From IMG/VR virus record IMGVR_UViG_3300037313_000338: DNA of 64,000 bases. The stretch is one strand, 5' to 3'. The notes beneath the pieces were generated by a model. It was not told the DNA's origin. It made no database searches and saw nothing but the letters and a program-made list of their open reading frames with translations. Source of the DNA: an uncultured virus (IMG/VR IMGVR_UViG_3300037313_000338). Its lineage: Duplodnaviria; Heunggongvirae; Uroviricota; Caudoviricetes. A program made the position numbers and the translations under genes. Shown piece by piece: positions 1 through 64,000 of this stretch (position 1 is the first letter of the stretch; the number at the start of each line of letters is the position of its first letter).

Positions 1-2
1 GC

Positions 3-566
3 GTGCCGGATCGAAAGATGCTTGAGTACGCAGATTCAGTCGTGACACGTGAAGCCGACCGAGACTACGTTATTAAAGACCGCGATACAGATCGTCTAAA
101 CATCGTCATGGCTTGGGAGCTTGATCTGGGCCGCTATAGGAAAACGTCCAACCGTTGGTCTTATTATCATCGGGCGCGCAAGTACGCACGTAAGGCTTCT
201 CGTTACGGGAAACGTCAAGCGCGGGTTGAATTGAATAGCTACTTGGCATTTCAGGGAAACCACGACGATCTTGTAGCTAAGAAAAGTTACATGGCGTATG
301 CCAGAAAATACTCTGACATGTATCAGTTCGGGAGAACTCCAGGTTTCAATTTCGATCATGTTATTAGTGGACATGCGGCTCACTACGATGTGCATACAGA
401 AACGATGCGAGCTTGGCGTCCGCCTAGCGATCCAACCAATCGTGCTTTACGAGAACCGGGCAAGGTCGAAATCGTCCACATTATTAAGGATGAGGGTCAC
501 GTCCTAACGAAGCTGCAAAACAAGCTGTATCTCGGTGTGACGGAACCGCACAAATTTGAGGAATAA
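3..566 (+). CDS. hypothetical protein (probably 5'-truncated by window edge)
   Basis: Open frame from the window start; stops 2 nt before the rtcB ATG. Confidence 0.6.
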   Translation: MPDRKMLEYADSVVTREADRDYVIKDRDTDRLNIVMAWELDLGRYRKTSNRWSYYHRARKYARKASRYGKRQARVELNSYLAFQGNHDDLVAKKSYMAYARKYSDMYQFGRTPGFNFDHVISGHAAHYDVHTETMRAWRPPSDPTNRALREPGKVEIVHIIKDEGHVLTKLQNKLYLGVTEPHKFEE

Positions 567-568
567 CT

Positions 569-1801
569 ATGCAAGTCATGCAAGGTGATCGCGGCGGCCT
601 GATCAAGGCTTGGGTCGATGGTGTGCAAGTAGAAGATTCTGCGCGAACACAGCTTAATAATCTAGCGGCTATGCCATTCATCCACAAACACGTCGCTGTC
701 ATGCCTGACGTGCATTGGGGAATTGGCGCGACGGTTGGTTCGGTGATCGCGACCAAGGAAGCGGTTATTCCGGCGGCAGTAGGCGTAGACATTGGCTGCG
801 GCATGATTGCACAGCGCACTACGCTTACCGCTAGTGATTTGCCTGACAACCTGTTCGGATTGCGCACTGCTATTGAGCAACGTATCCCGCATGGGCGCAC
901 TAATAACGGTGGACCCGGAGATCGTGGCGCTTGGGGTGCGACGCCTGAAACGCATCTTAAAGTGTATATAACTCTGTACAAGGATTTGGAGCGCATTGTT
1001 AGTCGCGCGGAAGATTCTAAGCTAGAACGTGCTTTCAATAAGTCGCCTAGTCACATCGGCACTTTGGGTACTGGTAATCACTTCGTCGAAGTGTGCTTGG
1101 ATGAAGAAGACCGCGTGTGGATCATGCTGCATTCCGGGTCGCGTGGCATCGGTAACGCAATCGGCACGCATTTTATTGAGCGAGCTAAATCTGAAATGCG
1201 GCGTTGGTACATTAATTTGCCTGACGCCGACCTTGCTTATCTACCTGAAGGTACCGAAGGTTTCGACGCTTATATAGAGGCGGTGGATTGGGCGCAGAGT
1301 TTTGCTCGTAATAACCGCAATTTGATGATGCAAGCTGCGCTTGAAGCCTTGAGCATCACTGTGCCTAAGGCATTCACCTGTGAATGCGAGGCTGTTAACT
1401 GCCATCACAACTACGTGACACGCGAACATCATTTCGGTGCAAATGTTCTAGTAACTCGCAAAGGTGCTGTGAGGATCACTCCGGAGTCGATGGGTATTAT
1501 TCCCGGTTCGATGGGTGCGAAAAGCTTCATCGTGCGCGGCAAACGCAGTGAAGCGCTAGCAGAGTCATTCTGTTCATGCTCGCATGGTGCTGGGCGAGCG
1601 ATGAGCCGTAAAGAAGCTAAGCGTCGTTTCACGTTAGAAGACCACGTGGCTGCGACGGAAGGCGTGGAATGTCGCAAAGACGCAGAAGTTATTGACGAAA
1701 CCCCGATGGCTTACAAGAGCATCGACGCGGTAATGGCGGCACAAGCTGATCACGTTGATATCGTGCATACCTTGAGGCAAGTTGTTTGCGTGAAAGGCTA
1801 G
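569..1801 (+). CDS. rtcB: RtcB family RNA 3'-phosphate/5'-OH ligase
   Basis: Motifs MPDVH.GIG, VGVDIGCG, GTLG.GNHF.E, LHSGSRG.G, HHNY, IPGSMG, SHGAGR, DE.PMAYK and C-terminal VCVKG. Confidence 0.96.
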   Translation: MQVMQGDRGGLIKAWVDGVQVEDSARTQLNNLAAMPFIHKHVAVMPDVHWGIGATVGSVIATKEAVIPAAVGVDIGCGMIAQRTTLTASDLPDNLFGLRTAIEQRIPHGRTNNGGPGDRGAWGATPETHLKVYITLYKDLERIVSRAEDSKLERAFNKSPSHIGTLGTGNHFVEVCLDEEDRVWIMLHSGSRGIGNAIGTHFIERAKSEMRRWYINLPDADLAYLPEGTEGFDAYIEAVDWAQSFARNNRNLMMQAALEALSITVPKAFTCECEAVNCHHNYVTREHHFGANVLVTRKGAVRITPESMGIIPGSMGAKSFIVRGKRSEALAESFCSCSHGAGRAMSRKEAKRRFTLEDHVAATEGVECRKDAEVIDETPMAYKSIDAVMAAQADHVDIVHTLRQVVCVKG

Positions 1802-1803
1802 TA

Positions 1804-2352
1804 ATGCCAAGCTTACGGGAATTGATTAATAAAAAGCGTATCGCAGAACACGAAAAACTTGAAAAACCTGCCACGATCCGGTTTTTGCACGATGAAGGAC
1901 TCAGTCCGAGTTATTTCTTTGTGAGACATGATCACACAGGATTTGCTAGGCATCAGGCAGAACTAGCCGACGAGTGGATCAGGAACCATGAGGCTGAAGG
2001 TTTAATAATTGAACCGGAGCCGTATACCAAAGAGCCGCCACCAACTCCACCGGGCGCGCGTGAACTGCGTCCCTTACAGCGTTATTATCTTCACGCGATG
2101 AGAGGCAAAAGCGGTTGGGTAAAACCTCCGAAACGTCCAACCAAAGCGGAAGGGCGCAAAGGCACGAAGCGCGATTGGAAACGTATTAACCCGCCACGGT
2201 TTACATTCATCGCCACAACAGGCCGCGTCGAGACAGTAGCCATAGGGGCTCACGCCATGTCGGTGTTATTGGAAATGGTGCGTAGACGAGAATATTTGGC
2301 AGTCAGAAAACGACGCCGTAAGATTCGTTCTCGCAAGACAAGGAAAATATAA
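1804..2352 (+). CDS. hypothetical basic protein
   Basis: ORF packed between rtcB and the next gene, with stop/start overlap at 2352. Confidence 0.6.
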   Translation: MPSLRELINKKRIAEHEKLEKPATIRFLHDEGLSPSYFFVRHDHTGFARHQAELADEWIRNHEAEGLIIEPEPYTKEPPPTPPGARELRPLQRYYLHAMRGKSGWVKPPKRPTKAEGRKGTKRDWKRINPPRFTFIATTGRVETVAIGAHAMSVLLEMVRRREYLAVRKRRRKIRSRKTRKI

Positions 2353-2573
2353 TGGTTCTAATCTTCGGTAAGTTAATGGCGATTGTCATCGTCGTTCTCG
2401 TCGCAGTTGGCCTGTTAGTAACGTATACACAAACCATGACGACCGGAAACTACATCGTAAACGCGGGCATCATCCAAGGTGGTCTCGTCGCGATTATCCC
2501 GCCAGTGCTCATCATTGGCGGATCGGTCGTCCTGATTTGGGGCATCATCAAGTCTTTCAAGAAGCGGGGTTAA
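2352..2573 (+). CDS. small two-TM membrane protein
   Basis: Two hydrophobic stretches and a basic C-terminus; sits directly before the lipoprotein gene. Confidence 0.7.
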   Translation: MVLIFGKLMAIVIVVLVAVGLLVTYTQTMTTGNYIVNAGIIQGGLVAIIPPVLIIGGSVVLIWGIIKSFKKRG

Positions 2574-2577
2574 TAAC

Positions 2578-3294
2578 TTGAACAAGCGTACACTCACTCT
2601 CGCGGTCGCTGCACTGATCGCGTCCACCGGGCTTACGTCATGCCAACGAGCCATGGCAAACAAGCAAACCATGGCTACTAATAACTGCGGACAAACCTAC
2701 CGGTTGATTCCGGCAGGACAAGCTGTTCCGGTAACGACGGGTAATCCTTGCGCCTGGAATACGGCGCTACCGAATTACCCCATGCCGGGCGACACGGCAT
2801 TCCGCACTACGTTCTCTAATAACGTAATCGCGAACGTGAAGTTCGCATACGACTACACGATCTACGATGCGCAGAAGTTCATTGGATCGGCCCGTTATCT
2901 CGGCAAGCCCAACGCCGACGCTGACAGCGATGACAAGAACACGACGGCGTACGAAATGGCCGAAAACGTCGTGATCGACAAACGCCTTCGCGATGTTACT
3001 AACGATATCCTCGTCCAACAAGATATCGTCGGTTTCGACCAAGCGCAGATTGAGACGCAGGTTCTCGAAAAGATCAATGCGGCTTTGTCAGACAAAGGCA
3101 TTAAAATCGGCACGCTGGCGTTTACTATCACGCCCGAACAACACACTCGCGAAGCAATCGATATTGCGACGGCGATGCGCGTTTATGCAGCAGCGGGTTT
3201 GCTGGACGAAGGCAAAAGGATTGTCGAAGCTCGGGCCGGTGCGCCTATTATTAGCACCACGGTTTCGCCGCAAGTCGTGACCCGCGAGGACTAA
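2578..3294 (+). CDS. lipoprotein, probable SPFH/band-7 family
   Basis: Signal peptide with lipobox-like GLTSC; SPFH-like C-terminal half (LRDVTN...IETQVLEKINAALSDKGIKI..LAF...AIDIA). Confidence 0.55.
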   Translation: MNKRTLTLAVAALIASTGLTSCQRAMANKQTMATNNCGQTYRLIPAGQAVPVTTGNPCAWNTALPNYPMPGDTAFRTTFSNNVIANVKFAYDYTIYDAQKFIGSARYLGKPNADADSDDKNTTAYEMAENVVIDKRLRDVTNDILVQQDIVGFDQAQIETQVLEKINAALSDKGIKIGTLAFTITPEQHTREAIDIATAMRVYAAAGLLDEGKRIVEARAGAPIISTTVSPQVVTRED

Positions 3295-3359
3295 CGGTGT
3301 AGGTTGACACTTCACTTCACCCTGTGGCATAATTTGATGGGGTGAAGTGGAGAGTTAAC

Positions 3360-3608
3360 ATGCCCAATCTGCACCAACAATTCTGGACAGCCGAAGACGG
3401 ACGCCACGGTGTCAAGGTTGACGAGCAATCCTACAAAGACTTCGACGGAAACGAAGCCTATTTAGTATATGGATACGCGGGGTATCTCACCGGCACGGTC
3501 TATAAGAAGTGGGGTTTGTGGTGCGCTACTCTTGGTGACGGAGACGTTTACTATTACATCACGCGAGACGAAGCCGTGTATCGCCTGACCGATTTGGGTG
3601 ACTTGTAA
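3360..3608 (+). CDS. hypothetical protein
   Basis: ATG after GGAG, downstream of a TTGACA...CATAAT promoter at ~3304-3333. Confidence 0.6.
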   Translation: MPNLHQQFWTAEDGRHGVKVDEQSYKDFDGNEAYLVYGYAGYLTGTVYKKWGLWCATLGDGDVYYYITRDEAVYRLTDLGDL

Positions 3609-3847
3609 TGACTAAGCGTAACGTTCATATCGAACCGGAAGACAGGGTTCATGTGTTCGATGCTAAGAACCCGCTTGGTACGGCAGACGATCTGATAGAC
3701 GAATTAGTAAATACCTTTGACGGCATGCGGCTGACCGGGTGCAAGGTGCTGAACACTAGCGTCGGTTCTCGGTTTGAAGCTCGCGTTCGTGAATTGCAAC
3801 GCCTACGTCGTGAACAGGAAGCTAATAATGATCGAGAAGGTCCCTGA
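3608..3847 (+). CDS. hypothetical protein
   Basis: TAATG stop/start coupling with the upstream ORF. Confidence 0.6.
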   Translation: MTKRNVHIEPEDRVHVFDAKNPLGTADDLIDELVNTFDGMRLTGCKVLNTSVGSRFEARVRELQRLRREQEANNDREGP

Positions 3848-4013
3848 ATTTTTGAAAAATCATGTTGAGGCAGACGGGAGCGGCATAGAGCACTTGAATC
3901 CGTGGATTAATTATTACACGGGTTCCAATGAGATTAGTCTCGACGGTAGATTCACGGTCGATCAGTTACGCGCTATGGTGGATATGATCGACGCCAATAA
4001 AAATAAAACCTAA
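3828..4013 (+). CDS. hypothetical protein
   Basis: ATG after AGGA; overlaps the end of the upstream ORF. Confidence 0.55.
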   Translation: MIEKVPEFLKNHVEADGSGIEHLNPWINYYTGSNEISLDGRFTVDQLRAMVDMIDANKNKT

Positions 4014-4067
4014 CTGTATCGGTTGGGCTACGTTCTCGCGTAGCACATCCCATACCGCTAGGTGAAT

Positions 4068-4097
4068 TTGACACCTCGTGTTCGATTCGCGTATGCT
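4068..4097 (+). promoter_or_regulatory. sigma70-type promoter for tRNA cluster
   Basis: TTGACA-N18-TATGCT with CGATTCG in the spacer, 10 nt upstream of tRNA-Ala. Confidence 0.7.
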
Positions 4098-4106
4098 TAT
4101 GGCTTC

Positions 4107-4182
4107 GGGGTCTTAGCTCAGTTGGTAGAGCGGTAGCTTTGCAAGCTATAGGTCGCCGGTTCGATTCCGGCAGACTCCACCA
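4107..4182 (+). tRNA. tRNA-Ala(TGC)
   Basis: 76-nt cloverleaf: acceptor GGGGTCT/AGACTCC with G3.U70, anticodon loop TTTGCAA, GGTTCGATTCC T-arm, encoded CCA. Confidence 0.96.
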
Positions 4183-4237
4183 TTTTCAATTAATAGGAGG
4201 CGACCATGAATAGTGTATCCTAACAGGAGAACACATC

Positions 4238-4420
4238 ATGGAAGACGACTACGAGAACAATCGCTTGGACCGCAAAGTGAGCATGGTGGGTTGGTTGTGG
4301 CGTAATAACAAAGCCACTTGCCGTCCCGCGTGTTCCTGCTGCGGAGGTTCACAGGGTATCCGTCGCGCTTGGCGACACCCGAACAACTCCAAACCCAAGC
4401 GCAAGGATCACAGGAGGTAG
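4238..4420 (+). CDS. small Cys-containing basic protein
   Basis: AGGAG RBS; CxxxCSCC motif. Confidence 0.55.
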   Translation: MEDDYENNRLDRKVSMVGWLWRNNKATCRPACSCCGGSQGIRRAWRHPNNSKPKRKDHRR

Positions 4421-4608
4421 TTAATGAAGACGATCCTTCTGCGTTTCGATTTGCTCCCCAAGCCACCAAAGAAGCAACCCAAACGCACTAAACAAGCGCG
4501 TAAAAAGTTGATGGCTAAAAAGAAGCAGCAAGATCGGGCTTCGGCCTGATACCACACCGGGAATAATCTCGGTGTTCACTTTAGCCCTTTTTGAGAAAGG
4601 CAATTACT

Positions 4609-4821
4609 ATGCTTAACATTAACCCCGGTGCGGAATATTCGTTTGACTACGTTGGTCAGGACGGTGAGAAGACGTCTCGTACGATCCTCTTTACTGGTCT
4701 TGTGGCTAACGCGGCTAAGGGTAATGTCTACCTTCGTGGGTACGACACGTCCAAGAAAGAATACCGCACGTTCAACGTGGCAAATGTTGATCTAGTATCC
4801 CTTAAGCACGTTCGCGGCTAA
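4609..4821 (+). CDS. stand-alone WYL-domain protein
   Basis: FDYVGQDGEKTSRTI...VYLRGYDTSKKEYRTFNVANV matches the WYL pattern (FxY...G..T.R...YL.GYD...E.RTF). Confidence 0.75.
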   Translation: MLNINPGAEYSFDYVGQDGEKTSRTILFTGLVANAAKGNVYLRGYDTSKKEYRTFNVANVDLVSLKHVRG

Positions 4822-4901
4822 GGGTTGAACGACCGAACCTGTGACGTTTGCGCGTCACAGGTTCGGTTAATACGTATTCGTCATTGTTATAGAGGTGAGG
4901 A

Positions 4902-5210
4902 ATGGTTCCCAACTATTATCTGACCAGCCAAAGCTATGACGAATCGAAGCTGGGAAAATTTCCACACGATCCTAACCGGACGTGGAATCCAGGTAAGATG
5001 GAATGCGTGTGGATCACATCGCCATCACCGGATGATGTTACTCATCCGGAACGCCTAGGGAATTATTTAGGCGTGTTCGACACACGTCATGGTGTTAATA
5101 TCTTCGGCAAAGGTGATGTTTTAGTCGATGCCATTTGGCCTGACGACGGCGATCACTTAGGCTTAGGTCGTAGTGCAAATGGTATAGGGGTGTATAGCGC
5201 AGTTTGGTAG
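4902..5210 (+). CDS. hypothetical protein, 3' end runs into degenerate tRNA-Pro
   Basis: GAGG RBS; the stop codon lies in the D-loop of the pseudo-tRNA. Confidence 0.55.
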   Translation: MVPNYYLTSQSYDESKLGKFPHDPNRTWNPGKMECVWITSPSPDDVTHPERLGNYLGVFDTRHGVNIFGKGDVLVDAIWPDDGDHLGLGRSANGIGVYSAVW

Positions 5211-5263
5211 CGCATCATTTGGAAACAGAGGGTGGCAGGTTCAAAATCCTGCCACCCCGACCA
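5186..5263 (+). pseudogene. degenerate tRNA-Pro(TGG)-like gene
   Basis: Pro-like D-arm (GCGCAGTTTGGTAGCGC), T-arm and CACCCCGACCA 3' end are present. The anticodon stem does not pair, there are 2 extra nt after the acceptor 5' strand, and the T-loop has an extra A. Confidence 0.7.
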
Positions 5264-5278
5264 TTATTAGAGATTCGT

Positions 5279-5353
5279 TGGAGTGTAGCTCAACGGTAGA
5301 GCATCCGGCTGTTAATCGGAGGGTTGTTGGTTCGAGTCCAACCACTCCAGCCA
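5279..5353 (+). tRNA. tRNA-Asn(GTT)
   Basis: 75-nt cloverleaf: TGGAGTG/CACTCCA acceptor, TCCGG-CTGTTAA-TCGGA anticodon arm, G discriminator, CCA. Confidence 0.96.
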
Positions 5354-5373
5354 ATCTCTAAGGGGATTAATAA

Positions 5374-5550
5374 ATGTTTGCTCGGCATTGTGATACGTGT
5401 GGACGTTACGATTGCGCTGAGTATTTATGCGGCACAGAATTTGATGTACCGGACTACATACGCAGCGCGCCTGACTATGGCGGACCTACGTATGAAGAAT
5501 CGGTCGCGGCTTATAATCAACAACGTGAAGACCGTAGCGCGAAAGCGTGA
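5374..5550 (+). CDS. small Cys-rich protein (58 aa, not in ORF track)
   Basis: AAGGGGA RBS then MFARHCDTCGRYDCAEYLC...DRSAKA*; a better start than the track ORF that begins inside the tRNA. Confidence 0.6.
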   Translation: MFARHCDTCGRYDCAEYLCGTEFDVPDYIRSAPDYGGPTYEESVAAYNQQREDRSAKA

Positions 5551-5595
5551 GAGGGACCATCCGGCACCCACTTATCTTACTAATAAAGGTGAGTG

Positions 5596-5847
5596 ATGCC
5601 TAAGAAGAAAGTCCCTGGTGGGTTAGACAAATTTCGTGCACATAGCTGGTCTGGCGCTGCGGATGGAAATCCAACAGAGCGACAACCACATATGTTCTAT
5701 CGTTGCGGCGATGTAGACACATTAATAGACGGCATAGTCGCACAGCACACGAAAACCCTACAGACGATGGAAACACGCTTCGCGTTCGAGCGCCGGAAAT
5801 GGCAGGCTCTAGAAGCGTTTTATCTGCAAGAATTAGGATTGAATTAA
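5596..5847 (+). CDS. hypothetical protein
   Basis: AAGGTG RBS; TAATG coupling to the next ORF. Confidence 0.55.
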   Translation: MPKKKVPGGLDKFRAHSWSGAADGNPTERQPHMFYRCGDVDTLIDGIVAQHTKTLQTMETRFAFERRKWQALEAFYLQELGLN

Positions 5848-6068
5848 TGGGTGAATTTGTCGAAGCTATTAAATGCACTGACGATAGGTGTCAGAAATGG
5901 TTTAAGATGCCTAGCGACGAAGACCAGGTGGAAGTAGGCTGCGATGATTGTGGTTCGCATCCTGCCGCTAGATGCCCGCATTGCGAAGAGGACGTCGATT
6001 TGGTTTTCAATGAACCAGAATTAATGGACGAAGAAACGTTGCCGCCAGTAGCGTTAACCGCAGACTAG
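5847..6068 (+). CDS. small zinc-ribbon protein
   Basis: CxxxxC, CxxC and CxxC pairs; acidic. Confidence 0.6.
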   Translation: MGEFVEAIKCTDDRCQKWFKMPSDEDQVEVGCDDCGSHPAARCPHCEEDVDLVFNEPELMDEETLPPVALTAD

Positions 6069-6170
6069 ATTTTCCTCGTTCCTATGGTCGCCAAGCGTCC
6101 GTAGGGTTGCTAAAACCGAGTGAGGGGTGAGAGCAAGTGAGACCCCAACGTGTCTTGTCATTAACTTAGT

Positions 6171-6401
6171 TTGGAGACTATAGTGGCGCTACGGGACGTA
6201 CTAATTACGAAAGCTGAATCGATCAAGCTTTCGGTCGCTGAAGTCGAAACCGCGTTGGACGTCGGTGATATCGTTACGGCTAGGACGGCTTTCGCGCGGC
6301 TTCACGCGAAGCTGAATGGTCTGGCGCATCGCGCGGCTGATCACTTCGGCGGCGATGTGCAAACTTTCTCTGGCGGCACTGATAAGCCTGAAGAAGACTA
6401 G
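6171..6401 (+). CDS. small helical protein with SGGTDKP C-terminal motif
   Basis: ORF ends 9 nt before the membrane protein gene; start uncertain (TTG 6171 or GTG 6183). Confidence 0.6.
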   Translation: METIVALRDVLITKAESIKLSVAEVETALDVGDIVTARTAFARLHAKLNGLAHRAADHFGGDVQTFSGGTDKPEED

Positions 6402-6410
6402 GGGATTAAT

Positions 6411-6824
6411 ATGGGGTTGGCCGCGATAAGTTATGGGGCGCTAACTTTGGTTGCCGCGACGATTGCTTATCGCGGCCCAACTTCAGCGGCGAAAGTCGTA
6501 GCGTCATTTGTGCTCGCCTCTTGGGTGTTGTGCAATTGGGCGTTTAATATGCTTAACGAAGAGTGGGCGACTATCGCGTTTGCGAGTGTGGATTATGTAG
6601 GCTCATCGTTAGGTATCCTACTAATGCTGATGCGTCCGCAACGATGGCGATTGTTGTTCACAGCTTGCGTTGTTTTGCAGAGCATTATGCATACGGCGTT
6701 TTACGGGCAAGCCCACCACTATTGGTACATCGTCACACTGAACGGTTTACTAATTCCGCAACTCATTGCGATTACGATACCGTTTTGGACAGAAGTACGA
6801 TGCAGGAAATTCGCGCTGGTTTGA
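6411..6824 (+). CDS. multi-pass membrane protein
   Basis: Four to five hydrophobic segments; AGGGG RBS. Confidence 0.7.
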   Translation: MGLAAISYGALTLVAATIAYRGPTSAAKVVASFVLASWVLCNWAFNMLNEEWATIAFASVDYVGSSLGILLMLMRPQRWRLLFTACVVLQSIMHTAFYGQAHHYWYIVTLNGLLIPQLIAITIPFWTEVRCRKFALV

Positions 6825-6873
6825 CACGGACCCGCAAGGGCGAGTAGCATACTCCCACAGATTGGGAGGCTCT

Positions 6874-7023
6874 ATGGAACAAATCGTTGCCAATTTAGGC
6901 GAATTAGTAACTCGTGTGCTTAAACTTCTCGTTCGTGGTCGACTTAACGCGGACCAACGTGCGGATATTGCTTCCAACCTTCGGCGTCTCGCCGACAAGT
7001 TTGAGCAGGTTGAAGACTACTAA
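6874..7023 (+). CDS. small hypothetical protein
   Basis: GGAGG RBS before ATG; MEQIVANLGEL...EDY*. Confidence 0.6.
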   Translation: MEQIVANLGELVTRVLKLLVRGRLNADQRADIASNLRRLADKFEQVEDY

Positions 7024-7055
7024 GATTGCGACCGACGGACAAGGCTTTGGCCCGA

Positions 7056-7326
7056 GAATTAGTAAGAGTCACAGTTGGCGAGCCCGCACCTATGATGCGG
7101 TGAGTGGACCCGACGCCGACACAAGCTTGCTAGTTCGTTAAATAGGGATGGGTAGCGCGTGGTCGAGTTCGCATAATGGAAGGCGGTCTGTGGAAACATG
7201 GATCGCCTTCTTATTAATCAATTTTCGAAACTAGGTTCACAGCGCATCGGAACACTGCGTTGTTTCTCGGAGCGGCGCGTTCCCGTCGTATATTCCCTAT
7301 GGGTAGTCTGAGAGTGTGAGCCTAGT
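7056..7326 (+). ncRNA. cluster of three structured RNA-like domains
   Basis: Closing stems GAATTAGTAAG/CTTGCTAGTTC (7056-7136), GAAGGCGGTCTGTG-GAAA-CATGGATCGCCTTC (7179-7210) and ACTAGGTTCAC/GTGAGCCTAGT (7230-7326); no credible ORF. Confidence 0.45.
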
Positions 7327-7356
7327 CCCGCAAGTGGATTAATAACGGAGTGAGCT

Positions 7357-7650
7357 ATGGTGGACAGGCCAGAACTAATTCCTCATCGCAGGTTGAATTT
7401 GGCAGAGGCGCGTCGTCTGTTGGAAATGTACGACGACAACGTGCCTAACGCTCAAGCCGATCCGCAGAAGGAAACTCGCGACAAGCTTGAGTGGGCTATT
7501 AATAACGCGGAAAAGCTAAACGTGTTGTTTCGCGGGGCGCTGGACAAACAGTCCATAAACGACGTTGAGCATTACATGATTTTGTTAGGAATGCGGTTCC
7601 CGCCTAACGAAGACCCGTTCAAGGCGACCAAAACCAGCACTTTGCACTGA
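7357..7650 (+). CDS. hypothetical protein
   Basis: GGAG RBS and ATG. Confidence 0.6.
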   Translation: MVDRPELIPHRRLNLAEARRLLEMYDDNVPNAQADPQKETRDKLEWAINNAEKLNVLFRGALDKQSINDVEHYMILLGMRFPPNEDPFKATKTSTLH

Positions 7651-7663
7651 ATTTCGGGCGGAT

Positions 7664-7693
7664 TTGACACGACTTTAGGGCGTGTGATATACT
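7664..7693 (+). promoter_or_regulatory. strong sigma70-type promoter driving ncRNA array
   Basis: TTGACA-N18-TATACT, with TG one nt before the -10 (extended -10). Confidence 0.75.
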
Positions 7694-9065
7694 TGGGGCT
7701 CCACACGACTAGCAGCTTTTGTAAGAGAGCCGTGAGCGCACGTTCTGCGGGGTTATCCCGAGGCGTGATGGAGCTAGTCAATCGTGTGACGCGGACAACA
7801 ATTACCTGTATCGGGCATAGCCGCTGTTGCCATTAGGCTTGAGGATAAGGCCTCAAGTGTCTAGCGGACACGTCACACAACGGTGGGGAGACGACTACGC
7901 AGTTACTCGACATTCCTGCGCCCCGGTCGTCTCCCCACTGTCTCTCAACCATTCTTTATTTAATAAACTATCTCTTCATAGGAACCCTGGACGCGACCGA
8001 ACACGGTGCTAATCCCACCGCTGGCCTAGCTTTAGTCGGTTACTATCCACGGTTTCTACCAAGAGACAGTCGTCTAGGAGCAATGCCGTCTTTGCGCAGA
8101 GCGGAACGCACGTTGCTGACACTGATACTCTTTGAACCACTTGGGGCCGGGCGCGGCCCCGCCATTCCCGAGAGCTAAGGTCCGTTTTATTAAACACGGT
8201 TGCTGTGGGACCGAGACGTGAGCAAGGTAAGCGGAGGCCTCCGTTTGATCCATGCACGTCCTTTTAGTAACGCCGGTGGGCTCCGGTATACAAATGCCCA
8301 ATTCTCTCAAGGGAAGTTTGGCACGACTACACTGCGGCTTGGCTAGTTCGCAGGAAGAATGGTTAGAAGCCCTTTCCAGTCGGACCGTTGGATCAACGGC
8401 TTAGCGAGACTTCCGCTTGAGAGATTAGTAAGAGTTTTATTGAGCCAAAGTAAACCTGCGCTGCGGAATGGTGGCGCGGGGCTGATTAACAAAGAGCGGA
8501 CAATTAATCCTCGCGATCTGCAATCGTCTGGATTGTCATGGCGGCGACCTAAAATCGCGGCATCCTAGGCATGACATTAACAAAACCGCTGCCCTCATGC
8601 AGGAGGGAGACACGGGGATATGCTGCGGCCCTCGTCTGTGCTTTGGTTCAATCAAACTTTTACTAATATTGAACAGCAGTAGAAGGCATTCGGCCCATCC
8701 GCCAAAGGTAGGGGTTTGTTTTCTTGAAACTGCTCCAAAGTAAATGCTGAAAGTGCCTACGGTACCCAATGGGCGCAGTTAGTGGTTGCTTGGCAGAACT
8801 CATGATTCTGTTTTGAGAGTAGGCTGCTGTTGTTCAATATTAGTAGAGTTCCAGAACGGCGAGTCCATTCGAACGAGCGGCATTTGCGAGATCGAATGTA
8901 CGTGGTAACTATAATGATCGGTGCGGCCCTTACGGCCCCGGCGACGTTGTAGGTCGAATGGGCTTTCCCTTCTGGAAACAGAAAACCAATCTGAGAGCTT
9001 CGTCCAAGCTAGGTAATCGGGCAACCGATTGATAGGGGTATCGAATCCCCTAGTTCTCAGAGAAT

Positions 9066-9128
9066 GGACGTAGAGTGTACGATTAATAACCGTTGCGGAC
9101 CGGGGTGCGATTCCCCGCGGCTCCACCA
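9066..9128 (+). ncRNA. ssrA: two-piece (permuted) tmRNA, acceptor piece
   Basis: T-arm CGGGG-TGCGATT-CCCCG followed by CGGCTCC-ACCA; GACGTAGAGTGTACG pairs with CGTATATGCGTC of the coding piece (P2). Confidence 0.9.
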
Positions 9129-9346
9129 TTAAGCCTTCCGACGGCCATTTAAGTATGGCGCTGACACGACGCGAAGCGTGTTAGTATCTGAAACGTACGG
9201 TAGGCTTAATCGAATAGATAGTAGCTCGTTGACGCTGACTGAAACACCTTTTGGTGGTAGGAACCGGCAGAGAGCCAAAGAAACCGGGTACTAATTCCTT
9301 AGAGGATTAGAACTTTGGGGCCTTGCATTATCTATTCGAACCAAGT

Positions 9347-9538
9347 GGGGCCGATCAGCATCGACGTGCGGCTAAAAGCGTATATGCGTCTCGGCATGAT
9401 TCCGCCGTTATCGGGTCAAAACTCCAAATGCCAACGAGAACATCGCTGGTCAGGAAATGGCTCGCGCGGCCTAACGGCTTCGCTAGTTAAATCCTACTTG
9501 TGGCCCGGAGGGAGCCATATCACCCAATCCCTCCACCT
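9347..9538 (+). ncRNA. ssrA: two-piece (permuted) tmRNA, coding piece; tag (A)ANENIAGQEMARAA
   Basis: 5' GGGGCCG pairs with CGGCTCC including G3.U70; GATCAGCATCGAC D-loop-like motif; tag frame 9430-9474 (GCC AAC GAG AAC...GCG GCC TAA) resembles alphaproteobacterial ANDN...AA tags. Confidence 0.9.
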
Positions 9539-9832
9539 TTACTAATAGCTAGATATGAGTCGGACACATCGATCTGGACTTCACACGTTGCAATGGTTTT
9601 CTCTCCCCCGGAGTAACGTGTGTGAACAACTCCCTGTCCGGGTTTGTTTGGGTCGGTGTGTCTCACTCATGTCTAATTATTAAACGTTGGTACCTGAGAA
9701 TACATGCTTCTCGATGGGATCAACCCATTGAGTTCCACATGTTGGCAATCTTGCCACTCCCTAACTTGTGGAGGGCGTGTATTCTGTCTCGTGTCATCGG
9801 GAGACAAGAGAACAAATAGTAGGAATAGTAAG

Positions 9833-10084
9833 ATGCTACGACTGAACGCTATGGAATTGGCCCTAAGCGTTATCCGCGAACGTAACCAACATTCGCGGAA
9901 GCTCGAAAAGGCTGTCGAAGAAATGGATACTCTGGCGGCCAAGGCTATGGCCGAGCCGGACGAAATGAAGCGAATTGCTTTATTAAAGCAGATTACCAGC
10001 CGTGCGGGTACCGCGCTTCTCGAAGAGCGGAGTTTCGACTCCGCTGTCTCGGAAGTGCAGGAACGTGCTAAGCTATTAATGTAG
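9833..10084 (+). CDS. hypothetical helical protein
   Basis: AGGA RBS and ATG; coiled-coil-like composition. Confidence 0.6.
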   Translation: MLRLNAMELALSVIRERNQHSRKLEKAVEEMDTLAAKAMAEPDEMKRIALLKQITSRAGTALLEERSFDSAVSEVQERAKLLM

Positions 10085-10247
10085 TCCGTTACCTCCCCCG
10101 GTTGGTAAGCCAATTCACCGGAGTCCTAACCCGAAGCTGAAGGGGACGGCGCACAGAGGTTATTACGTCTAGAGGGCAGACAAGCGGACCTTAAGCAAGT
10201 AGCGCCATCTGTCTTGGCCGTAATAACTAGAAATCCGGCTAGAAGGG

Positions 10248-10281
10248 AAGGCCCTCGGTGGAAACATCGGGGGCCTTTCTT
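10248..10281 (+). terminator. intrinsic terminator
   Basis: AAGGCCCTCGGTG-GAAA-CATCGGGGGCCTT followed by TCTT. Confidence 0.65.
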
Positions 10282-10396
10282 GTATGTGGATGCGGTTTGG
10301 GGATGCTATGAGACGCGACGGTCCTCTCAAGGGAGGGTTGGTAGGATAGAACTTACAACTCGTAGCATCCAGCCCAACCGCATAGGAATTAATAAC

Positions 10397-10648
10397 ATGT
10401 ATCGGATCACCGATCACGCTATTGTGCAATTCCTAGAACGTGCACTAGGAATCGATATTCCTGCCGTACGTGAGCAACTACGTGCGGTGGTGGAATTGGC
10501 GGTAGCAGAGAATTCTGAGCGTCCGCAAGTCAAAGGGTGTCATCTAGTAATAGAAGACAATGCGCTTGTCACGGTCTTGAGTCCGACTATGCGACCTAAG
10601 AAGGTTAAGAGACGCAAGGAAAACGTCCCCGCCTGCTCGACCGCATAA
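10397..10648 (+). CDS. small protein with ITDHA..FLER motif (possible RelE-like fold)
   Basis: MYRITDHAIVQFLERALGIDI...LVIEDNALVTVL. Confidence 0.55.
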   Translation: MYRITDHAIVQFLERALGIDIPAVREQLRAVVELAVAENSERPQVKGCHLVIEDNALVTVLSPTMRPKKVKRRKENVPACSTA

Positions 10649-10689
10649 ACGCCTAATTTGACGGCACAGGATTTAGTAAAGGTGTCGCA

Positions 10690-12066
10690 GTGGCGGTCAA
10701 ACTATCTACTCTACCGGCTCCGACGTATCGGCGCGGTGCGCGCGGTGTTCGTAAAATCGCAGTCCCCGTTCGTGCGGAACTGAAGGCCAAAAATCTCTTC
10801 GAGGAAGAGGAAGAGAAGCAGTTATTAGAAGAAGTGCACGAACTGTTCGACGGAACGTATTCGGTTATTAGGCCGGGTCCGTGGAAGCGAGCGTTCCGAC
10901 CTTCGGGTTTCCCGTATTGCCCGGTACTCGACGCGATGACCGGTCCGGAGAACATGGACTATGGTAAAGCGTTCTACCTCGATATCGGGACCACTGTTCA
11001 CGCGCTTATGCAGGAATATATCGCGCGGTCGGCGCGAGGCCGCACAAACGTCTTTGCTAACTGGAAATGCAAGGATTGCGGCGGCGAACATATCTTCACG
11101 CCTATTCCTTACGTGTGCGCTTTCTGTGGCGCTGATAGTGAGAAGCTGGGTTACGAAGAACTAGCGTTCGAGAACGCGTTTGGCATTCAAGGCGGCCACA
11201 TCGACTTGTTAGTAAAGACTAGCAAGGGTTGGATTGTGGGAGACTGGAAGACCGCTTCTGAAATGGGCATGGACTACCGCAAAGAGGCTGACGGGAAACA
11301 CCACCACCAGCTACAAGCGTACTGTCTAGCGATCCAAGAGTTATTCAAGGATCACCTTCAGGGATTGCCGGTAATCGGCTACATGCTGATTTTCGTTCCG
11401 CGCGATGCGTCAGGACGGCGAGATTCCAAAGGTGACATTAGTAGCTCTAACTGGACACCCTACATTTACAAGTGGTCTCCGGAAATGGCGGTGGAAACGA
11501 AACGTCGCCTGTTCACGCAACGCGCTAGTTACGAAGCTGCTTCGATTGGCTACGAAACTAATAACTGGCTACCGGCGGCGTGGTTACGGCCATGCCAAAC
11601 GTTGGCAGATTTCAGCAAGCCTATGGGCATGCGGGATGGTTTCTACCAAGGCAAGCTATGCGAAAATCTCGATACCTGTTGCCGTAGTTCGCAGGAAGTA
11701 GCCGATGGAATTATTAAATTCCGATCAACCGTGAACGAGGATACGGCGCGCAAGACTGCTTTTATTAACGAACAAAAAGCGGAGTACCTTGCGTGTGCAG
11801 CGCAAGGATTCGTTGCTCCATCGCTGCTAGCCGAATTGAAAAAGGCGCGTAAGGCGGATGACTATGACAACGAATACGTCGAATCGATCTTAGCGGTTAA
11901 GGCGTCATTGGAAGCCTTGCTAGCGATTCGCACGGCGCTTAGTAGGCAAAAGACTCTGGAGTTTTTCGGAGTTCCAACCGAAGAGGCCAAGGCGGTAGCG
12001 GCGAAGTCTGAACCTACGTGGGAACGGGAAAAGCCAACAAAACCAAAACGTAAGAAGGCGGCCTAA
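10690..12066 (+). CDS. Cas4-like PD-(D/E)XK exonuclease
   Basis: RPS...YCP, GT.VH, GHID...DWKT, QLQAY and C-terminal Cys residues; inserted CxxC..CxxC. Confidence 0.8.
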   Translation: MAVKLSTLPAPTYRRGARGVRKIAVPVRAELKAKNLFEEEEEKQLLEEVHELFDGTYSVIRPGPWKRAFRPSGFPYCPVLDAMTGPENMDYGKAFYLDIGTTVHALMQEYIARSARGRTNVFANWKCKDCGGEHIFTPIPYVCAFCGADSEKLGYEELAFENAFGIQGGHIDLLVKTSKGWIVGDWKTASEMGMDYRKEADGKHHHQLQAYCLAIQELFKDHLQGLPVIGYMLIFVPRDASGRRDSKGDISSSNWTPYIYKWSPEMAVETKRRLFTQRASYEAASIGYETNNWLPAAWLRPCQTLADFSKPMGMRDGFYQGKLCENLDTCCRSSQEVADGIIKFRSTVNEDTARKTAFINEQKAEYLACAAQGFVAPSLLAELKKARKADDYDNEYVESILAVKASLEALLAIRTALSRQKTLEFFGVPTEEAKAVAAKSEPTWEREKPTKPKRKKAA

Positions 12067-12208
12067 AAAGTTAGAACTAGGGTGTTGACACCCACTTCGT
12101 TAGGGCTTAAGTTTGAATTCATCGGAACACCGGACCGAGACACAAGGGTTTCCCTTCTCTCAGTCCAACCGCTAGTTGAGAACTGAAACCCTAACGGAGT
12201 TTACTAAC

Positions 12209-12655
12209 ATGAAGATCACGACCCTCGAACAAGCTAAGGCGTACATCAAGACGCTGGAAGCTGAACGCGACGCCCTGCGGCTGAAGGCCATCGGCCATCG
12301 CTCGGACGGTACCATTGACAAGTACACGGACATGGAAGCCGCCGAGCTTCGTGCTCTGATCGAACGTCGCGGCGGTGATCCGGACGAAATCGCCAAGGGC
12401 GCGCACAGCCGGGGTCGCTCGGTGCTGATGCGTCAATGGCTGCGTTCGCATCCCGGCAAGGGTGCGAAGGCTGAACCGGTGAAGTCGGTTACTAAGAAGC
12501 CGAAGCGTCCGCCTGAGCCGCCGCCGGTCGCTAAGAAGCGCAAGCCGAAGGTGGTCGAAGCGCCGCCCGCGCGCAAGCCGAAGAAAGCCGCGAAGCAGGC
12601 TGGCCGTCCGGCTAAGAAGGCCGCTGCTAAGCCGGGCAAGCGCAAGGCGATGTAA
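12209..12655 (+). CDS. putative DNA-binding protein, Lys/Ala/Pro-rich tail; paralog of 16150-16806
   Basis: Shared DKY...EL...RGG....I....H.R.R...WLR..P domain; histone H1-like tail. Confidence 0.65.
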   Translation: MKITTLEQAKAYIKTLEAERDALRLKAIGHRSDGTIDKYTDMEAAELRALIERRGGDPDEIAKGAHSRGRSVLMRQWLRSHPGKGAKAEPVKSVTKKPKRPPEPPPVAKKRKPKVVEAPPARKPKKAAKQAGRPAKKAAAKPGKRKAM

Positions 12656-12662
12656 AAACCGA

Positions 12663-12693
12663 AAAGGCCGGGTTATTAACCCGGCCTTTTCTT
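12663..12693 (+). terminator. intrinsic terminator
   Basis: AAAAGGCCGGGTTATTAACCCGGCCTTTTCTT. Confidence 0.75.
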
Positions 12694-12784
12694 TATCGGA
12701 AACTGCCAATAGGCCGCCTCGCGAGGCGGCCTAATTTTTGTCTGTTCTACAACTTCATTCTAGTGGCTTAAAGGCTAATAACCT

Positions 12785-13435
12785 ATGACTGATGAATCCA
12801 GCACTAGCATTCGCGATCTTATGGTCGTGGACAACGCACAGAAAATCGCCGGGATTATGAAACTCCTGACGGCGTTTAAGCCTATCGATATTAGTAAGGC
12901 GCAGAAGATCGTCGTCGACGGTGGGGAATTGTCGCGGGACGATTTCTATCGTGCTTACCCCGGACTAACTTCTAGTCCGCTGGCTGACGATCTAGGCTTG
13001 GTCGTGTTGGCCCCGTCTTCGGTTGCGGAATTTATGCTGAATGCTATTGCCGCGATGGGCGCGTTGGCACAAGCATTCGCCAGTTTCGCAGAATTTACTA
13101 ATACGAAGCAACTACAAGCTCTCGTGCAAGCCTGGGAAGATTATAATGTTGCACCCAGCGGGTCGGTTGCTGAAGTCAACGCACGGCAAACGTACGAAGC
13201 GTTGATGGAAGATATTAACGAAACCGTGCTTCGTACTAATCCGAAGCTTTACGCTGCGTTTGAAGACCCCGAATGTGGCTTTGTCGCTGCTGCGGCTGCT
13301 ACGTTTAACGGTGATCTGGACGGAGACGAGGAAGACGACGAAGAGGATGATGAAGATTGCGAGGCGAACGCCGATCTTATCGCTGAGGATGACGACGAGG
13401 ATGACGACGCTAATAGCAATTCGTCCTTGAACTAG
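12785..13435 (+). CDS. hypothetical protein with acidic C-terminus
   Basis: AAAGG RBS; D/E-rich tail. Confidence 0.7.
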   Translation: MTDESSTSIRDLMVVDNAQKIAGIMKLLTAFKPIDISKAQKIVVDGGELSRDDFYRAYPGLTSSPLADDLGLVVLAPSSVAEFMLNAIAAMGALAQAFASFAEFTNTKQLQALVQAWEDYNVAPSGSVAEVNARQTYEALMEDINETVLRTNPKLYAAFEDPECGFVAAAAATFNGDLDGDEEDDEEDDEDCEANADLIAEDDDEDDDANSNSSLN

Positions 13436-13476
13436 GTCGTTTTCTAGCGAATCTCACATAAACCTAGCTAGGCCGC

Positions 13477-13601
13477 TTGACACCTATAAGCGAATCGCTT
13501 AGATTTAAGGGGCTAGGCGAGATACGGCCCTAAACGGCCCTAGGATAGCGAAATTCGCTTCTAGAGGGTCGCTTGACACCGGACGAATCAAAGTCTAGAG
13601 T
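13477..13601 (+). promoter_or_regulatory. tandem sigma70-type promoters with GANTC in spacer
   Basis: TTGACA(13477)..CGAATCG..TAGATT and TTGACA(13573)..CGAATCA..TAGAGT. Confidence 0.65.
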
Positions 13602-13678
13602 AGTTTCCAGCGTTGGGGCGGCCCTCCCTAACACAACTGGACAGCGCGGGCAGAAACTTTGCAAAGGACTAAAGGCTT

Positions 13679-14389
13679 ATGAGCAAGCTGACTAAGGTTA
13701 TTAAGAACATCCAGAAGACCGCCGGTCAAATCGGTGAACTGGATATGGACGCCGAGACTCAAGAGGCGCTCATGCTCCCGCTGCTGAACGCTGCGCAAAC
13801 GCTGCTCGCTTCGTACCTCTCGATGGGTACTAACCTGACCGGTCTCGAAGACGACGCCGACGAAGACGGCGATGACGACGAAGACGCGGAAGCCGACGAG
13901 GACGAAGACGAAGACGCCGATGAGGACGGCGACGAGGACGAAGACGAAGACGAGGATGAAGACGCCGACGAAGACGAAGACGAAGACGAGGACGGCGACG
14001 AAGACGAAGATGAAGACGAAGACGGTGATGACGACGATTTCGCCGACGACGAAGACGAGGAAGACGAAGACGAGGATGAAGACGCCGAAGACGACGAGGA
14101 CGAGGAAGAACCGGCGCCTGTGAGCAAGAAGTCCAGCAAGGTTACTAAGCCTGCTGCTAAGGCTAAGGCGGCTCCCGCCAAGGCCACTGCGAAGGTCGCC
14201 GCCAAGCCTGCCAAGAAGAGCAAGGGTCCTGACTACGACTCGATGGGCTTCGCCGATCTGAAGGCCGCTCTGCTGGAAGGCGACAAGAAGCGCGTCGGCG
14301 CTATTAACAAGGCGGTCGAAGGCGTCGGCCCTCGCGCCAAGGCCAGCAAGGTTCTTGCGCTGGCCCGCAAGAAGGGTTGGATCAGCTAA
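13679..14389 (+). CDS. protein with very long D/E tract followed by K/A-rich region
   Basis: ORF with ~85 near-continuous acidic residues; terminator at 14419-14448. Confidence 0.8.
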   Translation: MSKLTKVIKNIQKTAGQIGELDMDAETQEALMLPLLNAAQTLLASYLSMGTNLTGLEDDADEDGDDDEDAEADEDEDEDADEDGDEDEDEDEDEDADEDEDEDEDGDEDEDEDEDGDDDDFADDEDEEDEDEDEDAEDDEDEEEPAPVSKKSSKVTKPAAKAKAAPAKATAKVAAKPAKKSKGPDYDSMGFADLKAALLEGDKKRVGAINKAVEGVGPRAKASKVLALARKKGWIS

Positions 14390-14513
14390 GACCATAACGG
14401 GAATTAGTAAATCTGCGGAGGGCGGGGGATTAATCCCCCGCCCTTTTTCGTTGCGCGAGAATTTTACTAATATGAAGACACATGCGGAAAGGTGCGCAGG
14501 TTCGGTTTTACCC

Positions 14514-14981
14514 ATGGGAAGTTTTCAGCATCCGAAGGGTTGGACGGCGCAAGTCGGCCAACAGGGCGGTAGGCCCGCTGTAGCCGTCTATCGTGACGGC
14601 AAACTAAAGCGCGTGCGCTATCTAACAGGCGAACGTGAGAACGTGTCTAGCAAGGTGCTGGACGGATTGCCGTCAACGCTGAAATGGCAAGGCACGCGTA
14701 GTAACTTCCGTGTTCTGGGTCAGGTGCGCGGCGGCAGGTTTGAATCGCTAATAATCGCTATGCATGATGACGACGTGGCGATTGCCAATCTTACCGATTC
14801 GGTAGTCGTAACGACGGCAATGCATAACGGATTGAGCACGCCTAGCGTCCACAAGACCAAAGGCAAAGCGTTGTCGCCGCGCACGGTGCTCACAAGCACC
14901 TATCGTGAATGCATCCGGGTCGCGTGGTTCAATCGGGAAACCGGTAAAGTTATTAAGCGCGTCAAACTATCGCGAATTTAG
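14514..14981 (+). CDS. hypothetical protein
   Basis: Open frame after the terminator; start uncertain (14472 or 14514). Confidence 0.55.
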   Translation: MGSFQHPKGWTAQVGQQGGRPAVAVYRDGKLKRVRYLTGERENVSSKVLDGLPSTLKWQGTRSNFRVLGQVRGGRFESLIIAMHDDDVAIANLTDSVVVTTAMHNGLSTPSVHKTKGKALSPRTVLTSTYRECIRVAWFNRETGKVIKRVKLSRI

Positions 14982-15035
14982 GATCGGTCGTGGAGCCTAA
15001 TTTGCTCCCGACAATCACCGGATAGGTTTATTAAT

Positions 15036-15983
15036 ATGAATTTGCCGCCCAATGAAGAAGGCTACCTCGCTTTAGCAGCGGACATTCTCGAAAACGGTCA
15101 GCACATCGAGGACCGAACGGGAGTGGGGACGTTAGGCGTGTTTGGTCGCCAACTGCGATTTGATCTAACCAAAGGATTTCCGCTATTAACTACCAAGCGA
15201 TTGTTCACGAAAGCCATCGTGTATGAACTGTTGTGGTTCCTGCGTGGCGATACGAACGTGCGATGGCTGCAAGAGCGCGGCGTTAGTATCTGGGACGAAT
15301 GGGCGGACGAGGATGGAGACCTAGGGCCGATCTACAGCAAGCAATGGCGTTCGTGGGAACACGTTAAAATGGAAGGCGCTTTCCTGTCTGAAGTTCGTAC
15401 TATCGATCAGATTAGTAACGTGATCGAAAGTCTACGTAAGAACCCTGCTGGTCGTCGTCATATCGTGAGCGCGTGGAACCCTGCGGAAGTGGATGAAATG
15501 GCATTGCCTCCGTGCCACTGTCTGTTTCAATTCTACATGCGCGAAATCCCTATTAACGACAGGTTGGCTATGTTGCCCGCCTATACACAGCAACCGTTAG
15601 CCTGCGATTTAACGCCAAATCACGTAGGCCGTACGCTTTCCGTAGCTGGCGTGCCGCGTTATTATCTGGATTGCCAACTCTATCAGCGTAGCGCCGATCT
15701 GTTCCTCGGTGTCCCGTTCAACATCGCCAGCTATGCGCTATTAACGTATATGATCGCGCAACAGGTGAACGCACTACCGGGTGAGTTCGTGCACACGTTC
15801 GGAGATGCACACATCTATCGTAATCACGTTGACCAAATGCGTTTGCAAATGAGCCGCGAGGTTCTCCCACGGCCGCAGTTGCTACTAACTAAGCAAAATT
15901 CGATCTTCGATTACGAATTCGAAGACATTCGGTTTCACGGCTACAAACCGCATCCGACGATTTCAGCGCCCGTTGCCAAATGA
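15036..15983 (+). CDS. thyA: thymidylate synthase
   Basis: [55 protein letters not shown]; ~40-aa insertion after the catalytic motif. Confidence 0.96.
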
Positions 15984-16035
15984 TCCACTGTTAAGCTTAA
16001 CAAGGGGCTGTCCAGATTGGGCGGCCCCTTTTTCT

Positions 16036-16118
16036 AGTTAGGCCTAACTTTCTTTGTAGGGGCGCTTGACAGGCGAATCGCTAGGGTCTAAATAGAAGGG
16101 GTCGGGGCGGATCGCCCC
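16036..16118 (+). promoter_or_regulatory. early promoter module (palindrome + -35 + CGANTCG + 5' hairpin)
   Basis: AGTTAGGCCTAACT, TTGACA at 16066, CGAATCG, GGGGCGGATCGCCCC; repeated at 23837 and 31296. Confidence 0.7.
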
Positions 16119-16149
16119 TCAGAAACACCTAACCCGAAAGGCTCGCCAA

Positions 16150-16806
16150 ATGGACAACCGCTTTCTCGTTACCGCCACTCGCGTCATCTTCGTTGACGAC
16201 GCCACCGCCGAGGAACTGAACGCGGCCAAGCTCGCGCATCCCGGCAAGACTATCGTGCGGGCGGCTACGCTGTACATCGCCCCTAGCGGTCTCGCTTCGC
16301 ATCAAACCGAATCGCACAAGGAACTTCAGGACCGTGTGCGCAAGCTGGAACGCACCGTTTCGATGCTGGTTGAAGCGGCGAACGATATTAATAAGCCGAC
16401 CAAGACCACGGTCGAAACCGTTACCGAAACGGTCAAGCCGGTGTCGCCTATCGCCGCTAAGATTGCCGCGAAGCACAACGCGAAGGTTAAGGCGGAACCC
16501 AAGCCCGCCCCGGTTATTAAGGAGGAACCGCAACCGGCAGCCGCCTCCGCCCGCATCGTCGATAAGTACAGCGGTTACGACAAGGACGAATTGCTGCGCC
16601 GGGTGAAACTGCGCGGCGGCAACGCCAAGCGGATCATGGGCGACCTGCACGCCCGCGCCCGTACCAATGCGCTTCGCGATTGGCTGCGCGCCAATCCACC
16701 CAAGCCGAAGGCGGACAAGGTTACTAAGCCTTCCGGTAAGAAAGCTCCGAAGGCCATTCTCTCGACCGTGCGCAAGAACGTCTCCAAGCGCCGCGCCGCT
16801 CACTAG
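16150..16806 (+). CDS. putative DNA-binding protein; paralog of 12209-12655
   Basis: VDKYSGYDKDELLRRVKLRGGNAKRIMGDLHARARTNALRDWLRANP plus K/P/A-rich linkers. Confidence 0.7.
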   Translation: MDNRFLVTATRVIFVDDATAEELNAAKLAHPGKTIVRAATLYIAPSGLASHQTESHKELQDRVRKLERTVSMLVEAANDINKPTKTTVETVTETVKPVSPIAAKIAAKHNAKVKAEPKPAPVIKEEPQPAAASARIVDKYSGYDKDELLRRVKLRGGNAKRIMGDLHARARTNALRDWLRANPPKPKADKVTKPSGKKAPKAILSTVRKNVSKRRAAH

Positions 16807-16807
16807 T

Positions 16808-16858
16808 AAGGTTCTATAGAAGGGGCGGTTACACTAACGCCCCTTCGATTAGACTCTT
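16808..16858 (+). repeat. intergenic hairpin repeat, copy 1 of 6
   Basis: AAGGTTCTA..GAAGGGGCG-loop-CGCCCCTTC..TAGACTCTT followed by AGGAGG. Confidence 0.75.
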
Positions 16859-17009
16859 AGGAGGATTACTAACATGAATAGGTTTGTGATTCTGCGTGAG
16901 GCATTCTATCGGGCCGACAATCCGCAAGTGCGGGGCCGCATTCTCGACTTGTGTGCTAAGGCGCACGCGCTGCAACTGCGGAACAACAATCGTCAGAAAG
17001 GTTACTAAC

Positions 17010-17399
17010 GTGAGCCAGGACACCACGTATGTAAAGGTCGCGCATGCTTCTGACTACGTGCGCAAGAACGACCGCCGATGGATGGCTATTAGTATCGCTA
17101 TCGCCATAGGCGGTGTGATCGGGATGGGCCACATGGCTAATGCGGGTTACGATGCGGGCCGCGAAGTCGGAACGCTGGAAGGTCGTAGCGATGTGATCAG
17201 CGCTGTGGGGCTGCAATCCATCGAGTGCACGCCGCTGCGTGACGCTAATGACAAGATTATGGCATATCTACCCGGAAGCGACTGCCCAACGATCCATAAA
17301 TCGTACAAAGAACTCGTCGTGCAATTCAGGTACGGCGAACAGCATCACTTTACTAAAAGTGAAAACTGGTTCGATCGTTGGTTTGCCGGTAGAGGTTAG
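17010..17399 (+). CDS. hypothetical membrane-anchored protein
   Basis: GTG after AAAGG; one hydrophobic segment. Confidence 0.55.
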   Translation: MSQDTTYVKVAHASDYVRKNDRRWMAISIAIAIGGVIGMGHMANAGYDAGREVGTLEGRSDVISAVGLQSIECTPLRDANDKIMAYLPGSDCPTIHKSYKELVVQFRYGEQHHFTKSENWFDRWFAGRG

Positions 17400-17529
17400 T
17401 AAGGCGAGCACGCTATAAACTTACAGAAAAGGGCCAGTGGAACGCTTCCACTGGCCCTTTTGCGTTCCGGGCGGCGGTGTGGTAGAATGACGCACCAGCC
17501 GAATCGTAGTTTGGGAGAGGTTTATTAAT

Positions 17530-17754
17530 ATGGCACAAGGTCGCATCGCTCTGTTTGGTTCAGATCGAAACGAAGTAGCAAATTTCGCTGTGGACGATGT
17601 AGCAGCGGTGCCTGTTTTAATAAAAGTAGGCGAACGCTATTTCATCTACCAAATGTTCGACAGCACGCACAACACGATGCGTTTTACGGAAACTGCTGTC
17701 TGGTCACTGACGCTCAGCGAAGTGACTTCCGGTCAATCCCTAGCTGTGGCCTAA
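17530..17754 (+). CDS. hypothetical protein
   Basis: GAGAGG RBS and ATG. Confidence 0.6.
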   Translation: MAQGRIALFGSDRNEVANFAVDDVAAVPVLIKVGERYFIYQMFDSTHNTMRFTETAVWSLTLSEVTSGQSLAVA

Positions 17755-17766
17755 CAGGAGATTAAT

Positions 17767-18696
17767 ATGTTCAGTATGAACCCCGATCCGACGTCGTGGC
17801 TAGAACTCGCTGGCGGTGAAATCGCCTTCGACCAATACCCGGATGGATCGTTCCAATTTCGGATTACTAAATTCACTCCGAACGTTCCAGTGCAAACGGT
17901 CGCGTTGAAAAGTACGCTTCCCGCTTCACTAATTGCGTGCGCGCAAGTGATCGACGCGCTTAACGAAATCGGCGAACGCGTTGTGTTGTCCATCCAAACG
18001 TTCCCTGACCAACGCGGCGATAAGCATACGAGGCAGGGCGACAGCCTGCCTGTTCGGGTCACGGCGGCTATGATCGCGGCTATGGAGCCTTACGCAATCG
18101 TCGTGCACGACTTGCACAGCACCGAGGCTATGCAATGGTTGTCGAACAACGGGCTGGACGGCGATCTTGTTAAGCACGTTAGTAACTTGGACTGTTTCAA
18201 GCAGTGCGAGAACGCTCCACCGGTTGTGGCTAATAGTTACGTGGTAGCTGTGGATAAAGGCGCGGTAGGGCGCGCCAGTGCGTTCGCTGACGCCTACGGC
18301 TGCAAGCTTATCGTTATGGATAAGAAGCGAGACGCGGACGGCAGGATCATCGGTCACGAGATTAGCTCGATCCAAGGCGATGCGATTGTCCCCGGATCGC
18401 AGGTGTGGGTTGTGGACGATCTATGCGACGGGGGCGCGACATTTATTAGCGTCTCACAGACTATTGCAGAACTCGGTGCGAGTGTGAGCCGTTATCATCT
18501 GTACGTCACGCACGGCCTATTTAGTAAAGGCCGAAGTGAGTTGCTCGCGCACTACGATACCGTCAATTGCCTGTTTGCTTACGACGAGTGGCACAGGCCA
18601 GAAACGACCGAAGAACAAAAGGCACGTGTCGGAACTAGCGACGTGTTGGCCTCATTCATCGGCGCTGACGAAGCTGCTAAAGTCCGCAGCGCCTAG
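17767..18696 (+). CDS. ribose-phosphate pyrophosphokinase-like protein (Adps-like)
   Basis: YPDG, DQRGDK, DLHS, AVDKGA, K.RD, VVDDLCDGGATF PRPP-binding loop, VTHGLFSKG. Confidence 0.85.
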   Translation: MFSMNPDPTSWLELAGGEIAFDQYPDGSFQFRITKFTPNVPVQTVALKSTLPASLIACAQVIDALNEIGERVVLSIQTFPDQRGDKHTRQGDSLPVRVTAAMIAAMEPYAIVVHDLHSTEAMQWLSNNGLDGDLVKHVSNLDCFKQCENAPPVVANSYVVAVDKGAVGRASAFADAYGCKLIVMDKKRDADGRIIGHEISSIQGDAIVPGSQVWVVDDLCDGGATFISVSQTIAELGASVSRYHLYVTHGLFSKGRSELLAHYDTVNCLFAYDEWHRPETTEEQKARVGTSDVLASFIGADEAAKVRSA

Positions 18697-18697
18697 T

Positions 18698-18874
18698 ATG
18701 TGGTATTTAGTAATAGTTTTTACCGTAGTAGGTAGTGGAGGCCGCAGCGGAATTGTGTTGTCGGATTATTCTAGTCCGGAACATTGTCAACGGGCGGCGG
18801 ATATAGCTAAACGTCAACCCGGCACATTCACGGCCTACTGCCTTCCACGAAACATCGTCGTCAAAGGGAATTAA
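18698..18874 (+). CDS. small exported protein
   Basis: MWYLVIVF hydrophobic start, two Cys; fills the gap between the two enzyme genes. Confidence 0.5.
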   Translation: MWYLVIVFTVVGSGGRSGIVLSDYSSPEHCQRAADIAKRQPGTFTAYCLPRNIVVKGN

Positions 18875-18879
18875 TAAGT

Positions 18880-20565
18880 ATGTACGCTCGCTATAAGAAC
18901 CAACTTCTGAATCAAACCTACTTCACCCCGGCTATCCTGCTGACGGATAGTTATAAACTCTCGCACCGGGATATGTATGCGGAGGGGATGGAGGTTCTGT
19001 TCTCGACGTGGACGCCGCGTAGCGACAAGATCGCGCTGATGGCGGAACGCCAACTGCCGCTGCAAAAGAGTGAAGTGGTGTTTTTCGGTCTGAGCATGGC
19101 TATTACTAAACTCTGTCGCGAGTTCAATGCATGGTTTGCTCGGGACACCGATGAAGCTACTAACGAATACACCGTGTTCGTGAAGCGCTTCCTGAAGCAA
19201 GACGTGACCGGCGATCACATTCGCGAACTGCACGAGTATGGTTCGCTCCCGCTGATCATCTACGCACTGCCGGAAGGTACGGTTACGAAGCCGGGCGTTT
19301 GCCAAATGGTCATTTTTAACAAAGAAGGTGAAAAGTTCGCTTGGCTTACTAACTACGTCGAAAGCCTCCTGTCCGATCTGTTGTGGAAGATGCCGACTTC
19401 GGCGACTATCGCGCGCAATTATTACACGCTAGCTTATCACTTCGCCGAACTGACGTGCGATCCAGTGAACGGTGAGTACCCGCATTTGAATTGGCAGATG
19501 CATGACTTCTCGTTCCGTGGCATGTCCTGTCCTGAGGACGCGGAATCGTCGGCGCTGGGTCACCTGTTGTTCTTCGGTGGCACGGATACTATTCCGGCGC
19601 TGTTTGCCGCCGAAGCCGTTTACAGCGACTTTGACATGGGTGACTACGGTAGCGTTCCCGCCAGCGAACACAGCGTTGGTTGTTCCACGCAGGCCGCTAT
19701 CTTGCAGGGGTTAACTGCTGACGGAGTTTATAAGGACAAGACGGCGCAGCAATGGCTCGACTCGTTTGACGATTTCAAAGAGGGCGTGCCATTAAATATC
19801 AAACAGATTGCCGAGCTTATTAGTATCTCGGAAGTGCTCGACAAATACCCCGATGGGATTCTGTCGTGGGTTTCGGACACGTGGGATTTCTGGTTCGTCC
19901 TGACGCAATTGCTACCGCGTCTGAAGACGAAGATCATGGCGCGTAATGGTAAGTTGGTTATTCGTCCCGATTCCGGTGATCCGGTGAAGATTATTAACGG
20001 TGATCCTGAAGCGCCGTTTGACACTCCGGCTTATTGGGGCGCTATCCGACTGCTGGGACGTACCTTCGGTACAACGGTTAACCGTAAGGGTTTCCGTGAA
20101 CTGGATTCGCACATCGGCCTGATCTACGGCGACAGCATTACGCTGACGCGCGCCGAAGCTATCTTCCGTGGGCTGGCCCGCAATGAGTACGCTTCTAGTA
20201 ACGTCGTGTTGGGTATCGGTAGCTACACCTATCAAGCGACTACGCGTGACGTGTTTGGCTACGCGATGAAGGCCACGGCTATGACCTTCGACGGCGTGGA
20301 AATCCCGCTGTTCAAGGACCCTGTTACTGACGACGGTACGAAGAAATCGTTCAAGGGTTTCCTGACCACGCGTCTGATCGATGGCGAGTACAAGACCATC
20401 GACGGGTTGAGTTTCGAAGAGGCACGTGATCTTAATAACAGTGCGTTCGTGCAATATCCGTTGGATGTGCAAGCGCTGACGCTGGCTGGCCTCAATCACT
20501 GGCCGACGATCCAAGCACGACTACGAGCGGGTGTGGTCGGCTATCAACTGAAGCAAGCAGCCTAA
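18880..20565 (+). CDS. nicotinamide phosphoribosyltransferase-like protein (NadV/Namat-like)
   Basis: LLTDSYK.SH, HDFSFRG, GTDT, PASEHS, VSDTWD, IRPDSGDP, IYGDSIT, GIGS, KDP.TD.G.KKS.KG. Confidence 0.92.
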   Translation: MYARYKNQLLNQTYFTPAILLTDSYKLSHRDMYAEGMEVLFSTWTPRSDKIALMAERQLPLQKSEVVFFGLSMAITKLCREFNAWFARDTDEATNEYTVFVKRFLKQDVTGDHIRELHEYGSLPLIIYALPEGTVTKPGVCQMVIFNKEGEKFAWLTNYVESLLSDLLWKMPTSATIARNYYTLAYHFAELTCDPVNGEYPHLNWQMHDFSFRGMSCPEDAESSALGHLLFFGGTDTIPALFAAEAVYSDFDMGDYGSVPASEHSVGCSTQAAILQGLTADGVYKDKTAQQWLDSFDDFKEGVPLNIKQIAELISISEVLDKYPDGILSWVSDTWDFWFVLTQLLPRLKTKIMARNGKLVIRPDSGDPVKIINGDPEAPFDTPAYWGAIRLLGRTFGTTVNRKGFRELDSHIGLIYGDSITLTRAEAIFRGLARNEYASSNVVLGIGSYTYQATTRDVFGYAMKATAMTFDGVEIPLFKDPVTDDGTKKSFKGFLTTRLIDGEYKTIDGLSFEEARDLNNSAFVQYPLDVQALTLAGLNHWPTIQARLRAGVVGYQLKQAA

Positions 20566-20619
20566 ACGACAGGGGAGGGGTTTATCCCTCCCCTCACTTC
20601 CATTTAAGGGGTTAGTATA

Positions 20620-20823
20620 ATGATGAAGGTTGTGGCCGCCGCCGCTCTGTCGGCGCTAGGTTCGGTAGGAATTCCTTCCGCTACTGTTACTAATCACAAG
20701 CCGTTGAAATTGACTGATGCGCAACGGGCGTCAATCGAACGAAAGGAAGAAGAGCGCAAGGCGGCCGCAATCGCCAAGCGTGAGCGGCAGGCGTCTAGGC
20801 AAGCCAAAGGTATGGCGCGTTAA
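20620..20823 (+). CDS. hypothetical protein
   Basis: AAGGGG RBS; followed by a hairpin. Confidence 0.5.
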   Translation: MMKVVAAAALSALGSVGIPSATVTNHKPLKLTDAQRASIERKEEERKAAAIAKRERQASRQAKGMAR

Positions 20824-20877
20824 TAGCAATCGATAGGGCGGATTAACACTCCGCCCTCTTTCGCGTTGGGAGAGCAC

Positions 20878-21168
20878 ATGAGCGAAGAGTTGTACAACAC
20901 CGCTAGCTTTGCGGACTTGCCGCCCCCGGTCATGGATAATCGTGAAGTCAGGCTAATTATTAGCCAACCTCAAATCGATCCTAGCCTCGACGAAGCGCGG
21001 CATGAAGTGGTCGCACGCATAACCCACGACTACACGGATCAAGACGGATGGCTGACTGTGCTGCGTAGGGAAATAGAAGCGGGCAACTCGGTGCTAGTTA
21101 GTATCGTATCTCCTGACTTGCTCGAAGAAGATTTCGATTTTCGTGTTGTAGGAGGAACCGTATGCTAA
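20878..21168 (+). CDS. hypothetical acidic protein
   Basis: GGAG RBS and ATG. Confidence 0.55.
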   Translation: MSEELYNTASFADLPPPVMDNREVRLIISQPQIDPSLDEARHEVVARITHDYTDQDGWLTVLRREIEAGNSVLVSIVSPDLLEEDFDFRVVGGTVC

Positions 21169-21566
21169 ACGATCATATGAGGGACGCGATTGCTCGCGTT
21201 ACCGCTAGTTATCTAGCGTCGCGTGTTCAAGTGGACAACGCAGACGTCGGGGAAGTTACTTCGCGTGTGGTGCAGGGCTTTATGTCTGTCGCCGCTCCGA
21301 AACCTGCCCCGGTTGAGGCAATGGCTTTTATCCGGCGACCGCCGCGCCATCGCGGGCCTATCGGTCCTCGTAAGCCTAAAGTTGAAGCCAACGCTTTCCC
21401 TCCGGAACTGGAAGTTATTAGGCTACCAATCGCGCAGCCTAGTGAAGATGAAAAATCTTGGGTAGGAAACTCAGTATCAGCTGAAGTGATTACGAAAGAA
21501 GGTTCCGGCGCTCAAGCGACACCCACGGTACCCGGAATCGTCACTGGCTGGCATCCAATCGTCTAG
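21162..21566 (+). CDS. protein with Ros/MucR-like N-terminal domain lacking the zinc finger
   Basis: IARVTASYLASRVQVDNADVGEVTSRVVQGFMSVAAP.PAP resembles the MucR N-terminus (LTAxIVSAYVSxNxV...LPxLIxxVHxAL); AGGAGG RBS. Confidence 0.5.
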   Translation: MLNDHMRDAIARVTASYLASRVQVDNADVGEVTSRVVQGFMSVAAPKPAPVEAMAFIRRPPRHRGPIGPRKPKVEANAFPPELEVIRLPIAQPSEDEKSWVGNSVSAEVITKEGSGAQATPTVPGIVTGWHPIV

Positions 21567-21672
21567 CTAATTTGAACGAACCTCCTAGGAATAAGCCTAG
21601 GAGGTTTTCATCAACGCTCATCTGTAGGAGCTTAAATCGGGCGTGGCAACCCGATTAATAAAAGGAAACCAC

Positions 21673-22329
21673 ATGATAGACGCAATCATCGAGCGTCTTA
21701 ATGACAGCATGCGTTTCATGACGTACGCTGCATTAGGGGTTGCATTTGGATACGTAGTTCACGCGTCCAATGTGACAGCGCAAGAGTTGACGCCTGCCAC
21801 TGTGCAAAATGGTGTATCACTCTACCCTGCGGCTCCGCCGCTTACTATCGACGCAATCTTAGACGAGGTTGAGTCGAAACCTAAAGGACCTTCACTAACT
21901 AAGAAGGAACGTGCGCAACTTCCACCTACGCCGTCAGTTGCCTGGAAGGCCAGATACGGACAGTACGTGTTGGAAGCTGCACGCAATAATAACCTGCCTC
22001 CCAATTTGGTTATGGCGGTTATAGCGATTGAGACGGGCTACAACGCCAACGCACGCAACGGGCCTTCGATAGGCATCATGCAAATTCAGCATCGAACAGC
22101 GCGCGGTTTTGGCTTGGAACGTTCTCTCGGCCCTCAAGCACTCTTCAACCCGGTTATTAATATACGAGTTGCGACCAACTATTTGGGTGCAGCCTACAAG
22201 TTGGCTGGCGGCAACATGTGCCGAACGGTTAGTTTGTATAACCGGGGATTAGGGTCACGCGGTATCAGCACGGATTACTGCGCTAAGCTAAGGCGCGTCA
22301 TGCGATACGCGGACTACCACATCGAATAA
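21673..22329 (+). CDS. lytic transglycosylase (SLT domain) with N-terminal signal/anchor
   Basis: LVMAVIAIETGYN.NA, GIMQI...TA, LFNPVINI..ATNYL, YNRG. Confidence 0.9.
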   Translation: MIDAIIERLNDSMRFMTYAALGVAFGYVVHASNVTAQELTPATVQNGVSLYPAAPPLTIDAILDEVESKPKGPSLTKKERAQLPPTPSVAWKARYGQYVLEAARNNNLPPNLVMAVIAIETGYNANARNGPSIGIMQIQHRTARGFGLERSLGPQALFNPVINIRVATNYLGAAYKLAGGNMCRTVSLYNRGLGSRGISTDYCAKLRRVMRYADYHIE

Positions 22330-22404
22330 TTTACATTCGAACCGAGGCCTTCATCGCATGCCAAGCGGTGGAGGCCTTTTTCGTATCTATAGAAGGCTAA
22401 TAAC

Positions 22405-23157
22405 ATGAGTGAAAAGACGAACGTCGAGATCGCTAACGCGAAGCACCACGCATCTGATCCTAACCAAATCGAAGCCATCGATTCGTTCCGGGGCATTCAG
22501 TCCAACCTAGCCAACGCCTATCGATATATTAATAGGCTAGGTCTGAAGGGCGGTGAGAACACAGTGTCGCGCGATGCCGGGGCAGCGATGTGGTATTGCT
22601 ATGACGTCCTGGCGTGGTTCCACGAACAGAATGACGGCGACTTCGTAATGGACGTGGAGTTCTACAGCGAATTCGATGTTAAACGTTATTATAAGGCACT
22701 GTGGACCTACGCTCGTGAATGCGAAACCGATTTCGAATTGGTCTTTGCACGAGACGGTCGCAAACGTACCGTGCTCGCCGCCCTGCATCGTGCAATTAAT
22801 AAAGACAAGGCTTTGGCGGAAATCGGTTGTAGCGAAGAGGCGTATCGCGAACACGTGCGCGAAATGTTTATCGCTGCTGTTATTGCCATCGCTTACGCGT
22901 CTGACGAACGCAAGTACGATGCCTATTTAGCTTCGTTGCATCCTAACGCGAAGAGGGCTTCGCGAGAACACGCGTTGCACAATTCTCCTCCGCCGCGCGT
23001 GCGTGACGTCTACAAGGATACGCGGTCGTTCAAACCGGACGAGGCTACTGTTAGTAAAGTCGACACGATGTTCGATATGCTGACTAAAGCCGGTATCCAT
23101 CATTTCGCCGGAGAATGCGAATGGGATGAAGCGCCTTGGGGTTTGAGTGAAATTTGA
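22405..23157 (+). CDS. hypothetical protein
   Basis: 250-aa ORF with GAAGG RBS. Confidence 0.7.
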   Translation: MSEKTNVEIANAKHHASDPNQIEAIDSFRGIQSNLANAYRYINRLGLKGGENTVSRDAGAAMWYCYDVLAWFHEQNDGDFVMDVEFYSEFDVKRYYKALWTYARECETDFELVFARDGRKRTVLAALHRAINKDKALAEIGCSEEAYREHVREMFIAAVIAIAYASDERKYDAYLASLHPNAKRASREHALHNSPPPRVRDVYKDTRSFKPDEATVSKVDTMFDMLTKAGIHHFAGECEWDEAPWGLSEI

Positions 23158-23201
23158 TTTAACGGAACGAATCGGCTACCCTATTGGTAGGAGGACCACG
23201 A

Positions 23202-23492
23202 ATGAACTTCCTTGAGTGGATGGGTATATTCGCGTGCAGCCTATTAGTAATAGGGGCAGGCGTGTTGGCATGTAGCCTAGCGCGACTGATTGGTTATGGG
23301 TTCTATCAATGGCTTCGAGCCCGCAACGTCGCCAAACGACGTGGCCTAGGCTACCAGTATCCGTTTATGGCTAATGTGGCTGCAATTATTACGTTAAGCT
23401 TGAACGGATACGATCTGGAAATCGACAACGCGATCATCGTGCCGTACGATTGTCGCAAGAAACTTAGGAAAGTGCGTTACCCGTTCGCATAG
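23202..23492 (+). CDS. hypothetical membrane protein
   Basis: AGGAGG RBS; hydrophobic N-terminus. Confidence 0.55.
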   Translation: MNFLEWMGIFACSLLVIGAGVLACSLARLIGYGFYQWLRARNVAKRRGLGYQYPFMANVAAIITLSLNGYDLEIDNAIIVPYDCRKKLRKVRYPFA

Positions 23493-23836
23493 AAGCGGGA
23501 GTGCACATCGAGAAAGGGTGTTATTAATGTGGAGCAACGTAAACGTGGAAACGTAATCCGATATGGACGAGGCCTCAACAGCTTCTCCGTACGTGCTAGA
23601 CCAACGGCAAATATTAACGCGCCAATTGGGCACGCGCATTTCGCCGCCGACAATCCACACCGATATCGGGTGCAAGGTATGATCGCGGGTGAATTCCAAG
23701 TGATTGACCGCAACACCAGTCAACCGGTAGCGACGCAACTAGCTACCCGCGACGAAGCGCACGAATGGATTGCGGACAAAGTTAAGGCTTAACGATTGTT
23801 TAAGGGCGGAACCGCGCGGTTCCGCCCTTGTCGTAG

Positions 23837-23916
23837 GTTAGGCCTAACTTTTACATTATAGGGGTTGACGGCTAACGATTCGGTCGTTAGGTATAGGGAC
23901 AACGGGGGTTGGCCCC
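23837..23916 (+). promoter_or_regulatory. early promoter module
   Basis: GTTAGGCCTAAC, TTGACG at 23865, CGATTCG, GGGGGTTGGCCCC. Confidence 0.7.
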
Positions 23917-23937
23917 GCCCTAGAGAGGACAGAGACA

Positions 23938-24054
23938 ATGCCTGACACAGTGATCGAAGAATTCGCCTTGGAAGGTTCGGACAATCTGGACACGACCGAC
24001 CCGCGCATCGTTGCGGCTCTGCAAGCCGCTGGACTCGTGGACGACGAATTCTAA
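23938..24054 (+). CDS. 38-aa acidic peptide (not in ORF track)
   Basis: GAGGA RBS; MPDTVIEEFALEGSDNLDTTDPRIVAALQAAGLVDDEF*; first ORF after the promoter. Confidence 0.65.
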   Translation: MPDTVIEEFALEGSDNLDTTDPRIVAALQAAGLVDDEF

Positions 24055-24056
24055 GC

Positions 24057-24110
24057 AAGGCTCCGGCCTAAGAGGCGGTTCATCCCCGACGCCTCTTACA
24101 TCGGAATCTT
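24057..24110 (+). repeat. intergenic hairpin repeat, copy 2 of 6
   Basis: AAGGCTCCG..TAAGAGGCG-loop-CGCCTCTTA..CGGAATCTT. Confidence 0.75.
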
Positions 24111-24129
24111 CAACCGAAAGGTTACTAAC

Positions 24130-24606
24130 GTGACTAAGATCGACAAGCGTCTTCAATCCCTAGAAGACCAAATTCGCGAACGCAGCAAGCCGACCGTCGC
24201 GAATTTGGTGCGGGACGTAAATGAGCGCCCTGGCTATCACACCGTGTATTGGCACAAGGCGGTTATTGCCTACTTGCGCACGCGCAACCCGGAAGTGTTC
24301 GAATGGCGGGCGGTGCAAAAGGCCGCGCTGAAAGAGGGACTGCTTCGTCGCGACGTGATCGGCAAGCTCTGGCCTGCTACCGGCCCATTTCCGAAACCGT
24401 TCGAATATACTAACTTGTTTCTTCGCGAATGGGCGCGTCCGGCAATCGCGTTCGTGCTTTTCGTGGTTTGCTTCTCCGTTACGGCCTACGGCGGCGCAGA
24501 ACTGATCGAACGTTTCGGTTGGATAGGTCATGTTTGGCGCGCGATTGGCTTGGGTGTTACCCTGGTAACCGCAGGCATCTTCTGGCGCGCGATGGACGAA
24601 CGCTAA
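24130..24606 (+). CDS. hypothetical protein with two C-terminal TM segments
   Basis: GTG after AAAGG. Confidence 0.6.
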   Translation: MTKIDKRLQSLEDQIRERSKPTVANLVRDVNERPGYHTVYWHKAVIAYLRTRNPEVFEWRAVQKAALKEGLLRRDVIGKLWPATGPFPKPFEYTNLFLREWARPAIAFVLFVVCFSVTAYGGAELIERFGWIGHVWRAIGLGVTLVTAGIFWRAMDER

Positions 24607-24627
24607 CCCACTATCGTTCGTTTAGAT

Positions 24628-24678
24628 AAGGCTCTAGCCGGGTAGGTGGAATGCCAACACCTACCCCATTAGACTATT
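24628..24678 (+). repeat. intergenic hairpin repeat, copy 3 of 6
   Basis: AAGGCTCTA..GGGTAGGTG-GAATGCCAA-CACCTACCC..TAGACTATT followed by GGAGG. Confidence 0.75.
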
Positions 24679-25085
24679 GGAGGGTTAATAACGTGGCACT
24701 CATGAACGCACGAACCTTCGCGGAAGGTCAGGCGATTCTGGTTGAGCTTGGGTATACCAAGTGCGAGCCGCAGCACGTGCAAGAGCAAAAGACGCACGCT
24801 TGCTATCGCAAGATTAGTGAGCACGGCGATAGTCACGTGTGCGTGTGCAAGCGTGGCTCGCGAATCGAATTGGTACCCGTTGGAGGGGAATGGTAATGCA
24901 ACGGATTGCTATCGCTGAATACACCGTGACGCTAGCTAATGGCAACGCGCGGTTCGATGACTTCCACGTGGCTTATTGGGCTAACGTGCGAAATCAAGGC
25001 AAGCTGACGGGTCGCAGCAAGTTGCGTCCGGTGAACAACGTGCAACGCCGAGCTATGTTCGAGCGCTATCAAAGGGGTTACTAAC

Positions 25086-25361
25086 ATGCAGATGGCTACG
25101 TTGACCGTCAAAGGTATCGGTACGGTTAATATTCATTTCAACGGAGATTACTTTCTGGACGACGGTAATAACGTCTTCCTGCAACGTCACCCCACGACGC
25201 GACAGTGGTTCCTGATGATCCGTCCCGGCCCGTGGGCGGATGCGGTGAAACTGGACGAGTACAACGCCCGCATCGCTACGGACGCGATTGACTATGGTTT
25301 CGATAGCGCGTGGCGCGAGTACCAAATTCTGATCGTGGATATCTACAACTCGGTTTATTAA
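25086..25361 (+). CDS. hypothetical protein
   Basis: AGGGG RBS and ATG. Confidence 0.55.
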   Translation: MQMATLTVKGIGTVNIHFNGDYFLDDGNNVFLQRHPTTRQWFLMIRPGPWADAVKLDEYNARIATDAIDYGFDSAWREYQILIVDIYNSVY

Positions 25362-25412
25362 AGGTTCCAGCGGAAGGGGCGGCTATACCAACGCCCTTTC
25401 TAGTGGACTCTT
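25361..25412 (+). repeat. intergenic hairpin repeat, copy 4 of 6
   Basis: AAGGTTCCA..GAAGGGGCG-GCTATACCAA-CGCCCTTTC..TGGACTCTT followed by CGGAGG. Confidence 0.75.
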
Positions 25413-26222
25413 CGGAGGCAATCATGCCGATACTAACTCGCTTAGAGCAGGACGTGTTCGGCTACGTGCAAGGTCGGACGGAATACGTCACGTCTCAGCA
25501 CAAGCTTCCAACTCGCCAAGAGTTGGAATGGAATTGGACACATGAGACGGTCGTGTTCAAGGGGTGCAGCGTGCGCCAATTACTAGCGGCGCTCGATACC
25601 CTGGTGGACTTGGGTCTAGTAATAGATCACGACGGATTTTATGGGGTTCGCAGATTGGAGGTTTTGTGATGCACGTTATGGATCGTCATACGAAGGCTTG
25701 CGCTTTTGCTCGCCAAGCAACCATCGAAAAGTTCGGTGCGGATTCCGTGCCATGTAAGCCGGGAACCGAAGCTCATAAGTTCTGGCTGTCTAAGTACGAC
25801 GAATTCATTCGGGAGAATTAGTATGGCGACGCTCAAGCAAATCGAAAAGACCATCCGCGCGTACGCAGCTGGAGACAATGGTCTGATCCTCGATGCCATT
25901 GCGGTACATCGTAACAATATTAATAACGATACGTACCGGCAGTCGATCTGCTGTGAGTACATGCGGGAAGTCGATACGACAACGCCGGATTTGGCACGTC
26001 GGGCCGAAATTCGTAAGTTAGTATTGGCTAGCCGCTAATGCCACGCCACACGACACAGGACCCGGCTATGCGCGCGTTCCATATCGCGGAGCGGGAAGCC
26101 CGCCTAAGGTACGACCGCAGCCACGAAGCGACGGATTACTTTGGCGAAACGGTAGATCGTATGCTAGAGTACGAGCACGAAATGAAAGGCGGATTACCGC
26201 CCCGCAACACAGGGATTAATAA

Positions 26223-26654
26223 ATGACCGGGATGGCTATTCCTGACTCAAAAGTGTGGGAACTTTCGAATAACTCATCGAGCATCGTCGAGACTATCCGC
26301 GCTTGCATTTGCGATGATCAAATTCGCTTAGCCGAGACGTGGTTACTAGCGTTAGAGAACGGCCCGGTGCGTGACCATACCGATCTTGACAGTGGTGTGC
26401 GTACCATTAGTTGGAGACGGCCCACGTTTGCACGTTGGATCGCTCCGCGCTATCTTAGTGATCCTGACGCCGCCGTGGCATTGGTGGTCGCGGTATCCGG
26501 AAACTTCAGCAAAGCGCTGGACGAAGACGAGATCGTTAGGCGGGCGTTGACCGCTGTTAGTTTAGGTAGTGGCTTCGGCTGGTTTTCAAATATCAATCGT
26601 CGGATCGCGCATAGGATAGTCCTAGCGTTGCTCGACAATATAAAGGGGGATTAA
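26223..26654 (+). CDS. hypothetical protein
   Basis: One of a run of coupled small ORFs spanning 25424-26915. Confidence 0.55.
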   Translation: MTGMAIPDSKVWELSNNSSSIVETIRACICDDQIRLAETWLLALENGPVRDHTDLDSGVRTISWRRPTFARWIAPRYLSDPDAAVALVVAVSGNFSKALDEDEIVRRALTAVSLGSGFGWFSNINRRIAHRIVLALLDNIKGD

Positions 26655-27035
26655 TAAATGGAAGAACGTCCTAGAGATTTTACCGCGCCGCTCATAGCGG
26701 CAAGCCTTCCGCGTGACGCACGGCAGAACACGACGATGGGACTTTCCATCGAAACGCGGTTCGTTCGTGGTCGGTGGCACGCTACCGGTTACGAGGTTGC
26801 AGAATTCAGCAACGGTCGTACTAATAACAGCGGATGGGGCCTGCTAGCGCTTTGCACCGTTACAGCCTTGGTGCTGATCGTTGCAGCGGTAGCGACGCTC
26901 GCATCGGCAGGGTAGAAGTCAGAGACGCCTAGGGCATGCCCTAGGCGTCTCTCGTTTACGCCTTGTTAAGACTTAACCGGATAAGGTGTCCGTGAAGGGC
27001 GAATGGCCCCGGACAAGAGATAAGAGGCTCACACC

Positions 27036-27143
27036 ATGGAACACCTATCAGACGGCGTGCGTTACGTGCTAACCGTGGCCGCTATCGCAATGCTCGTTGT
27101 GTGCCTAGGGATAGGATTGATATCAATCCTCCGGGGCAAGTAG
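27036..27143 (+). CDS. 35-aa single-TM peptide (not in ORF track)
   Basis: GAGG RBS; MEHLSDGVRYVLTVAAIAMLVVCLGIGLISILRGK*; followed by a terminator-like hairpin. Confidence 0.55.
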   Translation: MEHLSDGVRYVLTVAAIAMLVVCLGIGLISILRGK

Positions 27144-27203
27144 GAATAGAAACCAAAAAGGGGCCGACTTGACGGCCCCTTCGTTTATGAGGAGAATTAC
27201 TAA

Positions 27204-27668
27204 ATGACTGATCTGGAAATGATGGCGCAGTATATTTCGATTGCGGAGTCTGCTAACCAGACGTTCGTTAATCGACAGGACGCCATCAACAGCGCTCGCG
27301 AATTGAAGCGGCGTGCGAAAAAGAGTTTCGCTTATTACGGTTTGTCTCGCGACGCGTTCATCAAACTCGAAGAGACGCTAGATCGCCAAATGAGCGATAT
27401 GGACGGTCAGGGCGTGGACCCGGATACTAACACCTACGCGGCGTTTGTTGAAGCCGTCGGGCGTAAGCGGCGGGAAGTCGAAAGCACTGAACTTTCTAAT
27501 AACCAAGAAAAATTCAGCCTTCGTGAAGCGCACGACTCATTCGTGGTGGAGCACGCACAGCAATGGGACGCGCAAACGACAGGCCTACAGACGATGGTAA
27601 CGCGAGCACCTATCGTGACCGAAATGCCCAAACCCAAGCGCAAGCGCTGGTGGCAATTCTGGCGCTGA
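27204..27668 (+). CDS. hypothetical protein ending KRWWQFWR
   Basis: GAGGAG RBS; amphipathic membrane-targeting-type tail. Confidence 0.65.
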   Translation: MTDLEMMAQYISIAESANQTFVNRQDAINSARELKRRAKKSFAYYGLSRDAFIKLEETLDRQMSDMDGQGVDPDTNTYAAFVEAVGRKRREVESTELSNNQEKFSLREAHDSFVVEHAQQWDAQTTGLQTMVTRAPIVTEMPKPKRKRWWQFWR

Positions 27669-27722
27669 TTTGACACACGAAGAGCCCGGTCATTATAATG
27701 ACCGGGCTTTTGCATGTAGGGG

Positions 27723-28304
27723 ATGAGTAAGATGGCGCGGAGACGACGCTCTAAAGGCGACCGCGAACTGGATCGCTTGATTAAGAAGATTAATAAAACG
27801 AAAGCGCCTTCGCGTAACGACGAGCGCAGGCAAACGGCGCGCATAAAAGCGCATGACGTTTCTTCTGACGCCACGTACACTGTCAAATCAGAAGACAGAG
27901 ACCCGGTTAAGACCGTCAAGCGTACGGGACTAAATACTAAACCTCGTAGTCTAGCGGATCGCGTTAAGCGCAATCTCAAAACGAAACGTGCGCGAGAACA
28001 GAACCACGCTGAGAAAGTTGAGGTTACTAAGGCTTCACCCATCCGGCGCGAGATTCCTAGACCACAGGAATTAACAGCGCTTATGGCTCCGCCTTTGCCG
28101 CCACGCACCAAAGGTAGCAAGCCGAATATCGTTTCCCTGGTATATGCGTTTCGCGCTTTCCAGCAATTCAGTCATGCTTACACTCGACGTAAGCTAGGTG
28201 ATCCTGTTGGGCGCGAAATTTACTATCAGGAAATGAAGCAGAGATTCCGTGACGCTATGCGTGACGCAGACCTAGAGGACGCCTTCGACTGGCGCGATTT
28301 CTGA
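27723..28304 (+). CDS. hypothetical basic protein
   Basis: Downstream of a TTGACA-N18-TATAAT promoter at 27670-27699. Confidence 0.65.
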   Translation: MSKMARRRRSKGDRELDRLIKKINKTKAPSRNDERRQTARIKAHDVSSDATYTVKSEDRDPVKTVKRTGLNTKPRSLADRVKRNLKTKRAREQNHAEKVEVTKASPIRREIPRPQELTALMAPPLPPRTKGSKPNIVSLVYAFRAFQQFSHAYTRRKLGDPVGREIYYQEMKQRFRDAMRDADLEDAFDWRDF

Positions 28305-28335
28305 CGGTTGTATCCACTCGCGTATTACGGGAAGT

Positions 28336-28490
28336 TTGACATACAGCTACACCGCATGATAAGCTAAAGGGCGCTCCAAAGGGTTGATTTAGGTCGCCCC
28401 TATAACGGAAGTTAATAGGAGGACGCTATGCGTTAAATACGACTGCAAGCGAAAACCCCAACTAGGCTAGACCCTAGTTGGGGTTTCGTC
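28336..28490 (+). ncRNA. self-contained small transcript containing a Met-Arg-stop minigene
   Basis: TTGACA..TAAGCT promoter, 5' hairpin, AGGAGG-N5-ATG CGT TAA, strong terminal hairpin 28450-28488. Confidence 0.45.
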
Positions 28491-28544
28491 TTGTCTGGAT
28501 GCTACGTCAAGTATTTACTAACCACACACACAGGGCAAAACACA

Positions 28545-28814
28545 ATGCTTACGTCGAACGAAGTGAATCAAGCTCCGTCGCAAGGCAATTGGCAAGAAAG
28601 CAATCGTGATACTAATATCCTTATCGGCAAGCGCATACGGCGTGAACGCACGCTACAGGCCCTCACGCAGAAAGAGCTTGGTGAAATGGCCGGTATCACC
28701 TTTCAACAAATCCAGAAGTACGAAAGTGCTGTTGTTAACATCTACGCACACACGCTGAAGAGGATAGCTGCGGCGCTAAATCGCCCGGTGGGGTACTTCT
28801 ACGGCGAAACATAA
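28545..28814 (+). CDS. XRE-family HTH transcriptional regulator
   Basis: IGKRIRRER...LTQKELG...GITFQQIQKYES...IAAAL..PVGYFY. Confidence 0.9.
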   Translation: MLTSNEVNQAPSQGNWQESNRDTNILIGKRIRRERTLQALTQKELGEMAGITFQQIQKYESAVVNIYAHTLKRIAAALNRPVGYFYGET

Positions 28815-28826
28815 AGGGACCACCAC

Positions 28827-29177
28827 ATGTCATACCTCCAAGTTAATCTAAGTAGCGCCAGCGCTAAAGTTCGGGAGGTGCTGAAAGAGTTTCCGTGGAT
28901 CGAAACGGAAACTGGCAGTGATGTAATTATTATCGCTGCTACAGAAGCCGCATTGGCTGATAAATTGCGACGGCTACAGCAAGAGTCAGCGGCGACTGAT
29001 ACCACGTTGGAGTTCCCAACGGAAATGAAAATCGTCCCGCGCGATGCCATTATTAATGGCCGCTCCATCCGGCACCTCTTCTACGAAAAGCTATCTGAGA
29101 CCAATGACCCGCGTAGGTACAGCCATCTGAACAACGGCGACAACTACGACGGCGGTATTTGGTACATCAAGGATTAA
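28827..29177 (+). CDS. hypothetical protein
   Basis: AAGGGA RBS; directly upstream of the DNA-modification gene. Confidence 0.6.
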   Translation: MSYLQVNLSSASAKVREVLKEFPWIETETGSDVIIIAATEAALADKLRRLQQESAATDTTLEFPTEMKIVPRDAIINGRSIRHLFYEKLSETNDPRRYSHLNNGDNYDGGIWYIKD

Positions 29178-29183
29178 TAAAAC

Positions 29184-30035
29184 ATGCTTCGCAAACGCGA
29201 GTTCGCTAATCTGCTTCATTGGATACGTCAACGCGAACTCGCGCGTAGCAACAAGACGGCTGGACTCAACGCTCCGTACTGCGATGACGAGGTTATTAAT
29301 ACGTATCGCTTCTGCAACGTCATCCGAATGGATGACCGGGTAAGCCAATGGCTACTCGATCATTGGTACGCGCCAAACATGGGCAATACTAACCAATGGT
29401 TTGCGTGCGCCGTGGCACGTTACCTCAACTGGCCCGATACGTTGATGCGAATTGGCTACCCGGTGACTTGGAATCCCCCACGTGCGCTTCGCAAGCTGAA
29501 CGCAATTGACGGTAAGACGTTCTCTGCGGCGTACATCATTCCTGCACCGGGCGGCACACGGAAGATCGAGCACGTTATTAATAACGTGCTGACGCCATTG
29601 TACGAGAGGCGAGAGTTGTTCAACTCCGCTATTCCCAACTGGACAAGCATGGAGAAGGCTCACGCGCGTCTGCAAAGCGCAGTAGGCTTCGGTAGCTTCC
29701 TAGCGGGACAGGTTGTAGCGGATTGGCGACATGCGGGCGTTTTCCGTGGCGTCCCGCAAGATGTATTGACCTGGGCTCCGTTAGGACCGGGTAGTACACG
29801 TGGAATTAATAGACTGCTGGGGCGCGAAGCGACCGCCGGAATTCCGAAAACCGAAGCGCATAGCGCTATGTTCGAAGCGTTCGTTAAGACCATTGCCGAA
29901 CTGGATCACCCGGTTGTAGAGCGAATGGAGTTAATGGATTTCCAGAACTGCCTTTGCGAATTCGACAAATATATGAGAACCCTAAACGCCGAAGGCACAC
30001 CGAAGGTACGATATGTCCCAAATCGAGGCTACTAA
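29184..30035 (+). CDS. aGPT-Pplase family (amino acid:DNA transferase-like, HhH glycosylase fold) thymidine hypermodification enzyme
   Basis: RE.....K.AG..APYCDDEVI.TYRFCNV.R.DDR, FSAAYI, GFGSFLAGQVVADW, GPGS.RGINRL, DFQNCLCEFDKY.R. Confidence 0.8.
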   Translation: MLRKREFANLLHWIRQRELARSNKTAGLNAPYCDDEVINTYRFCNVIRMDDRVSQWLLDHWYAPNMGNTNQWFACAVARYLNWPDTLMRIGYPVTWNPPRALRKLNAIDGKTFSAAYIIPAPGGTRKIEHVINNVLTPLYERRELFNSAIPNWTSMEKAHARLQSAVGFGSFLAGQVVADWRHAGVFRGVPQDVLTWAPLGPGSTRGINRLLGREATAGIPKTEAHSAMFEAFVKTIAELDHPVVERMELMDFQNCLCEFDKYMRTLNAEGTPKVRYVPNRGY

Positions 30036-30653
30036 TAATTCTGCGGTTGACCGGCTGAAGGCCGCGCTAAATATGGCGCGGGTTGCGGGGTATCAACGGT
30101 TCAAGCACGTAACGCTTTGTGAGGCAGACGCCACCGCGCTAATCAGCACGCCGCTGCCGGTGCATCGTGCGTTCTCGCGGGACAGGCCTAAATCGGTTCT
30201 ATGGGCTATTAGTAGCGACAATCGGCTTGTACCGTTTGCCCTATAGAGGGGGAAATAATATGGACCTAACCAAGCTGGAAATGTTGCACCAACGCATAGT
30301 CGCGCAAGACAACACCATGCTGGATTCGTATGAGGCTTTGCGCATTCTCACTGATAGTGAGTGGATAGACCCGACGTCTGCGGAAGGGTTAGCCGTAATA
30401 TGTGCTTTGTCCGGCATGGATGAAATGGCAGGTATAACACTTATTAAAGAAAAATATCCTAAAGCTCGCGTCACCATGCACCTAGTGCCCGGACGAGTGC
30501 TGGAAAATCATCGTCCCGCTCCATGGACAGTGCTGCTATTTCATCCTTCTCGGATCGATCTTCATCAACGTGCCACGGCCACCACCTTAGGACGGGCCTC
30601 GGTTGTAGCTTTGCTGCAAATGGAAATAGTAACAGAACGAGAAAGACAAGCCG

Positions 30654-31301
30654 ATGACGCGTCCTAACGTTAAAACGTGGGCCATTGAACGATCTGTGGA
30701 GTTGCGTACGCTCTTGCCGTTCAGGACATGGAACAAGCATGGCGACACGTTCGACGCGGTTCCCGAAACCCTGCGCATCACGGATCAACGAGTCGGGTGC
30801 AAGTGCTGCGGTTGTCCGCTAGACCCCGGCGTAGAAGTTATTAAGGTGATGGCCTTCGGTGGATACGAGTCTGCCAAGAAACCGAAAACGGCGGTTTACA
30901 TTCACCGCCAGGATTGTTGGGCAAACGGATTTGTGCAGACCGTGCAGCTTAACGGTAAGATCGGCGTAATGCGGTTGCGCGTTAATAACCGCACGTATGA
31001 CGCGTTCTACGATCTGAATAAGGTAAGCTTGGATTTCCCGACAAACTTTGACGATATGGGTAGCTATCCGACCGGGAACACAGAACCGGTTTCTGTTAGT
31101 GTGCCTTTCATGTTCCTCAAAGACACCGGCATTCGCACGCCGTCCGATCTGAAAGCGCATGAAGCGGAACAACGCAAAGTTAAGGCTAAGGAGACTGCGG
31201 AACGCAAAGCCGCAAAATCGAGAGAGGCCTATTTGAATCCGGATGCTTCGCCTACGAAGCGCGGACGCGTTAAGACCTACGACGTATCATCAGACAGTTA
31301 G
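30654..31301 (+). CDS. hypothetical protein with CxCC...HxxxC
   Basis: 215-aa ORF. Confidence 0.6.
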   Translation: MTRPNVKTWAIERSVELRTLLPFRTWNKHGDTFDAVPETLRITDQRVGCKCCGCPLDPGVEVIKVMAFGGYESAKKPKTAVYIHRQDCWANGFVQTVQLNGKIGVMRLRVNNRTYDAFYDLNKVSLDFPTNFDDMGSYPTGNTEPVSVSVPFMFLKDTGIRTPSDLKAHEAEQRKVKAKETAERKAAKSREAYLNPDASPTKRGRVKTYDVSSDS

Positions 31302-31380
31302 GCCTAACTTTCTTTGTTAGGGGAGCTTGACAGGCGATTCGTTAGGCCTTAAGACTAAGGGCAGGACGGGGGTTGGCCCC
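31296..31380 (+). promoter_or_regulatory. early promoter module
   Basis: AGTTAGGCCTAACT, TTGACA at 31327, CGATTCG, GGGGGTTGGCCCC. Confidence 0.7.
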
Positions 31381-31811
31381 GAGGGAACCGAGACGATGAC
31401 GTGCGGTAGATGGGAATGCGGTAACCGGAATTGCGGACACGGCAACTGTGCAAATGCTTCGAAGGAACAACTGCACACGTTCAACACCACCGGCAAGGTG
31501 GAGTTCGAAACCTACGCGGAAGCCCGCGCTTTTGCTAGGACGCAAGAGACCAGCGGCAGGAACGTTCACGCGAACATTCCACTCCCGAGCCTGAACATGA
31601 AGGCCAGCGTCGAAGAGTGCCAAGGTGCACACTGCCACTGCCGTTATTAATATGGAGTGGTGGAAAATAGCCCTTTGGGTGTTCGCTTTCTTCTGCGTCG
31701 GAATGTCACTTAACGATGTTCGGCTGAAGACTCCATTTCGCAAGGTGTGGTGGGGTCATGCTATCGCCATCGCGTCCATGGCCGTCGCGACTGCTTTCGG
31801 AAGTTAATAAC

Positions 31812-31862
31812 GAGGTTCTTACCGATTAGGCGGAATGCCAACGCCTAATCCCTTAGATTCTC
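31812..31862 (+). repeat. intergenic hairpin repeat, copy 5 of 6
   Basis: GAGGTTCT..GATTAGGCG-GAATGCCAA-CGCCTAATC..AGATTCTC followed by AGGAG. Confidence 0.75.
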
Positions 31863-31879
31863 GGACAGGAGATTTACTA

Positions 31880-32473
31880 ATGATCGCTAAGATCAAGACG
31901 ATCACTGCGCGTTACAATGGCACGCCTCCCGCTGCTCGGTTCGCGCAACCTCGTGAGGGTCGTGTCCATTTCCTCGCGGCGATGATTGCGCGTCAAGAAC
32001 ACCGGACCACGGTAACGCGACACACGAAAGGCCTGACGCGCTGCGATCTTTGCGCGAAAGGGAAGTCGGTGGGTTGGGGCATTCAGTACGAAGCCACTAT
32101 CAAGGGAGTTACTATCCGTTGGGATGACGGACTTGAGCACTTTGTAAAAATGCATAAGGTCAAGCCGCCGCAAAAGTTCATCGATCTGATGATGACGCCA
32201 ATTCCCGCGAATAAGACTGTCGCGAAGCCTAAGGCTAAAGCGCCACAGCCGCTGACATTCGCGCAAATTACTAAGCGTGATCACAAGATCGCTGTAGACG
32301 CGGATATCGACACGCGCACGGCTCTGGTCGAAGCCTACAACGCCTTGGTGGCGCAAGGGGCTTCGCAAGAGACGTTGTGGATGATCCAAGCGCTGTTGGC
32401 GCAACGCGGCTGCGAAGCCGTGGAGGGCAAAGCCTATCTGACAGAAACCGCCGACGTTTGGATTTTCGGATAA
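31880..32473 (+). CDS. hypothetical protein, CxxC...W.xGL.H.V..H.VKPP domain (paralog of 32714-33028)
   Basis: Shared C..C and W...HFV..H.VKPPQ.FID motif. Confidence 0.65.
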   Translation: MIAKIKTITARYNGTPPAARFAQPREGRVHFLAAMIARQEHRTTVTRHTKGLTRCDLCAKGKSVGWGIQYEATIKGVTIRWDDGLEHFVKMHKVKPPQKFIDLMMTPIPANKTVAKPKAKAPQPLTFAQITKRDHKIAVDADIDTRTALVEAYNALVAQGASQETLWMIQALLAQRGCEAVEGKAYLTETADVWIFG

Positions 32474-32477
32474 TAAC

Positions 32478-32532
32478 GAGGCTCCGGCCGGTTAGGTGGA
32501 ATACCAACCAACACCTAACCCATCGGACTCTT
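32478..32532 (+). repeat. intergenic hairpin repeat, copy 6 of 6
   Basis: GAGGCTCCG..GGTTAGGTG-GAATACCAACCAA-CACCTAACC..CGGACTCTT followed by GGGAG. Confidence 0.75.
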
Positions 32533-32713
32533 GGGAGCTTAATAACATGCCTGGGGTAAAACCGCGTATGTGGAAGGGGATTAACACACCACTTCGCCCG
32601 CGCCACCTGCGTTATATGGCTGAGACTGCACCTGTAATGCGTAGTCTGATCGCCCGCACTAAACGTAAGCTGCGCATCCAACAAATCGCTAAACGCAAGC
32701 GCGAGGTTAGTAC

Positions 32714-33028
32714 ATGATCAATCCCATTCGCGTCGGCTTCTGGAAAACTAGCGCGGAACCACATCTTCCTAACCCGGAGCACGGCAAACCGTGGGAAGGG
32801 CAACAAGCATTTCTAGACGCGCTAGCGCGGTTGCAATTTCACCATGCTACTAACAAGACAGTATATCGTGGGTTCTCGATATGCCGGTGCTGCAACGCAC
32901 GAAACGGTCATACGGAATACGAGACCGCAGAATATACGTGGCCTTCCGGTTACGCGCACTACGTGTCCGTGCACAACGTCAAGCCGCCGCAACCGTTTAT
33001 TGATTACGTTATGCACTACGGACGCTAG
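32714..33028 (+). CDS. hypothetical protein, putative zinc-binding
   Basis: YRGFSICRCC...NG..EY....WPSGYAHYVSVHNVKPP. Confidence 0.7.
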   Translation: MINPIRVGFWKTSAEPHLPNPEHGKPWEGQQAFLDALARLQFHHATNKTVYRGFSICRCCNARNGHTEYETAEYTWPSGYAHYVSVHNVKPPQPFIDYVMHYGR

Positions 33029-33479
33029 TAATTCCATTGCGGACAACCCGCCCAAGGCCCGAGCCGGAAACGGTGGCGGGCCTGAAGGCGTGAAAGGGAG
33101 ATTATCACGTGAACAACTTATTGCGCCTCACCATGGCGGAGTTGGCTGCGGAGTTTGTTAACTTCGCTATCCACGCGCAGGAGGAAGAATCGCACGCTTA
33201 CGCGGCGGCGCGGCTCGCGTCCATTTCGAAAGACCTACACGCGTTGGCGTTAATGACCCGCGAGGACGCTAAGGGCGCTACAGCCAACATGCGCCGCGCT
33301 GATGCGTACGCCAACCTGCAAACGCTCTTGGTGGACACAACAAAGGGACGTAGCCACTACGCCATGAAAGCGCTTTGCGAACGCGCTATGGCGGTTCTGG
33401 AATCGCGCCACTAGACGTACCTAGTGAATAGGTGCTATCATAGAGCCAACAGCAATCTCTAACGGACAGGATTAATAAC

Positions 33480-34187
33480 ATGGCTAAGAAGATTTGGACT
33501 GTGGCGGCTATGATCGCCACTGCGCTGGAAACTGGCGGTCGTGTGGCCGTGCAAATCGGTAGAGGGGCCGATCATTACTCCATTCGTTGTATTATTAAAC
33601 GCGAAGAAGTGTCGCAATCGTTCCCCGAAGCGAATAGCCTTACTATCACCTTCGTAAAGGTCACGGCGGAGGGTGACGAAGCGATCACCCTGGAAATGGC
33701 TACCGAACTGCTTAAGCAACAGAAGGCGCTGACGCCCAAGCCGAAGTCCGAGAAGCGAGCCCGAAAGGATTATCACAAGGGCATTGCGGAGGGCGTGAAG
33801 CGTGCTGCAAAGGCCGCTAAGGCGGAACGTGCAGCGGCTAAGGCTGAAGCCAAGGCTGCAAAGAAGGAAGAGAAGCGCATCCGCAAGGAATCGCCCGGCC
33901 TCGCTGCGGCTCTGGATCAATCAGTAGCGGCAATGAAGGCGGAAAAGAAAGCCGCTAAGCGTTCAAACTCGTCGGATTATAAACTGGCGAAGCCGGGTAA
34001 GCTGGGATGGGCGATCACCTACACACCCAAAGACACCGGCATTCCGCTTTACTATTCGATCGCAGCGATGGGGTACGCGACTCCGGAACTCGCTGCGGTG
34101 TTCTTGAACAAGAAAGACGCTAATCGCATCGCAGACGAACACCCGAAGGAAATCAACGCGAAAGTGGTTCAACATTTCGCCCAATAA
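33480..34187 (+). CDS. hypothetical protein with K/A-rich central helix
   Basis: AGGA RBS; terminator at 34207-34233. Confidence 0.7.
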   Translation: MAKKIWTVAAMIATALETGGRVAVQIGRGADHYSIRCIIKREEVSQSFPEANSLTITFVKVTAEGDEAITLEMATELLKQQKALTPKPKSEKRARKDYHKGIAEGVKRAAKAAKAERAAAKAEAKAAKKEEKRIRKESPGLAAALDQSVAAMKAEKKAAKRSNSSDYKLAKPGKLGWAITYTPKDTGIPLYYSIAAMGYATPELAAVFLNKKDANRIADEHPKEINAKVVQHFAQ

Positions 34188-35252
34188 CCTCTGAGCCAAT
34201 CAGGCAAAGCCCGCCCGTCACACGGCGGGCTTTGTGCGTTTCAGGGTCGGTTTTGACCGAGCGTGTGTTTTCCTTTATACTGCGAACAGATACGAACAGG
34301 AGACCTGCAATGCCCATTATTAAAATGAAGCTAAAGAAAGAGACGCTGGGAACCTACGTGTACGCGGATGACACCGAGGACACGGTTATTCCGCAACTCT
34401 ACATCAAGAAATCGGCGTTCGAGAAGCCGCCGAAGAAAATCAAGGTTACGGTGCAGGCTATCAAGCCTGTAAAGCGAGATTAGTAACGTAGTAAGGAGGG
34501 AAATGGTATGCCAGACTGGATGAACTTCATTAACGCTAACCCGTCGATCCAAGAGATCGATGCACACGTCGCGAATTTGAAGCATCAACTGGAAGGCGTG
34601 AAGAGCGCAACTGAAGGGTTCCGCGTCGAAGACGAAATCAGAGCGCTGGAAGCCATTAGTAAATGGGCCAAGGCCATCACCGATGCATAGCCGTGAAGTC
34701 AAGCTACGACGGCTGGCGCGAATGAAGGTGCGCAAGCGTGGTAAGCCCAAAGCGTGGGACCATTGCGCCTTGCTATATTGGCGCTATTGGTTACAGATTA
34801 ATAAACGCCACGAGCATTTGTGGGGCAAGCCCAAAAGCAACGGCAAACGCAAGGGAAAATAACTATGGCTAGGTTTATTATCTTCTGCGGAACACGCGCT
34901 GCAATCGAACGCTATGACATGGCGGGTGTTCCGATCCTCGTCTATCAATATCGCGAACGTTTCGAGGAAATATTAAAAGTTTTCGCCGCGGACCCGAATG
35001 GGCAACTCGCGGTGCACATGATGCCTGCGGTTATGGGATTCCATGTGCCTAGTGACACATTCACGGTGTTTGACGCGTCTTGGCGCTGGGACAAGGATCA
35101 TCCGAACACAATACAAGCGCTAGGGCGTGTGTTGTCCCGGTTTACGCCGCCTACTAATAGTGAAGCGCTATTGCATCAACAAATAGGTCGAATTCGGCAT
35201 GCGCTAGCGCCACCCAAGGAAAAGTCTGACGAGTAATTAATAGGAGGATCGC

Positions 35253-35918
35253 ATGCGGTTCATTGGTGACGTTCACGCTAAAGGCAAACGATACAAGAAA
35301 ATAGTGAAGCAATGTGACCGATCGATCCAAGTCGGTGATTTCGGTATGGGGAGCGGCACGGGTTGGTTTCGTTATCATCCGTTCGGTCTTAGCAGGAACC
35401 AAGCGCAGTATCGTGAGCACCGGTTTATTAGAGGAAACCATGACGACCCGAATCTGTGCGCGACGCGCAGCGCGAAGTGGTGGATTCCTGATGGATCGGT
35501 TTTGCAAGACAAGATGATGTTAGTGGGCGGAGCCTATAGCATCGATAGCGCGGGGCGCACTCCGGGTATTTCATGGTGGCACGACGAAGAGCTAACTATT
35601 GCGCGCTTTAACGATATCATCGACACCTACGAAAAAGTTCGTCCGCGTGTCATGGTTACACATGACGCACCGAAGCTAGTAACTTCACGAATCATGGAAT
35701 CGTGGAGGCCAGAGCGACATGCGATTAACTCTCGTACGCAACAGGCCTTTGACGCCATGATCCAAATACATTCTCCTGATTTGTGGGTGTTTGGGCATTG
35801 GCACGCTAGCCGTGATGTTACTATGTACGGGACGCGTTTCATTTGCTTGAACGAACTCGAACACGTCGATATCGATCTGTCGCAATACGGTATCGATGAA
35901 ACCAAACTTTTGGGTTAA
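35253..35918 (+). CDS. calcineurin-like metallophosphoesterase
   Basis: GDVH, VGDFG, RGNHD, THDAP, FGHWH. Confidence 0.9.
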   Translation: MRFIGDVHAKGKRYKKIVKQCDRSIQVGDFGMGSGTGWFRYHPFGLSRNQAQYREHRFIRGNHDDPNLCATRSAKWWIPDGSVLQDKMMLVGGAYSIDSAGRTPGISWWHDEELTIARFNDIIDTYEKVRPRVMVTHDAPKLVTSRIMESWRPERHAINSRTQQAFDAMIQIHSPDLWVFGHWHASRDVTMYGTRFICLNELEHVDIDLSQYGIDETKLLG

Positions 35919-36339
35919 TAACATGACCGAAGAACTGCAATTGATTCGTGGCAGCACCATTTGCGTGTTGGTAGTGACCGAACATCGAGCGCCGCTTAGT
36001 TGGCTGCGACAACTAACAGAGGGACAACTTCTAATAACTGCCGTGCATCCTGACGACGACGGCATGAAGTTGGTGCGCGGGCGGACAGTCGTAACAGTGA
36101 TCTTGGACGGCATGACGTTGGATGAATTGAAAGCCCGCAATCCTAAGCTAGCCGGGGCGCTTGCCAGAACTTTGGTGACTCTACACGGCAAGTTCGTCAG
36201 CCTTCCCGTTTTTGGTGATTAGTAAAAGCCCTTCTGCGGAAACGTAGGAGGGCTTCTGCGTTTCCGCCTAATTTTCTGGCCTACTTGATTTTCCAACCCA
36301 ACTGTGCTAGTTTATTAGTGCATCGAACCGGGGTGAACC

Positions 36340-38244
36340 GTGGCTAAAGCCGTAAAGACAACAGTTAGTAAGAAACCGAAGCGTTATGAGGCTTCGGATA
36401 TCGCCTGGCACCGTGGGCTAGACGGGCCGCGCAACGATCCCTCAATGTATTTGGGTAGCGCGGACGGAAAAGCCGTCGTGCACATGTCCAAAGAGATCGT
36501 TGGTAATTCGGTCGACGAAGTGCAATCCGGACACGGTACGACCGTTTGGGTTAGTATTGCCGACGACAACACCGTAACTGTCACCGATGACGGGCGCGGT
36601 GTGCCTGTCGATCCGCATCCGCTGGATAAGAAGCGCAGCACGGTCGATATCGTGTTTAGTGAACTTCACGCGGGTGGTAAGGGCAAAGGAAGCGGCAACG
36701 CGTACGACGCCTCTATCGGTACGCACGGGTTGGGTGCTGCGGTTACTAACGCCTGTTCCGAAAAGTTTTCGGTAACGGTTAAGCGCGGCGGTAAGGTGCA
36801 CCAGATTGCGTGGGCCAAGGGCAAGCTGAAGAAAGCTTTCAAGGTCACCGGTAAATGCCCCAAGACGGAGACCGGTACGACCGTTGTGTTCCGTCACGAC
36901 GGCGACGTGTTGATTACTAACACTGTCAGCGGTAAGGTGAATTGGAAGGCTCTGGTCGACTGGATCGAAGCGCTTTCGTATTTCACGCCGCGTGTGACTT
37001 ACGTATTGGATATTAAACCACTCAAGCTGAAGACGAAGATTCGTCGCAAGAATGGTTTGCAGGATTGGCTTAGCGACAATTCGCCCAAGGCTGACAAGGG
37101 CGATGAACTAGAAGTTATTACGAAGCCGATCATCGTGCAGACGAAGAGCATGGACCTTGCGCTGCAATGGTTCGGCAAGCCTGAGGACGGTTTGCGTTCG
37201 TTCGTGAGCGCGGTTGAAACGACGGATGGCGGCACGCACCACAAGGCGGTTGAGCGCGCTATTACTGACGTGCTTGATAAGTTCTGCGGCAAGCGGGGCG
37301 CACTCAAGAAAGCCTATAAGCCGGAAGACCTACGCGCCGGTCTGATCGGTTGCGTTAATATCCGCATGAAGGCTCCGAAGTTTGCTAACCAAACCAAGGA
37401 ACGGTTGGTCTCGCCGGAAGGTGAGGAAATCGTTTACAAGGATGCGGTCAAGGAACTGACGGCCTACTTCTCCAAGCATAAGAAGATCGCGGCTTCAATT
37501 ATTGAACGCGCTAATCGTCTGCGTGGGGCGCATAACGATTTCAAACTGTCGGCTGCGGCTGCGTCTAAGATCACTGGCAAGCGTGGACAATTCTCGTTAC
37601 CCGGCAAACTGCGCGTTAGTAATTGCAAGGATCGTTCCAAGGTCGAACTCTACATCGTGGAAGGCGACTCGGCGGGCGGTACGGCGAAAGCGGCTAGCGA
37701 TGTAGGCTTCCAAGAAATCCTCGCGTTGAAGGGCAAGCCGCCTAATCTCCTGAAGGGCAACCCGACGAAGGGCATGGAGAACGAAGAGGTTATTAATATT
37801 CTTCGCTCTATCGGGTACGATCCTAAGAACAAGGAAAACCCGCTAGCCAAGATGCGCGTAGGCAAGATCATCTTGCTCGCCGACTCCGACGTGGACGGAC
37901 AGCACATTACTAACCTGCTGTTGGGCCTGTTCTGGTTGCTGATGCCTAGCCTCATTCGCGAAGGCAAGTTGTCCATCGTCAGTCCCGCTCTGTTCATGGC
38001 TAAGACCGCTACTAAAACGGTCTTTGGCAAAACCATAGAAGAGGCGCGTAAGGCTTCCGGTGCGGTTAAGCCAATCATCACACGCCTGAAAGGTTGGGGT
38101 GAGTTGGACGCGGAGGATATGGAACCGTTCGTCTTCGATCCTAAGATGCGGCAGCATATTCTAGTAACACCAGAAGGCGCGGAAAAGCTTACCGCCGTCA
38201 TGGGTGACGACGTGAACGTACGCAAACGTCTACTAAACCTCTAG
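36340..38244 (+). CDS. type IIA DNA topoisomerase subunit B (GyrB/ParE-like)
   Basis: P.MYLGS, EIVGNSVDE, DDGRGVP, LHAGGK, GTHGLG, GGTH, VEGDSAGG, LKGK, DSDVDGQHI, RLKGWGE. Confidence 0.95.
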   Translation: MAKAVKTTVSKKPKRYEASDIAWHRGLDGPRNDPSMYLGSADGKAVVHMSKEIVGNSVDEVQSGHGTTVWVSIADDNTVTVTDDGRGVPVDPHPLDKKRSTVDIVFSELHAGGKGKGSGNAYDASIGTHGLGAAVTNACSEKFSVTVKRGGKVHQIAWAKGKLKKAFKVTGKCPKTETGTTVVFRHDGDVLITNTVSGKVNWKALVDWIEALSYFTPRVTYVLDIKPLKLKTKIRRKNGLQDWLSDNSPKADKGDELEVITKPIIVQTKSMDLALQWFGKPEDGLRSFVSAVETTDGGTHHKAVERAITDVLDKFCGKRGALKKAYKPEDLRAGLIGCVNIRMKAPKFANQTKERLVSPEGEEIVYKDAVKELTAYFSKHKKIAASIIERANRLRGAHNDFKLSAAAASKITGKRGQFSLPGKLRVSNCKDRSKVELYIVEGDSAGGTAKAASDVGFQEILALKGKPPNLLKGNPTKGMENEEVINILRSIGYDPKNKENPLAKMRVGKIILLADSDVDGQHITNLLLGLFWLLMPSLIREGKLSIVSPALFMAKTATKTVFGKTIEEARKASGAVKPIITRLKGWGELDAEDMEPFVFDPKMRQHILVTPEGAEKLTAVMGDDVNVRKRLLNL

Positions 38245-38299
38245 ATTTGCCTTCGCCACGAAGGTGTGCTATCATTAAAGGGCGCGGGCAAGGATTGTC

Positions 38300-39832
38300 A
38301 TGACCAAACTCAAGAAAAAGAAGAGTGCTGCTCGGAAGGCGCTGATCGCCAACGAGACTAATAAGAGCGTGAAGGCCGGGAAGTCAGCACTTCCCGGCCT
38401 GCCGACAGTTAGTATCGGTTCGCTATCCGAAAAGAACATGTTGGACTACGGGACGCATACGATTATGTCCCGCGCTATTCCCATGCTGTATGACGGAATG
38501 AAGCCGGTGCATCGTCGCGCGGTGTTCGCTATGTCGAAGCTCGGACTATTTAATACGGCGGCCCACCGCAAATCCGCGAAGGTCGCCGGGGATACCATGG
38601 GGAATTATCACCCGCATGGCGACCAAGCGATTTATAACGCGATGATCGGTATCGCCACCGGAGCGGGTACGCCTCTGGCGATTATTGACGGGAAAGGCAA
38701 TTGGGGAAACTTCGACGGGAACGGTCCGCACAAAGGCGCGGCGGCCAGTCGCTATACCGAATGCCGTCTAACCAAGTACGCGACAGACAGTTTAGTAAAT
38801 CGGAAGTACATGGATGAAAGCGTCATCCCCTACGTTCCGAATTACGACGGCACGTTGGAAGAGCCGCTGTATCTCCCGTCGCTGTTGCCGACGTTGTTCC
38901 TGCTGGGCGCTGAAGGTATCGCAACCGGCGTGACGGTTAATATGCCTGCGTACACCTACGCGAGCGTGCTGGCGGCTACTAAAACTCTGCTGAAGACCGG
39001 CAAGGGTAAGAAGGCCTCCGCAAAGCTTATCCCGGTGCAGCGCTGGGGTGGAGTGTGTCTGGCGGCCCAAGCCGAACTCGACGCCTACCACGAAACCGGC
39101 ATCGCCAAAATCGGATGGCAAGCCGACTACACCGTTGACCGTAACAAAGGCGCTACGGTTATTAAGATGACAGGCTTGCCGCCAATCACGTACGACACCC
39201 TTTACGAAGGTCTACTAAAGATCAAGGGCGTCAGCGTTATGAACCTGTCGTCTAAAAAGACCGGCATGCTGATCGAGATTGCCGTCAAGGACGAAGCTGT
39301 ACTGCCGACCGTCAAGCGTAAGCTGGTTGTCAACGAAAGCTACAAGTCAGCTACGACGCTGTTAGTAAACACTGACGACGCAGACACGCCGTTGAAAGTG
39401 GCGTTCGAAACGTGGTCACCCAACGTCATCCTCGAAAAGTGGTTGGAATGGCGTACCGAGCTAGAGAAGCGGCTTATTAAAGCGACGTTGCGCGATAACG
39501 AAGAAGAGATTCGTCGCCTGAACCTCATGGTCCTAGCTGCGAACAAGCTCGATCTGATCGTGGAAGTGTTGAAGGCTAAGGGCGGTGACAAGATCGCCAT
39601 GCTCCAAGCGAAGCTCAAGGTTACTAACGACGAAGCCAAAGAGATTTGGCAGATGGCCGTTCGGCAACTGGACAAGCTCAACGCTGACGAGACGAAAGCG
39701 AAGATTAGTAAGCTAGAGGCAGAAAACAAAACGCTGAAGGCTGAATACAAAACCCCGCAGGATCGCATCCTGCGTCAGGTGAACGAACTTCCTGTCGAAG
39801 ACTCTAACGCCAAAAAGCGAAAGGCTGATTAA
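38300..39832 (+). CDS. type IIA DNA topoisomerase subunit A (GyrA/ParC-like, lacking beta-pinwheel CTD)
   Basis: RAIP..DGMKPVHRR, KSAKV.GD.MG.YHPHGD, GNWG, AASRYTE catalytic Tyr, PNYDG, GIATG. Confidence 0.95.
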   Translation: MTKLKKKKSAARKALIANETNKSVKAGKSALPGLPTVSIGSLSEKNMLDYGTHTIMSRAIPMLYDGMKPVHRRAVFAMSKLGLFNTAAHRKSAKVAGDTMGNYHPHGDQAIYNAMIGIATGAGTPLAIIDGKGNWGNFDGNGPHKGAAASRYTECRLTKYATDSLVNRKYMDESVIPYVPNYDGTLEEPLYLPSLLPTLFLLGAEGIATGVTVNMPAYTYASVLAATKTLLKTGKGKKASAKLIPVQRWGGVCLAAQAELDAYHETGIAKIGWQADYTVDRNKGATVIKMTGLPPITYDTLYEGLLKIKGVSVMNLSSKKTGMLIEIAVKDEAVLPTVKRKLVVNESYKSATTLLVNTDDADTPLKVAFETWSPNVILEKWLEWRTELEKRLIKATLRDNEEEIRRLNLMVLAANKLDLIVEVLKAKGGDKIAMLQAKLKVTNDEAKEIWQMAVRQLDKLNADETKAKISKLEAENKTLKAEYKTPQDRILRQVNELPVEDSNAKKRKAD

Positions 39833-40208
39833 TAATCATGAGTAAAAGGTGGAACGACGACGTGCCGACGCGGGGTGTGGTACAGCGCGAGTCAGAAGGT
39901 TTGATCAAAGATACTATCCATTCGCTGCAAGAGACTATTGGTTTGTTGGGCCAAGTACAGTCTTTGGCTGACTCCATTATGGATGAAAAATTCGGAGGTA
40001 CTCAGACCGTTATTGAAGCGGAAGCTGATGACGGTCCTCGCACTACTAGCGGTGTGAAGGAAACACCGCTTAGCGAGCGACCTTTAGCAGTCCAAGTGTC
40101 TTGGCTGCGCGAAGAGGCGCAACAGCGGGCTACTAGGCTGAATTACACACTCTCCGAACTACAACAGCGACTCTAACTTCAATTACCCTCAACAGGAAGG
40201 TTATTAAC

Positions 40209-40442
40209 ATGAGTGAAACGCTTCAAACTACGAAAGCCCCTAGCAAGCGCGGGTTTGCTGGTATGAATCCCGAACGGCTTAGAGAGATTGCCCGCAAGGG
40301 TGGCGCTAGCGTGCCTAGCGCCAAACGCAGTTTCGCAAAAGATCGCGATCTAGCAGCGCAAGCTGGACGCAAAGGCGGCGAAGCCTCGCGCGGCGGCGGG
40401 CGTTCTCCGAAAGTTACTACTCCCAGCACTGAGACGCTCTAA
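40209..40442 (+). CDS. KGG-repeat general stress protein
   Basis: RGFAGM.PER.REIARKGG.....KRSFAKDRDLAAQAGRKGG. Confidence 0.85.
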   Translation: MSETLQTTKAPSKRGFAGMNPERLREIARKGGASVPSAKRSFAKDRDLAAQAGRKGGEASRGGGRSPKVTTPSTETL

Positions 40443-40928
40443 ACGCGAGAGTTCATGATGGGAGACGAAAATAACAAAGTCGTCTCCCTGACTGAGCATC
40501 GGGAACGACTAAGGCGACAGACAGAAGAACAATTATTACAGAAAACCATGTTGGATATGTCGTCGGCAGAGGGGTTCTCATTCGACGATCCAATGGTCTA
40601 CATGTTAGGGATAGGCGTGTTCGGTTCGAACAACCCAACTGCCCCTATCGATGTAATTGTGACTGCCACGGACTCAGATAATAAATACAATCTAGCTAAG
40701 CTCTTCGATTTCTCGCCAGACGAATCTAGATTGTTAGCCTTAGCTGAGGGTCTAGAAAAACTGGCTGCGGTAGTGCGACAGGTTTACGGCGAAATGCCAG
40801 TGCCTCCGCATGGACCTAACCGCTAAACAGAGACTTGACGCCTCGGTGCACCCTCTGGTAGACTGAGGGTGCGGGGTGATTCGCCCCTTGCAAAACGGCC
40901 CTAGCGGCCCCTTGATGGATCACATAAG

Positions 40929-42008
40929 ATGACGCGCGCACTCGACCGCCTCAACGCTGTTGACGAGGATATCGGCCCTGAAAAGGCCAAGCCGCAAGAA
41001 CCCAAGTACGTAAAGCCTACGGAACCGGTTATTAAAGAGCCTGCGAAAACGGCTCCCCGCCTTCTGACGCAAGCTTTGGAAAAAGCGAGGCTCGCGAAAG
41101 AGGCTCGCGAAAAGCATCAAGCCGAAGAACGGGATCGATTGGAGGAAGCGCTGTCCGGTTCGGAACCGGACCGTGTGGAACTGATGGAACAGGCGGAAGC
41201 AGTTATTAACGCCGCCGTTCAAAGCACCGAAGCGCGCGAAGCAGCGCGAGAAATTCGCGACTTGCTGGCGGCTAAGCAAGAACTCATCCGCAATGTGCAA
41301 CAAGCCATGGGGATGACGACTAATAACCTACGGGAATTGGGAGACGACGTTATTGATCGTCTTTCCAAGCTCGTCGGAGCTAACGGCCTTCTCTCCGAAT
41401 TGGTTCGCGACCTTTGCGCCGCCGCTGGAACGGTGCGCGTCGATGAGCCGTTACTAATCAAGCGCGAAGGCGGCAAGCTCCGGATCATTCGACAATTCGT
41501 TGACGTTGGCGACGAAGAGCCGGATCAGGACCCTATCGTCGATCTTAAGTGGTTGGTCCCTGCGGCGTTGAAGCTAAAGGCGCGCTACTCGCGCCTACTA
41601 ACCGAGCATTCCGAGGCGGCCAAGCGTTCCGGCGCTTTGCATCACCAACTGGAACTAGCGCAAGCGCGAGCCGCTGAACTGGAACGCGAGAACGCTTCGC
41701 TGCGGCTCAATAACACGACGCTTAGCATGACGGCTAAGGCGGTCATGCCTACCGCTCCCGGTTCGCCTGAGGGCTTCTACCTCAAGAGCGATAATAACCG
41801 CTGGATCGGACGAAAGGACGGCAAGGGCTTCTGCTTTACTAACCGCTGGTTCACCACCAACAATCCTGCCCTCGCGCACGCCTTCGAGTTCAAAGCCGAC
41901 GCGGAAGAACTTCTGCAACGGCTGCAAATGGCGCGCGTCCACCGCATCGGCCTTCGGCATAGGGAAACCCTGCGTGTGATCTCGGTTCGTTACGAGGATC
42001 ACACCTAA
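40929..42008 (+). CDS. hypothetical coiled-coil protein
   Basis: 359-aa ORF after a TTGACG..TAGACT promoter at 40835-40864. Confidence 0.7.
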   Translation: MTRALDRLNAVDEDIGPEKAKPQEPKYVKPTEPVIKEPAKTAPRLLTQALEKARLAKEAREKHQAEERDRLEEALSGSEPDRVELMEQAEAVINAAVQSTEAREAAREIRDLLAAKQELIRNVQQAMGMTTNNLRELGDDVIDRLSKLVGANGLLSELVRDLCAAAGTVRVDEPLLIKREGGKLRIIRQFVDVGDEEPDQDPIVDLKWLVPAALKLKARYSRLLTEHSEAAKRSGALHHQLELAQARAAELERENASLRLNNTTLSMTAKAVMPTAPGSPEGFYLKSDNNRWIGRKDGKGFCFTNRWFTTNNPALAHAFEFKADAEELLQRLQMARVHRIGLRHRETLRVISVRYEDHT

Positions 42009-42066
42009 CGGGGAGCCTAAGGCTCCCCTACCGTTTCTCTAACGCAACACATTCAAGGTTATTAAC

Positions 42067-42690
42067 ATGTCTCAAGGCCGAGATTTTCAAGACCGCGAAC
42101 CGCGCCCTTATCAGGCTCCCGAAATCGACGCCCACGAAGGGCTCACCTACGGCAAGTGGGGCGGGCTGGCGGTTATCTACGGGGTCAACGTCCCCTTCCT
42201 GTCCAAGCTGGCGCGCGGCATCGTTGACGAACACGGTTGCTTCCTGTGGTCGTCGCCTACGCTAGTGCTAACGCTGGCGGAAGCTAGCGACGCCTTCCAC
42301 AACAAGGACGAAGCACGTAACGACGAACTGCTGCGCGCGGCGGTTAGTTACTGCAACGAGTTCTTGCCGCCGGAACGCGCACTAGCTCTGGATACGCGGT
42401 TGCGTCTGACGTGGGCTCGCTATGGCGTCGTCACCGTGACGTGCGAATTCAACCGTCAAAAGGGTTATTACATGGACGTGGTGAAACACGGTCCGGATAC
42501 GGAGATTATCATTGCTCCGCGTGACCCTAGCGACGCGCCGATTCGTTCACGCGTCGATGACGACCGAGCGGTGTTCTTTGCTACGGGCGAAGAGAAGCCG
42601 CAACGGCAACAGCGCGAGCCGCGTCAAGCGCGTAGCAATCGAGGCGGCTACGGTGGACGTAATAACTCTCGTGGTGGTTTCGTCGGCTAG
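42067..42690 (+). CDS. hypothetical protein with RG-rich tail
   Basis: 207-aa ORF; terminator at 42716-42748. Confidence 0.7.
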   Translation: MSQGRDFQDREPRPYQAPEIDAHEGLTYGKWGGLAVIYGVNVPFLSKLARGIVDEHGCFLWSSPTLVLTLAEASDAFHNKDEARNDELLRAAVSYCNEFLPPERALALDTRLRLTWARYGVVTVTCEFNRQKGYYMDVVKHGPDTEIIIAPRDPSDAPIRSRVDDDRAVFFATGEEKPQRQQREPRQARSNRGGYGGRNNSRGGFVG

Positions 42691-42891
42691 CAAATAACTA
42701 AAACAAAAACTATTAAAGGGCGGTTGTCGAAAGGCAACCGCCCTTTTTCTTGTCCGGTTGGCTGGTCAGATTGTCGCGAATTGTCAAGGTCGCCGTTTGA
42801 CTGGCTGGTTGGATTTATGTTATAATTTGATCGCATCATCCCAGGCCCAACGCGGCCTTAGTCAGTAAACCATATTTGGGGAGTTTTAGAA

Positions 42892-44049
42892 GTGGTAGCG
42901 GTTAAAACACACAAGCGCAGGCCCGTTGCTCCTACGAAGAATACGCAATCTGTTAATCTCAATACGCTAACTGGTTTGCGACCAGAGTCTACGGTCGAGG
43001 CGTATCACGTTCTGTTTATGAATGTGGAACTCCTAATGGGAACCATGGTGGACCATGGGGCCGAAGACGAAGTTATTACGATGATCAACAGCGCGCGAGT
43101 GGCGCAACGCTGTCGTGAAGTCCCGAAGCTGCATATGTTCCTAAACGAAATTATTACATCGGCTAAGCGCTGGGAGGATGAGACCAATCGCATCGCCCGC
43201 AAAGCCGAAGAGGAACGCTATTCACCGGAAGCTACCGTTACGCGTCTGCGTAAGGGCGCTAATCCGCGCCGCCTGACGCCTCCGGAGACCGGAGCGGCTG
43301 TGAACCTAACGATTACCGCGAGGCTGTCGCATGGCCTTATGCAATCGTCAGCGGAACTGCTACGTGCCGAACAGGTGTACGGCCCATTCTGGACGATTCG
43401 TTCTCGCTGCTTCGTGGTTCCGCGTGGAGTTAATGCGCACGCTGCGTTCTTGGCGTACAAGGCTAATAATCCGCAATTCGCAAAGAAGGATTATCGCCTG
43501 CTGAATGAATATCGCCTGTTGCAGAACACATATCGCAACGTCGAAATCTATATGCTCATGACGTTGCCCCGACTCTTCGCTCTGCGGGATACTAAAATCC
43601 TTGAGCTTGGAATGTCCACGCGCGAGCAAATGCAATTGGCGGATATGGAAGCACGCCTTCCGATTATTGAGCGCGCGGAACTCATTGTTAGCCGCCTGCC
43701 TAAAATCGTTCCGGCAGACTCCAAGCGCTACATGGTTCAACGGTTAGTAGAATACATGTTGCTGGATGAGAAGCGCACTAAGCTGCGCAACGCTCGATGG
43801 GCGCGTGACGGAGAACCGCCGCGTTACACAGCGGCTAATTCTCTGCTATCCGCTCAACGGTTCGCGATATCGTCGCGATTGGCAGACCGCATCGGCGTAA
43901 TTCCGCAAGAGATTCACAAGGCCATTACTAACCGTGCATTTTCCAGCTATATCGGAGCCTTCCTGCGTGCAGGCGGGCGTGCTGCTTGGGAAGAGGCTTG
44001 CGCTTTGGTGCGTGAGTGGCACAAGTTGAAGAAGATGGCTGAAGTTTAA
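42892..44049 (+). CDS. hypothetical protein
   Basis: 385-aa ORF, GTG start with GGGAG RBS. Confidence 0.7.
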   Translation: MVAVKTHKRRPVAPTKNTQSVNLNTLTGLRPESTVEAYHVLFMNVELLMGTMVDHGAEDEVITMINSARVAQRCREVPKLHMFLNEIITSAKRWEDETNRIARKAEEERYSPEATVTRLRKGANPRRLTPPETGAAVNLTITARLSHGLMQSSAELLRAEQVYGPFWTIRSRCFVVPRGVNAHAAFLAYKANNPQFAKKDYRLLNEYRLLQNTYRNVEIYMLMTLPRLFALRDTKILELGMSTREQMQLADMEARLPIIERAELIVSRLPKIVPADSKRYMVQRLVEYMLLDEKRTKLRNARWARDGEPPRYTAANSLLSAQRFAISSRLADRIGVIPQEIHKAITNRAFSSYIGAFLRAGGRAAWEEACALVREWHKLKKMAEV

Positions 44050-44051
44050 TA

Positions 44052-44447
44052 ATGCTTAAATGTGAAGCCTGCCCGAATGTTACCGTGGCGATTGAGGGGC
44101 ATCACGTTGTCCCTCTTTCCTACGGCGGGAAGGACAACGGACTGAAGGTTCCTATTTGCGGTAACTGTCATACGACGATCCATAATTGCATCGAGAACCC
44201 AGAATTAATACCACCAAGACACTTGCAAAAATACGTGGACGTTGGACGTCTCGCGAAAGCAAGATTTCAAGCGGGTGAATTGGAAGCTAGAGATCGTAGG
44301 GCTACTACCATAGTGGATACTAACGATCCGCAGGTGCTTGCCGATCTAGAACATGTCAGAAGATTATTTAACACTAAGAGCCGCTCGGCAACGCTCCTGG
44401 CCGCTCTTCGTTTTGCCGCAACGCATGCAGGCAGAGTGAAACAGTAA
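44052..44447 (+). CDS. HNH-motif protein
   Basis: CEAC...EGHHVVPLSYGG.D....PICGNCH..IH. Confidence 0.8.
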   Translation: MLKCEACPNVTVAIEGHHVVPLSYGGKDNGLKVPICGNCHTTIHNCIENPELIPPRHLQKYVDVGRLAKARFQAGELEARDRRATTIVDTNDPQVLADLEHVRRLFNTKSRSATLLAALRFAATHAGRVKQ

Positions 44448-45220
44448 TGGCCGATCTTATTACCTCTCCGCCGAAACCCAATCCGCAAGCGTCCCGACTT
44501 AATATCTCTTGTGGGGATTGCGTTTTCTATTCCACCTTAAACCTTCCTAACGCGTCTACGCCGTGCGCTGGTTTAGGGTGTCCGCGTAATCGCGCGCCAT
44601 GCCTCAAATTCTCCCCCAACGTGTTCTCAGGGCCAATGGCGCAGGCTGTAGGCTCAAAGGCCCTCAGGCAGGCGCTAAACGCCGTCCCTGACGCCTCTGC
44701 GGGCGCTCTAGCTATGGCCTTAGCTCAAGTGCCACGGTTGCGGGCCGTTGGCTTTTCCTTGGGACAGCGTGTATACTTCAACGCGGTAGGCCAATCCGCT
44801 AACCGTGATTACGTGGCGAATTATTACGCAGGCCGCGTTATGATGGTGGATCATGAAGGGAACTTGCTCATCAGAGGTGACAAGGTTTCTGCTACGATCA
44901 GCATCGGGTCTGTACTAACTGCGGAACAATGGAACGCAAAACGTAAAGCGCTTGTCGCTAAGCGTGCGGTGTTCGATCCAAAGACTCCCTATACGTGGGA
45001 GCGCAAAGACGAGAAGGTGCTTATTAACCCTAAGTACCGTCCCCCATGGTTGGATAAAGAGGTTGCCACCTACCGTGCTAACTATCTGGAAGCCAAGTCC
45101 ACGCGCCAAACTCACGACTACGACGCGCCTCCGGTTAAACGTGGGCGTGGCCGCCCACGTAAGGACGGAAGTCCTGCACAAAAGCGTGTCAAAGCTGCTG
45201 ACGTAAGCGCAACGGCCTAG
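44447..45220 (+). CDS. Cys-rich protein with C-terminal AT-hook
   Basis: CGDC...C...C...C N-terminus; KRGRGRPRK AT-hook. Confidence 0.7.
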   Translation: MADLITSPPKPNPQASRLNISCGDCVFYSTLNLPNASTPCAGLGCPRNRAPCLKFSPNVFSGPMAQAVGSKALRQALNAVPDASAGALAMALAQVPRLRAVGFSLGQRVYFNAVGQSANRDYVANYYAGRVMMVDHEGNLLIRGDKVSATISIGSVLTAEQWNAKRKALVAKRAVFDPKTPYTWERKDEKVLINPKYRPPWLDKEVATYRANYLEAKSTRQTHDYDAPPVKRGRGRPRKDGSPAQKRVKAADVSATA

Positions 45221-45269
45221 CTACCTAATTTTCGACTACAGGTTCAACCTCTAAAGAAGGCTACTAATC

Positions 45270-46028
45270 ATGGACACTATTACCGGTGATGGTTCGGGGG
45301 AATCGTTGTCTCCTATGGACGCCGTTTTCGCCCAAGAGTCCGGCGACTCCGCCGCTCCGCTGGTGAATTACGAAACCGATGCGACGCGCACGATTACTAA
45401 ATACGAAGTCGTTATCGAACAAAACGTTCTCGTGGTGAAGACCCGCCAGACGGAATATACTATGCGGGTGGTTTGGCCGCCTTCCTTGCTTGAACTGGCG
45501 ATGTTCTACGACGTGCGCGAGTTCATCGCTAAGAAGCCGCCGCTTGAGATCGTTACGGTCTACACCGATACGCTGCGCGTTGTCGATGGTGAGGGTTCGG
45601 AACCTGCTATTGAGCATCCGCTCTGGAGCGTTATTAGCGAGCTTAAGTACAAGGCGAAGGAAAAGCGGATTGGCCGCGCTGAGAAGATTATTAATCTGAT
45701 CGCGGAAGTCGGTACGCTCAACGGGCAAATCCTGTCGGCGCAGATGCATCTGCGTTCTATGCAAAGCGCATCGCCGACGCCGCACGTGGAAACCGGCGTC
45801 ATGACGCTTGGCTCTGTGCAGGAACAGGCGGCGCAGTCGCAAGTTATTAGCGATCTGGAAGCTACCCGCGCTAAGAAGCTCGCAGCCATCGACTCCCACG
45901 TTGCGGCTATTAACGAAAAGCTGGCAGCGGAAGACACCAACTGGAACATTTCACTTCCGGAAGTGATTCTCGAAATCACGGCGCTTAACCCGCCGTATCG
46001 GGACACGAACGAGACCGAAGAAGACTAG
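45270..46028 (+). CDS. hypothetical protein
   Basis: 252-aa ORF preceded by CTAATTT and AAGG. Confidence 0.7.
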   Translation: MDTITGDGSGESLSPMDAVFAQESGDSAAPLVNYETDATRTITKYEVVIEQNVLVVKTRQTEYTMRVVWPPSLLELAMFYDVREFIAKKPPLEIVTVYTDTLRVVDGEGSEPAIEHPLWSVISELKYKAKEKRIGRAEKIINLIAEVGTLNGQILSAQMHLRSMQSASPTPHVETGVMTLGSVQEQAAQSQVISDLEATRAKKLAAIDSHVAAINEKLAAEDTNWNISLPEVILEITALNPPYRDTNETEED

Positions 46029-46693
46029 ACTTACTAATCTAACGTCTGCCGATGAACCCCGGAGTTTACCGCTCCGGGGTTTTATTTGTGCTTGGGATTT
46101 TAATAATGCTTCAAGAACTAGCTCGACCTGATACTCGACGTGCTTACGCCGCGCTGATGACTGTGCGTGGCGAGACGTTAGCGTTTGATTGCAAACCGGA
46201 ACGTACGTGGTTCGCCGAGTATTACGTCGTCACGTGTGTGCAGCGCCCCGATCTTAGGTTAATACTTCGCACAGCACACAACTTTGAAGCTAAAGCCCTC
46301 GAAGCCTTGGTAAAGTGACATGATGGATTCAGTTAGCTTAACAGCGACACCGGTCGAGCTTACAAAAGCGGAAAAGGCTTACGCAGAAGTAGATGCTTTA
46401 CTAAATAAGTCACATACTGCTGATGTAGCCGTACTTTTGAAGACAGGTTATTATTCGGATCAACACTCATTACATTCCGTTCAGGCGCTTATTCTGAAGC
46501 GCGTTGTATTCAAGTTCTATCACCACCCATATGCTAAAGAAGAATGGGTGGTTGAAGCCGCAATGAACGATAGCGTGGTGGGCTTCAAGCTGTTCTCCAT
46601 GCTTGAGCCCGCAGAGTCTTTGGTTTTTGCGTATCGCATTAATAACTATGCAAACGCCAAATGGATCATCGACGTTTCGAAAGTGAAGCTTGC

Positions 46694-47320
46694 ATGATTA
46701 TGTCATTCACATACGAAGACTCTTACACGGCAGCCAATATTCGCTTCCTAGAAACGGCGTACGGTGAGCCTACACGTTATTATCACAACATGAAACATAT
46801 CCGTGAGTGCGTAGGGCATTTGCGGAACCTGTTGCTGGTTAGTGACGACTGCATGTCTATATCTCGTGAAGCGCTTATTTGGCACGACGTCTTTTACGAT
46901 CCGCACAAGAGCGGTGGTTACAACGAAGTGAAATCGGCACAGTTATTCGCCCTACATCGCGGTAGAGCGTGGGCTTTCGATGACGCTAAGGAAGTTTGCC
47001 GATTGATCGAGCTAACGGCGTCCCACGTTGTGGAGCCTGATGACGTGCGCGGGCAAATCGTTGTATCCATGGACTTATTAATTCTGGGATCGCCGCCTAC
47101 GCGATATCGAGAATACGTCAACGGCATACGCGACGAGTACGTCAAAAACGGCGTGTGCTCTGAAGCGGATTTCGTCATGGGCAGAAAGAAGTTCCTAGCG
47201 AGTTTACTAAATCGTGAAGTGATCTTACCTTGGAAACCTGCGCGCATCTGCTATGAGACACAAGCCCGCGCTAACGTTAGCCATGAATTCGATTCTCTCG
47301 GAGGCAATAACCCATTATGA
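46694..47320 (+). CDS. HD-superfamily metal-dependent phosphohydrolase
   Basis: RYYHN..HI, WHDVFYDP, NE..SA, DL.ILG, Y..Y...IR.EY. Confidence 0.8.
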   Translation: MIMSFTYEDSYTAANIRFLETAYGEPTRYYHNMKHIRECVGHLRNLLLVSDDCMSISREALIWHDVFYDPHKSGGYNEVKSAQLFALHRGRAWAFDDAKEVCRLIELTASHVVEPDDVRGQIVVSMDLLILGSPPTRYREYVNGIRDEYVKNGVCSEADFVMGRKKFLASLLNREVILPWKPARICYETQARANVSHEFDSLGGNNPL

Positions 47321-47803
47321 CCGTAGCGCTATACCTTGAGAAGCCTATCGATCCGATGGAGACCTATCGGTTGGCGGAAGTCACAGACTTGTTCTATCGC
47401 AAGTTATTGAATTTGGGTTATGCCAATCGACATGCTGAATCTATCCTACCCGACAAACACACGGCGATTGAACTAGCTGCGGTTAAGATTATTAAGCGTA
47501 TGCCTGACAGCAAGGCGTCAAGCATATTCGATCCCAATCATCCGGCTAACTACGTGAATAACGGTAATTTGGCAGTGTTGAAGCCGGTCACTATGTCGCT
47601 GCAACGTGCGGTCTGCCTAGGTGCGGACGGTCGCATCTATTCGGCCTACCGAGGCCGAAAGTACGAAGATCGCAAGTTTGAACCTACCGCCCTGCACCTT
47701 ACTACTAACTTCATGTTGGTTACCGCAAAGCTAGGTGGACGAAAGCTCAAGCGGCTGGCTATTCTGCGTCCATCGCAGGAATACATACATTAAGGATTAG
47801 TAA

Positions 47804-48583
47804 ATGGCTAAGCCACCGCTGAAACCGGGTCAAGTTCCGGGTCGGCCCGTCATTCCACCGGGCAAACTTACTATTCGTCAGCTTCTAGATTCAACGCGTG
47901 TGAATTTCGGCAAGCAAGACTGGTCGCGTGCTAAGGCGCAAGGTCGACATTTCAGCGGTGACAAGGGGTTACTATACGATACGCACGTCAAGCTTAATAA
48001 ACCAAGCCGTGCACCATGGGGAATTCGTTTTCAAACGATCACTTACGCGCCGGAGCAATTCGGTACCGACGATCACGGTAGATTCCCGCGTCAATGGGTT
48101 CAGTACATCGAGTTACCCTTTGATTACGACCGCAAGAACGTGCGCAGTCTTCGGCAGTTTCGTGCGTTTTGTAACTGCCCGCGTTACCGATTTACGCATC
48201 ACTACGTCTTGTGGAAAACGGGACACGCCCCCAAGCCTAAAGGTAAGGGGTTAGAAGCTCCAAACTATGCACGCCGAGGATCACGCGCGCCTGCGGTGTG
48301 CAAACACCTTGTGCTAGCCATGCTCGCGGTCAATCGCGCCAGCATTACTAACACCCTGCCAAAGATGCTTCCTGACAAGGCGTGGGCTCAAATCGAAAAG
48401 TATTGGGCCGGGGTGGAGAGTGGTAATAACGATGCTATGATGGCGAACTTGAAAAACGCTCCGGATAGCGTTCGTAAGTTGGCAGTCAAAGTGGCGCAGG
48501 AAGGCAAGCCGCGTCAAACTATTAATAAGTTTACGCGTTCAGATTGGTCAGACAAAAATCTGAAGATTCCTCGAACAAGGTGA
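47804..48583 (+). CDS. SWIM zinc-finger-like protein
   Basis: FCNCPRY...VCKHL. Confidence 0.6.
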   Translation: MAKPPLKPGQVPGRPVIPPGKLTIRQLLDSTRVNFGKQDWSRAKAQGRHFSGDKGLLYDTHVKLNKPSRAPWGIRFQTITYAPEQFGTDDHGRFPRQWVQYIELPFDYDRKNVRSLRQFRAFCNCPRYRFTHHYVLWKTGHAPKPKGKGLEAPNYARRGSRAPAVCKHLVLAMLAVNRASITNTLPKMLPDKAWAQIEKYWAGVESGNNDAMMANLKNAPDSVRKLAVKVAQEGKPRQTINKFTRSDWSDKNLKIPRTR

Positions 48584-50118
48584 CGCATGCTAGTTGTTAA
48601 TTCAGCTACCGGAGACATTCGCGATTCAGTTACCGGCTTAGCGTACGACGCGAAGACTATAAAACACGGCCAAACACTTACGGTGTCCTACACATACCCT
48701 ATAGACCCGGATCGGTTTCTGACACCTGTGCAGAAGCTTATTAAAAGCAAATACCCAGCGCCACGTCACGACCGTTACAGCAGGCATAAACGATGAACGC
48801 TAGCACAAACGCTGTATTCAAACCTATGGATTTTATTAGAGACGAAATCCTGTATGGACGCCGCAAGGACGGAACTTATGTGCGGGAAACGCGTGGCACG
48901 TATGGTAAAAGTCATACCATGGACACCGTTGTAGCTGATCAATTATTAGATCATGAAATGCTATATCCGCACCAGAAAGAAGCTCTCAAGTTATTTAACG
49001 ATCACGAAGCTCCTATTCCTGTTACCGTACATATGGAAATGAATGAACGTGATATGCTAGAGCGCATTGGGCGGTTCGGGAAACCAACAGCGTCTATGGC
49101 GCATATCTATCGTGAAGTTAAAAAGATACTTAATGATGAACCGCCTACGCCTATGCGGCCGGTGGGCCGTTACGCTACCAATAAAACCGCCCGCTTTCAT
49201 GAACAGGTAGCTGAGCTAAAATCAGCCCTTCGCCAAAAGCATCAATTTATTAACAGGGCCGAACGCCGGAAGGCTAGCGCCAAGTTGCGTAAATCGATGA
49301 GATAGGGTTGGGTTATTTCTATGATGCAGATGTATCTAGCTTCTGCTGCGGGAACGCGCAGAATTAATGGTAAGACGCTGTTCAAATACGCCGTTCACTT
49401 AATCCCTACGGATGGCGGGGAAATCGCAGCGGAAGCTAGAGTGCGTGGTTTGTTCTCTGTGGAATACCCGGACTATGAGATTGGTATTATCTCGGTTTTA
49501 GAAGTGACGAAGACGGTTAGAGATTTCGTAGACGATAACCCAAGAGTGCATTGAGAGTTAATATGTGGACTGACACCGGCGTTTCCGATATCGTCGCCGT
49601 ACTAAAACGATTCAAATTCCAGGTGCGCGAATTGCCGCCTGAAGAAACTGTCTCAGGCAACCCCGGTTTCGAAGCGGTTTACGCAACGCGTATTACTATT
49701 CGCTTTGACGGCGATCTTTACATTGACGGTGAACCGCTGCTTACGCCTATGGGAGAGTTCGATATTAACTCTCATGAAAGCGTCATGTGGCTGACTACGC
49801 ATTTCCAGGAGATCGTCAACGATAGGCTTGCTCCACACGGCGGCCATATCGAAGAAATGCATGATGGAGATAATTCATGACATACATCCCACCCATTGAT
49901 GACTATTACTTTGATTAAAACAAACCCCGTAGCCTCGCGCTACGGGGTTTTTCTTTGCCCGAATTCAGGTTGTCAAGAGGTGCGTGCGGTAGATGCGACA
50001 AGTTGTCCAGTCGGGAATTAGTAGGCCCTTGCCTTGCGTAAAGCTTCACGGTATAATTACTATTCGTGGGATGGAACGCTCAATCAATTTACGCGCATCG
50101 AGAGAAAAGGGTCCGTGC

Positions 50119-51057
50119 ATGTCGCAACAGATTGCTAATATCAGTTCCTACAAACTCGAAGAAGCTCTAGACAACCTTATGGCCCCGGCTATTCGGGCTA
50201 TTAATTCGTGTTCTGACTTGTACGCTATCACCGTAGCCGACGCTTTGGCGGCGAAAGCGTTTGACGTGCGCCATCGGCCTAGCCGCTCGCAAACGTTTGA
50301 GAACGACGCGGCTGAGTTCTTGATTACACGAGATATTGAATTGGGCTTGCGTCTGAAGCTCAATCACGACCGCAACATCGCTATGTGTGATCAATTCTTG
50401 TTGAGCACCGCAGGTGCGGATAGCGCAACGGAATCTGCCATCTACCTAGATAGTAAAGCGCTCATTGCGATGAGCAACGCTGTCATGGGTACGGTTCCCG
50501 GTCGTCTGTTCATCGCACGATGTGAAGTTGATAACTCTTCTAAGCTGTTTCGCCAACTGCGTGAAATGATTGCTAAGAAATACGAACGGTTAGCGACGCA
50601 GCAAGCGGCGTTGCACGTCAAAGACCGGCCCAACGTTAATTATAAAGTCGCAGTGCAGCAAGCGACGCAAGGCATCTACACGGCTATTGATCGATTCTCC
50701 GGAGAGCGTGGCGCGTTAGCCTCGTACGTTGGTATGTGGCTGCGACAAGCGTTGCTCGACAAGACTAACCTGCAAGAGGGGGCCGCTATTGATATTGGCT
50801 CTAGTGGCGGCGGTGAAAACGATAAACGCGCAGCGTTCCTCGCTACGCATTCGACGGCTGCTATTTCGATTGACAGTGAGACGATTGGCGAAATACTCGC
50901 GCAAGATGATAGTGACGGATATGCTAATCGTCATGCCGAACACACGCGAGCGTTATCAGCGATCCATGCACTGCGTCCAGTTATGCGCGCAGCCGGTGAG
51001 TCTCTGCGTTATGAATTGAGCGGTGACGAGCGCCGTCTACTCATGCGGGTGAATTAA
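50119..51057 (+). CDS. phage sigma70-family factor (regions 2-3, truncated region 4)
   Basis: AVQQATQGIYTAIDRFSGERGALASYVGMWLRQAL matches region 2.2-2.4 (DL.Q.G..GL..A.DKFD..RG..F.TYA.WWIRQAI). Confidence 0.75.
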   Translation: MSQQIANISSYKLEEALDNLMAPAIRAINSCSDLYAITVADALAAKAFDVRHRPSRSQTFENDAAEFLITRDIELGLRLKLNHDRNIAMCDQFLLSTAGADSATESAIYLDSKALIAMSNAVMGTVPGRLFIARCEVDNSSKLFRQLREMIAKKYERLATQQAALHVKDRPNVNYKVAVQQATQGIYTAIDRFSGERGALASYVGMWLRQALLDKTNLQEGAAIDIGSSGGGENDKRAAFLATHSTAAISIDSETIGEILAQDDSDGYANRHAEHTRALSAIHALRPVMRAAGESLRYELSGDERRLLMRVN

Positions 51058-51701
51058 TATGTCTAAAGAAGCAATAGCCGTAGGGCATTTTGTAGAAGGT
51101 TCACAAGGCTGGAACGCGACTCCATCCTACCGAGGCGGCAAAACGGAAATGCAACGCCAGTGGATGGAAGAATTGCGTACGCCAGTTAGTATCGTGACGC
51201 AGACCAAAGTCACCGACGCTTTGAACCTGTTTCGACCAAATCCGAAGCACGCGCCTGTAACGATCTACAGCACGAGAGATCACAAACCTCTAGCCGTTAT
51301 TAGTGACTTAGCATGCCAAGCGTTCTCGGGTTAAGTGCACAAGACAAGCTCAAGCGCGATATACTGAAGGTCCTCCAGACTGAAGGTATTGCTTGTCGAG
51401 AAGACGAAATCACAGTTAATGACAACGGCGAGGTACTCGTCAGCGCATTTATCAGAGAAGCATTGGAGAGACGATACGGTCATTTTCCTCTGCACATGGA
51501 ATATCTGCCAAGAGACGCGAATTATTGGACGCGAGAAGCCCCCGACGGACCGATTGGAATCAAAAGATTCACGGTTCGACAGAGAATGTAATTTACGAAA
51601 GCTCACCAACAAAGAGTGAGCCATCCGCTCGACGCGACCGCCAGTGTTCATCTGACACGTAATAGGTCATCATAGAGCATCATCGAAAGAGAGTAATTAT
51701 C

Positions 51702-52730
51702 ATGGGCGTTAAGCTCAGTTCGGCCACCATTTCGTCTGGTGGTAGGGATCGTATCAAACTAGAAGACCTGTTCGATTTAGTGCAATTCAGCGGACAAGAG
51801 CCGAAGACGTTGCGCCCGATTGGTGAAATTCAGGCGGTCGGCACCCATTGGGTCGGTATTGTTACTAAAGAAGGTAAGAATACCAACATCGGTATCACGT
51901 GCCGCAACGTGAAACTCGATGGCACTGAAGACCCGCAAGGCGGTTGCGCGTTCTGTAAGATCGGCCACAAATCGAAGGTCAGTTATTACGAGAATTTCAT
52001 TGACACTGAAGAGGAAGAGAACCCGCCTCGTAACCTCGGCAAGCCTACTCCGGAAGAAAAGAAGGCCGGATTTAAGCTGAAGGGTACGAAGCTATGGACG
52101 CCCGTTCGTGTCATGGTGTTCCCCGGTGGCGTCGCGCAAACGATGCAGGGAATTACTAAAAAGAATAAGGATAAGGAACAGAAGGTTCGTGAGTTATCCG
52201 ATCCTTCGTTCGGTCGTGCACTCGACGTTGCTAAGGATACCCGCAAGGGTACTGCCCCCGCTAATATGTGGAGCGTGCAGAAGTCCGACAACATGATGCG
52301 CAAGCTGACTTCCGATCAGCGGGAATACTGGCTGTGGGATTTGTCTCTTCTTAAGAAGATGCTTCCTACCGCTAAGGAATCCGAAGCGGAAATGAAGAAG
52401 CTTGTCGTTATTATGCAAGACGAAGAGTTCGACAAGATCGATCTGTCCGACTATCCGGAGTTATCAGCGAAGAGGAAAAAGGACGGCAAGAAAAAGTCTA
52501 AGTCGGGTTCATTCGAAGTGGATGACGACGAGGACGATATGCCGAAGAAAAAGCGTCGTGTCATTGATGACGATGATGACGATGACGATGATATCCCGCG
52601 TCGGTCGAAAAAGCGTTCGCGTGACGACGATAACGACGACGATGAGGATGAAGACGATCTGCCGAAGCGCAAAAAGAAAAGCACGAAGAAAAAGAAGGGC
52701 AAGTCCTTCAACGTCAGCGACGTGTTTTAA
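51702..52730 (+). CDS. probable single-stranded DNA-binding protein (gp32-like)
   Basis: HW..C...CAFC putative zinc site, D.S.GR.LDV.K, acidic/basic tail ending in F; directly upstream of the recombinase. Confidence 0.55.
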   Translation: MGVKLSSATISSGGRDRIKLEDLFDLVQFSGQEPKTLRPIGEIQAVGTHWVGIVTKEGKNTNIGITCRNVKLDGTEDPQGGCAFCKIGHKSKVSYYENFIDTEEEENPPRNLGKPTPEEKKAGFKLKGTKLWTPVRVMVFPGGVAQTMQGITKKNKDKEQKVRELSDPSFGRALDVAKDTRKGTAPANMWSVQKSDNMMRKLTSDQREYWLWDLSLLKKMLPTAKESEAEMKKLVVIMQDEEFDKIDLSDYPELSAKRKKDGKKKSKSGSFEVDDDEDDMPKKKRRVIDDDDDDDDDIPRRSKKRSRDDDNDDDEDEDDLPKRKKKSTKKKKGKSFNVSDVF

Positions 52731-52780
52731 TTATTAGAAGGGCGGCGTAATAACCGCCCTTCTTTGCCCTCGGTAGGATC

Positions 52781-54319
52781 ATGGCTAAGAAATCGTCTCC
52801 CCCACCTAAAACCAAGACCAAGGTCAAAGCAGCCGACGTTTCGGCTGACAAGCCTTCTAAGAAGAGCACTGGTAAGAGCTTAGTCATTGTGCCTAGCGCA
52901 CGAGACATGGCTGCGTACGGGTCTAGTGACCCTGCTACTGAAGCTTTTAATAGTCTATTGTCTGCGCAATTCGATACGCTAGAGAAAAAGTACGAAATGA
53001 CCGGTGCAGCGACTCGTTCGCTGGACAAGATTTCTTCGGATTCCCTGGTGTGCGATCTAGTAACCGGCGGAGGTTTCACTCCTACGGGTATTAACCAGCT
53101 AGCTGGTGGTGAAGGTAGTGCTAAGACCACTACGACTTTCCACACGCTAGGACGTGCCCTAAGCGACCGCTCGGCATCGATGATTCACTTCAACGATCCT
53201 GAGAATACGTTCGATCAGGACTACGTTTCTAATATCTTCGGACCTAAGTTCGACGCGATGTTGCTAGAACGTCTGCGGTACGCTGACCAGAACATTCTGG
53301 AAAGCTACTTCGACTTCATCCGTGGCATTATCCGCACCTTGCCCGACAAGGTTTGGAACGATGACATTGGTTCGTTTGTCTATCGCATTAATAACAAGGT
53401 TCCTGAGCAAGTTGCGCTTCGGGAAGTGGCACAATCGCGTGGGATCAAACCTGATCCTAAGCTGTCCAACAAGGAATTTACTATCATTCCTTCGTTGACT
53501 TCTACGCCGCAAGCTCTGTTCATCCTCGACTCCATTCCCGCACTAATTACCGACAAGTCTGATGATCGCGAAAGCGACGAAGGCGGCGGTATGAGCGAGA
53601 AGGCGCGGGTGATGGCAGAAGTTCTGCCTAAGACGGCGGGACGTTTCCGCCGTAAGGGTGTTGTCGCCTTGTTTATTAACCAGCTTCGCGAGAAGCCGGG
53701 CGTCATGTACGGTTCGCCGATCTACGAACCCGGTGGTAACACACTGAAGTTCTACTCAGCGCAACGCACGTGGACTACTACTCGTGTTCCGCCGAACGAT
53801 ACCTTCAAAAAGGATAAGGAAGCGACGCAATTAAACGTCGAAGACAATCCGCTTGGTGGTAAGGATTACTATTCGTTCAAGGAATACAAGAACGTTAAAA
53901 ACAAGGCAGGTACTCCGTTCCTGCGCGGATGGTTCCGAGTTTGGACCGCCGACCCGGACGGCAACGGTCATGGCATCGATCCAGTGTTTGACCTTTGGGA
54001 ATATCTGTCGATGACCGGTCAAGTCGAAGGCAAGCGAGTTAGCGCAAAAGGCTTCCGGCTGTTACTACCCGGCGCGTCTAAGAACCTGGGTTCTGATGCT
54101 CCGCTGAATTGGCATACATTCAAGTTATTAGTGTTGGCCGAGAAGTATGGTGGTAAGTACCTGAAGGCTGCCAAGGAAGCTGGTTATTCCAAGCCTCCTA
54201 GGTTGCTGGAACTGGCATGGCAACAACGCGGCCCCAAAGCCTCGCAACTTCGTGCTGAACGTACGAAAGCCATTGCTGACGGCAGGGCCGAGAAAGACGA
54301 AATGAAAGAAGCCGCCTGA
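52781..54319 (+). CDS. recA: RecA/UvsX-family recombinase
   Basis: GGEGSAKTT Walker A, DPE, ILDSIPAL Walker B, FINQLREKPGVMYGSP.YEPGGNTLKFYS, VKNK. Confidence 0.9.
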   Translation: MAKKSSPPPKTKTKVKAADVSADKPSKKSTGKSLVIVPSARDMAAYGSSDPATEAFNSLLSAQFDTLEKKYEMTGAATRSLDKISSDSLVCDLVTGGGFTPTGINQLAGGEGSAKTTTTFHTLGRALSDRSASMIHFNDPENTFDQDYVSNIFGPKFDAMLLERLRYADQNILESYFDFIRGIIRTLPDKVWNDDIGSFVYRINNKVPEQVALREVAQSRGIKPDPKLSNKEFTIIPSLTSTPQALFILDSIPALITDKSDDRESDEGGGMSEKARVMAEVLPKTAGRFRRKGVVALFINQLREKPGVMYGSPIYEPGGNTLKFYSAQRTWTTTRVPPNDTFKKDKEATQLNVEDNPLGGKDYYSFKEYKNVKNKAGTPFLRGWFRVWTADPDGNGHGIDPVFDLWEYLSMTGQVEGKRVSAKGFRLLLPGASKNLGSDAPLNWHTFKLLVLAEKYGGKYLKAAKEAGYSKPPRLLELAWQQRGPKASQLRAERTKAIADGRAEKDEMKEAA

Positions 54320-54438
54320 CTTGGACCGGCGAACTAATTTTCAACTGCTCCCGTAAGAGAGCTTCGAAGCATCGAGAAACGGAGGGCGGGAGTTAATAGC
54401 GAAATGCTCCCGCCCATTAAAAAGGATTAGTGTTTACA

Positions 54439-54903
<465 letters not shown>

Positions 54904-54911
54904 TTATTAGA

Positions 54912-55109
54912 ATGGATGATCAAGAATTTCTCATTCAGTTCTTCCATTACGAACATCTACCAATTGAGAAACAAGGGGTGTCAAAGCCCTTTGGTGAGTT
55001 AGCAAAACTCATTGTACAAACACTGCCACGTAACCCGGAACGTACGACGGCTCTTCGAAAGCTGTTGGAAGCTAAGGACTGTGCGGTGAGAGCTTCATTC
55101 GCCAAGTAG
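54912..55109 (+). CDS. small conserved phage protein, possible Acb2/Tad1-like helical hairpin
   Basis: FF.Y.HLP...Q.VSKPF..LA......LP..PERT.ALRKLLEAKDCAVRA. Confidence 0.55.
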   Translation: MDDQEFLIQFFHYEHLPIEKQGVSKPFGELAKLIVQTLPRNPERTTALRKLLEAKDCAVRASFAK

Positions 55110-55172
55110 AAGTTAGGCCCTAGTATTTCGGTACTAGGGCCTTTCTTATGAAGTGCTACAGGATACGTTAGT

Positions 55173-57521
55173 ATGCCTATTTCGCTAAAAAAGCCATGGG
55201 GCGATTACATCTGCCCGACCGACAATTTTTATATGCTGCGCCCGGCAGGTATGGGCGGTAGCCCTAAGCGATACAAGCATAGGCTACTGGTCGTGTACGA
55301 CCGCCCGTTCCACAACGATACGGAAGTGGGTGAACTTCACAGTTATAAAGCGGGCACAACCATGCTCGCGAATACACCCGAATGGCGCAAGCCTACTATG
55401 CCTTCCGAGACCATTGACCGGTTACTTCATGTGGCTGGTTACGAGAAGTGGGATAAGGTTGCTGTCGGGTGGCAATTCCACGACCTAGAAGACTTGACGG
55501 ATGATTTAGTAGAACGCGCCTTCCAAGCATTTGACAAACGTCTGACGTACTACATCAAAAAGTTGGAACCTACCGCGATCCTATTCATGGGAGACGCGCC
55601 GTTAGTAAACTACGCCAAACGCAAGGGTAAACGCGTGCCTGTTGGGCGCGTGTTTAAGTACAAGGGCGTTGACGCGATCTGGACGGTTCCAGCGGCTCCG
55701 CTTTGCGTACCTGATCCTGGTACGTCTTCGTTATTAGGCCAAGCGATGGATCATGCTGACGCAGTGCGCGTTGGCAAGAACCGCTACACGGCCCGTAAGC
55801 TGGAGCAACCTACCGAAATAGTATACTGCGATACGCTGGATAAGGTTGAAGAGGCTGTTGAAGCCTGTCTTGCGTCACCGCAATTCGCGTACGATACGGA
55901 AGGCGCAAACCTCAATCGTATCATCAACACGTTATTATCTGTCCAGTTGGCTCCCACTACCGACAAGGCGTACTTCATTCCTTGCGCGCACGTAGACAGC
56001 CCATTCGGCGGCAAGACACTAGACCAAGTTTACGCCAAGCTGCGACGACTGTTTCATACGTACACGGGTACGGTTATTACCGCGCACGGCAAGTACGATT
56101 TGATTATGGCACGCGTGCAACTGAAGGTACCGCATATGCGGTTCAAGTTGTACGACGTTGCGGCGGCTGAATACGCCATCGACGAGAACCGGAAATACTA
56201 CAGCGCAATTATTAGCGCACAGAAGGTTTATCTAAGCGTCGATGGTGAACGCAAGGCTGAGAAAGACCGCGACAAGCACAACAAGAACAAGTTGTCTGCG
56301 TGGGGTCTACAGCGCATCGAAGAGGACTACGGGATAAGCCGAGGCGAAGACATTCTCGGTAAGGACCAACGTACTAACATGTCGGCAGTGCCGTTGGAAC
56401 AAATCGTCCCATACGGTATCCTTGACGTTGTGAACCTGTTATTAATCAAGGAACAGCAAGAACGTCTAGCTAAACGACGAGGGTTCCCCAACTTCCAAGG
56501 CTATGTTGAACACCTGGGGTTAATGACTCACGTGTTCGCGAGCATGGAGGTGCGCGGGTTGCCTACAGACGTGCCTGCGCTGATTGCGCTACGCAAAGCA
56601 GACGGGCCGGTGCGTAAGGCCATTCGCGAAGCCAAAGCGATATTAATGGAAAGCGATGCTGCGAAGCACGCAAACGCCATGTTATTGCGGCAGATCGGAG
56701 CACCAGCGAAAAGCCTATGGGGCAATCAGACAGCCTGGGTGTTCAATCCAGACAAAGACGAGAGCCAACAAACATTATTCTTCGGCGTGCTACACCTGAA
56801 AGGGTTTGGTATCACGGCGACGGGTAAGAAATCAGTAGGCAAGCAGTTCCTCAAAAATAATGCTGCACACCCTATCGTCGCGGCGTATGCCGATTACGTA
56901 GAAGCTAAGAAGTTCAAGACCGGATTCGTCGACAGCTTTGCCGCTATTATTTCGACCAATCCTGACGCTCGCGCCACACAACGCATTAGGTCCAGTTACG
57001 GCTTCCTGACTGTGTTGACCGGGCGAACGTCGTCTACGGACCCGAACCTTCAGAACCTTCCGGCTCACGGTAAGCTAGCCAAGCTTATTAAGAAGATTAC
57101 GAAGGCCGTGTTCGGTTACGGGTTAATCAAACAAGACTTCGGCCAGAACGAAATCCGCGGCTACGCTATTATCTCCAAAGATAGTGCGTACGCGGCCAAA
57201 TTCTGGAATAGTATCTTGATGCATAAAGCCTACCGCGTTGCAACTGATCCGGCGAAGATCGATGAGCTTCACAAGGAATGGGACACGAAGGGTGACACGC
57301 ACGTTCAGGCGGTGTGGGACTTCTTCAAGCAACGAGTTAATAAGAAACACGCGTTGAGGCAGGCGGTTAAGGCCGTCATCTTCGGCGTGCTGTACGGTAA
57401 ATCGGCTAGGTCGCTAGCTTTGGAACTAGCGTTAGTGGAAATCAAACAGCTTCGCGAGGAACTTAAAGCTCTGCGCGCGGCTAATGATAACCAAGACAAC
57501 GAACGAAAGCGGGCAGCTTGA
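55173..57521 (+). CDS. polA: family A DNA polymerase, N-terminal part (UDG-like domain, 3'-5' exonuclease, motifs A and B)
   Basis: IKKLEPTAILFMGDA (UDG-like), ExoI YDTEG, ExoII HGKYDL, ExoIII YGILDV, TGRTSSTDPNLQNLP, motif A QDFGQNEIR, motif B RQAVKAVIFGVLYG; no motif C. Confidence 0.9.
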   Translation: MPISLKKPWGDYICPTDNFYMLRPAGMGGSPKRYKHRLLVVYDRPFHNDTEVGELHSYKAGTTMLANTPEWRKPTMPSETIDRLLHVAGYEKWDKVAVGWQFHDLEDLTDDLVERAFQAFDKRLTYYIKKLEPTAILFMGDAPLVNYAKRKGKRVPVGRVFKYKGVDAIWTVPAAPLCVPDPGTSSLLGQAMDHADAVRVGKNRYTARKLEQPTEIVYCDTLDKVEEAVEACLASPQFAYDTEGANLNRIINTLLSVQLAPTTDKAYFIPCAHVDSPFGGKTLDQVYAKLRRLFHTYTGTVITAHGKYDLIMARVQLKVPHMRFKLYDVAAAEYAIDENRKYYSAIISAQKVYLSVDGERKAEKDRDKHNKNKLSAWGLQRIEEDYGISRGEDILGKDQRTNMSAVPLEQIVPYGILDVVNLLLIKEQQERLAKRRGFPNFQGYVEHLGLMTHVFASMEVRGLPTDVPALIALRKADGPVRKAIREAKAILMESDAAKHANAMLLRQIGAPAKSLWGNQTAWVFNPDKDESQQTLFFGVLHLKGFGITATGKKSVGKQFLKNNAAHPIVAAYADYVEAKKFKTGFVDSFAAIISTNPDARATQRIRSSYGFLTVLTGRTSSTDPNLQNLPAHGKLAKLIKKITKAVFGYGLIKQDFGQNEIRGYAIISKDSAYAAKFWNSILMHKAYRVATDPAKIDELHKEWDTKGDTHVQAVWDFFKQRVNKKHALRQAVKAVIFGVLYGKSARSLALELALVEIKQLREELKALRAANDNQDNERKRAA

Positions 57522-57632
57522 GTCCATAAATCCAGCTGCATAATGTTTCGGGTCATGTCAAGTGCGCCCTCAGTCCGCGTGTTGGCGGACTGAGGGCGAT
57601 GTGCTATATTAATCTCACTCGGGGAATGTCAG

Positions 57633-57824
57633 ATGGTTGAAATCATTAAACGCGGTACGCTCAAATACGAAAAGGTCTATGAGGCGACCTGTAGACAATG
57701 CACGACGGAATTCACTTTCAAGCGGCATGAAGCCGCAGAACTCTACGACCCACGTGAGGGAACTGCGTTAGGTATTAATTGTCCGCTTGCTGGTTGCAAT
57801 AACGAAGTATGGGTGAACGCGTAA
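57633..57824 (+). CDS. small zinc-ribbon protein inserted between polymerase halves
   Basis: CRQC...CPLAGC; GGGGA RBS. Confidence 0.7.
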   Translation: MVEIIKRGTLKYEKVYEATCRQCTTEFTFKRHEAAELYDPREGTALGINCPLAGCNNEVWVNA

Positions 57825-58012
57825 TGGCTCGGTTGCTGCCTGTAGTTGATGGACGTGTGACGTACAGAGGGCGACCGCAGCTAGGTTCTGGTAAAGTTAT
57901 TAGTATCAACGACAAATGGGTGAACGTCTTGTGGGACGTTAGATTGTCTGACACGCACCGGTACGCTCGCATCAACCACATCGACGAACTAGAAGGTCTA
58001 GCCGATGACTGA
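57824..58012 (+). CDS. small beta-rich protein between polymerase halves
   Basis: TAATG coupling; GRV.Y...P.LG.GKV pattern (SH3-like). Confidence 0.55.
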   Translation: MARLLPVVDGRVTYRGRPQLGSGKVISINDKWVNVLWDVRLSDTHRYARINHIDELEGLADD

Positions 58013-58511
58013 CGATAGTAACAAGTCTGAACAGCCTTTGATCTTCAGCAGTGACATTGGGTTTACGACAACGAAAACTGCCGCTAGCGAAATTCGCGAG
58101 GCTTTGACTGACGTACTAACTCGTTGTGTGAAAGACGGCGTAGCTCCAGCACATATCGCTTATGATATCGAGCAAGCGTTTCTCATGCATTTCGGCGTGA
58201 ATCTTACTAAAGTTGTCGAAGCCCAACGTGGCTTTGAACAACCTCCGGTGATGGGCGCGTCTGATATACTGGAAGCTGCTATAGCTGGAATACGGTTGCG
58301 GCTCGGTAAGAGACTTGGTTCTCATAGTGATTCAATCGTCGGTCCCGGCGTTGCGCCTAACTGTGGCTTCTCCGTTACGTCGCTTGACGATCCAGATGAC
58401 TGGACGCGTTACGAACTGACGGTGAAAGAAAACAAACCCACCGAAAAATATAAAGAGTCCATCCGCCGTAGCGTGAACGCCATTATGGAGAAAGCTTCCA
58501 GCAATGAGTAG
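58005..58511 (+). CDS. hypothetical protein between polymerase halves
   Basis: 168-aa ORF overlapping both neighbours by 8 nt. Confidence 0.65.
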   Translation: MTDDSNKSEQPLIFSSDIGFTTTKTAASEIREALTDVLTRCVKDGVAPAHIAYDIEQAFLMHFGVNLTKVVEAQRGFEQPPVMGASDILEAAIAGIRLRLGKRLGSHSDSIVGPGVAPNCGFSVTSLDDPDDWTRYELTVKENKPTEKYKESIRRSVNAIMEKASSNE

Positions 58512-59388
58512 ACGCGAGCGGGAGATTACTAATCGTATCGACCTACTTGAGCGCGACCCACAAGGCGCTAAGCTACAAGAGGCCGAAGATACTATTAACA
58601 AGTTCTTTGAGAAATACCCCGATGGCGCACGATGGATCGAGGCGACGCACAAAAGCGGCAGAGAAGAGTTCTTTGCACCCAATCTTTTTGGAGGCCGCCG
58701 CCACCTGTATGGTTATATTAGCGCTAACACTGGCGTCCACTCGGCGATGGATCGAAGAGGGCCAAACTCTCTCATCCAAGGTCCGCTCTCTCAAGTCGGA
58801 TACGTCGCAGTCTACAGCCTCGAACAGTGGCTCGACGATCTCTCCAACGAAACCAACCTACCATTAATAGAACACATGGGTGTGTTCAACATGGTGCACG
58901 ACTCACAGGAAATGGAAGCCCCTATCCTGTTGATGCCGTTAGCAAGTTACATGTTGGAGCACGCCTGTACGACACGGGTGGTGGAATACTTTAATAAATA
59001 TCAAGTCGCTCAGAACTATAAGTTGTCGGTCCACGAAAAGTCCGGCAAACAAGTTGGCATTCCGCTGAACGTGGAATTCGAAGTCGACCAAGAAATCGGC
59101 CTGAACCTGGGCGAAACTAATAAGTACGACGGCCACCGCCGTTCAATGCTCTCCAGCATGTTGCCGATGGCTCGTTCCAAGCGAGAACGTAGGCAGTTAA
59201 CCGCTAACATCGAATTAGTGATGGGCTTGCGGGAGAAAGAAATTCGCCGTGACCTGAAGTCATACAAAAATAGCAACGACAACAAAGAAGCGTTGATACC
59301 GTCTACTCGTTGTTTACTAACGGCAAAGCACGTCTTAGAAATGTACTTGCCTGAGGAAGTGAAACCGAAAAAGCGGCATCAGGTGTAA
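58504..59388 (+). CDS. polA: family A DNA polymerase, C-terminal part (fingers remainder and motif C)
   Basis: EAEDTINKFFEKYP, FGGRRHL, RRGPNSLIQG, motif C MVHDS. Confidence 0.88.
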   Translation: MSRREREITNRIDLLERDPQGAKLQEAEDTINKFFEKYPDGARWIEATHKSGREEFFAPNLFGGRRHLYGYISANTGVHSAMDRRGPNSLIQGPLSQVGYVAVYSLEQWLDDLSNETNLPLIEHMGVFNMVHDSQEMEAPILLMPLASYMLEHACTTRVVEYFNKYQVAQNYKLSVHEKSGKQVGIPLNVEFEVDQEIGLNLGETNKYDGHRRSMLSSMLPMARSKRERRQLTANIELVMGLREKEIRRDLKSYKNSNDNKEALIPSTRCLLTAKHVLEMYLPEEVKPKKRHQV

Positions 59389-60198
59389 ACGCACCTGGAT
59401 AAAATAGATGGGGCAAAATATGATTCGCAATCCGTTGTCAGAATTCGAGTACCCGTTAATGCATTTCGGTAATCTCGTAGTGGCGCGCAGTGGTTTGCAC
59501 GTATGTCAAGCTTTCAACGAATCAATAGCGAAACAAATCTGTTCTGATCTTAATAAAGAACAAGAACTTCGCGTAGCAAGTGTAAGAGTCGGAAAAGGCA
59601 ATCCTGCCGCCGCGTACAGTTTTTTATGAGGTTAGTAAGATGGTTCACATGCTAGGCAGTAAACTACTTAGCGGCAAGGCTCCGCACCAGCCTAAGTTAA
59701 CGGTAGTGATGAATATCTCACGCGCCACGGAAGACGGCGCTGCTATTACGATCAAGACCGGTACTATCTCAGTCAGCGATGACCGTTATCGCGCATGGTA
59801 TCAGCCGTTGTTCAAGAGCGGTGAAGAGCACCATGTGGCTATGAGTTCACCGCCGCTCTCACTGGACAAAGCTAGGGCGTTGGCGCTCAAGCAAGCAGAG
59901 TTATTAGCGTTTCAAGTGGACCTTGGTCTTCGGCAGTTGCTTGACGAAGCTGAAGCAGAAGCCAAAGAACGCGCCAAGATCGACTCGGCTATTAAGTCTA
60001 AAGGATAATTAATAACATGCTCACTTGGACTATAATTGTAATGGAGAATTCTCGGGGATTTCGTATGGCGACGTACACGAATGAGACTGAGGCTCGCGAG
60101 AAAGCTTCAGCAGCCGCAAAGGGAATGGATAGCCCTATGTTTGGTCATCGTACCGTCTACATTATTGATCCTTTTGGGATGCATTCTCAGGTGTTTCC

Positions 60199-60816
60199 AT
60201 GACCGTCCCATCAAAGACGTCTATTAAACTGCACGGCGGCATTTTCTTCGATTTCGAGCAACCCGAACGCAGTCCCTTTACAATCGAAACTGTTGCTCAT
60301 CATCTGTCGAAAGTAGACCGCTACGCTGGTATGCTGGACGTGATCTTTTCGGTAGGGCAACACTGCCTGTTAGTAGACGTAATTGTCGCCCATCTTGTAA
60401 GTGCATTACACGAAACGGACCCATTGGAGTATTGGCAGCTTCGGTTTGAAGCATTGATGCATGATAACTCCGAGTTCGTTATGGGCGATATGGTGCATCC
60501 TCTTAAGATCATCATGCCAGAGTATCGCGCCAAAGAAGCGCAAATCGAAGACCTTTGCAGCAGGCGGTTTGGTTTCCGTCGCCCACATAATCCAGTTATT
60601 ATGCAAGCTGACAAGATCGCGCGTTACGTCGAGACTTATAACTTCGATCCGCATTTTGATGGCGTGAACACCACAGTCCACCAAGGCGAAGTTATTCCTG
60701 ACCTGTTCAGGGAGTATCACCTTTCGCCGATGAATTTCCCCGAAGTGAAGGATGAATTCTTGGCCCGATACAACCTCATCACCGGCAAGATCACTTCCTC
60801 TATGCTGGAAGCATGA
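60199..60816 (+). CDS. HD-domain 5'-deoxynucleotidase (YfbR/YfdR-like)
   Basis: AHHLS..DRYAG, FSVGQHC, ALMHD.SE..MGD...PLK, AD. Confidence 0.85.
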   Translation: MTVPSKTSIKLHGGIFFDFEQPERSPFTIETVAHHLSKVDRYAGMLDVIFSVGQHCLLVDVIVAHLVSALHETDPLEYWQLRFEALMHDNSEFVMGDMVHPLKIIMPEYRAKEAQIEDLCSRRFGFRRPHNPVIMQADKIARYVETYNFDPHFDGVNTTVHQGEVIPDLFREYHLSPMNFPEVKDEFLARYNLITGKITSSMLEA

Positions 60817-60854
60817 TATAATATTAGATACGAGTGAGCCTTTGGAGAATATTA

Positions 60855-61964
60855 ATGGCGAAGAAATTGGCTGCGGAAGATACTAAGACTACCACCAGAG
60901 GCCACGATCTTACTAAGCTATTGGCTTTCATGGCGAAAGTTGTCCCTGACGGCGAAGGTATTGTGTTCGCGGACGACGGCAAGTCGCGCATGACCTTACA
61001 AGCCAACTCAGCGGATTCGCAATCTGTTACCGCGATACTGCCTACCGGAGGCAGAGTTATTAAGCCAGTGATGCTGCGTCGGCATGATTTCTTGAAAGCC
61101 TATCGTAAGGAAGCTTTTCTCAGCGGTACGGACGGCAAACTTCAAATGTCTGCGGGGCATTGGAAGCTCGCACTGGCGGGATCGGTAGAGGCCAACACGC
61201 CAGAACCCTTCGTCGTGGAAGGTAAGAAGTTAGTAGCGGATGTGGGTCCGCTCAAGTCGATCCAGACTGAAGACAGTTACGGAGGTTCGACGTGGGCGAT
61301 CTTCCTACCTAACGGACTCGCGGCGGTGGTTTCTACTTACTCCATGGTCTGCGTGATCATGGATTCCGAAGTTTGGCCGTCTAAGCCTGTCACGATGCAG
61401 GCCAACGCTATCTATCCGTTATTAAATCTTGTGGAACCTGTGCTGACTGTTGGCGCTGACGTGGTTGGCGTAACCGGCAAGTTCCCCTGCGGTAATAACG
61501 TTGATGCTCAAGTGCATATCGCGCTAGCCAAGCCGACAATCGATCCGCCATCTGCGGAACAGATTGAGCAAATGGTTCCTACTAAAAAGCATCGCCTGTC
61601 GGTTCCGTCACAAGAACTACGTATCTGTATCGAAGGCGCAAAGAAGACCTTCGAAGACGAAGCTACTAACCTAACGTTCTCACTAGTGGAAACCGGATTG
61701 TCTGTAAGCCTGCAATCGCACTCAGCAGCGCTGTCGGAAGTAATTCCATATGTGAAGCGTCCTGAAAAAGCTAGCGGCAAGCTGGTTATTAATACTGACG
61801 TAGCAGTAAACGCGTTCAAGAGCATCAAGGAACTGACTAGTAGTGACGCAATTGCGTGTATTCGTTGGGATGAAACGGCGGTGTACATTCGTATCGTTCA
61901 CGCTAAAGAGGTACTCGAAGGCAAGTTAATCGGCGCTATCGTAATCGCAGCTTCGGAAGAGTAG
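60855..61964 (+). CDS. possible DNA sliding clamp (DnaN-like)
   Basis: ~370 aa with an alternating beta/alpha pattern; C-terminal third resembles beta-clamp domain III; replication-gene context. Confidence 0.45.
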   Translation: MAKKLAAEDTKTTTRGHDLTKLLAFMAKVVPDGEGIVFADDGKSRMTLQANSADSQSVTAILPTGGRVIKPVMLRRHDFLKAYRKEAFLSGTDGKLQMSAGHWKLALAGSVEANTPEPFVVEGKKLVADVGPLKSIQTEDSYGGSTWAIFLPNGLAAVVSTYSMVCVIMDSEVWPSKPVTMQANAIYPLLNLVEPVLTVGADVVGVTGKFPCGNNVDAQVHIALAKPTIDPPSAEQIEQMVPTKKHRLSVPSQELRICIEGAKKTFEDEATNLTFSLVETGLSVSLQSHSAALSEVIPYVKRPEKASGKLVINTDVAVNAFKSIKELTSSDAIACIRWDETAVYIRIVHAKEVLEGKLIGAIVIAASEE

Positions 61965-62748
61965 TCATGGACAATCAGCGCAGCATCCGGGATTTTATTA
62001 ACGACTGGACAGACGCCGTTAATAGTTCGGGTAACGTAGTCCTCGATCTACCGGAGTCCATTAGGCAGACTGTACGTGATGCGGGTGGCGATCCCGACAC
62101 TCTTTACTTGGCGGGCGTAGAATACGACGTGGTGGAGGAGGATAGTAACGCATGAGTAACCTACTCGAACTGGTCAAACTAGCTAAGCCCGGCACGTTTG
62201 TTGACGCGAGGTTATCAGCGTCTCCCGAGAACGCTATTGTGTATCGAGCTAGGCAACCGCTTATCGAAGATATTATCGAAGTGCCGATGCTTCAGAATTT
62301 CGGCATCATTCCGGTGTCTGCGATCATGGCGGGACGTACGCAAGTCGGGGTTTGCGTGAGGTTTAGTGACAACATGACGGCGAAGGTCACTCAGGGTAAT
62401 TTTGCTACGTTCGTGTCAGATCGTTGTCGCGGAAATCTAGGTGTTGCTACGTGCGCAATGCGTACGCCGGACTACCTGATTTTCTCGTATGCTTCTCGCG
62501 GCGCATTGTTATTAAAGAAACTGACCAAGGGCCGTGGATATGGAGCCGTCTAATGCGTGAAGGAACTTGGCACACATTGAGGTGTTCCGCTTTTACCCAA
62601 GAAGATTTAGATAAGTTAATAATGGAAGTAAGCCAAACGGGCTGGGAACTGGTTACCGTTATGCACACTCCAGACACTAGAACTACAGCGCCTCTCGGTG
62701 GCGGGTGTTCGTGGCACGCGTATTTAAAGAAATTCGAAGGTTATTGAC

Positions 62749-63453
62749 TTGATTATCATTCCCGAAATCGAAACTGTGATCATTCTCGTTCCGAGGACGG
62801 GAACCAAATCATTAAAGAAGGCGATATCAAATCGCTATGCTAGTGCCATGCCAATCTACCGTCACATGGAAGCCGACGGCATTCCTGACGGTTACGAACG
62901 CTGGCGTAAGATCGGCATTGTGCGTGATCCGCTAGAGCGCTTGTGGAGCCTTTACAAATACCTCCAGACGTTCGATGGTCCATATCCGAGAGAGTACATC
63001 GCTGAACAGCGCGATAGTGTGGCGATGCCGTTCTCCACTTGGTTGGTTATTAATCGTCTGCCGTTCACTCAGCCGTACGATAGTAGCGGACGTGGCAAGT
63101 TCTTCCCCGGCTATAACGTGCGGCATAATTTACCTGAGAACCGCAAGTCGCAGCATGTGTATCTGCGTCCTGATCTAGGAACGCAAGTGTTCCAGTTTAG
63201 TGATTTGCAGAAATTCGGCGAGGAAGTGCTCAAGTTGCACCTCCCTCATATCAACGCGAGCACAGACTTTCCGCTGCCTTATGTCAACGGAATTACAGCG
63301 CTGGGCGATGAAGACCGTCGAATTATTGAATACATGTTGCGTTGGTTCGCGTGGGATATCGTCGCCACACGCCCCAAATGGGCGGACGGTGAAATAATGC
63401 ATCGCGCTATACAGCGTGTAAGAGGATTGCCTGATGGCTTCGGTGAAACTTAG
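62749..63453 (+). CDS. sulfotransferase family protein
   Basis: 5'-PSB-like VPRTGTKS and 3'-PB-like IVRDPLERLWSLYKY; LPHINAS. Confidence 0.75.
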   Translation: MIIIPEIETVIILVPRTGTKSLKKAISNRYASAMPIYRHMEADGIPDGYERWRKIGIVRDPLERLWSLYKYLQTFDGPYPREYIAEQRDSVAMPFSTWLVINRLPFTQPYDSSGRGKFFPGYNVRHNLPENRKSQHVYLRPDLGTQVFQFSDLQKFGEEVLKLHLPHINASTDFPLPYVNGITALGDEDRRIIEYMLRWFAWDIVATRPKWADGEIMHRAIQRVRGLPDGFGET

Positions 63454-64000
63454 TAAAGCAAAAATCAAGACCGCAGCCGAAGAAGATTGGCGTACAGCCG
63501 AACCTATCCTCAAGGTTCGTAAGCGTTTGCGCACACACGCAGCGGAAGCAACTGAGTTCTTCACCGATACGCAGAAAGAGATTATTAAATTTCAGGCGCA
63601 GCGTATCAAGCATAACACGGTGACGTTTGATGACGTCGCATCGCGGGGTATGCGTAAGCTGGTGGAATCCATCGCTAGGGACAAGGCGTTCCGGTCCAAC
63701 ATCATCGGTCTACTAATTAAGGTAGAAGACTCGGTCGCCTACATGCGCAACGCGCTGTCGCTAGTAAGACGCCAAGTGAAGGGCAACTACGGCGCTTCGC
63801 TTCGTAAGGAATTCAAGACGGTAGCTGCGCAGAACGACGCCATCGAAGATCACTTCAGTGTGGCGGTGCGTGCGATCAAGCAAGGCGAGCTACTAATCAA
63901 GCTAGCTGACATGGTAATCACGGATATCGACAAGGGCGGGTTCAATGATCAGAAACTCACCAAGATCGGCGAATTAATGTATCATCCAGGACGAGCGGAT
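63443..64000 (+). CDS. hypothetical helical protein (3'-truncated by window edge)
   Basis: Open frame from GTG 63443 to the window end (MKLSKAKIKTAAEEDW...). Confidence 0.6.
   Translation, partial: MKLSKAKIKTAAEEDWRTAEPILKVRKRLRTHAAEATEFFTDTQKEIIKFQAQRIKHNTVTFDDVASRGMRKLVESIARDKAFRSNIIGLLIKVEDSVAYMRNALSLVRRQVKGNYGASLRKEFKTVAAQNDAIEDHFSVAVRAIKQGELLIKLADMVITDIDKGGFNDQKLTKIGELMYHPGRAD

Follow-up and report, generated by a model that had tools for sequence, protein, structure and literature searches.

Predicted structured RNA modules around and inside a two-piece tmRNA gene in a gene-free island of an uncultured jumbo phage

Genes for tmRNA are known in phages but poorly understood and, to our knowledge, the kilobase-sized gene-free islands around some of them have never been explained. 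An island of this kind in an uncultured soil jumbo phage, whose host probably belongs to the Caulobacterales, raises the question of what about 2.2 kb of gene-free DNA produces. In the window (the whole 64-kb stretch of DNA that was analyzed), codon usage delineated 14 non-coding gaps of at least 200 nt. The largest was located at positions 7651-9832 (2182 nt), with a promoter at its start, and the second largest had 586 nt. A preliminary description of this DNA, made from the sequence alone, had noted the lack of a credible ORF. Codon usage agrees with this claim, as does a search of 19 ORFs of the region against Pfam and PHROGs, which returned no match. The possibility that the region encodes small proteins was rejected on both grounds.

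The promoter reported in the same description, TTGACA-N18-TATACT, was recovered at 7664-7693 with a consensus score of 11/12, and transcription is inferred to start near 7700. Eleven plus-strand sites in the window score at least 10/12, seven of them with an 18-nt spacer. The members of this 18-nt class precede genes or tRNA-Ala, being found, besides the island, ahead of tRNA-Ala (4068) and of genes at 3304, 6155, 6821, 27670, and 42797. Downstream from the island, the next gene starts at 9833, and the genes at 9833-12655 include one encoding a PD-(D/E)XK nuclease. No plus-strand intrinsic terminator was detected from the promoter onward until 12710-12733. One strong promoter and no terminator before that position fit a single long precursor including the tmRNA described below. 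The layout is therefore compatible with the single precursor that had been proposed, although the precursor itself is what we infer from it. We give an even chance to the stretch being the front of a jumbo-phage early transcription unit read by the host RNA polymerase, as part of the explanation that we favor. In the vicinity, a decayed tRNA-Pro is present at 5188-5258, 2.4 kb upstream from the region, and a neighboring 83-residue ORF has no homologue; the neighborhood varies among relatives.

The tmRNA claimed in the preliminary description was confirmed by two covariance models, RF04321 (133.5 bits, cut-off 47) and RF01849 (126.7 bits, cut-off 50), both aligned over their full length, and by ARAGORN, which called two tRNAs and this tmRNA in the window and nothing more. 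The gene, at 9066-9537, is of the permuted alpha type: an acceptor piece ending in CCA is located upstream from a coding piece that opens with the 5' acceptor strand. As read from the sequence, positions 9347-9353 pair with 9118-9124 to form the acceptor stem, the third pair being G.U (G3.U70). ARAGORN read the tag ANENIAGQEMARAA in frame 9430-9474, which has a resume codon for alanine, encodes AA at the C terminus, and stops at TAA. The tag ends in RAA, whereas most other ARAGORN-read tags of the compared loci end in LAA. The segment between the two pieces is 218 nt long, about eight times the approximately 26 nt found in 25 Caulobacterales-type bacterial loci; in the alignments to both models, about 190 nt are inserted here. 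It thus exceeds the short loop of the two-piece class; the extra length consists of two closed hairpin modules, and the long segment is a variant feature compatible with membership of that class. Judged from its sequence, the only identifiable product of the stretch is the phage's own predicted two-piece alpha-type tmRNA.

The features of the island are as follows, P being the probability of the closing helix unless stated otherwise and z the comparison with shuffled sequences, which is biased by boundary choice where the module boundaries of the preliminary description were used.

7664-7693 (+): sigma-70-type early promoter, TG-extended (TG ahead of the -10 element)
7694-8432 (+): 5' leader with local hairpins only, not clearly above the genome background (z -3.3)
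7785-7877, 7883-7938, 7971-8066, and 8303-8424 (+): hairpins of the leader (helix P 0.65, 1.00, 0.98, and 0.96, respectively)
8433-8658 (+): multi-branched closed module of 226 nt (closing helices P 0.94-0.99; z -5.7 for 8425-8666)
8659-8847 (+): closed module of 189 nt with a closing rod of ~30 bp, RNase III-like by shape (P 0.92, z -6.3)
8849-8977 (+): Y-shaped closed module of 129 nt (P 0.91, z -4.6)
8986-9067 (+): tRNA-shaped cloverleaf (P 0.99, z -3.9)
9066-9128 (+): tmRNA acceptor piece with T arm, 3' acceptor strand, discriminator A9125, and CCA at 9126-9128 (RF04321/RF01849 alignment)
9129-9346 (+): tmRNA intervening segment of 218 nt with two closed hairpin modules, 9128-9210 and 9210-9339 (P 0.88 and 0.96; z -4.5)
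9347-9537 (+): tmRNA coding piece with tag frame and 3' pseudoknot region (Rfam alignment, ARAGORN)
9543-9682 (+): rod-like closed module of 140 nt directly 3' of the tmRNA (P 0.94-1.00; z -7.5 for 9550-9675)
9697-9785 and 9786-9805 (+): two terminal closed hairpin modules with no U tract after them (P 0.99 each)

Compared with 22 dinucleotide shuffles, the whole region folded beyond chance, with an MFE of -835.4 versus -692.4 +/- 13.5 (z -10.6); seven control segments of equal length gave z-scores of -2.2 to -6.2. The plus strand was favored over the minus strand by -125 kcal/mol, versus a mean of -39 (sd 31, extreme -93) in 24 controls. The modules preceding the tmRNA (8433-9065) had a z-score of -8.3 and a strand bias (-253 for the plus strand, -190 for the minus strand), as did the trailer at 9538-9805 (z -7.5; -113.6 and -83.9, respectively), versus z-scores of +1.1 to -2.4 for eight coding controls of 633 nt. 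Ensemble entropy was 0.36 for 8433-9805 and 0.75-1.45 for all nine controls. In contrast, the 5' part (7694-8432) was similar to coding controls, with nearly the same energy on the plus (-276.8) and minus (-274.4) strands and an entropy of 0.91. Thus, the exceptional structure is confined to 8433-9805 (~1.37 kb) and is absent as such from the first 740 nt. The tmRNA itself folded with a z-score of -4.8, and the structure predicted around and inside its gene exceeds that within it. Simpler statistics did not set the region apart: fixed 120-nt windows did not separate it from the remaining window (p = 0.17), and its eight perfect stems of at least 9 bp are inside the range of 1-11 in other segments. 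The GNRA loops that had been claimed were not enriched, accounting for one of 41 MFE hairpin loops.

Unbiased folding recovered 9 of the 12 non-tmRNA modules of the preliminary description, with a closing-helix probability of at least 0.62. The three others did not hold: the closing helix of 7702-7786 had a probability of 0.10-0.30 (z -1.2), and that of 7946-8364 a probability of 0.00, as did that of 9708-9803, which is replaced by the two terminal hairpin modules. Since end-to-end domains arise in any MFE parse, the abutting layout carries no weight on its own. The "about a dozen distinct RNAs" that had been announced are better described as nine or ten robust modules concentrated in 8433-9805. 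Closing rods of 20-30 bp are present in several of them, so that RNase III-like stems stand as features of the predicted structure; by the criterion of ~20 bp or more of near-continuous double-stranded RNA, candidate rods occur in 8659-8847 (including a 15-bp perfect core), 9543-9682, and 7883-7938. In the cloverleaf at 8986-9067, positions 8990-8996 pair with 9055-9061 to form an acceptor-like stem of 7 bp, a GCAA tetraloop caps the arm located where a tRNA has its anticodon arm, and the hairpin resembling a T arm has a loop of 8 nt instead of the canonical 7. A CCA is lacking, and the element ends 4 nt upstream from the tmRNA acceptor piece. No tRNA model matched 8840-9072 at E ≤ 10, and ARAGORN made no tRNA call for the cloverleaf. 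The motif TTASTAA was considered as a signal of module boundaries and rejected (73 copies genome-wide; 4 in the region versus ~2.4 expected).

None of the non-tmRNA modules was recognized by known families, as the preliminary description had stated. A search of 7500-10000 with Rfam 15 at E ≤ 10 returned only the tmRNA and three chance-level matches (15.5-19.3 bits, far under their family cut-offs), and a separate search of 8840-9072 returned one 12-bit match. No tRNA, intron, or ribozyme signal was found in these modules at E ≤ 10. The bacterial Y RNA-like (Yrl) RNAs, which are linked to Rsr/RtcB, had no Rfam match, and no Ro-like (TROVE) protein was present among 20 proteins of the window that were scanned. 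The claimed lack of a primary motif shared by the modules was also borne out; when 7600-9900 was compared with the 64-kb window by sensitive blastn, only the modules' own inverted arms were detected. MITE- or REP-like elements were rejected, as no further copies exist within the window. A decayed tRNA array was rejected because there is no tRNA signal and because the stretch is too stable.

Comparisons with other genomes did not reveal a relative of the island. Among 50,697 phage records compared with 7600-9900 by blastn, the only match was 52 nt of the tmRNA T arm, in the Caulobacter phage CcrSC. In IMG/VR, searches with both flanking proteins and with the DNA polymerase returned no relative. 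At least 118 stretches carried the T-arm pattern, with the motif alone matched among the matches listed, and 12 loci with the alpha-tmRNA pattern aligned over tmRNA parts only. An exact 32-nt T-arm search returned bacterial contigs and genomes only. The nuclease encoded at 10690-12066 had 10 relatives (58-80% identity, contigs of up to 205 kb), and its sole relative in IMG/VR (45% identity) is on the distantly related genome G001. That genome lacks a tmRNA and DNA-level similarity (best E 0.41), and none of its ORF-free gaps exceeds 724 nt. Among the sequencing runs listed, none was an RNA run and two were DNA runs. One of these may be the source, and the other contains an identical 151-nt contig and therefore offers no sequence variation to use.

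The explanation that we favor, with about even confidence, is that the stretch is an early transcription unit for the tmRNA and that the modules on its flanks work in cis, through an effect on folding, processing, or stability. The entire stretch would be transcribed as a single precursor, from which the tmRNA pieces would be freed by the host enzymes that process tRNA and tmRNA: RNase P would cut at the start of the coding piece, the 3' end would be trimmed to the CCA, and RNase E or III would act elsewhere. Since each closed module would fold on itself, the modules could not mispair with the tmRNA, and tmRNA folding would be insulated. The modules may also provide well-defined sites of cleavage, either double-stranded or shaped like a tRNA, and protect ends from exonucleases as caps; the tRNA-shaped module would flag the start of the acceptor piece. 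Once freed, they may remain as stable by-products. In favor of a cis role, the modules occupy the sites at which the ends of the tmRNA have to be generated, two of them belong to the intervening segment, which is removed in any case, and the structure clusters around and inside the tmRNA (z -8.3, -4.5, and -7.5) in comparison to coding controls. Processing elements of related kinds are known, since rRNA operons and the early transcripts of T7 carry RNase III processing stems, and tRNA-like punctuation elements exist. The predicted long double-stranded rods and the tRNA-shaped element bordering a stable RNA resemble these; however, the modules are far larger than known sites, and the tRNA model does not recognize the tRNA-shaped module. 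The tRNA cluster of T4 similarly encodes, among eight tRNAs, the stable RNAs C and D, which are ~120-140 nt long and have an unclear role. Both are phage stable-RNA units in which structured RNAs are, or here would be, co-transcribed and processed with RNAs of the tRNA family, but T4 has two such RNAs and eight tRNAs, and the present island about nine modules, a tmRNA, and no tRNA.

Several observations weigh against a cis role. Sequence searches of the databases covered revealed no homologue for any of the non-tmRNA modules. Three other viral two-piece tmRNA genes (L219, L220, and L226) are tightly bordered by ORFs and have no module arrays, indicating that long structured flanks are unnecessary for tmRNA maturation, and G001 has neither a tmRNA nor a comparable gap. 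Finally, 1.4 kb of extra structure is much for a purely cis role.

A close parallel is found in the Bertelyvirus phages CcrSC, CcrBL9, RB23, and BL47, in which an island contains a tmRNA, three tRNAs, and structured spacers. Shared features are the jumbo-phage genome, a host from the Caulobacterales (a probable one for the present phage), a non-coding RNA island about 2 kb long, and a permuted tmRNA accompanied by long, self-closed structured spacers biased to the plus strand. The differences are the three tRNAs, of which the present island has none, and a sequence similarity limited to the 52 nt of the T arm. A 348-nt spacer of the Bertelyvirus island had a z-score of -6.3. In an alignment of four sequences from three lineages, from which the structure was also derived, 436 of 436 pair cells of the spacers were kept, and eight pairs were altered on both sides, versus none in six slid controls. 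The spacer modules are 93-96% identical and the whole island 84-91%, a difference that might point to an independent function of these modules. By analogy, these conserved structured spacers may speak for a cis role, and their higher identity may also speak against a purely cis one. Their RNAs had no match in Rfam. Covariance models of two Bertelyvirus modules, R1 and R2, built from the four phages, scored at best 12.2 bits (R1, 9551-9674) and no more than 7.6 bits (R2) in the region. R1 reached 14.0 bits in the other 53.5 kb of the window, and the top score, 17.6 bits, was at 7215-7341, outside the region. Homology to the Bertelyvirus modules was rejected, since scores in the region were no better than elsewhere.

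A possible but less probable explanation is that the robust modules are independent phage RNAs acting in trans, for example by sequestering host RNA-binding proteins, RNases, or defence sensors as decoys or sponges. They would be co-transcribed with the tmRNA and processed in the same way, the tmRNA gene and its intervening segment serving as a delivery chassis. The stability of the modules, which is greater than that of the tmRNA (z -8.3 and -7.5 versus -4.8), the self-closure of every robust module (P at least 0.88), the predicted early transcription from a strong promoter, and the compensatory changes and high identity of the Bertelyvirus spacers are consistent with such a role. It is less easily reconciled with the lack of a common motif and of repeats, with the absence of known decoy families among Rfam matches, and with the other viral tmRNA loci examined, which lack such modules. 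The more specific proposal of a trans-acting battery of about nine phage-specific modules, freed from the tmRNA precursor by host enzymes for a decoy or anti-defence function early in infection and with Bertelyvirus as a second instance, appears doubtful.

It is distinctly unlikely that the modules are functionless debris or selfish insertions, such as decayed tRNAs, remnants of introns or homing elements, or palindromic mobile elements, accumulated in a permissive stable-RNA locus. Insertions are tolerated in intervening segments, as illustrated by a viral contig (L227) in which the tmRNA intervening segment holds a 144-residue ORF with a weak HNH match (21.0 bits, cut-off 21.4). The decayed tRNA-Pro nearby upstream, the near-background structure of the 5' 740 nt, the variation among relatives, and the adjoining ORF without homologue would also fit decay. 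However, z-scores of -7 to -8, low entropy, and a strong plus-strand bias are not expected of decayed genes. In addition, there was no tRNA, intron, or ribozyme signal at E ≤ 10, no second copy within 64 kb, and no protein remnant in the Pfam and PHROGs searches.

A role of the stretch as a leader or trailer regulating the genes at 9833-12655 (riboswitch, put-like antiterminator, or translational control) is very improbable. No terminator separates the island from these genes, and the OM43 phage Melnitz is reported to have a glutamine riboswitch 3' of its two-piece tmRNA gene (PMC9004378). The ssrA genes of Melnitz and pelagimyophages resemble the present locus in being alpha-type permuted genes of large lytic-type phages, in being located just behind an early promoter, and in carrying an extra structured RNA, in Melnitz a glnA-type riboswitch (PMC9004378). 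In contrast to Melnitz, the island has a non-coding leader of ~1.37 kb, composed of ~740 nt of weaker structure followed by ~630 nt of closed modules, a trailer of ~270 nt, and the 218-nt intervening segment, and these parts match no known family. Riboswitch and leader families were unmatched at E ≤ 10, 2 kb far exceeds known leaders, and the last hairpins have no evident terminator or antiterminator alternative.

A single giant ornate RNA, also put forward in the preliminary description, is extremely improbable: the size, phage origin, and proximity to genes of the tRNA family recall GOLLD and ROOL, large structured ORF-less RNAs that are reported to be often phage-borne near tRNA genes (10.1101/2024.12.08.627333; PMC5737381), but the models of both were unmatched at E ≤ 10, and the domains are predicted to form a chain of independent closed modules rather than one interlocked fold. 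The sole long-range helix of the unconstrained fold, 8064-8135/9341-9413, has an energy of -44.9 kcal/mol, versus a mean of -52.8 for the best duplexes of shuffled leaders. The best duplex of the real leader lay elsewhere and was equaled or exceeded in 14 of 150 shuffled leaders. Anti-tmRNA pairing by this helix was rejected as being within chance.

The suggestion that the phage RtcB ligase acts on the modules was not supported. Eighty RtcB loci had no similarity to the region, no tmRNA, and no synteny. RNase III and RNase P leave 5'-phosphate and 3'-OH ends, and RtcB joins 3'-phosphate or 2',3'-cyclic phosphate ends to 5'-OH ends. Ligation of RNase III or RNase P products by RtcB is therefore unlikely, owing to this mismatch in end chemistry.

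What is new at this locus is the elaborate structured precursor predicted around and inside a known kind of phage tmRNA gene. If the modules are mere spacers, the locus is an ordinary phage gene for tmRNA whose precursor is unusually elaborate. Conserved, covarying, and uncatalogued spacer RNAs are seen in the analogous islands of cultured Caulobacter jumbo phages. If the modules are functional, they would add a new layer to phage RNA biology, whether as scaffolds for maturation or as RNAs acting early and in trans.

The largest of the 14 gaps of at least 200 nt in the window, 7651-9832 (2182 nt; the runner-up measures 586 nt), contains a permuted tmRNA gene and a series of predicted RNA modules. 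A codon-usage score trained on 31 long genes detected no coding signal from approximately 7620 to 9780, and the region's 19 ORFs (40-109 aa) gave no match to Pfam or PHROGs (E ≤ 0.1), in agreement with the preliminary description, which reported no credible ORF for about 2.1 kb. The identity of the tmRNA gene, also recognized in that description, is certain, with matches of 133.5 bits to RF04321 and 126.7 bits to RF01849 in Rfam, in addition to an ARAGORN call. The 3' 1.37 kb of the region was split by minimum free energy (MFE) folding, with a span limit of 450 nt, into abutting domains, whose closing helices have probabilities of 0.88-1.00. The features are as follows.

569-1801, RtcB gene
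4107, tRNA-Ala (ARAGORN and Rfam)
5279, tRNA-Asn (ARAGORN and Rfam)
8433-8658, plus strand, predicted closed module (MFE domain)
8659-8847, plus strand, predicted closed module (MFE domain)
8849-8977, plus strand, predicted closed module (MFE domain)
8986-9067, plus strand, predicted cloverleaf-shaped module (MFE domain)
9025-9537, permuted tmRNA (Rfam match span; ARAGORN and Rfam)
9066-9128, plus strand, tmRNA acceptor piece with CCA at its end
Start G9347, plus strand, tmRNA coding piece (sequence and Rfam alignment)
9543-9682, plus strand, predicted closed module (MFE domain)
9697-9785, plus strand, predicted closed hairpin module (MFE domain)
9786-9805, plus strand, predicted closed hairpin module (MFE domain)

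The consensus promoter proposed at the start of the island was retrieved at 7664-7693 (TTGACA-N18-TATACT; 11/12, TG-extended -10). Together with other plus-strand sigma-70-like promoters it forms a coherent class, in which seven members with an 18-nt spacer precede genes or tRNA-Ala. The positions of these promoters, which are all intergenic and have an unusual spacer length, are 3304, 4068, 6155, 6821, 7664, 27670, and 42797; one of them directly drives tRNA-Ala. The first plus-strand terminator after the island promoter is located at 12710-12733.

Nine of the 12 non-tmRNA modules originally delineated were supported by the fold. The remaining three were not, namely 7702-7786 (closing-helix probability 0.10-0.30), 7946-8364 (0.00), and 9708-9803, which was superseded by two different hairpins. 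In line with the lack of a shared motif initially reported, the modules share no sequence with each other; nor do they share any with the rest of the window. They were also unmatched in Rfam, which returned only three chance-level matches at E ≤ 10 beyond the tmRNA. Module 8986-9067, directly 5' of the tmRNA, combines a cloverleaf shape with a 7-bp acceptor-like stem, a GCAA-capped arm, and a T-arm-like hairpin; it was rejected as a tRNA since neither Rfam nor ARAGORN calls one. Independently, the palindromic heptamer TTASTAA occurs in 73 copies in the 64 kb, on both strands and also within genes, including 8264, 8425, 8660, and 9539 in the island, which is not enriched. Its 8-mer form TTACTAAT is present in 24 copies versus 1.8 expected, a count reached in 0/100 shuffles. 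This motif may act at the DNA level, for example as a site of modification, nicking, or binding, or may result from codon usage.

The z-scores of the modules as first drawn (-1.2 to -7.5) are biased because boundaries had been picked to close stems. Two crude unbiased statistics failed to distinguish the region: windows of a fixed 120 nt with z below -3 (6/34 inside versus 63/968 outside, p = 0.17) and perfect stems of at least 9 bp (8 versus 1-11 in other 2.1-kb segments). In contrast, statistics allowing long-range closure separated it. The whole region folded at -835.4 kcal/mol versus -692.4 ± 13.5 in 22 dinucleotide shuffles (z -10.6), whereas seven same-length controls, picked from more stable segments, only reached z of -2.2 to -6.2. 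The minus strand folded at -710.6, and the resulting strand difference of -125 exceeded that of all 24 controls (mean -39, sd 31, extreme -93). By segment, z was -3.3 for the 5' part (7694-8432), which showed no strand bias, -8.3 for 8433-9065 (plus -253 versus minus -190), -4.8 for the tmRNA (9066-9537), -4.5 for its intervening segment, and -7.5 for the trailer (9538-9805; plus -113.6 versus minus -83.9); eight coding controls of 633 nt ranged from +1.1 to -2.4. Mean positional entropy was 0.36 for 8433-9805, 0.91 for the 5' part, and 0.75-1.45 in 9/9 controls. G.U pairs and GNRA loops had been put forward as the signs of selection at the RNA level. Since GNRA accounts for one of the 41 MFE hairpin loops, and G.U for 100 of the 731 MFE pairs, the evidence for RNA-level structure is the strand bias rather than loop types.

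Within the tmRNA, the sequence and the Rfam alignment indicate that the first seven bases of the coding piece pair with 9118-9124, the third pair being G.U. ARAGORN reads the tag frame 9430-9474 as ANENIAGQEMARAA. With its ARAA terminus, the tag differs from most of the alpha-type tags, bacterial and viral, that this program read, which end in ALAA or LAA; host proteases may recognize it differently. The intervening segment comprises 218 nt versus approximately 26 nt in bacterial loci, the surplus consisting of two predicted closed hairpin modules, 9128-9210 (closing-helix probability 0.88) and 9210-9339 (0.96). This segment tolerates insertions, as shown by a viral two-piece tmRNA gene of the IMG/VR contig L227 (2341-3114), in which it measures approximately 490 nt and holds a 144-aa ORF. 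This ORF matches HNH endonucleases weakly (21.0 bits versus a cut-off of 21.4), and the excised part of that gene would thus carry an insertion of the homing type. Unlike the island, the viral two-piece tmRNA genes of loci L219, L220, and L226 are closely flanked by ORFs, indicating that long arrays are not generally required. In a 67-kb genome contig labelled as a Saccharimonadales MAG, a lineage in which alpha-type tmRNA is not expected, two alpha-type acceptor ends lie approximately 160 nt apart, possibly owing to mis-binning or an integration scar.

The source phage is large, uncultured, and from soil metagenome runs; a second soil run provided a single matching contig (151 nt), identical to the phage sequence. 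Genes are on the plus strand nearly throughout and include those for thymidylate synthase, topoisomerase II subunits, a UvsX-like recombinase, and a DNA polymerase only 28% identical to that of the closest cultured phages. The nuclease encoded 0.9 kb downstream of the island (10690-12066) is at most 36% identical to proteins of the closest cultured phages and has 10 homologues at 58-80% identity; a distant relative (45%) has neither a tmRNA nor a comparable gap. Searches for related DNA retrieved no homologue of the non-tmRNA modules. The host is likely a member of the Caulobacterales, because the 32-nt T-arm/acceptor end of the tmRNA has an identical copy in 25 genome contigs, mostly of Hyphomonadaceae, Caulobacteraceae, and Aquidulcibacter. 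Immediately upstream of tRNA-Asn, a degenerate tRNA-Pro(UGG) (5188-5258; 24.6 bits, cut-off 29; no ARAGORN call), apparently lacking about 2 nt in the 5' strand of the anticodon stem, overlaps the end of ORF 4902-5210 and resembles the intact tRNA-Pro of five RtcB-bearing viral contigs (L020, L046, L052, L066, and L068).

The sole phage match by blastn was Caulobacter phage CcrSC, in which a tmRNA and three tRNAs lie within an unannotated island of approximately 2 kb. This island is kept at 90.6% identity in CcrBL9 and at 84% in the RB23/BL47 group. Its spacers are predicted to be strongly structured (z -6.3 for a 348-nt spacer; plus -176.8 versus minus -143.2). In a four-sequence alignment representing only three lineages, with two nearly identical rows and a structure derived from the same alignment, 109 predicted pairs were intact in 436/436 cells, both-side changes affected eight pairs versus none in six slid controls, and the covariation score was reached by 0/500 shuffles. 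Covariance models of two of these spacer modules gave no convincing match in the island of the window, with at most 12.2 bits against a maximum of 14.0 bits over the remaining 53.5 kb. Homology was therefore rejected, and the Bertelyvirus island is an analogue. The top match in the window (model R1, 17.6 bits, rough E 0.003) is a 127-nt stem-closed module outside the island, at 7215-7341; the second non-coding stretch 7024-7356 (333 nt), upstream of gene 7357, also contains a strong hairpin at 7179-7210.

The most economical reading, to which we give about an even chance, is that the whole island would be transcribed as a single early precursor, in which self-closed modules would shield tmRNA folding, provide cleavage sites, either double-stranded or shaped like a tRNA, at the boundaries where the tmRNA termini have to be generated, and protect the ends. 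The main rival, which we regard as rather unlikely, is that the modules would be RNAs with their own functions, freed by the same processing; their extreme predicted stability argues for it, as does the fact that the analogous modules of Bertelyvirus are highly conserved in sequence. An origin of the modules as debris or insertions is improbable, a regulatory leader more so, and one giant RNA is the least credible. The suggested action of RtcB on module RNAs found no support here; RtcB does not join the kind of ends that RNase III and RNase P generate. The evidence neither establishes nor excludes the novelty implied by the term undescribed multi-ncRNA system. The spacers separating the tmRNA and tRNA genes in the cultured Bertelyvirus phages CcrSC (4639-4986), CcrBL9, RB23, and BL47 contain conserved, unannotated, stem-closed RNAs absent from Rfam. 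They are put forward as candidate novel RNAs of phages whose host is tractable. The locus described here is a real, unusually elaborate phage tmRNA locus.

Follow-up and report, generated by a model that had tools for sequence, protein, structure and literature searches.

The family A DNA polymerase (PolA) of a large uncultured soil jumbo phage is encoded by two open reading frames (ORFs), cut directly past motif B. Both lie on the plus strand of the window analysed here, a stretch of 64,000 nucleotides (IMG/VR record IMGVR_UViG_3300037313_000338): polA-N (55173–57521, 782 aa) and polA-C (58504–59388, 294 aa), in different reading frames and separated by a gap of 982 bp (57522–58503). From the conservation of both halves and a modelled complex, we infer with high confidence that the two ORFs specify one working replicative polymerase, whose chains would be translated separately and assemble non-covalently.

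The polA-N product comprises a putative N-terminal domain that resembles UDG, a 3′–5′ exonuclease (Pfam PF01612 at residues 218–424), the thumb, the palm with motif A, and the fingers to just past motif B; polA-C provides the remaining fingers, palm motif C and the C-terminal part. Each half exceeds the Pfam cut-off for PF00476, and since family positions 30–231 on polA-N and 232–339 on polA-C adjoin across the halves, no part of the domain is missing. This match, together with motif A (D655, E660) and motif B (R729, K733, F737, Y741) on the N half and motif C (H132-D133) on the C half, identifies a family A polymerase, and the acidic residues of the exonuclease and polymerase are invariant in 73 aligned homologs. 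The model of polA-N (pLDDT 87) matches phage PolAs, and that of an unsplit relative (P0018) matches the Klenow structure 1d8y (E 2.4e-24), indicating a Klenow-like fold. Motif B is followed by a helix, and the cut falls in the surface loop beyond it. The original prediction, that the first ORF ends just past motif B, that the second resumes PolA and that the catalytic Asp residues of motifs A and C reside on separate polypeptides, is borne out by the ORFs and the PF00476 positions.

The split is shared by relatives from four sources. Five other N halves (778–783 aa) terminate at the equivalent point, and ten other C halves begin at the equivalent point, eight as standalone proteins (273–298 aa, 63–74% identity) and two with inteins. 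A Met start lies within two residues of the common position in all 11 C halves, and four of the five other N halves are matched by a C half whose longest contig is equally long. In the tree, which took the intein-bearing P0138 whole, the 11 C halves form a single clade (93/98) whose sister is a set of three unsplit plain proteins (100/100). Searches of viral, metagenome and genome contigs for the DNA of the split clade-mates did not find it and returned unsplit loci, with the exception of L009 (via P0133), an independent split at the identical site with four different genes in a 2.1-kb gap.

Assembly was checked with a 13.4-kb contig of run X1, from an independent assembler, that spans 54705–62000 with no differing letters and no gaps; X1 is possibly the window's own source, so that the contig checks the assembly and not the biology. 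The identical sequence and the shared ends of relatives from four sources speak against the misassembly considered with the original prediction, and an assembly artefact is barely credible as an explanation. The same holds for trans-splicing by an atypical split intein: inteins do occur in the polymerase family, C halves of the clade included, but no intein family matched in Pfam at E≤0.1, and the added parts of the two halves (about 31 and 24 residues) have neither a Cys/Ser start nor a His-Asn end.

The gap likewise gave no Rfam intron family at E≤10, its one match being a chance hit to mir-128, and the lack of intein and intron signatures noted at the outset therefore stands. It is highly improbable that the halves are rejoined into a continuous polymerase by ribosomal bypassing or by a self-splicing intron that escaped recognition, even though phage polymerase genes are described as commonly holding group I introns, about 800 nt long (PMC11878797), and the gap is of similar size and has a stable hairpin close to the 5′ end. 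Rejoining at the level of RNA or translation would place the added helical arms (see below) in an intron or in a stretch that is skipped, although their protein sequence is conserved; the common Met start of the C halves, the different gap of L009 and the different reading frames of the two halves also argue against it.

We further considered a decaying or partly functional gene: DNA synthesis would fall to another polymerase of the phage, with the split enzyme either inactive or functional only in its N half, as an exonuclease. The sequence in view is a 64-kb window, so a second polymerase could lie elsewhere in the phage, and the cut between motifs A and C parts the catalytic Asp residues. 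However, both halves are open, 75–76% conserved over the clade and retain every catalytic residue, and the inteins of the two clade C halves sit at motif positions. An intein at such positions is usually the mark of a needed gene. Moreover, neither PolB nor DnaE was matched in the complete genome of the unsplit sister G001, where PolA is therefore the only polymerase detected, and the independently split G002 likewise gave neither. Decay is thus very unlikely, and a working two-chain polymerase is the reading that we pursue.

Modelling of the two products together, one of the checks proposed with the original prediction, gave a complex score of 0.82 against 0.01 for the best of three controls, a result that likeness to solved single-chain PolA may explain and that speaks for a fit of the two chains rather than for their binding in the cell. 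Of solved complexes, 116 of 157 attain the mark applied to this score, as do 2 of 215 mismatched pairs; the runs share at least 96% of contacts, with partner pLDDT of at least 82. The best-defined predicted contacts are those of an interleaved palm sheet. Of the residues listed at the interface, the added arms contribute 12 of 101 and 15 of 117 (752–754, 756–757, 760–761, 763–764, 767–768 and 771 in the N-arm region; 2, 4–5, 8–9, 11–12, 15–16 and 19–24 in the C head), and about 88% of the interface is palm and fingers. The model therefore suggests that the chains interlock chiefly by the palm β-sheet and fingers, with the two arms pairing as a short helical zipper, probably antiparallel, in place of the covalent loop. 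A two-subunit, unspliced PolA as originally proposed is upheld by the conserved split and arms, by the complex model and by the helical insertions of unsplit relatives at the site (below); that it reassembles through an antiparallel coiled coil was an overstatement, given the small share of the arms.

The arms themselves are as conserved as the enzyme. The N-half arm (residues 752–768; 57426–57476, plus strand) has a heptad-spaced hydrophobic face, a mean pairwise identity of 82% and 11 of 17 columns invariant across six N halves, compared with 82% for the polymerase domain; the C-half head (residues 1–24; 58504–58575, plus strand) has a mean pairwise identity of 76% and 12 of 23 columns invariant across nine C halves, compared with 75% for the whole C half. 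The hydrophobic moment is clear in the C heads (0.49–0.65 at 103 degrees); in the N arms it is 0.30–0.39 with no peak, and is therefore weak evidence for these.

The alignment with unsplit homologs suggested originally did reveal helix-turn-helix insertions at the cut site. An insertion of 15–73 aa is present here in 30 of 186 classified family sequences; in P0018 it consists of a helix (736–764), a turn and a second helix (768–790), at pLDDT 84–95, and helical insertions at the exact cut site are also found in BcepSaruman and Rhizobium phage RHph_N46. A further 21 C halves stand alone, though some could be fragments from contig edges. Judged from these sequences, hairpins have been inserted and the chain has been broken at this loop repeatedly throughout the jumbo-phage polymerase family. 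The hairpin may have come first and been cut later at its tip. Alternatively, the arms could have arrived with the split on a mobile cassette (for example, a homing endonuclease gene) later replaced by passengers, the unsplit hairpin forms then being re-fusions, an origin to which we give a little less than an even chance. The three closest unsplit relatives lack a hairpin at the site, a point that the original prediction did not include, and the arms of the window resemble none of the 30 known insertions closely (their highest local scores are 26 and 29, where true sister pairs score 40–94). Free-standing endonucleases are also described, in the available portion of PMC2988022, as the cause of the splits in the T4-like phage genes nrdA, 60 and 43. 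A cassette origin is opposed by the finding that no endonuclease family matched in the window gap or the L009 gap. Other split heads match the descending helix of the sister's insertion (rank 1 of 30 in five of six sister pairs; ranks 8 and 11 in two looser pairs), which is compatible with either direction, and the trees cannot separate gain from loss of the hairpin.

The intervening DNA holds three small coupled ORFs, as had been described for a gap of about 980 bp, with successive overlaps of 16, 8 and 8 nt, the last of them with the C half. ORF1 (57633–57824, plus strand) encodes a four-cysteine protein of 63 aa that matches PHROG 2834 (E 2.8e-8); its homologs occur in 10 phage records, and the BcepSaruman copy lies about 100 kb from polA. 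ORF2 (57809–58012, plus strand) encodes a small barrel protein of 67 aa (feature score 0.91) with TM 0.71 to unnamed viral clusters and no Pfam or PHROG match. ORF3 (58005–58511, plus strand) encodes an orphan of 168 aa, the stop of which overlaps the polA-C start by 8 nt; a word-indexed search for relatives returned only itself and the structure atlas gave no usable match. This lack of relatives hints that gap content may differ among clade-mates. No homing-endonuclease family (Pfam, PHROG) matched in the window gap, in agreement with the earlier reading of its ORFs, and ORF3 stays an orphan. The three genes look like passengers that, we infer, settled in a neutral intergenic slot.

Two putative regulatory features fared less well. 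The strong hairpin of the original prediction is present as a perfect 14-bp inverted repeat (57565–57598), but it is merely one of 61 such repeats in the window, ranking 22nd (z −2.7 for the 119-nt spacer), has no T run after it and is probably an ordinary intergenic hairpin. The promoter-like sequence also exists, as a sigma-70-like site with a TG before the −10 box (57582–57610, plus strand), but occurs at chance frequency (one found against 0.9 expected), and TGCTATATT is not enriched (six matches at one mismatch against 11 expected). Because the promoter-like site is only at chance level, the proposal that the halves are separately regulated is unsupported.

The free C terminus of polA-N ends in an ssrA-tag-like sequence (57477–57518, plus strand) composed of AANDN, seven residues and AA, a candidate SspB/ClpXP degron that shares 8 of 14 residues with the ssrA tag of Caulobacter and equals it in length (PMC9393093), a likeness passed over in the original prediction. 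A similar ANDN…AA tail ends all six N halves, with RAA, KAA or KVA as the terminal residues (AA in five, VA in one); NDN and the last Ala are invariant, and the spacer varies in sequence and length (7–11 residues). In the six frames of the window, AN[DE]N occurs twice, in this tail and in the tag of a permuted phage tmRNA of the alphaproteobacterial type (9025–9565, plus strand; RF01849, 126.7 bits, cut-off 50), which bears on the likely host as well as on the tag. Within the last 25 residues it occurs in 6 of 282 stored proteins, all of them N halves, and in 0 of 548 control ORFs. By eye, the tail DNA shows no evident likeness to the tmRNA tag beyond the shared residues, and direct capture is therefore unsupported.

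We lean slightly towards a functional SspB/ClpXP degron, on the grounds of an AAND-type head and a terminal AA at a free C terminus with tag-like spacing. The tail has no aromatic residue after the head and no pre-terminal hydrophobic residue (LAA, VAA), both of which the Caulobacter tag possesses, the former as Phe after AANDN, and the one tail in six that ends in VA also counts against a degron. The missing residues favour a plainer reading of the tail, which we find plausible though somewhat less probable: ANDN would cap a helix, the final AA would be due to chance or to a simple ClpX signal, and ssrA/SspB would not be mimicked. N771 touches the C half in the complex model, and a C-terminal AA without ANDN is common in the polymerase family (38 of 186). 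Against this plainer reading stand the restriction of AN[DE]N to the tmRNA tag and this tail within the window, its restriction to N halves among the C-terminal ends of the stored proteins, and an NDN and last Ala that stay fixed while the spacer varies. On the degron reading, the free C terminus of the N half would have become an ssrA-like tag, and host ClpXP with SspB probably turns the N half over. We also entertain, as an unlikely extension, an assembly-gated polymerase: host SspB would hand the unpaired N half to ClpXP, pairing with the C half would shield the predicted tag, and the level of active replicase would be set by the C half and the host quality-control protease. Such gating would suit an adaptor-binding head that abuts the pairing helix and a limiting C half made downstream of passenger genes.

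Neither a family A polymerase split within its polymerase domain nor a hard-coded ssrA mimic on a phage polymerase was found in a literature search that covered few subscription papers. According to the accessible text of the sources (PMC8512704, PMC8138137, PMC9393093), the window tail shares with the ssrA tag an AAND-type adaptor motif, a terminal AA and, as in Caulobacter, a length of 14 residues, and with the MuA ClpX degron the basic residues before the end. The ssrA tag, in contrast, is added by trans-translation and has a hydrophobic spacer, whereas the window tail is hard-coded in a phage gene with a charged spacer. Should the tail work as an ssrA mimic, the lifetime of a phage replicase would be tied to the host tmRNA quality-control pathway, and as a working degron it could let a host protease control the amount of working enzyme.

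The single-chain PolAs of PaBG/Lu11/BcepSaruman/Yoloswag/Motura-type jumbo myoviruses belong to the same family (identity 24–34%; TM 0.79 to the Motura model) but are unsplit in the cultured members listed: none of these records has a split at this site, and 59 of the 60 listed (of 94) align in one piece across it, the other ending earlier. Aeh1 nrdA likewise yields an essential enzyme in two chains, which restore the active site with no splicing, but it is a ribonucleotide reductase split, in the text available of PMC2988022, by the homing endonuclease mobE, and no endonuclease family matched in the window gap. In S-SBP1-like T7-like cyanophages, PolA became two genes by fission and is predicted to reassemble, in what the accessible part of a PolA survey calls the first split in PolAs (PMC10201439). 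There the cut lies between the exonuclease and polymerase domains; the active site stays within a single chain, the genes overlap and the ends are loose. The window polymerase has its exonuclease and PF00476 positions 30–231 on one chain, is cut inside the polymerase domain with motifs A and C on different chains, and has conserved pairing helices as its new ends, a cut absent from that part of the survey.

A close parallel in arrangement, though not in family, is the bicistronic family B polymerase gp43A/gp43B of the T4-like phages 133, 44RR, 31, 25 and 65; in phage 25 the two halves purify together and have activity, as the portions available of PMC3061061 and PMC2988022 describe. These too are polymerases cut in the fingers into two cistrons with no splicing element, their genes lying 2 bp to 3 kb apart, compared with 982 bp here. 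They have, however, the family B fold with a different fingers architecture, and the window polymerase matches PF00476, not PolB; their gap is an endonuclease or a short untranslated spacer, in contrast to three passengers, and no ssrA-like tail is described for them in those portions, unlike the window N half. The loop of the cut offers a clean case for the evolution of a single-chain enzyme into a two-chain one and a likely permissive site for an engineered split PolA. With the window PolA, natural polymerases split in the fingers are no longer confined to family B but include family A, here with an active site divided between chains.

Both ORFs of the original prediction were confirmed on the plus strand, at 55173-57521 (N half, 782 residues) and 58504-59388 (C half, 294 residues). 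The N half matches a 3'-5' exonuclease family at residues 218-424 and positions 30-231 of the polymerase family PF00476, and the C half matches positions 232-339. No part of the domain is lost at the cut, where the N half has about 31 additional residues and the C half about 24. The helices around motif B and the cut are named O, O1 and O2; on the Klenow fragment (1d9d_A) the cut falls at chain residues 454-457, in the loop after the short helix following motif B. As predicted, motifs A and C are separated: the N half carries the residues of motifs A and B, the C half the His-Asp of motif C. The gap (57522-58503) is 982 bp long with three overlapping ORFs. No intein family and no Rfam intron family was matched, in agreement with the claimed lack of either signature. 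One run X1 contig, which may be the window's own source, covers 54705-62000 with 0 differences and 0 gaps. We regard a two-chain family A polymerase as real and conserved, and very probably functional.

Five other N halves (778-783 residues; 76-84% identity over residues 440-782) end within five residues of the same place. Eight other C halves (273-298 residues) begin where the window's does, as do two further ones that carry inteins deeper in, P0137 and P0138. These two combine split and intein in one gene, with one intein site in the GPN/SLIQG motif and the other directly after the motif C Asp. For four of the five other N halves there exists a C half whose longest contig is of identical size, from which we infer that the halves are adjacent in these clade-mates. 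An IQ-TREE tree of 50 chosen rows, restricted to sequence past the cut, groups the 11 C halves in a single clade (93/98), whose sister (100/100) comprises three unsplit proteins without any insertion. Mean pairwise identity of the N arm (residues 752-768) is 82%, against 82% for residues 440-751, and that of the C arm (residues 2-24) is 76%, against 75% for the whole C half; judged by these identities, the arms are constrained as strongly as the enzyme. Splicing of the halves, bypassing or decay of the gene would each leave the arms to drift, yet they are as conserved as the enzyme, which speaks against all three.

Complex prediction with N residues 440-782, the C half and three controls showed that the halves fit (0.82; best control 0.01); among solved complexes 116 of 157 attain the score mark, as against 2 of 215 mismatched pairs, figures that apply only approximately to the alignments used here. 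Contact agreement between runs was at least 96% and partner pLDDT at least 82. This pass shows fit rather than binding, because halves of split genes tend to pass through their resemblance to solved single-chain enzymes. The proposal that the products reassemble through an antiparallel coiled coil overstates the part of the arms, which have heptad spacing in the model and account for no more than 12 of the 101 and 15 of the 117 interface residues listed. The best-defined predicted contacts are those of the motif A strand (649-654) with C residues 135-141 and 196-200, and N residues 772-782 are absent from the listed interface. From chain continuity and the modelled insertion of the unsplit protein P0018 (helix 736-764, turn, helix 768-790; pLDDT 84-95), we infer that the arms would run antiparallel. 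Folded alone, the N half has pLDDT below 50 at 760-782, a part covered by few alignment rows.

How widely this loop has been altered was read from 186 classified sequences (the best 150 of 876 profile matches, earlier matches and 13 locus ORFs): 90 are plain, 30 carry an insertion of 15-73 residues, 36 are standalone C halves and 30 are unclassified. Fourteen of the standalone C halves belong to the window's clade, and one outside it, at locus L009 (10001-15516), is the sole such split seen as DNA; the remaining 21 may include contig-edge fragments. On a FastTree of 149 rows, omitting unclassified rows and seven duplicate, short or doubtful ones, the split label changes 18 times, 16 of them forced by starred branches. 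The 50-row tree requires at least nine changes, and a single change was found in 0 of its 200 bootstrap trees. These phylogenies suggest that the split originated repeatedly at one loop. Six sister pairs consist of one split and one insertion-bearing protein; in five of them the split head finds its best match, among the 30 insertions, in that of its sister. Two looser pairs gave ranks of 8 and 11. The window's arms have no match among known insertions, and the hairpin is absent from the sisters of its clade. L009 is an independent case cut at the same site, with 2.1 kb and four ORFs unlike the window's between the halves; none of the four matched an endonuclease family, and no other polymerase was detected in its record, which is 74% complete. 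In the cultured phages BcepSaruman (L001, 7662-10832) and RHph_N46 (L010, 1553-4726), PolA is a single chain and bears a helical insertion at the position of the split.

Within the window's gap, ORF1 (57633-57824) encodes a small protein with four cysteines that occurs in 10 phage records, with a homologue in BcepSaruman about 100 kb from polA; ORF2 (57809-58012) resembles unnamed small viral barrels, and ORF3 (58005-58511) is an orphan for which no relative was found. The gap hairpin is real, though it ranks only 22nd of the window's 61 inverted repeats and lacks a T run, and the promoter-like site occurs at chance-level frequency, its TATTAAT being part of a word enriched window-wide (26 seen, 3 expected). 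On these grounds the suggestion that the halves are separately regulated is unsupported. ATTAATA is likewise enriched (40 seen, 3.5 expected), and TTANTAA has 163 copies, a density of 25.5 per 10 kb where four related loci show 0-1.3; of these copies 137 lie in coding DNA. CGATCG, GGCGCC, CCGCGG and CGGCCG are depleted.

The N half ends (57477-57518) in AANDN, seven residues and AA. This tail equals the Caulobacter ssrA tag in length and shares 8 of 14 residues with it, as the tag appears in the available part of PMC9393093. In the E. coli tag the head binds SspB and the ALAA end ClpX (accessible text of PMC8512704); Caulobacter possesses SspB, and the basic end of MuA is likewise a ClpX degron (both from the accessible text of PMC8138137). 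The window's six frames contain AN[DE]N two times, once in the tmRNA tag and once in this tail. Among 282 collected proteins, six have it in their last 25 residues, and these are precisely the six N halves; of 548 ORFs from the fetched loci, 0 do. All six N-half tails keep NDN and the last Ala, with a spacer of 7-11 residues; the L009 N half has neither ANDN nor an AA end. Two of the three unsplit sisters end in AA and one in VA, and none of 11 clade C halves ends in AA. Such AA ends are present in 38 of 186 family sequences, whereas cellular-type PolAs have them in 1 of 100 cases and window genes in 4 of 110. Because unsplit sisters carry AA or VA and AA is common in the family, the terminal signal seems old; since the split it sits at the end of the N half, where an adaptor-like head has joined it. 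ANDN could instead be a helix cap, as N771 contacts the C half in the model, and the tail lacks both the Phe after the head and a hydrophobic residue before AA, while one N-half tail ends in VA. Weighing these, we lean slightly towards the tail being a working degron; gating of that degron by assembly is a speculative extension. Three other products end in AA without ANDN, namely a PD-(D/E)XK nuclease (10690-12066), a nicotinate/nicotinamide phosphoribosyltransferase (18880-20565) and RecA (52781-54319), and these ends are possible plain ClpX signals.

The polymerase neighbours a sigma factor, SSB, RecA, an acidic protein and an HD hydrolase; elsewhere the window encodes a type II topoisomerase, thymidylate synthase, RtcB and a 5-hmdU kinase-like gene (29184-30035; 5-hmdU DNA kinase helical domain, PF18723, E 5.8e-38), the last a hint of thymidine hypermodification. 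The N-terminal domain of the polymerase has a putative likeness to a degenerate uracil-DNA glycosylase. The 376-residue gene at 60834-61964 has no Pfam or PHROG match, and PaBG and Lu11 have sliding clamp-annotated genes near polA that resemble it in size. A permuted tmRNA with its own tag (9025-9565) matches an alphaproteobacterial family and points to, without proving, such a host. It lies with tRNA-Ala (4107-4182) and tRNA-Asn (5279-5353) in a hairpin-rich region (3300-10600) that has many tRNAs and no ORF of at least 150 residues, and in which additional non-coding RNAs may fall under the Rfam cut-offs. Cultured relatives are jumbo phages of 190-280 kb with single-chain PolA at 24-34% identity. 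Among complete unsplit relatives the nearest is L002 (genome G001, 205.9 kb, terminal repeats), whose polA is preceded by sigma, SSB and RecA in the window's order; in G001 no PolB or DnaE match was found, and PF00476 matched only its PolA and one 78-residue fragment.

Natural fingertip splits of the family B polymerase gp43 are described for five T4-like phages, the two genes lying 2 bp to 3 kb apart (accessible part of PMC3061061); those of phage 25 yield halves that purify together and show activity, according to the available text of PMC2988022. The window's polymerase would work like gp43A/gp43B, yet it stands outside that group. For T7-like phage PolA, an exo/pol fission was called the first split seen in a 2023 survey (PMC10201439, accessible part) and is mentioned too in the available text of PMC12695635; no such case appears in the accessible portions of PMC7824862, PMC6892783, PMC11878797 or PMC5422525. 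We found in the literature neither a family A split inside the polymerase domain nor a hard-coded ssrA mimic on a phage polymerase, either of which subscription papers or supplements could hold. Set against these systems, what is new is a family A enzyme whose active site would be shared between chains, a loop at which the split apparently arose repeatedly, and an N half that ends in an ssrA-like tail.
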